A DNA stretch of 64,000 bases from the human T2T-CHM13v2.0 reference genome, Homo sapiens: the NCBI GenBank assembly GCA_009914755.4, contig CP068257.2:7264001-7328000 (forward strand), given 5' to 3'. The notes under the pieces are model-generated. The model was not told where the DNA came from. It worked only from the letters and a program-made list of their open reading frames with translations, and made no database searches. Positions within the stretch are counted from its first letter, which is position 1, and each line of letters begins with the position of its first letter. Both the position numbers and the translations under genes were made by a program. This document shows, piece by piece, positions 1 through 64,000 of this stretch.

Positions 1-560
1 ATTGGAAAGCTGTAGAATGGAAAAAATTGGAATGAAATACACACGAATAGACTGGAACGGAATGGAATGGAAAGGAATGGAATGGAGTGGAATGGAATGG
101 AATGGAATGGAATGGAATGGAATGGAAACAACACGAATAGAATGGAACGGAATGTAATGGAATGCTGTGGAATGGAATGGAATGGAATGAAATAAACACG
201 AATAGAATGGAACGGAATGGAATGGAATGGAATGGAATGGAATGGAATGGAATGGAGTGAAATGGAAAGGAACGGAATGGAATTAACCCGAGTGGAATTG
301 AATGGAATTGAAAGGAATCAACCCGAGTGGAATGAAATGGAATGTAATGCAATGGAATGGAGCGGAATCAACCTGAGTGAAATGGAATGGAATGGAATGG
401 AATGGAATGCAATGGAACGGAATGGAAAGGAATGGAATGGAATCATCCCGAGTGGAATGGAATGGAATGGAATGGAACAGAACGGAAAGGAATGGAATGG
501 AATAGATTGAATCCGAGAGGAATTGACTGGAGTGGAATGGATACGAACGGAATGCAAGGG

Positions 561-577
561 ATTCAACCCAGTTGAAT
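561..577. repeat. Inverted repeat ATTCAAC-CCA-GTTGAAT (7-bp stem, 3-nt loop) inside the conserved ~100-bp anchor module
   Basis: ATTCAAC is the exact reverse complement of GTTGAAT. The flanking sequence is GAATAGATTGAATCCGAGAGGAATTGACTGGAGTGGAATGGAT...GCAAGGG[ATTCAACCCAGTTGAAT]ATCATGGATTGGAAAGGAGTGG. Confidence 0.9.
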
Positions 578-3500
578 ATCATGGATTGGAAAGGAGTGGA
601 ATGGAATGGAATGGAAAGGAGTGCAATGGAATGGAATGGAATCAACACGAATGGAATGGAACGGAATGGAATGGAATGGAATGGAATGGAATGGAATGGA
701 ATGGAATGGAAACAACACGAATGGAATGGAACGGAACGGAATGGAATGGAATGCTGTGGAATGGAAAGAATTGGAATGAAATAAACACGAATAGAATGGA
801 ACGGAATGGAATGGAAAGGAATGGAATGGAATGGAATAGAAACAACACGAATAGAATGGAACGGAATGTACTGGAATGCTGTGGAATGGAATGGAATGGA
901 ATGAAATAAACACGAATAGAATGGAACGGAATGGAATGGAATGGAATGAAATGGAATGGAATGGAGTGAAATGGAAAGGAACGGATTGGAATTAACCCGA
1001 GTGGAATTCAATGAAATGGAAAGGAATCAACTCGAGTGGAAAGAAATGGAATGTAATGCAATGGAATGGAGCGGAATCAACCTGAGTGTAATGGAATGGA
1101 ATGGAATGGAATGGAATGGAATGGAATGCAATGGTATGAAATGGAATGCAATGGAATGGAATCAACCCGAATGGAATGGAACGGAATGGAATGGAAAGGA
1201 ATCGAATGGAATGGAATGAAATGGAATGGAATGGAATGGAATGGGAACATCCCGAATGGAATGGAATGGTATGGAATGCAATGGAATGGAATGGAACAGA
1301 ACGGAAAGGAATGGAATGGAATAGATTGAATCCGAGAAGAATTGACTGGAGTGGAATGGATTGGAATGGAATGCAAGGGATTCAACCCAGTTAAACGTCA
1401 TGGATTGGAAAGGAGTGGAATGGAATGGAATGGAAAGGAGTGGAATGGAATGGAATGGAATGGAATCAACACGAATGGAATGGAACGGAATGGAATGAAA
1501 TGGAATGGAATGGAATGGAATGGAACGGAACGCAATGGAAGGGAATGGAATGAAATAAACACGAATAGAATGGAACGGAATGGAAGGGAAAGGAATGGAA
1601 TGGAATGCAATGGAATGGAATGGAAAGAAATGGAGAGGAACGGAATGGAATTAACTTGAGTGGAACGGAATGGAATGGAAAGGAATCAACCCGAGTGGAA
1701 TGAAATGGAATGTAATGCAATGGAATGGAGCAGAATCAACCTGAGACGAATGCAATGGAATGGAATGGAAAGGAGTGGAATGGAATGGAATGGAATGGTA
1801 TGGAACGGAATGGAATCCAATGGAATCAGCTGGAATGGAATAGCATAGAATGGAATGGAATGGAATGGAATCCATCCGGGTGGAAAGGAATGGAATGTAT
1901 GGAGTGGAATGGAATGGAATGGAGTGGAATGGAATGGAATGGAATGCAGTGGAAATTAATGGAATGGAATGAACCCGAATGGAATGGAACAGAATGGAAT
2001 GGCATGGAATGGAATGGAATGGAATGGAATGGAATGGAATGGAATCAACCAGAATGGGATGGAATGGAATGGAATAGAATGGAATGGAATGGAATGGAAT
2101 CAACCCTAATGGGATGGAATGGAATGGAATGGAATGGAACGCAATTGAATGCAATGGAATGCTATGGAATCAACCAGAGTGTAAGGGAAATGCATGGAAT
2201 GGAATGGAATGGAATGGAATCAACCCAAGTGAAATGGAATGGAATGGAGTGCAACGGAATCAACCCGAGTGGAATCGAATGGAAAGGAATGGAATGAAAT
2301 GGAATGGAAAGGAATGGAATGGAATCAACCCGAATGGAATGTAAAGGAATAGAAAGGTATGAATGGAATGGAATGGAATGGAATGGAATGGAATGGAATG
2401 GAATGGAATGGAATAGTATGGAATCAACCCGAGTGGAATGGATTGGACTGGAATGGAATAGAATGGAATGGAATGGAATGGAACGGAATGGAATGGACTG
2501 GAATGGAATGGAATGAACCCGAAAGGAACGGAATGGAAAGGAATGCAATGGAATAAAATGGAATGGAATCAACCCGCATGGAATGTAACGGAATTGAATG
2601 GAAAGGAATGGAATGGAATGGAATGGAATGGAATGGAATGGAATGGAATGGAATGGAACGGAATGGAATGGAATCATCCCGAGTGGAATGGAATGGTATG
2701 GATTGCAATGGACTGGAATGGAACAGAATGGAAAGGAATGGAATGGAATAGATTGAATCCGAGAGGAATTGACTGGAGTGGAATGGATTGTAATGGAATG
2801 CAAGGGATTCAACCCAGTTGAATGTCATAGATTGGAAAGGAGAGGAATGGAATGGAATGGAAATTAGTGGAATGGAATGGAATGAAACCAACACGAATGG
2901 AATGGAACGGAATGGAATGAAATGGAATGGAATGGAATGGAATGGAAACAAATCGAATGGAATGGAACGGAACGGAATGGAATGGAATGCTGTGGAATGG
3001 AAAGAATTGGAATGAAATAAGCACGAATAGAACGGAACGGAATGGAATGGAAAGGAATGGAATGGAATGGAATGGAAACAACACGAATAGAATGGAACGG
3101 AATGGAATGGAATGCTGTGGAAAGGAATGGAATGGAATGAAATAAACACGAATAGAATGGAACGGAATGGAATGGAATGGAATGGAATGGAATGGAATGG
3201 AGTGAAGTGGAAAGGAATGGCATGGATTTAACCCGAGTGGAATTGAATGGAATGGAAAGGAATCAATCCGAGTGGAATGAAATGGAATGGAATGCAATGG
3301 AATGGAGCGGAATCAACCTGAGTGGAATGGGATGGAATGGAATGGAATGCAATGGAATGGAATGGAATGGAATGGAATGGAATCAACCAGAATGGAATGG
3401 AACGGAATGCAATGGAAAGGAATGGAATGGAATGGAATTGAATGGAATGGACTGGAATGGAATGAAATGGAATAATCCCGAGTGGAACGGAATGGTATAG

Positions 3501-3870
3501 AATGCAATGGAATGGAATGGAAGAGAATGGAAAGGAATGGAATGGAATAGATTGAATCCGAGAGGAATTGACTGGAGTGGAATGGATTGGAACGGAATGC
3601 AAGGGATTCCACTGAGTTGAATGTCATGGATTGGAAAGGAGTGGAATGGAATGGAATGGAAAAGACTGGAATGGAATGGAATGGAATCAACACGAATGGA
3701 ATGGAACGGAACGGAATGGAATGGAATGGAATGCAACGGAATGGAATGGAATGGAGTGAAATGGAAAGGAAGGGATTGGAATTAACCCGAGTGGAATTGA
3801 ATGGAATGGAAAGGAATCAACTCGAGTGGAATGAAATGGAATGTAATGCAATGGAATGGAGCAGAATCAA

Positions 3871-6800
3871 CCTGAGTCGAATGCAATGGAATGGAATGGA
3901 AAGGAGTGGAATGGAATGGAATGGAATGGAATGGAATGGAATGGAACGGAATGGAATCCAATGGAATCAGCTGGAATGGAATAGCATAGAATGGAATGGA
4001 ATGGAATGGAATCAATCCGGGTGGAAAGGAAGGGAATGTATGGAGTGGAATGGAATGGAATGGAGTGGAATGGAATGGAATGGAATGCAGTGGAATTTAA
4101 TGGAATGGAATCAACCCGAAAGGAATGGAACACAATGGAATGGAATGGAATGGAATGGAATGGAATGGAATGAACCCGAATAGGATGGAATGGAATGGAA
4201 TGGAATGGAATGGAATGGAATGGAATCAAACCGAATGGGATGGAATGGAATGAAATGTAATGGAATGCAATGGAATGCTATGGAATCAAACCGAGTGTAA
4301 GGGAAATGCATGGAATGGAATGGAATGGAATGGAATCAACCCAAATGCAATGGAATGGAATGGAATGCAACGGAATCACCCCGAGTGGAATGGAATGGAA
4401 AGGAATGGAATGAAATGGAATGGAAAGGAATGGAATGGGATCAACCCGAATGGAATGTAATGGAATGGAAAGATATGAATGGAATGGAAGGGAATGGAAT
4501 GGTATGGAATCAACCTGAGTGGAATGCATTGGACTGGAATGGAATAGAATGGAATGGAATGGAATGCAATGGAATGGAAGGAAATGGAATGGAACGGAAT
4601 GGAATGGAATTGAATGGGATGGAATGAACCCGAAAGGAACGGAATGGAATGGAAAGGAATCAATCCGAGTGGAATGAAATGGAATGTAATGCAATAGAAT
4701 GGAGCGGAATCAACCTGAGTCGAATGCAATGGAATGAAATGGAAAGGAGTGGAATGGAATGGAATGGAATGGAATGGAATGGAATGGAACCGAATGGACT
4801 CCAATGGAATCAACTGGAATGGAATAGCATAGAATGGAATGGAATGTAATGGAATCAATCCGGGTGGAAAGTAATGGAATATATGTAGTGGAATGGAATG
4901 GAATGGAGTGGAATGGAATGGAATGGAATGCAGTGGAATTTAATGGAATGGAATCAACCCGAATGGAACGGAATGGAATGGAATGGAATGGAATGGAATG
5001 GAATGGAATGGAATGGAATCAACCAGAATGGGATGGAATGGAATGGAATGGAATGGAATGCAATGGAATGCTATGGAATCAACCCGAGTGTAAGGGAAAT
5101 GCATGCAACGGAATGGAATGGAATGGAATGGAATGGAATGGAGTGAAATGGAAAGGAACGGAATGGAATTAACCCGAGTGGAATTGAATGGAATGGAAGG
5201 GAATCAACCCGAGTGGAATGAAATGGAATGTAATGCAATGGAATGGAGCGGAATCAACCTGAGTGGAATGGAATAGAATGGAAGGGAATGGAATGCAATG
5301 GAACGGAATGGAATGGAATGGAATGGAATCATCCCGAGTGGAATGGAATGGTATGGAATGCAATGGAATGGAATGGAACAGAACGGAAAGGAATGGAATG
5401 GAATAGATTGAATCCGAGAGGAATTCACTGGAGTGGAATGGATTAGAATGGAATGCAAGGGATTCAACCCAGTTGAATGTCATGGATTGGAAAGCAGTGG
5501 AATGGAATGGAATGGAAAGGAGTGGAATGGAATGGAATGGAATCAACACGAATGGAATGGAACGGAATGGAATGGAACGGAATGGAATGGAATGGAATGG
5601 AATGGAAACAACACGAATGGAATGGAATGGAACGGCAGGGAATGGAATGCTGTGGAATGGAAAGAATTGGAATAAAATAAACACGAATAGAATGGAACCG
5701 AATGGAATGGAAAGGAATGGAATGGAATGGCATGGAATGGAATGGAATGGAATGGAATGGAATGGAAACAACACGAATAGAATGGAACGGAATGGAATGG
5801 AATGCTGTGGAATGGAATGGAATGGAATGAAATAAACACGAATAGAATGGAACGGAATGGAATGGAATGGAATGGAATGGAATGGAGTGAAATGGAAAGG
5901 AACGGATTGGAATTAACCCGAGTGGAATTGAATGGAATGGAATGGAATGGAATGGAATGGAATGGAATGGAATGCAATGGAATGGAATGGAATGGAATGG
6001 AATGCAATGGAATGGAATGGAATGGAATCAACGCGAATGGAATGGAACGGAATGGAATGGAAAGGAATGGAAAGGAATGGAATGGAATGGAATGGAACGG
6101 AATGGACTGGAATGGAATGGAATCATCCCGAGTGGAATGGAATGGAATGGGATGGAACAGAACGGAAAGGAATGGAATGGAATAGATTGAATCCGAGAGG
6201 AATTGACTGCAGTGGAATGGATTGGAATGGAATGCAAGGGATTCAACCCAGTTGAATATCATGGATTGGAAAGGAGTAGAATGGAATGGAATGGGAAGGA
6301 GTGGAATGGAATGGAATGGAATCAACACGAATGGAATGGAACGGAATGGAATGAAATGGAATGGAATGGAATGGTATGGAAACAACACGAATGGAATGGA
6401 ACGGAACGGAATGGAATGGAATGGTATGGAAACAACACGAATGGAATGGAACGGAACGGAATGGAATGGAATGCTGTGGAATGGAATGGAATGGAATGAA
6501 ATAAACACGAATAGAATGCCTCGGAATGGAATGGAAAGGAATGGAGTGGAAAGGAATGGAACGGAATGAAATGGAGAGGTACGGAATGGTATTAACCCGA
6601 GTGGAATGGAATGGAATGGAAAGGAATCAACCCCAGTAGAACGAAATGGAATGTAATGCAATGGAATGGAGCAGAATCAACCTGAGTCGAATGCAATGGA
6701 ATGGAATGGAAAGGAGTGGAATGGAATGGAATGGAATGGAATGGAACGGAATGGAATCCAATGGAATCAGCTGGAATGGAATAGCATAGAATGGAATGGA

Positions 6801-7533
6801 ATGGAATGCAATCAATCCGGGTGGATAGGAATGGAATGTATGGATTGGAATGGAATGGAATGGAGTGGAATGGAATGGAATGGAATGGAATACAATGGAA
6901 TGGAATGGAATGGAATGGAATGGAATGGAATGGAAAGGAATAGAATGGAAAGGAATCAACCCGAATGGGATGGAATGGAATGGGATGGAATGGAATGGAA
7001 TGGAATGGAATGCAATGGAATGCTATGGAATCAACCCGAGGGTAAGGGAAATGAATGGAATGGAATGGAATGGAATGGAATAAACCCAAGTGCAATGGAA
7101 TGGAATCAACCCAAGTGCAATGGAATGGAATGGAATGCAACGGAATCAACCCGAGTGGAAAGGAATGGAAAGGAATGGAATGAAATGGAATGGAAAGGAA
7201 TGGAATGGAATCAACCCGAATGGAATGTGATGGAAGGGAAAGGTATAAATGGAATGGAATGGAATAGAATGGAATGGAATGGAATGGTATGGTATGGAAT
7301 CAACGCGAGTGGAATGGAATGGACTGGAATGGAATAGAATGGAATGGAATGGAATGGAATCAACACGAATGGAATGGAACGGAATGGAATGAAATGGAAT
7401 GGAATGGAATGGAATGGAATGAAATGGAAATGAACGGAATGGAATTAACACGAGTGGAACGGAATGGAATGGAAAGGAATCAACCCGAGTGGAATGAAAT
7501 GGAATGTAATGCAATGGAATGGAGCAGAATCAA
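3871..7533 (+). repeat. HOR-I copy, 3.66 kb
   Basis: Bounded by same-phase CCTGAGTCGAATGC landmarks. Internal landmarks at +850, +1589, +2369 and +2810 match the next copy. Confidence 0.65.
6241..6257. repeat. Inverted repeat ATTCAAC-CCA-GTTGAAT (same anchor module)
   Basis: The sequence and context match the copy at 561-577. Confidence 0.9.
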
Positions 7534-10500
7534 CCTGAGTCGAATGCAATGGAATGGAATGGAAAGGAGTGGAATGGAATGGAATGGAATGGAATGGAAT
7601 GGAACGGAAAGGAATCCAATGGAATCAGCTGGAATGGAATAGCATAGAATGGAATGGAATGGAATGGAATCAATCCAGGTGGAAAGGAATGAAATGTATG
7701 GACTGGAATGGAATGGAATGGAGTGGAATGGAATCGAAAGGAATGCAGTGGAATGTAATGGAATGGAATCAACCCGAATGGAATGGAACAGAATGGAATG
7801 GAATGGAATGGAATGGAATGGAATGGAATGGAATGGAATGGAATCAACCCGAATGGGATGGAATGGAATGGAATGGAATGGAATGCAATGGAATGCTATG
7901 GAATCAACCCGAGTTTAAGGGAAATGCATGGAATGGAATGGAATGGAATGGAATGGAATGGAATGGAATGGAATCAACCCAAGTGCAATGGAAAGGAATG
8001 GAATGCAACGGAATCAACCCGAGTGGAAGGGAATGGAAAGGAATGGAATGAAATGGAATGGAAAGGAATGGAATGGGATCAACCCGAATGGAATGTAATG
8101 GAATGGAAAGGTATGAATGGAATGGAATGGAATGGAATGCTATGGAATCAACCCGAGTGGAATGGATTAGACTGGAATGGAATAGAATGGAATGGAATGG
8201 AATGGAATGCAATGGAATGGAAGGGAATGGAATGGAACGGAATGGAATGGAATTGAATGGGATGGAATGAACCCGAAAGGAACGGAATGGAATGGAAAGG
8301 AATCAATCCGAGTGGAATGAAATGGAATGTAATGCAATGGAATGGAGCGGAATCAACCTGAGTCGAATGCAATGGAATGAAATGGAAAGGAGTGGAATGG
8401 AATGGAATGGAATGGAATGGAATGGAACCGAATGGAATCCAATGGAATCAACTGGAATGGAATAGCATAGAATGGAATGGAATGTAATGGAATCAATCCG
8501 GGTGGAAAGTAATGGAATATATGTAGTGGAATGGAATGGAATGGAGTGGAATGGAATGGAATGGAATGCAGTGGAATTTAATGGAATGGAATCAACCCGA
8601 ATGGAACGGAATGGAATTGAATGGAATGGAATGGAATGGAATGGAATGGAATCAACCAGAATGGGATGGAATGGAATGGAATGGAATGGAATGCAATAGA
8701 ATGCTATGGAATCAACCCGAGTGTAAGGGAAATGCATGCAACGGAATGGAATGGAATGGAATGGAATGGAATGGAATGGAGTGAAATGGAAAGGAACGGA
8801 ATGGAATTAACCCGAGTGGAATTGAATGGAATGGAAGGGAATCAACCCGAGTGGAATGAAATGGAATGTAATGCAATGGAATGGAGCGGAATCAACCTGA
8901 GTGGAATGGAATAGAATGGAAGGGAATGGAATGCAATGGAACGGAATGGAATGGAATGGAATGGAATCATCCCGAGTGGAATGGAATGGTATGGAATGCA
9001 ATGGAATGCAATGGAACAGAACGGAAAGGAATGGAATGGAATAGATTGAATCCGAGAGGAATTCACTGGAGTGGAATGGATTGGAATGGAATGCAAGGGA
9101 TTCAACCCAGTTGAATGTCATGGATTGGAAAGGAGTGGAATGGAATGGAATGGAAAGGAGTGGAATGGAATGGAATGGAATCAACACGAATGGAATGGAA
9201 CGGAATGGAATGGAACGGAATGGAATGGAATGGAATGGAATGGAATGGAATGGAATGGAAACAACACGAATGGAATGGAACGGAACGGCAGGGAATGGAA
9301 TGCTGTGGAATGGAAAGAATTGGAATAAAATAAACACGAATAGAATGGAACCGAATGGAATGGAAAGGAATGGAATGGAATGGCATGGAATGGAATGGAA
9401 TGGAATGGAATGGAAACAACACGAATAGAATGGAACGGAATGGAATGGAATGCTGTGGAATGGAATGGAATGGAATGAAATAAACACGAATAGAATGGAA
9501 CGGAATGGAATGGAATGGAATGGAATGGAATGGAATGGAATGGAATGGAGTGAAATGGAAAGGAACGGATTGGAATTAACCCGAGTGGAATTGAATGGAA
9601 TGGAATGGAATGGAATGGAATGCAATGGAATGGAATGGAATGGAATGGAATGGAATGGAATGGAATGGAATGGAATGCAATGGAATGGAATGGAATGGAA
9701 TCAACGCGAATGGAATGGAACGGAATGGAATGGAAAGGAATGGAAAGGAATGGAATGGAATGGAATGGAACGGAATGGACTGGAATGGAATGGAATCATC
9801 CCGAGTGGAATGGAATGGAATGGGATGGAACAGAACGGAAACGAATGGAATGGAATAGATTGAATCCGAGAGGAATTGACTGCAGTGGAATGGATTGGAA
9901 TGGAATGCAAGGGATTCAACCCAGTTGAATATCATGGATTGGAAAGGAGTGGAATGGAATGGAATGGGAAGGAGTGGAATGGAATGGAATGGAATCAACA
10001 CGAATGGAATGGAACGGAATGGGATGAAATGGAATGGAATGGAATGGTATGGAAACAACACGAATGGAATGGAACGGAACGGAATGGAATGGAATGCTGT
10101 GGAATGGAATGGAATGGAATGAAATAAACACGAATAGAATGCCTCGGAATGGAATGGAAAGGAATGGAGTGGAAGGGAATGGAACGGAATGAAATGGAGA
10201 GGTACTGAATGGAACTAACCCGAGTGGAATGGAATGGAATGGAAAGGAATCAACCCGAGTAGAATGAAATGGAATGTAATGCAAAGGAATGGAGCAGAAT
10301 CAACCTGAGTCGAGTGCAATGGAATGGAATGGAAAGGAGTGGAATGGAATGGAATGGAATGGAATGGAATGGAACAGAATGGAATCCAATGGAATCAGCT
10401 GGAATGGAATAGCATAGAATGGAATGGAATGGAATGCAATCAATCCGGGTGGATAGGAATGGAATGTATGGATTGGAATGGAATGGAATGGAGTGGAATG

Positions 10501-11351
10501 GAATGGAATGGAATGCAGTGGAAATTAATGGAATGGAATCAACCCGAATGGAATGGAACAGAATGGAATGGAATGGAATGGAATGGAATGGAATGGAATG
10601 GAATACAATGGAATGGAATGGAATGGAATGGAATGGAATGGAATAGAATGGAATGGAATCAACCCGAATGGGATGGAATGGAATGGGATGGAATGGAATG
10701 GAATGGAATGGAATGCAATGGAATGCTATGGAATCAACCCGAGGGTAAGGGAAATGAATGGAATGGAATGGAATGGAATGGAATAAACCCAAGTGCAATG
10801 GAATGGAATCCACCCAAGTGCAATGGAATGGAATGGAATGCAACGGAATCAACCCGAGTGGAAAGGAATGGAAAGGAATGGAATGGAATGGAATAAACCC
10901 AAGTGCAATGGAATGGAATCCACCCAAGTGCAATGGAATGGAATGGAATGCAACGGAATCAACCCGAGTGGAAAGGAATGGAAAGGAATGGAATGAAATG
11001 GAATGGAAAGGAATGGAATGGAATCAACCCGAATGGAATGTGATGGAATGGAAAGGTATAAATGGAATGGAATGGAATAGAATGGAATGGAATGGAATGG
11101 TATGGTATGGAATCAACGCGAGTGGAATGGAATGGACTGGAATGGAATAGAATGGAATGGAATGGAATGGAATCAACACGAATGGAATGGAACGGAATGG
11201 AATGAAATGGAATGGAATGGAATGGAATGGAATGGAATGAAATGGAAATGAATGGAATGGAATTTACACGAGTGGAACGGAATGGAATGGAAAGGAATCA
11301 ACCCGAGTGGAATGAAATGGAATGTAATGCAATGGAATGGAGGAGAATCAA
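7534..11351 (+). repeat. HOR-I copy, 3.82 kb (longer because of an ~80-bp insertion near 10500 and a 110-bp tandem duplication at 10781-11000)
   Basis: Landmark spacing compared with the previous copy is 827, 738, 813, 389 and 1051, against 850, 739, 780, 441 and 853. Confidence 0.65.
10781..11000 (+). repeat. 110-bp tandem duplication inside one HOR-I copy
   Basis: Units are 10781-10890 and 10891-11000. Lines 10801-10860 and 10921-10980 are identical. The homologous position in the previous copy (7078-7190) carries a single unit. Confidence 0.85.
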
Positions 11352-14300
11352 CCTGAGTCGAATGCAATGGAATGGAATGGAAAGGAGTGGAATGGAATGG
11401 AATGGAATGGAATGGAATGGAACGGAAAGGAATCCAATGGAATCAGCTGGAATGGAATAGCATAGAATGGAATGGAATGGAATGGAATCAATCCAGGTGG
11501 AAAGGAATGAAATGTATGGAGTGGAATGGAATGGAATGGAGTGGAATGGAATCGAATGGAATGCAGTGGAATGTAATGGAATGGAATCAAGCCGAATGGA
11601 ATGGAACAGAATGGAATGGAATGGAATGGAATGGAATGGAATGGAATGGAATGGAATCAACCCGAATGGGATGGAATGGAATGGAATGGAATGGAATGCA
11701 ATGGAATGCTATGGAATCAACCCGAGTTTAAGGGAAATGCATGGAATGGAATGGAATGGAATGGAATGGAATGAAATGGAATCAACCCAAGTGCAAGGGA
11801 AAGGAATGGAATGCAACGGAATCAACCCGAGTGGAATGGAATGGAAAGGAATGGAATCAAATGGAATGGAAAGGAATGGAATGGGATCAACCCGAATGGA
11901 ATGTAATGGAATGGAAAGGTATGAATGGAATGGAATGGAATGGAATGGTATGGAATCAACCCGAGTGGAATGGATTGGACTGGAATGGAATAGAATGGAA
12001 TGGAATGGAATGGAATGCAATGGAATGGAAGGGAATGGAATGGAACGGAATGGAATGGAATTGAATGGGGTGGAATGAACCCGAAAGGAACGGAATGGAA
12101 TGGAAAGGAATCAATCCGAGTGGAATGAAATGGAATGTAATGCAATGGAATGGAGCAGAATCAACCTGAGTCGAATGCAATGGAATGAAATGGAAAGGAG
12201 TGGAATGGAATGGAATGGAATGGAATGGAATGGAATGGAACCGAATGGAATCCAATGGAATCAACTGGAATGGAATAGCATAGAATGGAATGGAATGTAA
12301 TGGAATCAATCCGGGTGGAAAGGAATGGAATATATGTAGTGGAATGGAATGGAATGGAGTGGAATGGAATGGAATGGAATGCAGTGGAATTTAATGGAAT
12401 GGAATCAACCCAAATGGAACGGAATGGAATGGAATGGAATGCAATGGAATGGAATGGAATGGAATCAACCAGAATGGGATGGAATGGAATGGAATGGAAT
12501 GGAATGCAATAGAATGCTATGGAATCAACCCGAGTGTAAGGGAAATGCATGCAACGGAATGGAATGGAATGGAATGGAATGGAATGGAGTGAAATGGAAA
12601 GGAACGGAATGGAATTAACCCGAGTGGAATTGAATGGAATGGAAGGGAATCAACCCGAGTGGAATGAAATGGAATGTAATGCAATGGAATGGAGCGGAAT
12701 CAACCTGAGTGTAATGGAATAGAATGGAAGGGAATGGAATGCAATGGAACGGAATGGAATGGAATGGAATGGAATGGAATCATCCCGAGTGGAACGGAAT
12801 GGTATGGAATGCAATGGAATGGAATGGAACAGAACGGAAAGGAATGGAATGGAATAGATTGAATCCGAGAGGAATTCACTGGAGTGGAATGGATTGGAAT
12901 GGAATGCAAGGGATTCAACCCAGTTGAATGTTATGGATTGGAAAGGAGTGGAATGGAATGGAATGGAAAGGAGTGGAATGGAATGGAATGGAATCAACAC
13001 GAATGAAATGGAACGGAATGGAATGGAACGGAATGGAATGGAATGGAATGGAATGGAATGGAATGGAATGGAAACAACACGAATGGAATGGAACGGAACG
13101 GCAGGGAATGGAATGCTGTGGAATGGAAAGAATTGGAATAAAATAAACACGAATAGAATGGAACCGAATGGAATGGAAAGGAATGGAATGGAATGGCATG
13201 GAATGGAATGGAATGGAATGGAATGGAATGGAATGGAATGGAAACAACACGAAGAGAATGGAACGGAATGGAATGGAATGCTGTGGAATGGAATGGAATG
13301 GAATGAAATAAACACGAATAGAATGGAACGGAATGGAATGGAATGGAATGGAATGGAATGGAGTGAAATGGAAAGGAACGGATTGGAATTAACCCGAGTG
13401 GAATGGAATGGAATGGAATGGAATGGAATGGAATGGAATGCAATGGAATGGAATGGAATGGAATGGAATGCAATGGAATGGAATGGAATGGAATCAACGC
13501 GAATGGAATGGAACGGAATGGAATGGAAAGGAATGGAAAGGAATGGAATGGAATGGAATGGAATGGAATGGAAAGGAATGCACTGGAATGGAATGGAATC
13601 ATCCCGAGTGGAATGGAATGGAATGGGATGGAACAGAACGGAAAGGAATGGAATGGAATAGATTGAATCCGAGAGGAATTGACTGCAGTGGAATGGATTG
13701 GAATGGAATGCAAGGGATTCAACCCAGTTGAATATCATGGATTGGAAAGGAGTGGAATGGAATGGAATGGGAAGGAGTGGAATGGAATGGAATGGAATCA
13801 ACACGAATGGAATGGAACGGAATGGAATGAAATGGAATGGAATGGAATGGTATGGAAACAACACGAATGGAATGGAACGGAACGGAATGGAGTGGAATGG
13901 TATGGAAACAACACGAATGGAATGGAACGGAACGGAATGGAATGGAATGCTGTGGAATGGAATGGAATGGAATGAAATAAACACGAATAGAATGCCTCGG
14001 AATGGAATGGAAAGGAATGGAGTGGAAAGGAATGGAACGGAATGAAATGGAGAGGTACGGAATGGTATTAACCCGAGTGGAATGGAATGGAATGGAAAGG
14101 AATCAACCCGAGTAGAATGAAATGGAATGTAATGCAATGGAATGGAGCAGAATCAACCTGAGTCGAATGCAATGGAATGGAATGGAAAGGAGTGGAATGG
14201 AATGGAATGGAATGGAATGGAATGGAAAAGAATGGAATCCAATGGAATCAGCTGGAATGGAATAGCATAGAATGGAATGGAATGGAATGCAATCAATCCG

Positions 14301-15110
14301 GGTGGATAGGAATGGAATGTATGGATTGGAATGGAATGGAATGGAGTGGAATGGAATGGAATGGAATGCAGTGGAAATTAATGGAATGGAATCAACCCGA
14401 ATGGAATGGAACAGAATGGAATGGAATGGAATGGAATGGAATGGAATGGAATGGTATGGAAACAACACGAATGGAATGGAACGGAACGGAATGGAATGGA
14501 ATGGTATGGAAACAACACGAATGGAATGGAACGGAACGGAATGGAATGGAATGCTGTGGAATGGAATGGAATGGAATGAAATAAACACGAATAGAATGCC
14601 TCGGAATGGAATGGAAAGGAATGGAGTGGAAAGGAATGGAACGGAATGAAATGCAGAGGTACGGAATGGTATTAACCCGAGTGGAGTGGAATGGAATGGA
14701 AAGGAATCAACCCGAGTAGAATGAAATGGAATGTAATGCAATGGAATGGAGCAGAATCAACCTGAGTCGAATGCAATGGAATGGAATGGAAAGGAGTGGA
14801 ATGGAATGGAATGGAACGGAATGGAACGGAATGGAATCCAATGGAATCAGCTGGAATGGAATAGCATAGAATGGAATGGAATGGAATGCAATCAATCCGG
14901 GTGGATAGGAATGGAATGTATGGATTGGAATGGAATGGAATGGAGTGGAATGGAACGGAATGGAATGCAGTGGAAATTAATGGAATGGAATCAACCCGAA
15001 TGGAATGGAACAGAATGGAATGGAATGGAATGGAATGGAATGGAATGGAATACAATGGAATGGAATGGAATGGAATGGAATGGAATGGAATGGAAAGGAA
15101 TAGAATGGAA
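11352..15110 (+). repeat. HOR-I copy carrying a 604-bp internal tandem duplication, ending at the domain junction
   Basis: It starts on the same-phase landmark. The 10301-type landmark occurs twice, at 14157 and 14761. Confidence 0.55.
13845..15052 (+). repeat. ~604-bp tandem duplication (two units)
   Basis: ACACGAATAGAATGCCTCGG occurs at 13981 and 14585. CCTGAGTCGAATGC occurs at 14157 and 14761. The intervening ~300 bp match at a constant 604 bp offset. Confidence 0.75.
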
Positions 15111-15170
15111 TGGAATCAACCCGAATGGAATGGAATGGAATGGAATGGAATGGAATGGCATGGAATCAAC
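15100..15170. other. Junction between HOR family I and HOR family II (breakpoint ambiguous within shared AATCAACCCGAATGGAATGG microhomology)
   Basis: Sequence up to ~15,100 matches domain-I copies (for example 10301-10670). From ~15,130 onward it matches domain-II copies (for example 26020-26200: GGCATGGAATCAACCCGAGTGGAATGGAATGGAAAGGAATTCAATGG...TATTATCGAATACAATGG). Confidence 0.55.
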
Positions 15171-15623
15171 CCGAGTGGAATGGAATGGAAAGGAATTCAA
15201 TGGAATGGAAAGGAATGCAATGGTATGGAATCAACCAGAGTGGAATATTATCGAATACAATGGAATGGAACGGAATGGAATGGAATAAAATGTAATGGAA
15301 TGGAATGGAATCAACCGGAGTGCAATGAAATGGAATGGAATAAAATGGAATGGAAAGGAATTAAATGGAAAGGAACGGAATGGAATCAACACGAGTGGAA
15401 TGGAATGGAATGGAATGGAATCAATCCGAGTGGAATGGAAAGTAATGGAATGCAAAGGAATGAAACGGAATATAATGGAATGGAATGGAAACATCCCGAG
15501 TGGAATGGAATGGTATGGAATGCAATGGAACGGAATGGAACGGAACGGAATGGAATGGAACGGAATAGATTGAATCAGAGAGGAATTGAATGGAGAGGAA
15601 TGGAATGGAATGGAATGCAATGG

Positions 15624-15641
15624 ATTCAACTCTAGTTGAAT
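15624..15641. repeat. Inverted repeat ATTCAAC-TCTA-GTTGAAT (family-II variant, 4-nt loop)
   Basis: CAATGG[ATTCAACTCTAGTTGAAT]ATCATGGATTGGAAAGG. The stem is identical to the type-A copies and only the loop differs. Confidence 0.9.
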
Positions 15642-16343
15642 ATCATGGATTGGAAAGGAATGGAATGGAATGGAATGGAGTGGAGTGGAATAGAATCAAC
15701 TCGAGTGCAATGGAATGTAATGGAATGGAGTGGAATGGAATGGAATGCAATGAAATGGAAAGGAATGCTATGGAATCAACCCGAGTGTAATGGAAATGAA
15801 TGGAATGGAATGGAATAGAAAGGAATGAATGGAAAGGAATGGAATGGAATGGAATGGAATGGAATGGTATGGAATCAACCCGAGTGGAATGGAATGGACT
15901 GGAATGGAATAGAATGGAATGGAATGGAATGGAATGCAACAGAATCAACCCGAGTAGAATGGAATGGAAAGAAATGGAATGAAATGGAATGGAAAGGAAT
16001 GGAATGGAATCAACACGAATGAATGGAATGGAATGGAAAGGAATGAATGAAATGGAATGGAATGGAATGGAATGGTAGGGAATCAACACGAGTGGAATGG
16101 AATGGAATGGAATGGAATGGAATGCTATGCAATCAACAAGAGTGTAATGGAAATGAATGGAATGGAATGGAATGGAATAGAATGGAATAAACCAGAAAGG
16201 AATGGAATGGAATGGATTGGAATGGAATGGAACGGATTGGAATGCTATGCAATCAACAGGAGTGTAATGGAAATGAATGGAATGGAATGGAATGGAATGG
16301 AATAAACCCAAGTGCAATGGAATGGAATAGAATGCAATGGAAT

Positions 16344-16352
16344 AAAAAAAAA
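16344..16352 (+). repeat. A9 homopolymer at a fixed phase of the domain-II large unit
   Basis: GGAATAAAAAAAAAGTGGAATGGAATAGAAAGGCATGCAATGG. Homologous tracts lie at 27273-27282 (A10) and 39531-39538 (A8). Confidence 0.9.
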
Positions 16353-19300
16353 GTGGAATGGAATAGAAAGGCATGCAATGGAATGGAATGGAAAGCAAAG
16401 GAATGGAATCAACCCGACTGGAATGGAATGGAATGGAAAGGAATGAAGGGAATGGAATGGAATGGAAAGGTATGGAATCAACTCGAGTGGAATGGAATGG
16501 AATGGAATGGAATGGAATGGAATGGAATGGAATGGAAAGTTATGGAATCAACTCGAGTGGAATGGAATGGAATGGAGTGGAATGGAATGGAATGGAATGG
16601 AATGGAATGGAGTGGAATGGAAGGCAATGCCATGGAATGGAACGGAATGGAATGGAATGGAATGGAATGGAACGGAATGGAATTGAATGGCATGGAATGA
16701 ACCCGACTGGAATGGAATGCAATGGAATGGAATGGAATGGAATGGAATGGAATCAACCCGAATGGAATGGAATGGAATGGAATGGAGTGGAATGGAATGG
16801 AATTGAATGGAATGGAATAGAATGGATTGGAAAGGAATCAACCCGAATTGAATGGAATGGAATGGATTGGAATGGAATGGAATCGAATGGAATGGAATGG
16901 AATCAACCCGAGTGGAATGGAATGGAATGGAATGGAATGGAATGGAATGGAATGGAGTGGAATGGAAGGCAATGCCATGGAATGGAATGGAATGGAATGG
17001 AATGGAATGGAATGGAACGGAATGGAATAGAATGGCATGGAATGAACCCGACTGGAATGGAATGCAATGGAATGGAATGGAATGGAATGGAATGGAATGG
17101 AATGGAATGGAATCAACCCGAATGGAATGGAATGGAATGGAATGGAGTGGAATGGAATGGAATTGAATGGAATGGAATAGAATGGAATGGAAAGGAATCA
17201 ACCCGAATTGAATGGAATGGAATGGAATGGAATGGAATCGAATGGAATGGAATGGAATCAACCCGAGTGGAATGGAATGGAATGGAATGGAATGGAATCA
17301 ACCTGAATGGAATGGAATGGAATGGAATGGAAAGGAATGGAATGGAATGGAATGGAATGGAATGGAATGGAATAGAATGGAATCAACAAGAATGGGATGG
17401 AATAGAATGGAATGGAATGGAATGGAAAGGAATCCTATTGAATCAACCCGAGTGTAATGGAAAAGAATGGAATGGAATGGAATGCAATGGAATGGAATCA
17501 AACCAAGTGCAATGGAATGGAATAGAATGCAACGGAACCAACCCGAGTGGAATGGAATAGAAAGGCATGCAATGGAATGGAATGGAAAGCAGTGGAATGG
17601 AATCAACCCGACTGGAATGGAATGGAATGGAAAGGAATGAAGGGAATGGAATGGAATGGGAAGGTATGGAATCAACCCGAGTGGAATGGAATGGAATGGA
17701 ATGGAATGGAATGGAGTGGAATGGAATGGAGTGGAATCGAGTGGAATGGAATGGAATGGAGTGGAATGGAAGACAATGAAATTTTATGGAATGGAATAGA
17801 AAGGAGCGGAACAGAATGGAATTGAATGGCATGGAATGGACACGAATCCAATGGAATGGAATGGAATGGAATGGAATGGAATGGAATCAACCCGAATGGA
17901 ATGGAATGGAATGGAATGGAATGGAATTAAATGGAAAGGAATGGAATGGATTCAACACGAGTGGAATGGAATGGAATGGAGTGGAATGGAATGGAATGGA
18001 ATCAATCCGAGTGGAATGGAATGGAATGGAATGGAATGCAATGGAATGGAATGGAAAGGAATGGAATGGAATGGAATGGAAGGCAAGGCAATGGAATGGA
18101 ATGGAATGGAACGGAATGGAACTCAATGGCATGGAATGAACCAGACTGGAATGGAATGCAATGGAATGGAATGGAATGGAATGGAATGGAATGGAATGGA
18201 ATGGAATGGAATCAACCCGAATGGAATGGAATGGAATGGAATGGAGTGGAATGGAATGGAATTGAATGGAATGGAATGGAATGGAAAGGAATCAACCCGA
18301 ATGGAATAGAATGGAATGGAATGGAATGGAATGGAATGGAATGGAATGGAATGGAATCAACCCGAGTGGAATGGAATGGAATGGAATTCAGTGGAATGGA
18401 ACGGAATGGGATGGTATGGAATCAAGCTGAGTGGAATATTATCGAATGAAATGGAACGGAATGGGACGGTATGGAATCAACCCGAGTGGAATATTATCGA
18501 ATGAAATGGAATGGAACGGAATGGAATGGAATAAAATGTAATGGAATGCAATGGAATCAACCGGAGTGCAATGGAATGGAATCGAATAAAATGGATTGGA
18601 ATGGAATTAAATGGAAAGGAACGGAATGGAATCAACACGAGTGGAATGGAATGGAATGGAATGGAATGGAATAGAATGGAATGGAATGGAATCAACCGGA
18701 GTGCAATGGAATGGAATGGAATAAAATGGAATGGAATGGAATTAAATGGAAAGGAACGGAATGGAATCAACACGAGTGGAATGGAATGGAATGGAATGGA
18801 ATGGAATGGAATGGAATGGAATCAATCCGAGTGGAATGGAATGGAATGGAATGCAATGGAATGAAACGGAATATAATAGAATGGAATGGAAACATCCCGA
18901 GTGGAATGGAATGGTATGGAATGCAATGGAACGGAATGGAACAGAACGGAATGGAATGGAATGGAATAGATTGAATCAGAGAGGAATTGAATGGAGAGGA
19001 ATGGAATGGAATGGAATGCAATGGATTCAACTCTAGTTGAATATCATGGATTGGAAAGGAATGGAATGGAATGGAATGGAATGGAATGGAATGGAATGGA
19101 ATGGAGTGGAATGGAATAGAATCAACTCGAGTGCAATGGAATGTAATGGAATGGAGTGGAATGGAATGGAATGCAATGAAATGGAAAGGAATGCTATGGA
19201 ATCAACCCGAGTGTAATGGAAATGAATGGAATGGAATTGAATAGAAAGGAATGAATGGAATGGAATGGAATGGAATGGAATGGAATGGAATGGTATGGAA

Positions 19301-20566
19301 TCAACCCGAGTGGAATGGAAAGGACTGGAATGGAATAGAATGGAATGGAATGGAATGGAATGCAACGGAATCAACCCGAGTAGAATGGAATGGAAAGAAA
19401 CGGAATGAAATGGAATGGAAAGGAGTGGAATGGAATCAACACGAATGGAATGGAATGGAATGGAAAGGAATGAATGCAATGGAATGGAATGGAATGGAAT
19501 GGTAGGGAATCAACCCGAGTGGAATGGAATGGAATGGAATGGAATGGAATGGAATGGAATCCAGCCGAATGGGATGGAATGCAATGCAATGGAATGGAAT
19601 GGAATAGAATCAACCCGAATGGAATGGAACGGAATGGAATGAAAAGGAATGGAATGGAAAGGAATGGAATGGAATAGAATGGAATAAACCAGAATGGAAT
19701 GGAATGGAATGGATTGGAATGGAATGGAATGGAATGGAATGCTATGGAATCAACAGGAGTGTAATGGAAATGAATGGAATGGAATGGAATGGAATGGAAT
19801 AAACCCAAGTGCAATGGAATGGAATAGAATGCAATGGAATCAACCCAAGTGGAATGGAATAGAAAGGCATGCAATGGAATGGAATGGAAAGCAAAGGAAT
19901 GGAATCAACCAGACTGGAATGGAATGGAATGGAAAGGAATGAAGGGAATGGAATGGAATGGAAAGGTATGGAATCAACTCTAGTGGAATGGAATGGAATG
20001 GAATGCAATGGAATGGAATGGAATGGAATGGAATGGAATGGAATGGAATGGAATGGAATCAACCCGAGTGGAATGGAATGGAATGGAATTCAATGGAATG
20101 AAGTGGAATGGGATGGTATGGAATCAACCCGTGTGGAATATTATCGAATGAAATGGAATGGAATGGGATGGTATGGAATCAACCCGAGTGGAATATTATC
20201 GAATTAAATGGAATGGAACTGAATGGAATGGAATAAAATGCAATGGAATGGAATGGAATCAACCAGAGTGGAATGGAATATAATGGAATGGAATGGAATT
20301 AAATCGAGAGGAACAGAATGGAATCAACACGAGTGGAATGGAATGGAATGGAATGGAATGGAATCAACCCGAGTGGAATGGAATGGAATGGAATGTAATG
20401 GAATGAAGCGGAATATAATGCAATGGAATGGAAACATCCCGAGTGGAATGGAATGGTATGGAATGCAACGGAACGGAATGGAACAGAACGGAATGGAATG
20501 GAACGGAATAGATTGAATCAGAGAGGAATTGAATGCAGAGGAATGGATTGGAATGGAATGCAATGG

Positions 20567-20584
20567 ATTCAACCCTAGTTGAAT
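20567..20584. repeat. Inverted repeat ATTCAAC-CCTA-GTTGAAT (second family-II variant)
   Basis: CAATGG[ATTCAACCCTAGTTGAAT]GTCATGGATTGGAAAGG. Confidence 0.9.
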
Positions 20585-23500
20585 GTCATGGATTGGAAAG
20601 GAATGGAATGGAACGGAATGGAATGGAATGGAATGGAGTGGAATGAAATGGTGTGGAATCAACACGAATGGAAAGGAACGAAATGGAATGGAATGGAATG
20701 GAATGGACTGGAATGGAATGGAATGGAATGGAAACAACACGAATAGAATGGAACGGAATGGAATGGAATGCTGTGGAATGGAATGGAATGGAAAGGAATC
20801 AACCCGAGTGGAATGAAATGGAATGTAATGCAATGGAATGGAGCGGAATCAACCTGAGTCAAATGCAATGGAATGGAATGGAATGGAGTGGAATGGAATG
20901 GAATGGAATGGAATGGAATGGAATGGAATGGAACGGAATGGAATCCAATGGAATCAACTGGAATGGAATAGCACAGAATGGAATGGAATGGAATGGAATC
21001 AATCCGGGTGGAATGGAATGGAATGTATGGAGTAGAATGGAATGGAATGGAGTGGAATGGAATGGAATGGAATGCAGTGGAATTTAATGGAACGGAATCA
21101 ACCCGAATGGAATGGAACGGAATGGAGTGGAAAGGAATGGAATGGAATGGAATGGAATGGAATGGAATGGAATGGAATGGAATGGAATGGAATCAACCCA
21201 AGTGCAATGGAATGGAATGGAATGCAATGGTATCAACCCGAGTGGAATGGAAAGGAAAGGAATGAAATGAAATGGAATGGAAAGGAATGGAATGGAATCA
21301 AACCGAATGGAATGGAATGGAATGGAATGGAAAGTAAAGAATGGAATGGAATGGAATGGATTGGTATGGAATGGTATGGAATCAACCCGAGTGGAATGGA
21401 ATGGACAGGAATGGAATAGAATGGAATGGGATGGAATGGAATGCAATGGAATGGAAAGGAATGGTACGGAATGGAACGGAATGGAATAGAATGAACACGA
21501 ATGGAATGGAATGGAAAGGAATGGATTGGAATGGAATGGAATGGAATCAACCCGAGTGGAACGGAATGTAATGAAATGGAGTGGAATGGAAAGGAATGGA
21601 ATGGAATGGAATGAACACGAATGGAATGGAATGGAATGGAATGGAATGGAATGGTATGGAATCAACCCGAGTGGAATGGAATGGACAGGAATGGAATAGA
21701 ATGGAATGGGATGGAATGGAATGCAATGGAATGGAATGGAATAGAAAGGAATGGTACGGAATGGAACGGAATGGAATAGAATGAACACGAATGGAATGGA
21801 ATGGAAAGGAATGGATTGGAATGGAATGGAATGGAATCAACCCGAGTGGAACGGAATGTAATGGAATGGAGTGGAATGGAATGGAATGGAATGGAATGGA
21901 ATGGAATGGAATGCAATGGAATCAACACGAATGGAATGGAATGGCATGGAATGGAAGGGAATGGAATGAAATGGAATCAACCCTAGTGGAATGGAATGGA
22001 ATGGAGTTTAATGGAATGGAATAGAATAGATTGGTATGGAATCAACCCGAGAGGAATGGTATGGAATGGAATGCAATGGAATGGAATGCAATGCAACAAA
22101 ATGGAATGGAATGGAATGGTATCAACACGAGTGGAAGGGAATGGAATGGAATGGAATCAACCGGAGTGGAATGGAATGGAATGGAGTGGAATGGAATGGA
22201 ATGCAATGAAATGGAAAGGAACGGAATTTAATCACCCCGAGTGGAATGGAATAGAATGGAATGGAAAGGAATGGAATCAACCCGAGTGGAATGGAATGGA
22301 ATGGAATGGAATGGAATGGAATGGAATGGAATGGAATGGAATCAACCTGAGTGGAATGGAATGGAATGGAATGGAATGGAATGGAATGGAATGGAATGAA
22401 CACGAGTGGAATGGAATAGAATGAAATGCAATGGAATGAAATGGAATGCAATGGAATGGAATGGAATGCAAGACATTGGAATCAACTGGAATGGAATGGA
22501 ATGCAATGGAATGGAATGGAATGCAATGGAATCAACCAGAGTGGAAAGGAATAGAATGGAATGGATTATAATGCAATGGAATGGAATCAATCCTGGTGCA
22601 ATGGAACGGAATGGCATGGAGTGGAATGGAACGGAATGGAATGGAATGGAATGGAATGGAAAGGAATCAACCCGAAAGGAATGGAATGGAATGAAATGGA
22701 AAGGAATGGAATGCAATGGATTGGAATGGAATGAAATGGATTCAACCCGAATTGAATGGAATGGAATGGAATGGAATGTTATATAATCAACACGAGTGGA
22801 ATGAAATGAATGGAAAGAAATGGAATGGAATGCAATGGAATGGAATGGAAAGGAATGGAATGGAATCAACCCGAATGGAATTGAATGGAAAGGAATGGAA
22901 TGGAATGGATTAGAATGGAATGGAATGGAATGGAATGGAATGGAATGGAATGGAATGGAGTGGAATGGAATGGAATGGAATCATCCCGAGTGGAATGGAA
23001 TGGTATGGAATGCAATGGAATGGCATGGAACAGAACGGAAAGGAATGGAATGGAATAGATTGAATCTGAGAGGAATTGACTGGAGTGGAATGGATGGAAA
23101 TGGAATGAAAGGGATTCAACCAAGTTGAATGTCATGGATTGGAAAGGAGTGGAATGGAATGGAATGGAAAGGAGTGGAATGGAATGGAATGGAATCAACC
23201 CGAATGGAATGGAACGGAATGGAATGGAAAGGAAAGGAATGGAATGGAATGGAATGGAATGGAATGGAATCAACCTGAATAGGATGGAATGGAATGGAAT
23301 GGAATGGAATACAATGGAATGCTATGGAATAAACCCGAGTGTAATGGAAATGCATGGAATGGAATGGAATGGAATGGAATGGAATGGAATGGAATGGAAT
23401 CAACCCAAGTGCAATGGAATGGAATGGAATGCAACGGAATCAACCCGAGTGGAATGGAATGGACAGGAATGGAATAGAATGGAATGGGATGGAATGGAAT

Positions 23501-26500
23501 GCAATGGAATGGAAAGGAATGGTACGGAATGGAACGTAATGGAACGGAATGGAATAGAATGAACACGAAAAGAATGGAATGGAAAGGAATGGATTGGAAT
23601 GGAATAGAATGGAATCAACCCGAGTGGAACGGAATGTAATGGAATGGAGTGGAATGGAATGGAATGGAATGGAATGGAATCAACACGAATGGAATGGAAT
23701 GGCATGGAATGGAATGGAATGGAATGGAATGGAATGGAATGGAATCAACCCTAGTGGAATGGAATCGAATGGAGTTTAATGGAATAGAATAGAATAGATT
23801 GGTATGGAATCAACCCGAGAGGAATGGTATGGAATGGAATGCAATGGAATGGAATGGAATGGAATAAAATGGAACGGAATGGAATGGAATCAACGCGAGT
23901 GGAAGGGAACGGAATGGAATGGAATCAAAAGGAGTGGAATGGAATGGAATGGAGTGGAATGGAATGGAATGCAATGAAATGGAAAGGAACGGAATTTAAT
24001 CAACCCGAGTAGAATGGAATAGAATGGAATGGAAAGGAATGCAATCAACCCGAGAGGAATGGTATGGAATGGGATGCAATGCAATGGAATGGAATGGAAT
24101 AGAATGGAATGCAATGGAATGGAATCAACCCGAGTGGAAGGGAATGGAATGGAATGGAATCAACCGGATTGGAATGGAATGGAATGGAGTGGAATGGAAT
24201 GAATGCAATGAAATGGAAAGGAATACTATGAAATCAACCCGAGTGTAATGGAAATGAACGGAATGGAATGGAATGGGATGGAATCAAGCCAAGTGCAATG
24301 GAATGGAATAGAATGCAACAAAATCAACCCGAGTGGAATGGAATAGAAAGGCATGCAATGGAATGGAATGGAAAGCAATGGAATGGAATCAACCGGACTG
24401 GAATGGAATGGAATCGAAAGGAATGAATGGAATGGAATGGAATGGAAAGGTATGGATTCCACCCGAGTGGAATGGAATGGAATGGAATGGAATGCAGTGG
24501 AATGGAAGGCAATGAAATGGAATGGAAAGGAATGGAATGGAATGGAATGGAATGCAACGGAACGGAATGGAATTGAATGGCATGGAATGAACCCGAATGG
24601 AATAGAATGGAATGGAATGGAATGGAATGAAATGGAATGGAATGGAATGGTATGGAATGGAATGGAAACAACACGAATGGAATGGAACGGAAAGGAATGG
24701 AATGGAATGCTGTGGAATGGAATGGAATGGAATGAAATAAACACGAATAGAGTGGAATGGAATGGAATGGAACGGAATGGAATGGAATGGAATGGAATTG
24801 AATGGAATGAAATGGAAAGGAACGGAATGGAATTAACCGAGTGGAACGGGATGGAATGGAAAGGAATCAATCCGAGTGGAATGAAATGGAATGTAATGCA
24901 ATGGAATGGAGCGGAATCAACCTGAGTCGAATGCAATGGAATGGAATGGATTGGAGTGGAATGGAATGGAAGGTAATGGAATGGAATGGAATGGAATGGA
25001 ATGGAATGGAATGGAATGGAATTGAATGGAATGGAATGGAATCCAACGGATTCAACTGGAATGGAATAGCATAGAATGGAATGGAATGGAATGAAATCAA
25101 TCCGGTGGAATGGAATGGAATGTATGGAGTGGAATGGAATGGAATGGAGTGGAATGGAATGGAATGGAATGCAGTGGAATTTAATGGAATGGAATCAACC
25201 CGAATGGAATGGAATGGAATGGAATGGAAAGGAGTGGAATGGAATGGAATGGAATGGAATGGAATGGAATGGAATGGAATCAACCCAAATGGGATGGGAT
25301 GGAATGGAATGGAATGGAATCAACCTGAATGGAATGGAATGGAATGGAATGGAAAGGAATGGAATGGAATGGAATGGAATGGAATGGAATAGAATGGAAT
25401 CAACAAGAATGGGATGGAATAGAATGGAATGGAATGGAATGGAAAGGAATCCTATTGAAACAACTCGAGTGTAATGGAAAAGAAAGGAATGGAATGGAAT
25501 GGAATGGAATGCAATGGAATGGAATCAAACCAAGTGCAATGGAATGGAATAGAATGCAACGGAACCAACCCGAGTGGAATGGAATAGAAAGGCATGCAAT
25601 GGAATGGAATGGAAAGCAGTGGAATGGAATCAACCCGACTGGAATGGAATGGAATGGAAAGGAATGAAGGGAATGGAATGGAATGGGAAGGTATGGAATC
25701 AACCCGAGTGGAATGGAATGGAATGGAATGGAATGGAATGGAGTGGAATGGAATGGAATGGAATGGAATGGAGTGGAATGGAATGGAGTGGAATGGAATG
25801 GAGTGGAATGGAATGGAGTGGAATCGAGTGGAATGGAATGGAATGGAGTGGAATGGAAGGCAATGAAATTTTATGGAATGGAATAGAAAGGAGCGGAACA
25901 GAATGGAATTGAATGGCATGGAATGGACCCGAATGCAATGGAATGGAATGGAATGGAATGGAATGGAATGGAATGGAATGGAATCAACCCAAATGGAATG
26001 GAATGGAATGAAATGGAATGGAATGGCATGGAATCAACCCGAATGGAATGGAATGGAATGGAATGGAATGGAATGGCATGGAATCAACCCGAGTGGAATG
26101 GAATGGAAAGGAATTCAATGGAATGGAAAGGAATGCAATGGTATGGAATCAACCAGAGTGGAATATTATCGAATACAATGGAATGGAACGGAATGGAATG
26201 GAATAAAATGTAATGGAATGGAATGGAATCAACCGGAGTGCAATGAAATGGAATGGAATAAAATGGAATGGAATGGAATTAAATGGAAAGGAACGGAATG
26301 GAATCAACACGAGTGGAATGGAATGGAATGGAATGGAATCAATCCGAGTGGAATGGAAAGTAATGGAATGCAAAGGAATGAAACGGAATATAATGGAATG
26401 GAATGGAAACATCCCGAGTGGAATGGAATGGTATGGAATGCAATGGAACGGAATGGAACGGAACGGAATGGAATGGAATGGAATAGATTGAATCAGAGAG

Positions 26501-26541
26501 GAATTGAATGGAGAGGAATGGAATGGAATGGAATGCAATAG

Positions 26542-29500
26542 ATTCAACTCTGGTTGAATATCATGGATTGGAAAGGAATGGAATGGAATGGAATGGAGTG
26601 GAATGGAATAGAATCAACTCGAGTGCAATGGAATGTAATGGAATGGAGTGGAATGGAATGGAATGCAATGAAATGGAAAGGAATGCTATGGAATCAACCC
26701 GAGTGTAATGGAAATGAATGGAATGGAATGGAATAGAAAGGAATGAATGGAAAGGAATGGAATGGAATGGAATGGTATGGAATCAACCCGAGTGGAATGG
26801 AATGGACTGGAATGGAATAGAATGGAATGGAATGGAATGGAATGCAACAGAATCAACCCGAGTAGAATGGAATGGAAAGAAATGGAATGAAATGGAATGG
26901 AAAGGAATGGAATGGAATCAACACGAATGGAATGGAATGGAATGGAAAGGAATGAATGGAATGGAATGGAATGGAATGGAATGGTAGGGAATCAACACGA
27001 GTGGAATGGAATGGAATGGAATGGAATGGAATGCTATGCAATCAACAGGAGTGTAATGGAAATGAATGGAATGGAATGGAATGGAATGGGATGGAATGGA
27101 ATGGAATAGAATGGAATAAACCAGAGAGGAATGGAATGGAATGGATTGGAATGGAATGGAACGGATTGGAATGCTATGCAATCAACAGGAGTGTAATGGA
27201 AATGAATGGAATGGAATGGAATGGAATGGAATAAACCCAAGTGCAATGGAATGGAATAGAATGCAATGGAATAAAAAAAAAAGTGGAATGGAATAGAAAG
27301 GCATGCAATGGAATGGAATGGAAAGCAAAGGAATGGAATCAACCCGACTGGAATGGAATGGAATGGAAAGGAATGAAGGGAATGGAATGGAATGGAAAGG
27401 TATGGAATCAACTCGAGTGGAATGGAATGGAATGGAATGGAATGGAATGGAATGGAATGGAGTGGAATGGAAGGCAATGCCATGGAATGGAACGGAATGG
27501 AATGGAATGGAATGGAATGGAATGGAACGGAATGGAATTGAATGGCATGGAATGAACCCGACTGGAATGGAATGCAATGGAATGGAATGGAATGGAATGG
27601 AATGGAATCAACCCGAATGGAATGGAATGGAATGGAATGGAGTGGAATGGAATGGAATTGAATGGAATGGAATAGAATGGAATGGAAAGGAATCAACCCG
27701 AATTGAATGGAATGGAATGGATTGGAATGGAATGGAATCGAATGGAATGGAATGGAATCAACCCGAGTGGAATGGAATGGAATGGAATGGAATGGAATGG
27801 AGTGGAATGGAAGGCAATGCCATGGAATGGAATGGAATGGAATGGAATGGAATGGAATGGAATGGAACGGAATGGAATAGAATGGCATGGAATGAACCCG
27901 ACTGGAATGGAATGCAATGGAATGGAATGGAATGGAATGGAATGGAATGGAATGGAATGGAATGGAATCAACCCGAATGGAATGGAATGGAATGGAATGG
28001 AGTGGAATGGAATGGAATTGAATGGAATGGAATAGAATGGAATGGAAAGGAATCAACCCGAATTGAATGGAATGGAATGGAATGGAATGGAATCGAATGG
28101 AATGGAATGGAATCAACCCGAGTGGAATGGAATGGAATGGAATGGAATCAACCTGAATGGAATGGAATGGAATGGAATGGAAAGGAATGGAATGGAATGG
28201 AATGGAATGGAATGGAATGGAATGGAATAGAATGGAATCAACAAGAATGGGATGGAATAGAATGGAATGGAATGGAATGGAAAGGAATCCTATTGAATCA
28301 ACCCGAGTGTAATGGAAAAGAATGGAATGGAATGGAATGGAATGGAATGGAATGCAATGGAATGGAATCAAACGAAGTGCAATGGAATGGAATAGAATGC
28401 AACGGAACCAACCCGAGTGGAATGGAATAGAAAGGCATGCAATGGAATGGAATGGAAAGCAGTGGAATGGAATCAACCCGACTGGAATGGAATGGAATGG
28501 AAAGGAATGAAGGGAATGGAATGGAATGGGAAGGTATGGAATCAACCCGAGTGGAATGGAATGGAATGGAATGGAATGGAATGGAGTGGAATGGAATGGA
28601 GTGGAATCGAGTGGAATGGAATGGAATGGAGTGGAATGGAAGACAATGAAATTTTATGGAATGGAATAGAAAGGAGCGGAACAGAATGGAATTGAATGGC
28701 ATGGAATGGACACGAATCCAATGGAATGGAAGGGAATGGAATGGAATGGAATGGAATGGAATCAACCCGAATGGAATGGAATGGAATGGAATGGAATGGA
28801 ATTAAATGGAAAGGAATGGAATGGAATCAACACGAGTGGAATGGAATGGAATGGAATGGAATGGAATGGAATGGAATCAATCCGAGTGGAATGGAATGGA
28901 ATGGAATGGAATGCAATGGAATGGAATGGAAAGGAATGGAATGGAATGGAATGGAAGGCAAGGCAATGGAATGGAATGGAATGGAACGGAATGGAACTCA
29001 ATGGCATGGAATGAACCAGACTGGAATGGAATGCAATGGAATGGAATGGAATGGAATGGAATGGAATGGAATGGAATGGAATGGAATCAACCCGAATGGA
29101 ATGGAATGGAATGGAATGGAGTGGAATGGAATGGAATTGAATGGAATGGAATGGAATGGAAAGGAATCAACCCGAATGGAATAGAATGGAATGGAATGGA
29201 ATGGAATGGAATGGAATGGAATGGAATCAACCCGAGTGGAATGGAATGGAATGGAATTCAGTGGAATGGAACGGAATGGGATGGTATGGAATCAAGCTGA
29301 GTGGAATATTATCGAATGAAATGGAATGGAATGGGACGGTATGGAATCAACCCGAGTGGAATATTATCGAATGAAATGGAATGGAACGGAATGGAATGGA
29401 ATAAAATGTAATGGAATGCAATGGAATCAACCGGAGTGCAATGGAATGGAATGGAATAAAATGGAATGGAATGGAATTAAATGGAAAGGAACGGAATGGA

Positions 29501-32500
29501 ATCAACACGAGTGGAATGGAATGGAATGGAATGGAATGGAATAGAATGGAATGGAATGGAATCAACCGGAGTGCAATGGAATGGAATGGAATAAAATGGA
29601 ATGGAATGGAATTAAATGGAAAGGAACGGAATGGAATCAACACGAGTGGAATGGAATGGAATGGAATGGAATGGAATGGAATGGAATGGAATGGAATCAA
29701 TCCGAGTGGAATGGAATGGAATGGAATGCAATGGAATGAAACGGAATATAATAGAATGGAATGGAAACATCCCGAGTGGAATGGAATGGTATGGAATGCA
29801 ATGGAACGGAATGGAACAGAACGGAATGGAATGGAATGGAATAGATTGAATCAGAGAGGAATTGAATGGAGAGGAATGGAATGGAATGGAATGCAATGGA
29901 TTCAACTCTAGTTGAATATCATGGATTGGAAAGGAATGGAATGGAATGGAATGGAATGGAATGGAATGGAATGGAGTGGAATGGAATAGAATCAACTCGA
30001 GTGCAATGGAATGTAATGGAATGGAGTGGAATGGAATGGAATGCAATGAAATGGAAAGGAATGCTATGGAATCAACCCGAGTGTAATGGAAATGAATGGA
30101 ATGGAATTGAATAGAAAGGAATGAATGGAATGGAATGGAATGGAATGGAATGGAATGAAATGGAATGGTATGGAATCAACCCGAGTGGAATGGAAAGGAC
30201 TGGAATGGAATAGAATGGAATGGAATGGAATGGAATGCAATGGAATCAACCCGAGTAGAATGGAATGGAAAGAAATGGAATGAAATGGAATGGAAAGGAA
30301 TGGAATGGAATCAACACGAATGGAATGGAATGGAATGGAAAGGAATGAATGCAATGGAATGGAATGGAATGGAATGGTAGGGAATCAACCCGAGTGGAAT
30401 GGAATGGAATGGAATGGAATGGAATGGAATGGAATCCAGCCGAATGGGATGGAATGCAATGCAATGGAATGGAATGGAATAGAATCAACCCGAATGGAAT
30501 GGAACGGAATGGAATGAAAAGGAATGGAATGGAAAGGAATGGAATGGAATAGAATGGAATAAACCAGAATGGAATGGAATGGAATGGATTGGAATGGAAT
30601 GGAATGGAATGGAATGCTATGGAATCAACAGGAGTGTAATGGAAATGAATGGAATGGAATGGAATGGAATGGAATAAACCCAAGTGCAATGGAATGGAAT
30701 AGAATGCAATGGAATCAACCCAAGTGGAATGGAATAGAAAGGCATGCAATGGAATGGAATGGAAAGCAAAGGAATGGAATCAACCAGACTGGAATGGAAT
30801 GGAATGGAAAGGAATGAAGGGAATGGAATGGAATGGAAAGGTATGGAATCAACTCGAGTGGAATGGAATGGAATGGAATGGAATGCAATGGAATGGAATA
30901 GAATCAAATCGAATGGAATGGAATGGAATGGAGTGGAATGGAATGGAATTGAATGGAATGGAATGGAATGGAAAGGAATCAACCCGGATGGAATGGAATA
31001 GAATGGAATGGAATGGAATGGAATGGAATGGAATCAACCCGAGTGGAATGGAATGGAGTGGAATTCAATGGAATGAAGTGGAATGGGATGGTATGGAATC
31101 AACCCGTGTGGAATATTATCGAATGAAATGGAATGGAATGGGATGGTATGGAATCAACCCGAGTGGAATATTATCGAATTAAATGGAATGGAACTGAATG
31201 GAATGGAATAAAATGCAATGGAATGGAATGGAATCAACCAGAGTGGAATGGAATATAATGGAATGGAATTAAATCGAGAGGAACAGAATGGAATCAACAC
31301 GAGTGGAATGGAATGGAATGGAATGGAATGGAATCAACCCGAGTGGAATGGAATGGAATGGAATGGAATGGAATGAAGCGGAATATAATGCAATGGAATG
31401 GAAACATCCCGAGTGGAATGGAATGGTATGGAATGCAACGGAACGGAATGGAACAGAACGGAATGGAATGGAACGGAATAGATTGAATCAGAGAGGAATT
31501 GAATGCAGAGGAATGGATTGGAATGGAATGCAATGGATTCAACCCTAGTTGAATGTCATGGATTGGAAAGGAATGGAATGGAACGGAATGGAATGGAATG
31601 GAATGGAGTGGAATGAAATGGTGTGGAATCAACACGAATGGAAAGGAACGAAATGGAATGGAATGGAATGGAATGGACTGGAATGGAACGGAATGGAATG
31701 GAAACAACACGAATAGAATGGAACGGAATGGAATGGAATGCTGTGGAATGGAATGGAATGGAAAGGAATCAAACCGAGTGGAATGAAATGGAATGCAATG
31801 CAATGGAATGGAGCAGAATCAACCTGAGTCAAATGCAATGGAATGGAATGGAATGGAGTGGAATGGAATGGAATGGAATGGAATGGAATGGAATGGAATG
31901 GAACGGAATGGAATCCAATGGAATCAACTGGAATGGAATAGCACAGAATGGAATGGAATGGAATGGAATCAATCCGGGTGGAATGGAATGGAATGTATGG
32001 AGTAGAATGGAATGGAATGGAGTGGAATGGAATGGAATGGAATGCAGTGGAATTTAATGGAACGGAATCAACCCGAATGGAATGGAACGGAATGGAGTGG
32101 AAAGGAATGGAATGGAATGGAATGGAATGGAATGGAATGGAATGGAATGGAATCAACCCAAGTGCAATGGAATGGAATGGAATGCAATGGTATCAACCCG
32201 AGTGGAATGGAAAGGAAAGGAATGAAATGAAATGGAATGGAAAGGAATGGAATGGAATCAAACCGAATGGAATGGAATGGAATGGAATGGAAAGTAAAGA
32301 ATGGAATGGAATGGAATGGATTGGTATGGAATGGTATGGAATCAACCCGAGTGGAATGGAATGGACAGGAATGGAATAGAATGGAATGGGATGGATTGGA
32401 ATGCAATGGAATGGAAAGGAATGGTACGGAATGGAACGGAATGGAATAGAATGAACACGAATGGAATGGAATGGAAAGGAATGGATTGGAATGGAATGGA

Positions 32501-35500
32501 ATGGAATCAACCCGAGTGGAACGGAATGTAATGAAATGGAGTGGAATGGAAAGGAATGGAATGGAATGGAATGAACACGAATGGAATGGAATGGAATGGA
32601 ATGGAATGGAATGGAATGGTATGGAATCAACCCGAGTGGAATGGAATGGACAGGAATGGAATAGAATGGAATGGGATGGAATGGAATGCAATGGAATGGA
32701 ATGGAATAGAAAGGAATGGTACGGAATGGAACGGAATGGAATAGAATGAACACGAATGGAATGGAATGGAAAGGAATGGATTGGAATGGAATGGAATGGA
32801 ATCAACCCGAGTGGAACGGAATGTAATGGAATGGAGTGGAATGGAATGGAATGGAATGGAATGGAATGGAATGGAATGTAATGCAATGGAATCAACACGA
32901 ATGGAATGGAATGGCATGGAATGGAAGGGAATGGAATGAAATGGAATCAACCCTAGTGGAATGGAATGGAATGGAGTTTAATGGAATGGAATAGAATAGA
33001 TTGGTATGGAATCAACCGGAGAGGAATGGTATGGAATGGAATGCAATGGAATGGAATGCAATGCAACAAAATGGAATGGAATGGAATGGTATCAACACGA
33101 GTGGAAGGGAATGGAATGGAATGGAATCAACCGGAGTGGAATGGAATGGAATGGAGTGGAATGGAATGGAATGCAATGAAATGGAAAGGAACGGAATTTA
33201 ATCACCCCGAGTGGAATGGAATAGAATGGAATGGAAAGGAATGGAATCAACCCGAGTGGAATGGAATGGAATGGAATGGAATGGAATGGAATGGAATGGA
33301 ATGGAATCAACCTGAGTGGAATGGAATGGAATGGAATGGAATGGAATGGAATGGAATGGAATGGAATGGAATGAACACGAGTGGAATGGAATAGAATGAA
33401 ATGCAATGGAATGAAATGGAATGCAATGGAATGGAATGGAATGCAAGGCATTGGAATCAACTGGAATGGAATGGAATGCAATGGAATGGAATGGAATGCA
33501 ATGGAATCAACCAGAGTGGAAAGGAATAGAATGGAATGGATTATAATGCAATGGAATGGAATCAATCCTGGTGCAATGGAACGGAATGGCATGGAGTGGA
33601 ATGGAACGGAATGGAATGGAATGGAATGGAATGGAATGGAATGGAATGGAAAGGAATCAACCCGAAAGGAATGGAATGGAACGAAATGGAAAGGAATGGA
33701 ATGCAATGGATTGGAATGGAATGAAATGGATTCAACCCGAATTGAATGGAATGGAATGTTATATAATCAACACGAGTGGAATGAAATGAATGGAAAGAAA
33801 TGGAATGGAATGCAATGGAATGGAATGGAAAGGAATGGAATGGAATCAACCCGAATGGAATTGAATGGAAAGGAATGGAATGGAATGGATTAGAATGGAA
33901 TGGAATGGAATGGAATGGAATGGAATGGAGTGGAATGGAATGGAATGGAATCATCCCGAGTGGAATGGAATGGTATGGAATGCAATGGAATGGAATGGAA
34001 CAGAACGGAAAGGAATGGAATGGAATAGATTGAATCTGAGAGGAATTGACTGGAGTGGAATGGATGGAAATGGAATGCAAGGGATTCAACCCAGTTGAAT
34101 GTCATGGATTGGAAAGGAGTGGAATGGAATGGAATGGAAAGGAGTGGAATGGAATGGAATGGAATCAACCCGAATGGAATGGAACGGAATGGAATGGAAA
34201 GGAAAGGAATGGAATGGAATGGAATGGAATGGAATGGAATGGAATCAACCTGAATAGGATGGAATGGAATGGAATGGAATGGAATACAATGGAATGCTAT
34301 GGAATAAACCCGAGTGTAATGGAAATGCATGGAATGGAATGGAATGGAATGGAATGGAATGGAATCAACCCAAGTGCAATGGAATGGAATGGAATGCAAC
34401 GGAATCAACCCGAGTGGAATGGAATGGACAGGAATGGAATAGAATGGAATGGGATGGAATGGAATGCAACGGAATGGAAAGAATGGTATGGAATGGAACG
34501 GAATGGAATAGAATGAACACGAATGGAATGGAATGGAAAGGAATGGATTGGAATGGAATGGAATGGAATCAACCCGAGTGGAACGGAATGTAATGGAATG
34601 GAGTGGAATTGAATGGAGTGGAATGGAATGGAATGGAATCAACACGAATGGAATGGAATGGCATGGAATGGAAGGGAATGGAATGGAATGGAATCAACCC
34701 TAGTGGAATGGAATGGAATGGAGTTTAATGGAATGGAATAGAATAGATTGGTATGGAATCAACCCGAGAGGAATGGTATGGAATGGAATGCAATGGAATG
34801 GAATGGAATGGAATAAAATGGAATGGAATGGAATGAAATCAACCCGAGTGGAATGGAATGGAATGGAATGCAATGGAATGAAGCGGAATATAATGCAATG
34901 GAATGGAAACATCCCGAGTGGAATGGAATGGTATGGAATGCAATGGAACGGAATGGAACAGAACGGAATGGAATGGAACGGAATAGATTGAATCAGAGAG
35001 GAATTGAATGCAGAGGAATGGATTGGAATGGAATGCAATGGATTCAACCCTAGTTGAATGTCATGGATTGGAAAAGAATGGAATGGAATGGAATGGAATG
35101 GAGTGGAATGGAATGGTGTGGAATCAACACGAATGGAAAGGAACGAAATGGAATGGAATGGAATGGAATGGAATGGAATGGAATGGAATAGAATGGAATG
35201 GAATGGAAACAACACGAATAGAATGGAACGGAATGGAATGGAATGCTGTGGAATGGAATGGAATGGAAAGGAATCAACCCCAGTGGAATGAAATGGAATG
35301 TAATGCAATGGAATGGAGCGAAATCAACCTGAGTCAAATGCAATGGAATGGAATGGAATGGAGTGGAATGGAATGGAATGGAATGGAATGGAACGGAATG
35401 GAATCCAATGGAATCAACTGGAATGGAATAGCACAGAATGGAATGGAATGGAATGGAATCAATCCGGGTGGAATGGAATGGAATGTATGGAGTGGAATGG

Positions 35501-38500
35501 AATGGAATGGAATGGAGTGGAATGGAATGGAATGGAAAGCAGTGGAATTTAATTGAAGGGAATCAACCCGAATGGAATGGAACGGAATGGAATGTAAAGG
35601 AATGGAATGGAATGGAATGGAATGGAATGGAATGGAATGGAATCAACCTGAATAGGATGGAATGGAATGGAATGGAATGGAATACAATGGAATGCTATGG
35701 AATAATCCCGAGTGTAATGGAAATGCATGGAATGGAATGGAATGGAATGGAATGGAATCAACCCAAGTGCAATGGAATGGAATGGAATGCAACGGAATCA
35801 ACCCAAGTGGAATGGAATGGACAGGAATGGAATAGAATGGAATGGGATGGAATGGAATGCAATGGAATGGAAAGGAATGGTACGGAATGGAACGGAATGG
35901 AACGGAATGGAATAGAATGAACACGAAAAGAATGGAATGGAAAGGAATGGATTGGAATGGAATGGAATGGAATCAACCCGAGTGGAACGGAATGTAATGG
36001 AATGGAGTGGAATGGAATGGAATGGAATGGAATGGAATCAACACGAATGGAATGAATGGAATGGAATGGAATGGAATGGAATGGAATGGAATGGAATCAA
36101 CCCTAGTGGAATGGAATCGAATGAAGTTTAATGGAATGGAATAGAATAGATTGGTATGGAATCAACCCGAGAGGAATGGTATGGAATGGAATGCAATGGA
36201 ATGGAATGGAATGGAATAAAATGGAACGGAATGGAATGGAATCAACACGAGTGGAAGGGAATGGAATGGAATGGAATCAAAAGGAGTGGAATGGAATGGA
36301 ATGGAGTGGAATGGAATGGAATGCAATGAAATGGAAAGGAACGGAATTTAATCAACCCGAGTGGAATGGAATAGAATGGAATGGAAAGGAATGCAATCAA
36401 CCCGAGAGGAATGGTATGGAATGGGATGCAATGCAATGGAATGGAATGGAATAGAATGGAATGCAATGGAATGGAATCAACCCGAGTGGAAGGGAATGGA
36501 ATGGAATGGAATCAACCGGATTGGAATGGAATGGAATGGAGTGGAATGGAATGAATGCAATGAAATGGAAAGGAATACTATGAAATCAACCCGAGTGTAA
36601 TGGAAATGAACGGAATGGAATGGAATGGAATGGAATGGAATCAAGCCAAGTGCAATGGAATGGAATAGAATGCAACAAAATCAACCTGAGTGGAATGGAA
36701 TAGAAAGGCATGCAATGGAATGGAATGGAAAGCAATGGAATGGAATCAACCGGACTGGAATGGAATGGAATCGAAAGGAATGAATGGAATGGAATGGAAT
36801 GGAAAGGTATGGATTCCACCCGAGTGGAATGGAACGGAATGGAATGGAATGGAGTGGAATGGAAGGCAATGAAATGGAATGGAAAGGAATGGAATGGAAT
36901 GGAATGGAATGCAACGGAACGGAATGGAATTGATTGGCATGGAATGAACCTGAATGGAATAGAATGGAATGGAATGGAATGGAATGAAATGGAATGGAAT
37001 GGAATGGTATGGAATGGAATGGAAACAACACGAATGGAATGGAACGGAAAGGAATGGAATGGAATGCTGTGGAATGGAATGGAATGGAATGAAATAAACA
37101 CGAATAGAATGGAATGGAATGGAATGGAACGGAATGGAATGGAATGGAATGGAATTGAATGGAATGAAATGGAAAGGAACGGAATGGAATTAACCGAGGG
37201 GAACGGAATGGAATGGAAAGGAATCAATCCGAGTGGAATGAAATGGAATGTAATGCAATGGAATGGAGCAGAATCAACCTGACTCGAATGCAATGGAATG
37301 GAATGGATTGGAGTGGAATGGAACGGAAGGTAATGGAATGGAATGGAATGGAATGGAATGGAATGGAATGGAATGGAATCCAACGGATTCAACTGGAATG
37401 GAATAGCATAGAATGGAATGGAATGGAATGAAATCAATCCGGTGGAATGGAATGGAATGTATGGAGTGGAATGGAATGGAATGGAGTGGAATGGAATGGA
37501 ATGGAATGCAGTGGAATTTAATGGAATGTAATCAACCCGAATGGAATGGAATGGAATGGAATGGAAAGGAGTGGAATGGAATGGAATGGAATGGAATGGA
37601 ATGGAATGGAATCAACCCAAATGGGATGGGATGGAATGGAATGGAATGGAATCAACCTGAATGGAATGGAATGGAATGGAATGGAAAGGAATGGAATGGA
37701 ATGGAATGGAATAGAATGGAATCAACCAGAATGGGATGGAATAGAATGGAATGGAATGGAATGGAAAGGAATCCTATTGAATCAACCCGAGTGTAATGGA
37801 AAAGAATGGAATGGAATGGAATGGAATGGAATGCAATGGAATGGAATCAAACCAAGTGCAATGGAATGGAATAGAATGCAACGGAACCAACCCGAGTGGA
37901 ATGGAATAGAAAGGCATGCAATGGAATGGAATGGAAAGCAGTGGAATGGAATCAACCCCACTGGAATGGAATGGAATGGAAAGGAATGAAGGGAATGGAA
38001 TGGAATGGGAAGGTATGGAATCAACCCGAATGGAATGGAATGGAATGGAATGGAATGGAATGGAATGGAGTCGAATGGAATGGAATGGAATGGAATGGAA
38101 TGGAGTGGAATGGAATGGAGTGGAATGGAAAGGAGTGGAATCGAGTGGAATGGAATGGAATGGAGTGGAATGGAAGGCAATGAAATTTTATGGAATGGAA
38201 TAGAAAGGAACGGAACAGAATGGAATTGAATGGCATGGAAAGGACCCGAATGCAATGGAATGGAATGGAATGGAATGGAATGGAATGGCATGGAATCAAC
38301 CCGAATGGAATGGAATGGAATGGAATGGAATGGAATGGAATGGAATGGCATGGAATCAACCCGAGTGGAATGGAATGGAAAGGAATTCAATGGAATGGAA
38401 AGGAATGCAATGGTATGGAATCAACCAGAGTGGAATATTATCGAATACAATGGAATGGAACGGAATGGAATGGAATAAAATGTAATGGAATGGAATGGAA

Positions 38501-38813
38501 TCAACCGGAGTGCAATGAAATGGAATGGAATAAAATGGAATGGAATGGAATTAAATGGAAAAGAACGGAATGGAATCAACACGAGTGGAATGGAATGGAA
38601 TGGAATGGAATCAATCCGAGTGGAATGGAATGGAATGGAATGCAATGGAATGAAACGGAATATAATGGAATGGAATGGAAACATCCCGAGTGGAATGGAA
38701 TGGTATGGAATGCAATGGAACGGAATGGAACGGAACGGAATGGAATGGAACGGAATAGATTGAATCAGAGAGGAATTGAATGGAGAGGAATGGAATGGAA
38801 TGGAATGCAATGG
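26542..38813 (+). repeat. Domain II large-unit copy (~12.3 kb, length variant of the previous unit)
   Basis: B1 landmark spacing is 12272. The A-tract spacing is 12258. Confidence 0.55.
27273..27282 (+). repeat. A10 homopolymer (homolog of 16344-16352)
   Basis: It has the same flanks and sits one HOR unit downstream. Confidence 0.9.
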
Positions 38814-39530
38814 ATTCAACTCTAGTTGAATATCATGGATTGGAAAGGAATGGAATGGAATGGAATGGAGTGGAATGGAATAGAATCAACTCGAGTGCAA
38901 TGGAATGTAATGGAATGGAGTGGAATGGAATGGAATGCAATGAAATGGAAAGGAATGCTATGGAATCAACCCGAGTGTAATGGAAATGAATGGAATGGAA
39001 TGGAATAGAAAGGAATGAATGGAAAGGAATGAAATGGAATGGAATGGTATGGAATCAACCCGAGTGGAATGGAATGGACTGGAATGGAATAGAATGGAAT
39101 GGAATCGAATGGAATGCAACGGAATCAACCCGAGTAGAATGGAATAGAAAGAAATGGAATGAAATGGAATGGAAAGGAATGGAATGGAATCAACACGAAT
39201 GGAATGGAATGGAATGGAAAGGAATGAATGGAATGGAATGGAATGGAATGGAATGGTAGGGAATCAACACGAGTGGAATGGAATGGAATGGAATGGAATG
39301 GAATGCTATGCAATCAACAGGAGTGTAATGGAAATGAATGGAATGGAATGGAATGGAATGGAATAGAATGGAATAAACCAGAATGGAATGGAATGGAATG
39401 GATTGGAATGGAATGGAATGGATTGGAATGCTATGCAATCAACAGGAGTGTAATGGAAATGAATGGAATGGAATGGAATGGAATGGAATAAACCCAAGTG
39501 CAATGGAATGGAATAGAATGCAATGGAATC

Positions 39531-39538
39531 AAAAAAAA
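39531..39538 (+). repeat. A8 homopolymer (homolog of 16344-16352)
   Basis: It has the same flanks (AATCAAAAAAAAGTGGAATGGAATAGAAAGGCATGC). Confidence 0.9.
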
Positions 39539-42500
39539 GTGGAATGGAATAGAAAGGCATGCAATGGAATGGAATGGAAAGCAAAGGAATGGAATCAACC
39601 CGACTGGAATGGAATGGAATGGAAAGGAATGAAGGGAATGGAATGGAATGGAAAGGTATGGAATCAACTCGAGTGGAATGGAATGGAATGGAATGGAATG
39701 GAATGGAATGGAATGGAATGGAATGGAATGGAGTGGAATGGAAGGCAATGCCATGGAATGGAATGGAATGTAATGGAATGGAATGGAACGGAATGGAATT
39801 GAATGGCATGGAATGAACCCGACTGGAATGGAATGCAATGGAATGCAATGGAATGGAATGGAATGGAATGGAATGGAATGGAATGGAATGGAATCAACCA
39901 GAATGGAATGGAATGGAATGGAATGGAGTGGAATGTAATGGAATTGAATGGAATGGAATAGAATGGAATGGAAAGGAATCAACCCGAATTGAATGGAATG
40001 GAATGGAATGGAATGGAATGGAATGGAATGGAATGGAATGGAATGGAATGGAATCAACCCGAGTGGAATGGAATGGAATGGAATTGAATGGAATCAACCT
40101 AAATGGAATGGAATGGAATGGAATGGAAAGGAATGCAATGGAATGGAATGAAATGGAATGGAATAGAATGGAATCAACAAGAATGGGATGGAATAGAATG
40201 GAATGGAATGGAATGGAAAGGAATCCTATTGAATCAACCCGAGTGTAATGGAAAAGAATGGAATGGAATGGAATGGAATGGAATTCAATGGAATGGAATC
40301 AAACCAAGTGCAATGGAATGGAATAGAATGCAACGGAACCAACCCGAGTGGAATGGAATAGAAAGGCATGCAATGGAATGGAATGGAAAGCAGTGGAATG
40401 GAATCAACCCGACTGGAATGGAATGGAATGGAAAGGAATGAAGGGAATGGAATGGAATGGGAAGGTATGGAATCAACCCGAGTGGAATGGAATGGAATGG
40501 AATGGAATGGAATGGAGTGCAATGGAATGGAATGGAATGGAATGGAATGCAGTGGAATGGAATGGAGTGGAATGGAATGGAGTGGAATCGAGTGGAATGG
40601 AATGGAATGGAGTGGAATGGAAGGCAATGAAATTTTATGGAATGGAATAGAAAGCAGCGGAACAGAATGGAATTGAATGGCATGGAATGGACCCGAATGC
40701 AATGGAATGGAATGGAATGGAATGGAATGGAATGGAATGGAATGAAATGGAATGGAATCAACCCGAATGGAATGGAATGGAATGGAATTAAATGGAAAGG
40801 AATGGAATGGAATCAACACGAGTGGAATGGAATGGAATGGAATCAATCCGAGTGGAATGGAATGGAAAGAATGGAATGCAATGGAATGGAATGGAAAGGA
40901 ATGGAATGGAGTGGAATGGAAGGCAAGGCAATGGAATGGAATGGAATGGAACGGAATGGAATTCAATGGCATGGAATGAACTCGTCTGGAATGGAATGCA
41001 ATGGAATGGAATGGAATGGAAAGGAATGGAATGGAATGGAATGGAATCAACCCGAATGCAATGGAATGGAATGGAATGGAGTGGAATGGAATGGAATTGA
41101 ATGGAATGGAATGGAATGGAAAGGAATCAACCCGAATGGAATAGAATGGAATGGAATGGAATGGAATGGAATGGAATGGAATGGAATGGAATGGAATCAA
41201 CCCGAGTGGAATGGAATGGAATGGAATGGAGTTGAATGGAATGGAATTGAATGGAATGGAATGGAATGGAAAGGAATCAACCCGAATGGAATAGAATGGA
41301 ATGGAATGGAATGGAATGGAATGGAATGGAATGGAATCAACCCGAGTGGAATGGAATGGAATGGAATTCTATGGAATGGAATGGAATGGGATGGTATGGA
41401 ATCAACCTGAATGGAATATTATCGAATGAAATGGAATGGAACGGGACGGTATGGAAGCAACCCGAGTGGAATATTATCGAATGAAATGGAATGGAACGGA
41501 ATGTAATGGAATAAAATGTAATGGAATGGAATGGAATCAACCGGAGTGCAATGGAATGGAATGGAATAAAATGGAATGGAATGGAATTAAATGGAAAGGA
41601 ACGGAATGGAATCAACACGAGTGGAATGGAATGGAATGGAATGGAATGGAATGGAATGGAATGGAATCAATCCGAGTGGAATGGAATGGAATGGAATGCA
41701 ATGGAATGAAACGGAATATAATGGAATGGAATGGAAACATCCCGAGTGGAATGGAATGGTATGGAATGCAATGGAACGGAATGGAACAGAACGGAATGGA
41801 ATGGAACGGAATAGATTGAATCAGAGAGGAATTGAATGGAGAGGAATGGAATGGAATGGAATGCAATAGATTCAACTCTAGTTGAATATCATGGATTGGA
41901 AAGGAATGGAATGGAATGGAATGGAATGGAATGGAATGGAATGGAATGGAGTGGAATGGAATAGAATCAACTCGAGTGCAATGGAATGTAATGGAATGGA
42001 GTGGAATGGAATAGAATGCAATGAAATGGAAAGGAATGCTATGGAATCAACCCGAGTGTAATGGAAATGAATGGAATGGAATGGAATAGAAAGGAATGAA
42101 TGGAATGGAATGGAATGGAATGGAATGGAATGGAATGGAATGGTACGGAATCAACCCGAGTAGAATGGAATGGAAAGAAATGGAATGAAATGGAATGGAA
42201 AGGAATGGAATGGAATCAACACGAATGGAATGGAATGGAATGGAAAGGAATGAATGCAATGGAATGGAATGGAATGGAATGGTAGGGAATCAACCCGAGT
42301 GGAATGGAATGGAATGGAATGGAATGGAATGGAATGGAATGGAATACAGCCGAATGGGATGGAATGCAATGGAATGGAATGGAATGGAATAGAATCAACC
42401 CGAATGGAATGGAACGGAATGGAATGAAAAGGAATGGAATGGAAAGGAATGGAATGGAATAGAATGGAATAAACCAGAATGGAATGGAATGGAATGGATT

Positions 42501-45500
42501 GGAATGGAATGGAATGCTATGCAATCAACAGGAGTGTAATGGAAATGAATGGAATGGAATGGAATGGAATGGAATGGAATGGAATGGAATGGAATAAACC
42601 CAAGTGCAATGGAATGGAATAGAATGCAACGGAATCAACCCAAGTGGAATGGAATAGAAAGGCATGCAATGGAATGGAATGGAAAGCAAAGGAATGGAAT
42701 GAACCCGACTGGAATGGAATGGAATGGAAAGGAATGAAGGGAATGAAATGGAATGGAAAGGTATGGAATCAACTCGAGTGGAATGGAATTGAATGGAATG
42801 GAATGGAATGGAATGGAATGGAATGGAATGGAAACAACATGAATAGAATGGAACGGAATGGAATGGAATGCTGTGGAATGGAATGGAATGGAAAGGAATC
42901 AACCCGAGTGGAATGAAATGGAATAGAATGCTGTGGAATGGAATGGAATGGATAGGAATCAACCCGAGTGGAATGAAATGGAATGTAATGCAATGGAATG
43001 GAGCGGAATCAACCTGAGTCAAAGGCAATGGAATGGAATGGAATGGAGTGGAATGGAATGGAATGGAATGGAATGGAAATTAATGGAATGGAATGGAACG
43101 GAATGGAATCCAATGGAATCAACTGGAATGGAATAGCACAGAATGGAATGGAATGGAATGGAATCACTCCGGGTGGAATGGAATGGAATGTATGACGTGG
43201 AATGGAATGGAATGGAGTGGAATGGAATGGAATGGAATGCAGTGGAAATTAAAGGAACGGAATCAACCCGAATGGAATGGAACGGAATGGAATGGAAAGG
43301 AAAGGAATGGAATGGAATGGAATGGAATGGAATGGAATGGAATCAACCTGAATAGGATGGAATGGAATGGAATGGAATGGAATACAATGGAATGCTATGG
43401 AATAAACCCGAGTGTAATGGAAATGCATGGAATGGAATGGAATGGAATGGAATGGAATGGAATGGAATCAACCCAAGTGCAATGGAATGGAATGGAATGC
43501 AACGGAATCAACCCGAGTGGAATGGAATGGACAGGAATGGAATAGAATGGAATGGGATGGAATGGAATGCAACGGAATGGAAAGAATGGTACGGAATGGA
43601 ACGGAATGGAATAGAATGAACACGAATGGAATGGAATGGAAAGGAATGGATTGGAATGGAATGGAATGGAATCAACCCGAGTGGAACGGAATGTAATGGA
43701 ATGGAGTGGAATGGAATGGAATGGAATGGAATCAACACGAATGTAATGGAATGGCATGGAATGGAAGGGAATGGAATGGAATGGAATCAACCCTAGTGGA
43801 ATGGAATGGAATGGAGTTTAATGGAATGGAATAGAATAGATTGGTATGGAATCAACCCGAGAGGAATGGTATGGAATGGAATGCAATGGAATGGAATGGA
43901 ATGGAATAAAATGGAATGGAATGGAATGAAATCAACCCGAGTGGAATGGAATGGAATGGAATGCAATGGAATGAAGCGGAATATAATGCAATGGAATGGA
44001 AACATCCCGAGTGGAATGGAATGGTATGGAATGCAATGGAACGGAATGGAACAGAACGGAATGCAATGGAACGGAATAGATTGAATCAGAGAGGAATTGA
44101 ATGCAGAGGAATGGATTGGAATGGAATGCAATGGATTCAACCCTAGTTGAATGTCATGGATTGGAAAAGAATGGAATGGAATGGAATGGAATGGAATGGA
44201 GTGGAATGGAATGGTGTGGAATCAACACGAATGGAAAGGAACGAAATGGAATGGAATGGAATGGAATGGAAACAAAACGAATGGAATGGAACGGAATGGA
44301 ATGGAAACAACACGAATAGAATGGAACGGAATGGAATGGAATGCTGTGGAATGGAATGGAATGGAAAGGAATCAACCCCAGTGGAATGAAATGGAATGTA
44401 ATGCAATGGAATGGAGCGAAATCAACCTGAGTCAAATGCAATGGAATGGAATGGATTGGAGTGGAATGGAATGGAATGGAATGGAATGGAATGGAATGGA
44501 ATGGAATCCAATGGAATCAACTGGAATGGAATAGCACAGAATGGAATGGAATGGAATGGAATCAATCCGGGTGGAATGGAATGGAATGTATGGAGTGGAA
44601 TGGAATGGAATGGAATGGAGTGGAATGGAATGGAAAGGAATGCAGTGGAATTTAATGGAAGGGAATCAACCCGAATGGAATGGAACGGAATGGAATGGAA
44701 AGGAATGGAATGGAATGGAATGGAATGGAATGGAATGGAATGGAATCAACCTGAATAGGATGGAATGGAATGGAATGGAATGGAATACAATGGAATGCTA
44801 TGGAATAAACCCGAGTGTAATGGAAATGCATGGAATGGAATGGAATGGAATGGAATGGAATGGAATCAACCCAAGTGCAATGGAATGGAATGGAATGCAA
44901 CGGAATCAACCCAAGTGGAATGGAATGGACAGGAATGGAATAGAATGGAATGGGATGGAATGGAATGCAATGGAATGGAAAGGAATGGTACGGAATGGAA
45001 CGGAATGGAACGGAATGGAATAGAATGAACACGAAAAGAATGGAATGGAAAGGAATGGATTGGAATGGAATGGAATGGAATCAACCCGAGTGGAACGGAA
45101 TGTAATGGAATGGAGTGGAGTGGAATGGAATGGAATGGAATGGAATCAACACGAATGGAATGGAATGGCATGGAATGGAATGGAATGGAATGGAATGGAA
45201 TGGAATGGAATGGAATCAACCCTAGTGGAATGGAATCGAATGGAGTTTAATGGAATGGAATAGAATAGATTGGTATGGAATCAACCCGAGAGGAATGGTA
45301 TGGAATGGAATGCAATGGAATGGAATGGAATGGAATAAAATGGAACGGAATGGAATGGAATCAACGCGAGTGGAAGGGAATGGAATGGAATGGAATCAAA
45401 AGGAGTGGAATGGAATGGAATGGAGTGGAATGGAATGGAATGCAATGAAATGGAAAGGAACGGAATTTAATCAACCCGAGTGGAATGGAATAGAATGGAA

Positions 45501-48500
45501 TGGAAAGGAATGCAATCAACCCGAGAGGAATGGTATGGAATGGGATGCAATGCAATGGAATGGAATGGAATAGAATGGAATGCAATGGAATGGAATCAAC
45601 CCGAGTGGAAGGGAATGGAATGGAATGGAATCAACCGGATTGGAATGGAATGGAATGGAGTGGAATGGAATGAATGCAATGAAATGGAAAGGAATACTAT
45701 GAAATCAACCCGAGTGTAATGGAAATGAACGGAATGGAATGGAATGGAATGGAATCAAGCCAAGTGCAATGGAATGGAATAGAATGCAACAAAATCAACC
45801 CGAGTGGAATGGAATAGAAAGGCATGCAATGGAATGGAATGGAAAGCAATGGAATGGAATCAACCCGACTGGAATGGAATGGAATCGAAAGGAATGAATG
45901 GAATGGAATGGAATGGAAAGGTATGGATTCAACCCGAGTGGAATGGAATGGAATGGAGTGGAATGGAAGGCAATGAAATGGAATGGAAAGGAATGGAATG
46001 GAATGGAATGGAATGCAACGGAACGGAATGGAATTGAATGGCATGGAATGAACCCGAATGGAATAGAATGGAATGGAATGGAATGGAATGCAACGGAATC
46101 AACCCGAGTAGAATGGAATGGAAAGAAATGGAATGAAATGGATTGGAAAGGAATGGAATGGAATCAACACGAATGGAATGGAATGGAATGGAAAGGAATG
46201 AATGGAATGGAATGGAATGGTAGGGAATCAACACGAGTGGAATGGAATGGAATGGAATGGAATGGAATGCTATGCAATCAACAGGAGTGTAATGGAAATG
46301 AATGGAATGGAATGGAATGGAATGGAATGGAATAGAATGGAATAAACCAGAATGGAATGGAATGGAATGGATTGGAATGGAATGGAAGGGATTGGAATGC
46401 TATGCAATCAACAGGAGTGTAATGGAAATGAATAGAATGGAATGGAATGTAATGGAATGGAATGGAGTGGAATGGAAGGCAATGCCATGGAATGGAATGG
46501 AATGTAATGGAATGGAATGGAACGGAATGGAATTGAATGGCATGGAATGAACCCGACTGGAATGGAATGCAATGGAATGGAATGGAATGGAATGGAATGG
46601 AATGGAATGGAATGGAATGGAATCAACCCGAATGGAATGGAATGGAATGGAATGGAGTGGAATGGAATGGAATTGAATGGAATGGAATAGAATGGAATGG
46701 AAAGGAATCAACCCGAATTGAATGGAATGGAATGGAATGGAATGGAATGGAATGGAATGGAATCGAATGGAATGGAATGGAATCAACCCGAGTGGAATGG
46801 AATGGAATGGAATGGAATGGAATCAACCTGAATGGAATGGAATGGAATGGAATGGAAAGGAATGGAATGGAATGGAATGGAATGGAATGGAATAGAATGG
46901 AATCAACAAGAATGGGATGGAATAGAATGGAATGGAATGGAATGGAAAGGAATCCTATTGAATCAACCCGAGTGTAATGGAAAAGAATGGAATGGAATGG
47001 AATGGAACGGAATGCAATGGAATGGAATCAAACCAAGTGCAATGGAATGGAATAGAATGCAACGGAACCAACCCGAGTGGAATGGAATAGAAAGGCATGC
47101 AATGGAATGGAATGGAAAGCAGTGGAATGGAATCAACCCGACTGGAATGGAATGGAATGGAAAGGAATGAAGGGAATGGAATGGAATGGGAAGGTATGGA
47201 ATCAACCCGAGTGGAATGGAATGGAATGGAATGGAATGGAATGGAATGGAGTGCAATGGAATGGAATGGAATGGAATGGAGTGGAATGGAATGGAGTGGA
47301 ATGGAATGGAGTGGAATCGAGTGGAATGGAATGGAATGGAGTGGAATGGAAGGCAATGAAATTTTATGGAATGGAATAGAAAGGAGCGGAACAGAATGGA
47401 ATTGAATGGCATGGAATGGACCCGAATGCAATGGAATGGAATGGAATGGAATGGAATGGAATGGAATGGAATCAACCCGAATGGAATGGAATGGAATGGA
47501 ATGGAATGGAATTAAATGGAAAGGAACGGAATGGAATCAACACGAGTGGAATGAAATGGAATGGAATGGAATGGAATGGAATGGAATGGAATGGAATCAA
47601 TCCGAGTGGAATGGAACGGAATGGAATGGAATGCAATGGAATGGAATGGAAAGGAATGGAATGGAGTGGAATGGAAGGCAAGGCAATGGAATGGAATGGA
47701 ATGGAACGGAATGGAATTCAATGGCATGGAATGAACCCGACTGGAATGGAATGCAATGGAATGGAATGGAATGGAATGGAATGGAATGGAATGGAATGGA
47801 ATCAACCCGAATGGAATGGAATGGAATGGAATGGAGTGGAATGGAATGGAATTGAATGGAATGGAATGGAATGGAAAGGAATCAACCCGAATGGAATAGA
47901 ATGGAATGGAAAGGAATGTAATGGAATGGAATGGAATGGAATGGAATGGAATGGAATGGAATGGAATGGAATCAACCCGAGTGGAATGGAATGGAATGGA
48001 ATTCAATGGAATGGAATGGAATGGGATGGTAAGTAATCAACCTGAGTGGAATATTATCGAATGAAATGGACTGGAATGGGACGGTATGGAATCAACCCGA
48101 GTGGAATATTATCGAATGAAATGGAATGGAACGGAATGGAATGGAATAAAATGTAATGGAATGGAATGGAATCAACCGGAGTGCAATGGAATAGAATGGA
48201 ATAAAATGGAATGGAATGGAATTAAATGGAAAGGAATGGAATGGAATCAACACGAGTGGAATGGAATGGAATGGAATGGAAGGGAATAGAATGGAATGGA
48301 ATGGAATCAACCGGAGTGCAATGGAATGGAATGGAATAAAATGGAATGGAATGGAATTAAATGGAAAGGAACGGAATGGAATCAACACGAGTGGAATGGA
48401 ATGGAATGGAATGGAATGGAATGGAATGGAATGGAATCAATCCGAGTGGAATGGAATGGAATGGAATGCAATGGAATGAAACGGAATATAATGGAATGGA

Positions 48501-48639
48501 ATGGAAACATCCCGAGTGGAATGGAATGGTATGGAATGCAATGGAACGGAATGGAACAGAACGGAATGGAATGGAATGGAATAGATTGAATCAGAGAGGA
48601 ATTGAATGGAGAGGAATGGAATGGAATGGAATGCAATGG

Positions 48640-51600
48640 ATTCAACTCTAGTTGAATATCATGGATTGGAAAGGAATGGAATGGAATGGAATGGAAGGGA
48701 ATGGAATGGAATGGAGTGGAATGGAATAGAATCAACTCGAGTGCAATGGAATGTAATGGAATGGAGTGGAATGGAATGGAATGCAATGAAATGGAAAGGA
48801 ATGCTATGGAATCAACCCGAGTGTAATGGAAATGAATGGAATGGAATTGAATAGAAAGGAATGAATGGAATGGAATGGAATGGAATGGAATGGAATGGAA
48901 TGGAATGGTATGGAATCAACCCGAGTGGAATGGAAAGGACTGGAATGGAATAGAATGGAATGGAATGGAATGGAATGCAACGGAATCAACCCGAGTAGAA
49001 TGGAATGGAAAGAAATGGAATGAAATGGAATGGAAAGGAATGGAATGGAATCAACACGAATGGAATGGAATGGAATGGAAAGGAATGAATGCAATGGAAT
49101 GGAATGGAATGGAATGGTAGGGAATCAACCCGAGTGGAATGGAATGGAATGGAATGGAATTGAATGGAATGGAATCCAGCCGAATGGGATGGAATGCAAT
49201 GGAATGGAATGGAATAGAATCAACCCGAATGGAATGGAACGGAATGGAATGAAAAGGAATGGAATGGAAAGGAATGGAATGGAATAGAATGGAATAAACC
49301 AGAATGGAATGGAATGGAATGGATTGGAATGGAATGGAATGGAATGGAATGCTATGGAATCAACAGGAGTGTAATGGAAATGAATGGAATGGAAAGGAAT
49401 GGAATGGAATGGAATAAACCCAAGTGCAATGGAATGGAATAGAATGCAATGGAATCAACCCAAGTGGAATGGAATAGAAATGCATGCAATGGAATGGAAT
49501 GGAAAGCAAAGGAATGGAATCAACCCGACTGGAATGGAATGGAATGGAAAGGAATGAAGGGAATGGAATGGAATGGAATGGAAAGGTATGGAATCAAGTC
49601 GAGTGGAATGGAATGGAATGGAATGGAATGGAATGGAATGGAGTGGAATGGAAGGCAAGGCAATGGAATGGAATGGAATGGAATGGAACGGAACGGAATG
49701 GAATTGAATGGCATGGAATGAACCCGACTGGAATGGAATGCAATGGAATGGAATGGAATGGAATGGAATGGAATGGAATGGAATGGAATGGAATAGAATC
49801 AAATCGAATGGAATGGAATGGAATGGAGTGGAATGGAATGGAATTGAATGGAATGGAATGGAATGGAAAGGAATCAACCTGGATGGAATGGAATGGAATG
49901 GAATGGAATGGAAAGGAATCAACCCGAGTGGAATGGAATGGAATGGAATTCAATGGAATGAAATGGAATGGGATGGTATGGAATCAACCCGAGTGGAATA
50001 TTATCGAATGAAATGGAATGGAATGGGATGGTATGGAATCAACCCGAGTGGAATATTATCGAATTAAATGGAATGGAACGGAATGGAATGGAATAAAATG
50101 CAATGGAATGGAATGGAATCAACCAGAGTGGAATGGAATATAATGGAATGGAATGGAATTAAATCGAGAGGAACAGAATGGAATCAACACGAGTGGAATG
50201 GAATGGAATGGAATGGAATGGAATCAACCCGAGTGGAATGGAATGGAATGGAATGCAATGGAATGAAGCGGAATATAATGCAATGGAATGGAAACATCCC
50301 GAGTGGAATGGAATGGTATGGAATGCAACGGAACGGAATGGAACAGAACGGAATGGAATGGAACGGAATAGATTGAATCAGAAAGGAATTGAATGCAGAG
50401 GAATGGATTGGAATGGAATGCAATGGATTCAACCCTAGTTGAATGTCATGGATTGGAAAGGAATGGAATGGAACGGAATGGAATGGAATGGAGTGGAATG
50501 GAATGGAACGGAGTGGAATGAAATGGTGTGGAATCAACACGAATGGAAAGGAACGAAATGGAATGGAATGGAATGGAATGGAATGGAATGGAATGGAAAC
50601 AACACGAATAGAATGGAACGGAATAGAATGGAATGCTGTGGAATGGAATGGAATGGAAAGGAATCAACCCGAGTGGAATGAAATGGAATGTAATGCAATG
50701 GAATGGAGCGGAATCAACCTGAGTCAAATGCAATGGAATGGAATGGAATGGAGTGGAATGGAATGGAATGGAATGGAATGGAGTGGAATGGAATGGAATG
50801 GAATGGAATGGAATGGAATGGAATGGAACGGAATGGAATCCAATGGAATCAACTGGAATGGAATAGCACAGAATGGAATGGAATGGAATGGAATCAATCC
50901 GGGTGGAATGGAATGGAATGTATGGAGTGGAATGGAATGGAATGGAGTGGAATGGAATGGAATGGAATGCAGCGGAATTTAATGGAACGGAATCAACCCG
51001 AATGGAATGGAATGGAATGGAGTGGAAAGGAATGGAATGGAATGGAATGGAATGGAATGGAATGGAATGGAATGGAATCAACCTGAATAGGATGGAATGG
51101 AATGGAATGGAATGGAATGGAATACAATGGAATGCTATGGAATAAACCCGAGTGTAATGGAAATGCATGGAATGGAATGGAATGGAATGAAATGGAATGG
51201 AATGGAATGGAATCAACCCAAGTGCAATGGAATGGAATGGAATGCAATGGTATCAACCCGAGTGGAATGGAATGGAAAGGAATGAAATGAAATGGAATGG
51301 AAAGGAATGGAATGGAATCAACCCGAATGGAATGGAATGGAATGGAATGGAAAGTAAAGAATGGAATGGAATGGAATGGATTGGAATGGAATGGTATGGA
51401 ATCAACCCGAGTGGAATGGAATGGACAGGAATGGAATAGAATGGAATGGGATGGAATGGAATGCAATGGAATGGAAAGGAATGGTACGGAATGGAACGGA
51501 ATGGAATAGAATGAACACGAATGGAATGGAATGGAAAGGAATGGATTGGAATGGAATGGAATGGAATCAACCCGAGTGGAACGGAATGTAATGAAATGGA

Positions 51601-54600
51601 GTGGAATGGAAAGGAATGGAATGGAATGGAATGAACACGAATGGAATGGAATGGAATGGAATGGAATGGAATGGAATGGAATGGTATGGAATCAACCCGA
51701 GTGGAATGGAATGGACAGGAATGGAATAGAATGGAATGGGATGGAATGGAATGCAATGGAATGGAATGGAATAGAAAGGAATGGTACGGAATGGAACGGA
51801 ATGGAATAGAATGAACACGAATGGAATGGAATGGAAAGGAATGGATTGGAATGGAATGGAATGGAATCAACCCGAGTGGAACGGAATGTAATGGAATGGA
51901 GTGGAATGGAATGGAATGGAATGGAATGGAATGGAATGGAATCAACACGAATGGAATGGAATGGCATGGAATGGAAGGGAATGGAATGAAATGGAATCAA
52001 CCCTAGTGGAATGGAATGGAATGGAGTTTAATGGAATGGAATAGAATAGATTGGTATGGAATCAACCCGAGAGGAATGGTATGGAATGGAATGCAATGGA
52101 ATGGAATGGAATGCAACAAAATGGAATGGAATGGAATGGTATCAACCCGTGTGGAAGGGAATGGAATGGAATGGAATCAACCGGAGTGGAATGGAATGGA
52201 ATGGAGTGGAATGGAATGGAATGCAATGAAATGGAAAGGAACGGAATTTAATCACCCCGAGTGGAATGGAATAGAATGGAATGGAAAGGAATGGAATCAA
52301 CCCGAGTGGAATGGAATGGAATGGAATGGAATGGAATGCAATGGAATCAACCAGAGTGGAAAGGAATAGAATGGAATGGATTATAATGCAATGGAATGGA
52401 ATCAATCCTGGTGGAATGGAACGGAATGGCATGGAGTGGAATGGAACGGAATGGAATGGAATGGAATGGAATGGAATGGAATGGAATGGAAAGGAATCAA
52501 CCCGAAAGGAATGGAATGGAATGAAATGGAAAGGAATGGAATGCAATGGATTGGAATGGAATGAAATGGATTCAACCCGAATGGAATGGAATGGAATGGA
52601 ATGGAATGGAATGTTATATAATCAACACGAGTGGAATGAAATGAATGGAAAGAAATGGAATGGAATGCAATGGAATGGAATGGAATGGAATGGAATGGAA
52701 TCAACCCGAATGGAATTGAATGGAAAGGAATGGAATGGAATGGATTGGAATGGAATGGAATGGAATGGAATGGAATGGAGTGGAATGGAATGGAATGGAA
52801 TCATCCCGAGTGGAATGGAATGGTATGGAATGTAATGGAATGGAATGGAACAGAACGGAAAGGAATGGAATGGAATAGATTGAATCTGAGAGGAATTGAC
52901 TGGAGTGGAATGGATGGAAATGGAATGCAAGGGATTCAACCCAGTTGAATGTCATGGATTGGAAAGGAGTGGAATGGAATGGAATGGAAAGGTGTGGAAT
53001 GGAATGGAATGGAATCAACACGAATGGAATGGAACGGAATGGAATGGAATGGAATGGAATGGAATGGAATGGAAACAACACGAATGGAATGGAACGGAAC
53101 GGAATGCAATGGAATGCTGTGGAATGCAATGAAATAAACACGAATAGAATTGACCGGAATGGAACGGAATGGAATGGAATGGAATGGAATGCAGTGGAAT
53201 GGCATGAAATGGAAAGGAACGGAATGGAATTAACCCGAGTGGAATGGAATGGAATGGAAAGGAATCAACCCGAGTGGAATGAAATGGAATGTAATGCAAT
53301 GGAATGGAGCAGAATCAATCTGAGTCTAATGCAATGGAATGGAAGGGAATGGAGTGGAATGGAATGGAATGGAATGGAATGGAATGGAATGGAATGGAAC
53401 GGAATAGAATCCAATGGAATCAACTGGGATGGAATAGCATAGAATGGAATGGAATGGAATGAAATCAATCCGGGTAGAATGGAATGGAATGTATGGAGTG
53501 GAATGGAATGGAATGGAGTGGAATGGAATGGAATGGTATGGAATCAACCCGAGTGGAATGGAATTGAATGGAATTCAATGGAATGAAACGGAATATAATG
53601 GAATGGATTGGAAACATCCCGAATGGAATGGAATGGTATGGAATGCAATGGAAAAGAATGGAAAAGAACGGAATGCAATGGAACGGAATAAATTGAATCA
53701 GAGAGGAATTCAATGGAGAGGAATGGACTGCAATGGAATGCAATGGATTCAAACCTAGTTGAATATTATGGATTGGAAAGGAATGGAATGGAATGCAGTG
53801 GAATGGAATGGAGTGGAATCAACACGAATGGAATGGAACGGAATGGAATGGAATGGAATGGAATGGAATGGAATGGAATGGAACGGAATGGAATGGAAAA
53901 AACACGAATAGAATGGAACGGAATGGAATGGAATGCTGTGGAATGGAATGGAATGGAATGAAATAAACACGAATAGAATGGAATGGAATGGAATGCAATG
54001 GAATGGAATGGAATGGAATGGAGTGAAAGGAAAGGAACGGAATGCAATTAACCTGAGTGGAATTGAATGGAATGGAAAGGAATGAACCCGAGTGGAATGA
54101 AATGTAATGTAATGCAATGGAATGGAGCGGAATCAACCTGAGTGGAATGGAATGGAATGGAATGGAATGGAATGGAATGCAATGGAATGGAATGGAATGC
54201 AATGGAATGGAATGCAATGGAATGGAATCAACCCGAATGGAATGGAACGGAATGGAATGGAAAGGAATGGAATGGAATGGAATGGAATGGAATGGAATGG
54301 AATGGAATTGAATGGAATGGAATCATCCCGAATGGAATGGAATGGTATGGAATGCAATGGAATGGAATGGAACAGAACAGAAAGGAATGGAATGGAATAG
54401 ATTGAATCCGAGAGGAATTGACTGGAGTTGAATGGATTGGAATGGAATGCAAGGGATTCAACCCAGTTGAATGTCATGGATTGGAAAGACTGGAATGAAA
54501 TGGAATGGAAAGGAGTGGAATGGAATGGAATGAAATCAACACGAATGGAATGGAACGTAAAGGAATGGGATGGAATGGAATGGAATGGAATGGCAACAAC

Positions 54601-57600
54601 ACGAATGGAATGGAAAGGAACGGAATGGAATGGAATGCTGTGGAATGGAATGGAATGGAATGGAATGGAATGGAATGGAATAGAATCAAATCGAATGGAA
54701 TGGAATGGAATGGAATGGAGTGGAATGGAATGGAATTGAATGGAATGGAATGGAATGGAAAGGAATCAACCTGGATGGAATGGAATGGAATGGAATGGAA
54801 TGGAAAGGAATCAACCCGAGTGGAATGGAATGGAATGGAATTCAATGGAATGAAATGGAATGGGATGGTATGGAATCAACCCGAGTGGAATATTATCGAA
54901 TGAAATGGAATGGAATGGGATGGTATGGAATCAACCCGAGTGGAATATTATCGAATTAAATGGAATGGAACGGAATGGAATGGAATAAAATGCAATGGAA
55001 TGGAATGGAATCAACCAGAGTGGAATGGAATATAATGGAATGGAATGGAATTAAATCGAGAGGAACAGAATGGAATCAACACGAGTGGAATGGAATGGAA
55101 TGGAATGGAATGGAATCAACCCGAGTGGAATGGAATGGAATGGAATGCAATGGAATGAAGCGGAATATAATGCAATGGAATGGAAACATCCCGAGTGGAA
55201 TGGAATGGTATGGAATGCAACGGAACGGAATGGAACAGAACGGAATGGAATGGAACGGAATAGATTGAATCAGAAAGGAATTGAATGCAGAGGAATGGAT
55301 TGGAATGGAATGCAATGGATTCAACCCTAGTTGAATGTCATGGATTGGAAAGGAATGGAATGGAACGGAATGGAATGGAATGGAGTGGAATGGAATGGAA
55401 TGGAGTGGAATGAAATGGTGTGGAATCAACACGAATGGAAAGGAAAGAAATGGAATGGAATGGAATGGAATGGAATGGAATGGAATGGAAACAACACGAA
55501 TAGAATGGAACGGAATGGAATGGAATGCTGTGGAATGGAATGGAATGGAAAGGAATCAACCCGAGTGGAATGAAATGGAATGTAATGCAATGGAATGGAG
55601 CGGAATCAACCTGAGTCAAATGCAATGGAATGGAATGGAATGGAGTGGAATGGAATGGAATGGAATGGAATGGAGTGGAATGGAATGGAATGGAATGGAA
55701 TGGAATGGAATGGAATGGAATGGAACGGAATGGAATCCAATGGAATCAACTGGAATGGAATAGCACAGAATGGAATGGAATGGAATGGAATCAATCCGGG
55801 TGGAATGGAATGGAATGTATGGAGTGGAATGGAATGGAATGGAGTGGAATGGAATGGAATGGAATGCAGCGGAATTTAATGGAACGGAATCAACCCGAAT
55901 GGAATGGAACGGAATGGAGTGGAATGGAATGGAATGGAATGGAATGGAATGGAATGGAATGGAATGGAATGGAATGGAATGGAATCAACCCGAATGGAAT
56001 CGAATGGAATGGAATGGAGTGGAATGGAATGGAATTGAATGGAATGGAATAGAATGGAATGGAAAGGAATCAACCCGAATTGAATGGAATGGAATGGAAT
56101 GGAATGGAATGGAATGGAATGGAATCGAATGGAATGGAATGGAATCAACCCGAGTGGAATGGAATGGAATGGAATGGAATGGAATCAACCTGAATGGAAT
56201 GGAATGGAATGGAATGGAAAGGAATGGAATGGAATGGAATGGAATGGAATGGAATGGAATGGAATAGAATGGAATCAACAAGAATGGGATGGAATAGAAT
56301 GGAATGGAATGGAATGGAAAGGAATCCTATTGAATCAACCCGAGTGTAATGGAAAAGAATGGAATGGAATGGAATGGAACGGAATGCAATGGAATGGAAT
56401 CAAACCAAGTGCAATGGAATGGAATAGAATGCAACGGAACCAACCCGAGTGGAATGGAATAGAAAGGCATGCAATGGAATGGAATGGAAAGCAGTGGAAT
56501 GGAATCAACCCGACTGGAATGGAGTGGAATGGAAAGGAATGAAGGGAATGGAATGGAATGGGAAGGTATGGAATCAACCCGAGTGGAATGGAATGGAATG
56601 GAATGGAATGGAATGGAATGGAGTGCAATGGAATGGAATGGAATGGAATGGAGTGGAATGGAATGGAGTGGAATGGAATGGAGTGGAATCGAGTGGAATG
56701 GAATGGAATGGAGTGGAATGGAAGGCAATGAAATTTTATGGAATGGAATAGAAAGGAGCGGAACAGAATGGAATTGAATGGCATGGAATGGACCCGAATG
56801 CAATGGAATGGAATGGAATGGAATGGAATGGAATGGAATGGAATCAACCCGAATGGAATGGAATGGAATGGAATGGAATGGAATGGAATGGAATTAAATG
56901 GAAAGGAACGGAATGGAATCAACAAGAGTGGAATGGAATGGAATGTAATGGAATGGAATGGAATGGAATGGAATCAATCCGAGTGGAATGGAACGGAATG
57001 GAATGGAATGCAATGGAATGGAATGGAAAGGAATGGAATGGAGTGGAATGGAAGGCAAGGCAATGGAATGGAATGGAATGGAACGGAATGGAATTCAATG
57101 GCATGGAATGAACCCGACTGGAATGGAATGCAATGGAATGGAATGGAATGGAAAGGAATGGAATGGAATCAACCCGAATGGAATGGAATGGAATGGAATG
57201 GAGTGGAATGGAATGGAATTGAATGGAATGGAATGGAATGGAGAGGAATCAACCCGAATGGAATAGAATGGAATGGAATGGAATGGAATGGAATGGAATG
57301 GAATGGAATGGAATGGAATCAACCCGAGTGGAATGGAATGGAATGGAATTCAATGGAATGGAATGGAATGGGATGGTAAGGAATCAACCTGAGTGGAATA
57401 TTATCGAATGAAATGGATTGGAATGGGACGGTATGGAATCAACCCGAGTGGAATATTATCGAATGAAATGGAATGGAACGGAATGGAATGGAATAAAATG
57501 TAATGGAATGGAATGGAATCAACTGGAGTGCAATGGAATAGAATGGAATAAAATGGAATGGAATGGAATTAAATGGAAAGGAATGGAATGGAATCAACAC

Positions 57601-57986
57601 GAGTGGAATGGAATGGAATGGAATGGAAGGGAATAGAATGGAATGGAATGGAATCAACCGGAGTGCAATGGAATGGAATGGAATAAAATGGAATGGAATG
57701 GAATTAAATGGAAAGGAACGGAATGGAATCAACACGAGTGGAATGGAATGGAATGGAATGGAATGGAATGGAATGGAATGGAATCAATCCGAGTGGAATG
57801 GAATGGAATGGAATGCAATGGAATGAAACGGAATATAATGGAATGGAATGGAAACATCCCGAGTGGAATGGAATGGTATGGAATGCAATGGAACGGAATG
57901 GAACAGAACGGAATGGAATGGAATGGAATAGATTGAATCAGAGAGGAATTGAATGGAGAGGAATGGAATGGAATGGAATGCAATGG
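48640..57986 (+). repeat. Domain II ~9.35 kb unit (first of two copies at the 3' end of the window)
   Basis: Five independent landmarks repeat at 9300-9347 bp spacing. Spurious ORF translations are near-identical at 48092/57439, 49708/59045, 50068/59390, 52945/62242 and so on. Confidence 0.7.
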
Positions 57987-60900
57987 ATTCAACTCTAGTT
58001 GAATATCATGGATTGGAAAGGAATGGAATGGAATGGAATGGAATGGAATGGAATGGAATGGAGTGGAATGGAATAGAATCAACTCGAGTGCAATGGAATG
58101 TAATGGAATGGAGTGGAATGGAATGGAATGCAATGAAATGGAAAGGAATGCTATGGAATCAACCCGAGTGTAATGGAAATGAATGGAATGGAATTGAATA
58201 GAAAGGAATGAATGGAATGGAATGGAATGGAATGGAATGGTATGGAATCAACCCGAGTGGAATGGAAAGGACTGGAATGGAATAGAATGGAATGGAATGG
58301 AATGGAATGCAACGGAATCAACCCGAGTAGAATGGAATGGAAAGAAATGGAATGAAATGGAATGGAAAGGAATGGAATGGAATCAACACGAATGGAATGG
58401 AATGGAATGGAAAGGAATGAATGCAATGGAATGGAATGGAATGGAATGGTAGGGAATCAACCCGAGTGGAATGGAATGGAATGGAATGGAATGGAATGGA
58501 ATGGAATGGAATCCAGCCGAATGGGATGGAATGCAATGGAATGGAATGGAATAGAATCAACCCGAATGGAATGGAACGGAATGGAATGAAAAGGAATGGA
58601 ATGGAAAGGAATGGAATGGAATAGAATGGAATAAACCAGAATGGAATGGAATGGAATGGATTGGAATGGAATGGAATGGAATGGAATGCTATGGAATCAA
58701 CAGGAGTGTAATGGAAATGAATGGAATGGAATGGAATGGAATGGAATAAACCCAAGTGCAATGGAATGGAATAGAATGCAATGGAATCAACCCAAGTGGA
58801 ATGGAATAGAAATGCATGCAATGGAATGGAATGGAAAGCAAAGGAATGGAATCAACCCGACTGGAATGGAATGGAATGGAAAGGAATGAAGGGAATGGAA
58901 TGGAATGGTATGGAAAGGTATGGAATCAAGTCGAGTGGAATGGAATGGAATGGAATGGAATGGAATGGAATGGAATGGAGTGGAATGGAAGGCAAGGCAA
59001 TGGAATGGAATGGAATGGAATGGAACGGAACGGAATGGAATTGAATGGCATGGAATGAACCCGACTGGAATGGAATGCAATGGAATGGAATGGAATGGAA
59101 TGGAATGGAATGGAATAGAATCAAATCGAATGGAATGGAATGGAATGGAGTGGAATGGAATGGAATTGAATGGAATGGAATGGAATGGAAAGGAATCAAC
59201 CTGGATGGAATGGAATGGAATGGAATGGAATGGAAAGGAATCAACCCGAGTGGAATGGAATGGAATGGAATTCAATGGAATGAAATGGAATGGGATGGTA
59301 TGGAATCAACCCGAGTGGAATATTATCGAATGAAATGGAATGGAATGGGATGGTATGGAATCAACCCGAGTGGAATATTATCGAATTAAATGGAATGGAA
59401 CGGAATGGAATGGAATAAAATGCAATGGAATGGAATGGAATCAACCAGAGTGGAATGGAATATAATGGAATGGAATGGAATTAAATCGAGAGGAACAGAA
59501 TGGAATCAACACGAGTGGAATGGAATGGAATGGAATGGAATGGAATCAACCCGAGTGGAATGGAATGGAATGGAATGCAATGGAATGAAGCGGAATATAA
59601 TGCAATGGAATGGAAACATCCCGAGTGGAATGGAATGGTATGGAATGCAACGGAACGGAATGGAACAGAACGGAATGGAATGGAACGGAATAGATTGAAT
59701 CAGAAAGGAATTGAATGCAGAGGAATGGATTGGAATGGAATGCAATGGATTCAACCCTAGTTGAATGTCATGGATTGGAAAGGAATGGAATGGAACGGAA
59801 TGGAATGGAATGGAGTGGAATGGAATGGAATGGAGTGGAATGAAATGGTGTGGAATCAATACGAATGGAAAGGAAAGAAATGGAATGGAATGGAATGGAA
59901 TGGAATGGAATGGAATGGAAACAACACGAATAGAATGGAACGGAATGGAATGGAATGCTGTGAAATGGAATGGAATGGAAAGGAATCAACCCGAGTGGAA
60001 TGAAATGGAATGTAATGCAATGGAATGGAGCAGAATCAACCTGAGTCAAATGCAATGGAATGGAATGGAATGGAGTGGAATGGAATGGAATGGAATGGAA
60101 TGGAGTGGAATGGAATGGAATGGAATGGAATGGAATGGAATGGAATGGAATGGAACGGAATGGAATCCAATGGAATCAACTGGAATGGAATAGCACAGAA
60201 TGGAATGGAATGGAATGGAATCAATCCGGGTGGAATGGAATGGAATGTATGGAGTGGAATGGAATGGAATGGAGTGGAATGGAATGGAATGGAATGCAGC
60301 GGAATTTAATGGAACGGAATCAACCCGAATGGAATGGAACGGAATGGAGTGGAAAGGAATGGAATGGAATGGAATGGAATGGAATGGAATCAACCTGAAT
60401 AGGATGGAATGGAATGGAATGGAATGGAATGGAATACAATGGAATGCTATGGAATAAACCCGAGTGTAATGGAAATGCATGGAATGGAATGGAATGGAAT
60501 GGAATGGAATGGAATGGAATCAACCCAAGTGCAATGGAATGGAATGGAATGCAATGGTATCAACCCGAGTGGAATGGAATGGAAAGGAATGAAATGAAAT
60601 GGAATGGAAAGGAATGGAATGGAATCAACCCGAATGGAATGGAATGGAATGGAATGGAAAGTAAAGAATGGAATGGAATGGAATGGATTGGAATGGAATG
60701 GTATGGAATCAACCCGAGTGGAATGGAATGGACAGGAATGGAATAGAATGGAATGGGATGGAATGGAATGCAATGGAATGGAAAGGAATGGTACGGAATG
60801 GAACGGAATGGAATAGAATGAACACGAATGGAATGGAATGGAAAGGAATGGATTGGAATGGAATGGAATGGAATCAACCCGAGTGGAACGGAATGTAATG

Positions 60901-63900
60901 AAATGGAGTGGAATGGAAAGGAATGGAATGGAATGGAATGAACACGAATGGAATGGAATGGAATGGAATGGAATGGAATGGAATGGTATGGAATCAACCC
61001 GAGTGGAATGGAATGGACAGGAATGGAATAGAATGGAATGGGATGGAATGGAATGCAATGGAATGGAATGGAATAGAAAGGAATGGTACGGAATGGAACG
61101 GAATGGAATAGAATGAACACGAATGGAATGGAATGGAAAGGAATGGATTGGAATGGAATGGAATGGAATCAACCCGAGTGGAACGGAATGTAATGGAATG
61201 GAGTGGAATGGAATGGAATGGAATGGAATGGAATGGAATGGAATGGAATGGAATGGAATCAACACGAATGGAATGGAATGGCATGGAATGGAAGGGAATG
61301 GAATGAAATGGAATCAACCCTAGTGGAATGGAATGGAATGGAGTTTAATGGAATGGAATAGAATAGATTGGTATGGAATCAACCCGAGAGGAATGGTATG
61401 GAATGGAATGCAATGGAATGGAATGGAATGCAACAAAATGGAATGGAATGGAATGGTATCAACCCGTGTGGAAGGGAATGGAATGGAATGGAATCAACCG
61501 GAGTGGAATGGAATGGAATGGAGTGGAATGGAATGGAATGCAATGAAATGGAAAGGAACGGAATTTAATCACCCCGAGTGGAATGGAATAGAATGGAATG
61601 GAAAGGAATGGAATCAACCCGAGTGGAATGGAATGGAATGGAATGGAATGGAATGCAATGGAATCAACCAGAGTGGAAAGGAATAGAATGGAATGGATTA
61701 TAATGCAATGGAATGGAATCAATCCTGGTGGAATGGAACGGAATGGCATGGAGTGGAATGGAACGGAATGGAATGGAATGGAATGGAATGGAATGGAATG
61801 GAAAGGAATCAACCCGAAAGGAATGGAATGGAATGAAATGGAAAGGAATGGAATGCAATGGATTGGAATGGAATGAAATGGATTCAAACCGAATGGAATG
61901 GAATGGAATGGAATGGAATGTTATATAATCAACACGAGTGGAATGAAATGAATGGAAAGAAATGGAATGGAATGCAATGGAATGGAATGGAATGGAATCA
62001 ACCCGAATGGAATTGAATGGAAAGGAATGGAATGGAATGGATTGGAATGGAATGGAATGGAATGGAATGGAATGGAGTGGAATGGAATGGAATGGAATCA
62101 TCCCGAGTGGAATGGAATGGTATGGAATGCAATGGAATGGAATGGAACAGAATGGAAAGGAATGGAATGGAATAGATTGAATCTGAGAGGAATTGACTGG
62201 AGTGGAATGGATGGAAATGGAATGCAAGGGATTCAACCCAGTTGAATGTCATGGATTGGAAAGGAGTGGAATGGAATGGAATGGAAAGGAGTGGAATGGA
62301 ATGGAATGGAATCAACACGAATGGAATGGAACGGAATGGAATGGAATGGAATGGAATGGAATGGAATGGAATGGAAACAACACGAATGGAATGGAACGGA
62401 ACGGAATGCAATGGAATGCTGTGGAATGCAATGAAATAAACACGAATAGAATGGACCGGAATGGAACGGAATGGAATGGAATGGAATGGAATGCAGTGGA
62501 ATGGCATGAAATGGAAAGGAACGGAATGGAATTAACCCGAGTGGAACGGAATGGAATGGAAAGGAATCAACCCGAGTGGAATGAAATGGAATGTAATGCA
62601 ATGGAATGGAGCAGAATCAATCTGAGTCTAATGCAATGGAATGGAAGGGAATGGAGTGGAATGGAATGGAATGGAATGGAATGGAATGGAATGGAATGGA
62701 ACGGAATAGAATCCAATGGAATCAACTGGGATGGAATAGCATAGAATGGAATGGAATGGAATGAAATCAATCCGGGTAGAATGGAATGGAATGTATGGAG
62801 TGGAATGGAATGGAATGGAGTGGAATGGAATGGAATGGTATGGAATCAACCCGAGTGGAATGGAATTGAATGGAATTCAATGGAATGAAACGGAATATAA
62901 TGGAATGGATTGGAAACATCCCGAATGGAATGGAATGGTATGGAATGCAATGGAACAGAATGGAAAAGAACGGAATGCAATGGAACGGAATAAATTGAAT
63001 CAGAGAGGAATTCAATGGAGAGGAATGGACTGCAATGGAATGCAATGGATTCAAACCTAGTTGAATGTTATAGATTGGAAAGGAATGGAATGGAATGCAG
63101 TGGAATGGAATGGAGTGGAATCAACACGAATGGAATGGAACGGAATGGAATGGAATGGAATGGAATGGAATGGAATGGAACGGAATGGAATGGAAAAAAC
63201 ACGAATAGAATGGAACGGAATGGAATGGAATGCTGTGGAATGGAATGGAATGGAATGAAATAAACACGAATAGAATGGAATGGAATGGAATGCAATGGAA
63301 TGGAATGGAATGGAATGGAGTGAAAGGAAAGGAACGGAATGCAATTAACCTGAGTGGAATTGAATGGAATGGAAAGGAATGAACCCGAGTGGAATGAAAT
63401 GTAATGTAATGCAATGGAATGGAGCGGAATCAACCTGAGTGGAATGGAATGGAATGGAATGGAATGGAATGGAATGGAATGGAATGCAATGGAATGGAAT
63501 GGAATGCAATGGAATGGAATGCAATGGAATGGAATCAACCCGAATGGAATGGAACGGAATGGAATGGAAAGGAATGGAATGGAATGGAATGGAATGGAAT
63601 GGAATGGAATTGAATGGAATGGAATCATCCCGAGTGGAATGGAATGGTATGGAATGCAATGGAATGGAATGGAACAGAACAGAAAGGAATGGAATGGAAT
63701 AGATTGAATCCGAGAGGAATTGACTGGAGTTGAATGGATTGGAATGGAATGCAAGGGATTCAACCCAGTTGAATGTCATGGATTGGAAAGAGTGGAATGA
63801 AATGGAATGGAAAGGAGTGGAATGGAATGGAATGAAATCAACACGAATGGAATGGAACGTAAAGGAATGGAATGGAATGGAATGGAATGGAATGGAATGG

Positions 63901-64000
63901 CAACAACACGAATGGAATGGAAAGGAACGGAATGGAATGGAATGCTGTGGAATGGAATGGAATGGAATGGAATGGAATGGAATAGAATCAAATCGAATGG
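57987..64000 (+). repeat. Domain II ~9.35 kb unit, second copy (truncated by the window end)
   Basis: The same evidence as for the previous unit applies. Confidence 0.65.
62231..62247. repeat. Inverted repeat ATTCAAC-CCA-GTTGAAT (type-A module embedded in domain II)
   Basis: GCAAGGG[ATTCAACCCAGTTGAAT]GTCATGGATTGGAAAGGAGTGG. Confidence 0.9.

What the first reader, a model, noticed from the sequence alone, without database searches (positions are those of the whole stretch)
15100..15170. Junction between two distinct HSat3 HOR families inside the window
Up to ~15.1 kb the sequence follows the domain-I HOR. Immediately after it follows a different family recognisable by TATTATCGAATACAATGG, GGAATTCAATGG, CAATGGATTCAACTCTAGTTGAATATC, A-tracts and much longer periodicities. 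The switch occurs within a short stretch both families share (AATCAACCCGAATGGAATGGAATGG), which suggests unequal or microhomology-mediated exchange. It sits right after a 604-bp tandem duplication, so the region is a local hotspot of rearrangement. Domain-I-like modules reappear later inside domain II (23.1k, 34.1k, 52.9-54.5k, 62.2-63.8k). Domain II is therefore a mosaic rather than an unrelated array.
Basis: seen in the sequence. Interest (0 to 1): 0.5.

Follow-up and report, generated by a model that had tools for sequence, protein, structure and literature searches.

The report
Boundary between two HSat3 repeat blocks
Inside one uninterrupted stretch of (GGAAT)n-type Human-Satellite-3-like DNA, a short run of ~3.7-kb repeat units abuts a block of ~9-12-kb repeat units at a breakpoint that can be narrowed to 19 bases; this is real but is the ordinary, already described way such satellite arrays are built.

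Summary
The whole 64-kb window is one-stranded HSat3-type satellite: GGAAT pentamers, 167 CAACCCGAGT decamers and strict 5-bp periodicity. From 3677 to 15128 lie about 2.9 copies of a 3.67-3.81-kb unit (98% identical), preceded by a 90%-identical older copy. From 15129 onward lie larger units of 10.9, 12.3 and 9.3 kb (99.4-99.6% identical). The switch is abrupt. Domain-I variants run through 15109, domain-II variants start at 15129, and the crossover interval is 15110-15128 (ATGGAATCAACCCGAATGG). The 604-bp duplication (13849-14452 / 14453-15056) and all four "domain-I-like" islands are real.

The shared 19-mer is not evidence of a mechanism, because it occurs 43 times and 66% of domain-I 19-mers also occur in domain II. 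The "hotspot" claim does not exceed the background rate of structural change. The domain-I-like islands are old relatives (84-88% identical over 1 kb) embedded in the domain-II unit, not recent transfers. Subfamily assignment could not be made.

The best reading is a boundary between two locally amplified nested tandem repeats, shaped by unequal exchange. Published T2T satellite analyses already describe this behaviour. Interest is low.

The parts
1..3676 (+). Older, diverged copy of the domain-I unit. It is collinear with 7350-11024.
   Evidence: Substitution identity to copies A and B is 90.3%, with 21-24 indels/kb. It shows no 3.6-3.9-kb recurrence. Its 24-mer sharing with domain I is lower, at 0.41-0.71.
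3677..7349 (+). Domain-I unit, copy A (3.67 kb)
   Evidence: Dense anchor chains link 3677-6421 to 7350-10094 (lag 3673) and 3677-6864 to 11163-14345. Identity to copy B is 98.2%.
7350..11162 (+). Domain-I unit, copy B (3.81 kb). It holds the intact parental sequence of the left side of the junction at 10645-10709.
   Evidence: A chain links 7064-10088 to 10877-13891 at lag 3813. The alignment to 14700-15166 is about 98% identical.
11163..15128 (+). Domain-I unit, copy C. It is the last copy, cut at the phase equivalent to 10652 of copy B, and it carries the 50-bp and 604-bp duplications.
13843..13892 (+). Extra 50-bp tandem repeat relative to copy B. It is present in both halves of the 604-bp duplication (again at about 14450-14549), so it is older than that duplication.
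   Evidence: Alignment of 13700-15130 against 9880-10670, and the sequence itself.
13849..14452 (+). 604-bp tandem duplication, first half
   Evidence: Chains at lag 604/599. The halves are 99.0% identical, with 6 mismatches and one 5-bp indel. The unit ends lie in pure (GGAAT)n runs.
14453..15056 (+). 604-bp tandem duplication, second half. It ends 54 bp before the crossover interval.
15110..15128 (+). Crossover interval ATGGAATCAACCCGAATGG. This is the only stretch where the junction sequence matches both parental registers.
   Evidence: Domain-I states are A15097, A15102 and A15109. The 40-mer 15070-15109 is exact only at 6910. Domain-II states are A15129, A15144 and C15159, whereas both domain-I copies read GGGATGG twice and lack GGCATGG. 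The 24-mer map agrees.
15129..26034 (+). Domain-II unit 1 (10.9 kb)
   Evidence: Chains link 15117-16502, 16541-19980 and 20084-23874 to unit 2 at lags 10860-10975. Identity to unit 2 is 99.36%.
26035..38296 (+). Domain-II unit 2 (12.3 kb). It contains a 1,383-bp segment absent from unit 1. Its start holds the intact parental sequence of the right side of the junction.
38297..46654 (+). Domain-II unit 3, rearranged or shortened. Its first 1.4 kb equals 15117-16502.
   Evidence: Chains link 15117-16502 to 38297-39688, and 34166-36933 to 43264-46037. See also the alignment.
46655..64000 (+). Two domain-II units of 9.3 kb (46655-56016 and 56017 to the window end). They lack the first ~1.7 kb of units 1-3.
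   Evidence: A chain links 46655-54698 to 56017-64000 at lag 9302-9362. Identity is 99.62%, and the 9.25-9.4-kb recurrence is 0.85-0.96.
22966..23234 (+).
   Evidence: Covered by domain-I-characteristic 20-mers.
33936..34204 (+). It is the unit-2 counterpart of 22966-23234.
52786..54650 (+).
   Evidence: The best 1-kb match to domain I is 86.9%. Identity to 62.1-63.96k is 97-99%.
62083..63957 (+). It is the 9.3-kb-period copy of 52786-54650.

Best explanation
The feature is a genuine internal boundary of one head-to-tail HSat3-type satellite array, where two separately homogenised 'nested tandem repeats' meet. On the left is a short run (about 2.9 copies) of a 3.7-3.8-kb unit, the tail of an older array of the same unit. 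On the right is a block of 9-12-kb units.

The most likely origin is a single out-of-register (unequal) exchange or deletion between misaligned satellite copies. It joined position ~10652-equivalent of the small unit to position ~26035-equivalent of the large unit. The exchange point falls in one of the ubiquitous ...GGAATCAACCCGAATGG... motifs. Unequal sister-chromatid or homologue exchange and conversion then kept each side homogeneous.

What is shown: the two periodicities, the abrupt switch, the 19-bp crossover interval, the relatedness of the two units through shared modules, and the absence of any inversion or foreign insert.

What is inferred: that the join was made by one unequal exchange or deletion rather than being an inherited adjacency, and that the sequence is human pericentromeric DNA. 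No function is implied. The junction is a by-product of satellite turnover.
For: - Abrupt, single-step change of periodicity and of 24-mer sharing at 15.1 kb.
- The junction sequence is a clean recombinant. It carries domain-I diagnostic bases up to 15109 and domain-II diagnostic bases from 15129, with near-perfect identity to the intact parental registers on each side and only background identity (about 70-76%) beyond them.
- The orientation is the same throughout: 6939 GGAAT against 3 ATTCC, and all 167 CAACCCGAGT decamers lie on the + strand. There is no non-satellite insert.
- Other footprints of out-of-register exchange are abundant. The 604-bp and 50-bp tandem duplications have ends in (GGAAT)n runs. 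73 of 77 indels between copies are multiples of 5 bp. One indel is 1,383 bp.
- The two units share descent: module identities are 90-96% between domains and 97-99.6% within them.
- The literature already describes this. [quoted passage not shown]
Against: - The 19-bp shared stretch does not discriminate between mechanisms. 66% of domain-I 19-mers recur in domain II, so even a blunt join would probably look like this.
- Because the phase of a tandem repeat is arbitrary, 'both units are cut internally' is also what an inherited adjacency flanked by two independent amplifications would show.
- Only one haplotype and only one side of domain I are visible in the window.
- Species, chromosome and published subfamily could not be established.
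- Read-level support for the assembly at this point cannot be checked.
Confidence: 0.6

Rival explanations
1. Inherited adjacency with two independent local amplifications (layered or hyper-local expansion). In this reading the D1|D2 join is simply old contiguous sequence. A ~3.7-kb segment to its left and a ~10-kb segment to its right were each amplified in place, and both amplifications happened to use the common CAACCCGAATGG-containing motif at 15110-15128 as an end point.
For: - Homogeneity rises stepwise from left to right: 90.3% for 1-3677, 98.2% for domain-I copies, 99.36% and 99.62% for domain-II units. This is what successive local expansions of different age would give.
- The core motif is very common, at 43 exact copies in 64 kb, so its reuse as an end point is not far-fetched.
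- The 604-bp duplication also ends in simple (GGAAT)n runs.
- The literature explicitly proposes hyper-local NTR expansion in HSat arrays.
Against: It requires the right end of one amplification and the left end of another to coincide within 19 bp. A single exchange between two existing arrays needs no such coincidence. The diverged copy at 1-3677 shows that a domain-I-type array existed well before the present homogenised copies.
Confidence: 0.27
2. End of a gene-conversion tract or of an inter-array transfer. One repeat type was copied over or inserted into an array of the other type, possibly from another chromosome, and 15110-15128 is one edge of the copied tract.
For: Published work reports that many HSat3 subfamilies are shared between chromosomes, suggesting inter-chromosomal homogenisation (PMC4022460). 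Domain-I-related modules occur on both sides of the bulk of domain II: in domain I itself, and at 52.8-54.65 kb and 62.1-63.96 kb.
Against: The distal domain-I-like modules are only 84-88% identical to domain I, and they belong to the 9.3-kb domain-II period. They are therefore not the interrupted continuation of domain I. The other edge of the putative tract is not in the window, so nothing specifically supports this reading.
Confidence: 0.08
3. Assembly artefact. Two satellite blocks from different places were wrongly joined through a short shared motif.
For: Satellite arrays are the hardest regions to assemble. The join lies in a motif present 43 times in the window.
Against: The stretch common to both parental registers is only 19 bp of perfect identity, about 57 bp near-identical (15110-15166). 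That is far shorter than any read length that could have produced a 64-kb contiguous satellite assembly. Both flanks are unique over 40-90 bp: the junction 91-mer is unique even with 2 mismatches. Read data cannot be inspected here.
Confidence: 0.05

Closest known systems
Nested tandem repeats (NTRs) of Human Satellite 3, with periodicity that changes along an array (Altemose et al., 'Complete genomic and epigenetic maps of human centromeres', bioRxiv 10.1101/2021.07.12.452052)
   Same: - Multi-kb repeat units built from diverged (CATTC/GGAAT)n.
- High identity between neighbouring units (98-99.6%).
- Different periodicities in adjacent parts of one array.
- Evidence of very local expansion.
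   Different: Nothing is different in kind. Here one such change of periodicity is resolved to a 19-bp interval, and the two units are shown to share older modules. The array and subfamily concerned could not be identified.
DYZ1 / HSat3A6, the ~3.6-kb HSat3 nested tandem repeat of Yq12 (10.1101/2022.12.01.518724; PMC4022460)
   Same: A pentamer-derived unit of similar length: 3.67-3.81 kb here against ~3.6 kb. Most copies are >=98% identical, and evolution is by unequal exchange.
   Different: The most common HSat3A6-specific 24-mer has no match within one mismatch anywhere in the window. Only about 2.9 homogeneous copies are present. The neighbour is another HSat3-type block, not HSat1B/DYZ2. 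Membership is not supported.
Boundaries between alpha-satellite HOR arrays and the layered-expansion model of centromeric arrays
   Same: Adjacent blocks of related tandem repeats with different higher-order periods and different degrees of homogeneity, where younger, more homogeneous blocks lie next to older, more diverged ones.
   Different: This is a different satellite family. There is no discrete ~171-bp monomer, so the units are not HORs in the strict sense, and there is no link to kinetochore position.

Membership tests
Human Satellite 3 (HSat3 / classical satellite III) | Built from the pentamer ATTCC/GGAAT (ancestral CATTC)n | tested here: met
   There are 6939 GGAAT in 64 kb, about 102-110 per kb in both domains. 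81% of all bases lie in pentamers within one mismatch of GGAAT. Definition from PMC4022460 and PMC7665179.
Human Satellite 3 (HSat3 / classical satellite III) | Interspersed decanucleotide CAACCCGAGT (typical of HS3, not HS2) | tested here: met
   There are 167 exact CAACCCGAGT, all on the + strand. CAACCCGA[AG]T occurs at 2.8 per kb in domain I and 4.2 per kb in domain II. Definition from PMC7665179.
Human Satellite 3 (HSat3 / classical satellite III) | Strict 5-bp periodicity, rather than the 23/26-bp units of HSat2 | tested here: met
   Self-match is 0.68-0.74 at lags of 5, 10, 15, 20, 25, 30 and 50. It is 0.10 at lag 23 and 0.32-0.33 at lag 26, in both domains. 73 of 77 indels are multiples of 5.
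Human Satellite 3 (HSat3 / classical satellite III) | Human (or hominid) pericentromeric or acrocentric/Yq location | not testable with these tools
   No human or ape genome collection is available. Scans of metagenome and prokaryote-genome collections for the junction and for family markers found nothing.
Human Satellite 2 | HSat2 subfamily-specific 24-mers / 23+26-bp unit | tested here: not met
   The three HSat2 top 24-mers have no match within 2 mismatches on either strand. There is no 23- or 26-bp periodicity.
Published HSat3 subfamilies A1-A6, B1-B5 (Altemose 2014) | Presence of subfamily-specific 24-mers.
   Only the single most common marker per subfamily was available (Table 1). There are 0 exact hits for all of them. 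With up to 1 mismatch there are 4 hits for B5 and 1 for A2, all in domain II. The held part of the full marker list covers only HSat2A1. The 5-mer composition of the two domains overlaps on PC1-3.
DYZ1 / HSat3A6 | ~3.6-kb unit carrying HSat3A6-specific 24-mers | tested here: not met
   The unit length is similar at 3.67-3.81 kb. However, the top HSat3A6 24-mer has no hit within 1 mismatch. This rests on a single marker only.
Nested tandem repeat (NTR) organisation | Multi-kb units, made of diverged short repeats, that are themselves tandemly repeated with high identity | tested here: met
   Domain I has about 2.9 units of 3.67-3.81 kb at 98.2% identity. Domain II has units of 10.9, 12.3 and 9.3 kb at 99.4-99.6%. 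Definition from 10.1101/2021.07.12.452052.
Higher-order repeat (HOR) in the strict sense | Unit composed of a discrete number of monomers of similar length | tested here: inconclusive
   Domain I shows three paralogous sub-module types recurring at about 0.8-kb spacings (lags 779-853; tree). No fixed-length monomer above 5 bp was demonstrated. Unit lengths drift by multiples of 5 bp.

The most novel reading that the evidence does not exclude
The junction marks the leading edge of a young, still expanding large-unit block (99.4-99.6% identical units) that is overrunning an older small-unit array (98%, then 90% identical copies). The CAACCCGAATGG-containing motif would then be a preferred, recurrent exchange site. 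If so, the stepwise homogeneity gradient in this window would be a datable 'layered expansion' inside HSat3, and the junction would be polymorphic in position between human haplotypes.
Probability: 0.1. Interest if true: 0.3.

Novelty: already known. Interest (0 to 1): 0.12.

Why it matters
It matters little beyond bookkeeping. The junction gives a unique sequence tag in otherwise repetitive DNA: the 91-mer 15090-15180 is unique in the window even with two mismatches. That tag could serve as a marker for read mapping, for assembly validation, or for asking whether this array boundary is fixed or polymorphic among haplotypes. The analysis also gives a caution for similar findings. In this satellite, 'microhomology at a breakpoint' is the chance expectation and cannot be used to infer a repair pathway.

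Tried and rejected
- **Plain BLAST self-comparison.** It timed out. With abundant k-mers soft-masked it extended across the whole window at every lag, because any two registers of this satellite are about 76% identical. I replaced it with rare-k-mer chaining.
- **Fuzzy regex search.** It timed out. I replaced it with Hamming scans.
- **MAFFT multiple alignment of junction and parental copies.** It slipped register on the pentamers. I used anchored pairwise alignments instead.
- **Fixed 300-bp tile identities.** These were noisy because of 5-bp-multiple indels. I replaced them with 24-mer sharing.
- **'Strict' local alignments of domain-II bins against domain I.** They still produced full-length alignments at about 75%, so only the ranking and the top values were used.
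- **Subfamily typing with the published top 24-mers.** No exact hits. The stored copy of the full marker list covers only HSat2A1.
- **Searches of metagenome and prokaryote-genome collections.** I searched for the junction 84-mer, two domain-II markers and one domain-I marker. All gave 0 hits, and the caps are exhausted.
- **Foreign insert.** I considered that the A-tracts might mark a transposable-element fragment and rejected it. They are single 9-10-nt A runs inside degenerate pentamers, and no stretch longer than 20 bp departs from the satellite pattern.
- **Inversion breakpoint.** Considered and rejected, because the strand is uniform throughout.

Full report
**What the window is.** All 64 kb are one-stranded pentameric satellite.
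- There are 6939 GGAAT against 3 ATTCC.
- There are 167 CAACCCGAGT decamers, all on the + strand.
- Self-match is 0.68-0.74 at every multiple of 5 bp, but only 0.10 at lag 23 and 0.32-0.33 at lag 26.
- GC skew is uniformly +0.62 to +0.68.
- No stretch longer than 20 bp departs from the pentamer/decamer pattern, so there is no transposable-element fragment or other insert.

These are the defining features of classical satellite III/HSat3 as stated in PMC7665179 and PMC4022460. The three HSat2 markers have no match within two mismatches. Species and chromosome cannot be determined with the tools available. Scans of the metagenome and prokaryote-genome collections for the junction and for family markers found nothing.

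**Checking the observation.**
- Lags between successive copies of rare 24-mers are 3638/3813 bp in 1-15100, and 9302/10970/12357 bp (plus 4430/4892) in 15100-64000.
- A 1-kb-bin k-mer dotplot shows a self-similar block 0-15 kb and a different one from 15 kb on. Domain-I-like signal returns at 53-54 and 62-64 kb.
- The fraction of informative 24-mers shared with domain I falls from 0.82-0.95 to 0.15-0.3 exactly at the 15001 tile. The fraction shared with domain II rises from about 0.45 to 0.85-1.0 at the same tile.
The 3.6-3.9-kb recurrence is 0.42-0.87 for upstream copies at 4-10.5 kb, and 0.01-0.07 for those whose partner would lie beyond 15.1 kb. The 10.8-11.05-kb recurrence starts at 0.80 in the 15001 bin.

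**The breakpoint.**
- Sequence 14700-15166 aligns at about 98% to the previous domain-I copy (10243-10709), then drops to background.
- Sequence 15110-15700 aligns at about 99% to domain II (26028-26620), with only background upstream. The same holds for the third domain-II copy at 38.3 kb.
- Background identity between any two non-orthologous registers is about 76%.
- The junction carries domain-I states at 15097, 15102 and 15109. The 40-mer 15070-15109 recurs exactly only at 6910.
- It carries domain-II states at 15129, 15144 and 15159, where both intact domain-I copies read GGGATGG twice and lack GGCATGG.
- The crossover therefore lies in 15110-15128, ATGGAATCAACCCGAATGG.
- A base-resolution map of domain-exclusive 24-mers agrees. 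Domain-I-exclusive words start no later than 15102, and domain-II-exclusive words start from 15113.

**Architecture.**
- Domain I consists of copy A (3677-7349), copy B (7350-11162) and copy C (11163-15128, cut at the phase of 10652). A and B are 98.2% identical, with 4.6 indels per kb.
- Positions 1-3677 are a collinear but only 90.3%-identical, indel-rich copy without the 3.7-kb k-mer recurrence. The clean repeat is therefore a local run of about 2.9 copies at the end of an older array of the same type.
- Domain II begins with three units starting at 15117, 26035 and 38297, with lags of 10.9 and 12.3 kb. Unit 2 has an extra 1,383 bp.
- Domain II ends with two 9.3-kb units, 46655-56016 and 56017 to the window end.
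- Domain-II unit identities are 99.36% and 99.62%.
- The sequence upstream of 26035 and 38297 is unrelated to 14.6-15.1 kb beyond background.

**The duplication.**
- Copy C contains a 604-bp tandem duplication (13849-14452 / 14453-15056) that is single-copy in A and B.
- Its ends lie in pure (GGAAT)n runs.
- Both halves contain an older 50-bp tandem repeat.
- The halves differ by 6 substitutions and one 5-bp indel, giving 99.0% identity. The event is therefore no younger than the domain-II unit duplications.

**How the two domains relate.**
- A module present 21 times (the 'L2' 65-mer and its flanks) is 97-99.6% identical between orthologous copies within a domain, and 90-96% between domains.
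- In a neighbour-joining tree, the domain-I copies form one clade with three paralogous types that recur at about 0.8-kb spacings.
- Most domain-II copies form another clade.
- The pair 53434/62736 forms a long third branch.
- Domain-I-characteristic 20-mers cover 12.7% of domain II in discrete islands. Others lie at 24.6-25.3k, 37.0-37.6k and 42.8-43.1k, and a ~150-bp module recurs seven times.
- Over 1 kb these islands reach only 84-88% identity to domain I. They recur with the domain-II period at 97-99%. They are old shared building blocks, not recent transfers.
- By 5-mer composition, the basis of the published subfamily scheme, the two domains overlap. A few 5-mers are exclusive to domain II: CTAGT, AGGCA, CCTAG and ATTAT.

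**Mechanism.**
- The junction is a clean recombinant between the two registers, with no filler, no inversion and no foreign DNA.
- The same window contains many footprints of out-of-register exchange, and 73 of 77 indels between copies are multiples of 5 bp.
- The best-supported explanation is a single unequal exchange or deletion that joined two pre-existing arrays, followed or accompanied by local homogenisation of each. This agrees with what is published for HSat arrays.
The 19-mer occurs 43 times, and 66% of domain-I 19-mers are also present in domain II. The parental flanks are of average similarity among all pairs sharing the core.
- The 'hotspot' argument does not rise above background either. 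Four indels of 40 bp or more separate copies A and B, and a 1,383-bp indel separates two domain-II units.
- The main rival is an inherited adjacency flanked by two independent in-situ amplifications. It cannot be excluded from one haplotype, because repeat phase is arbitrary. It fits the left-to-right rise in homogeneity (90% -> 98% -> 99.4% -> 99.6%). It also requires two amplification end points to coincide within 19 bp.
- A conversion or transfer tract edge and an assembly artefact are less likely, for the reasons given under the rivals.

**Comparison with what is known, and verdict.**
- Multi-kb 'nested tandem repeats' in HSat2/3, periodicity that changes along an array, and hyper-local expansion are described in the T2T centromere paper (10.1101/2021.07.12.452052).
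- The ~3.6-kb DYZ1 unit and its evolution by unequal exchange are described in the T2T-Y paper (10.1101/2022.12.01.518724).
- Domain I resembles DYZ1 in unit length only. The top HSat3A6 marker is absent.
- Assignment to a published subfamily was inconclusive.

The finding is therefore a correct and well-located observation of an ordinary, already described kind of structure. Its mechanistic over-interpretations (microhomology, hotspot, mosaic by recent exchange) are not supported.

Noticed in passing
window 1-3677, boundary near 3677: The first 3.7 kb are a collinear copy of the domain-I unit. It is only 90.3% identical to the later copies, has 21-24 indels per kb, and lacks the 3.6-3.9-kb k-mer recurrence. 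There is thus a second, softer boundary between an old copy and the homogenised 2.9-copy run.
   Followed up: partly
whole window, left to right: Homogeneity rises stepwise from left to right. It is 90.3% for 1-3677 against the domain-I copies, 98.2% for domain-I copies A/B, 99.36% for domain-II units 1/2, and 99.62% for domain-II units 4/5. This pattern resembles layered or successive local expansions.
   Followed up: partly
window ~23369 (unit 1), corresponding to roughly 34.3-35.7 kb in unit 2: Domain-II unit 2 carries a 1,383-bp segment absent from unit 1. It is the largest indel between repeat copies in the window, and it accounts for the 10.9-kb versus 12.3-kb unit lengths.
   Followed up: no
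window 28-46 kb; also 49781-51007, 54668-55924 and 59103-60354: Domain II is not one clean period. Recurrence is at 10.9 kb (15.1-23.9k), 12.3 kb (23.2-28k), 9.1 kb (34.2-36.9k against 43.3-46.0k) and 9.3 kb (46.7-54.7k). An internal ~1.2-kb module is repeated at 4.9- and 4.4-kb spacing. Units 4-5 lack the first ~1.7 kb found in units 1-3.
   Followed up: partly
window 53434 and 62736 (+/-250 bp): This module pair is 99.6% identical to each other but only 92-94% identical to every other paralogue in either domain. It is a third lineage embedded in the 9.3-kb units.
   Followed up: partly
window 16344-16353, 27273-27283, 39531-39540: A single 9-11-nt A run (GGAATAAAAAAAAAGTGGAATGG) occurs once per unit in domain-II units 1-3, and is absent from units 4-5 and from domain I. 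It lies within degenerate pentamers and is not a transposable-element tail.
   Followed up: yes
window 13843-13949 and 14450-14549: A 50-bp tandem repeat (TGGAATGGTATGGAAACAACACGAATGGAATGGAACGGAACGGAATGGAA-like) is single-copy in domain-I copy B (10040). It is doubled in both halves of the 604-bp duplication, so it is the older event.
   Followed up: yes
whole window: 73 of 77 indels between aligned repeat copies are exact multiples of 5 bp, and 66% of domain-I 19-mers recur in domain II. Breakpoint 'microhomology' in this satellite is therefore the null expectation.
   Followed up: yes
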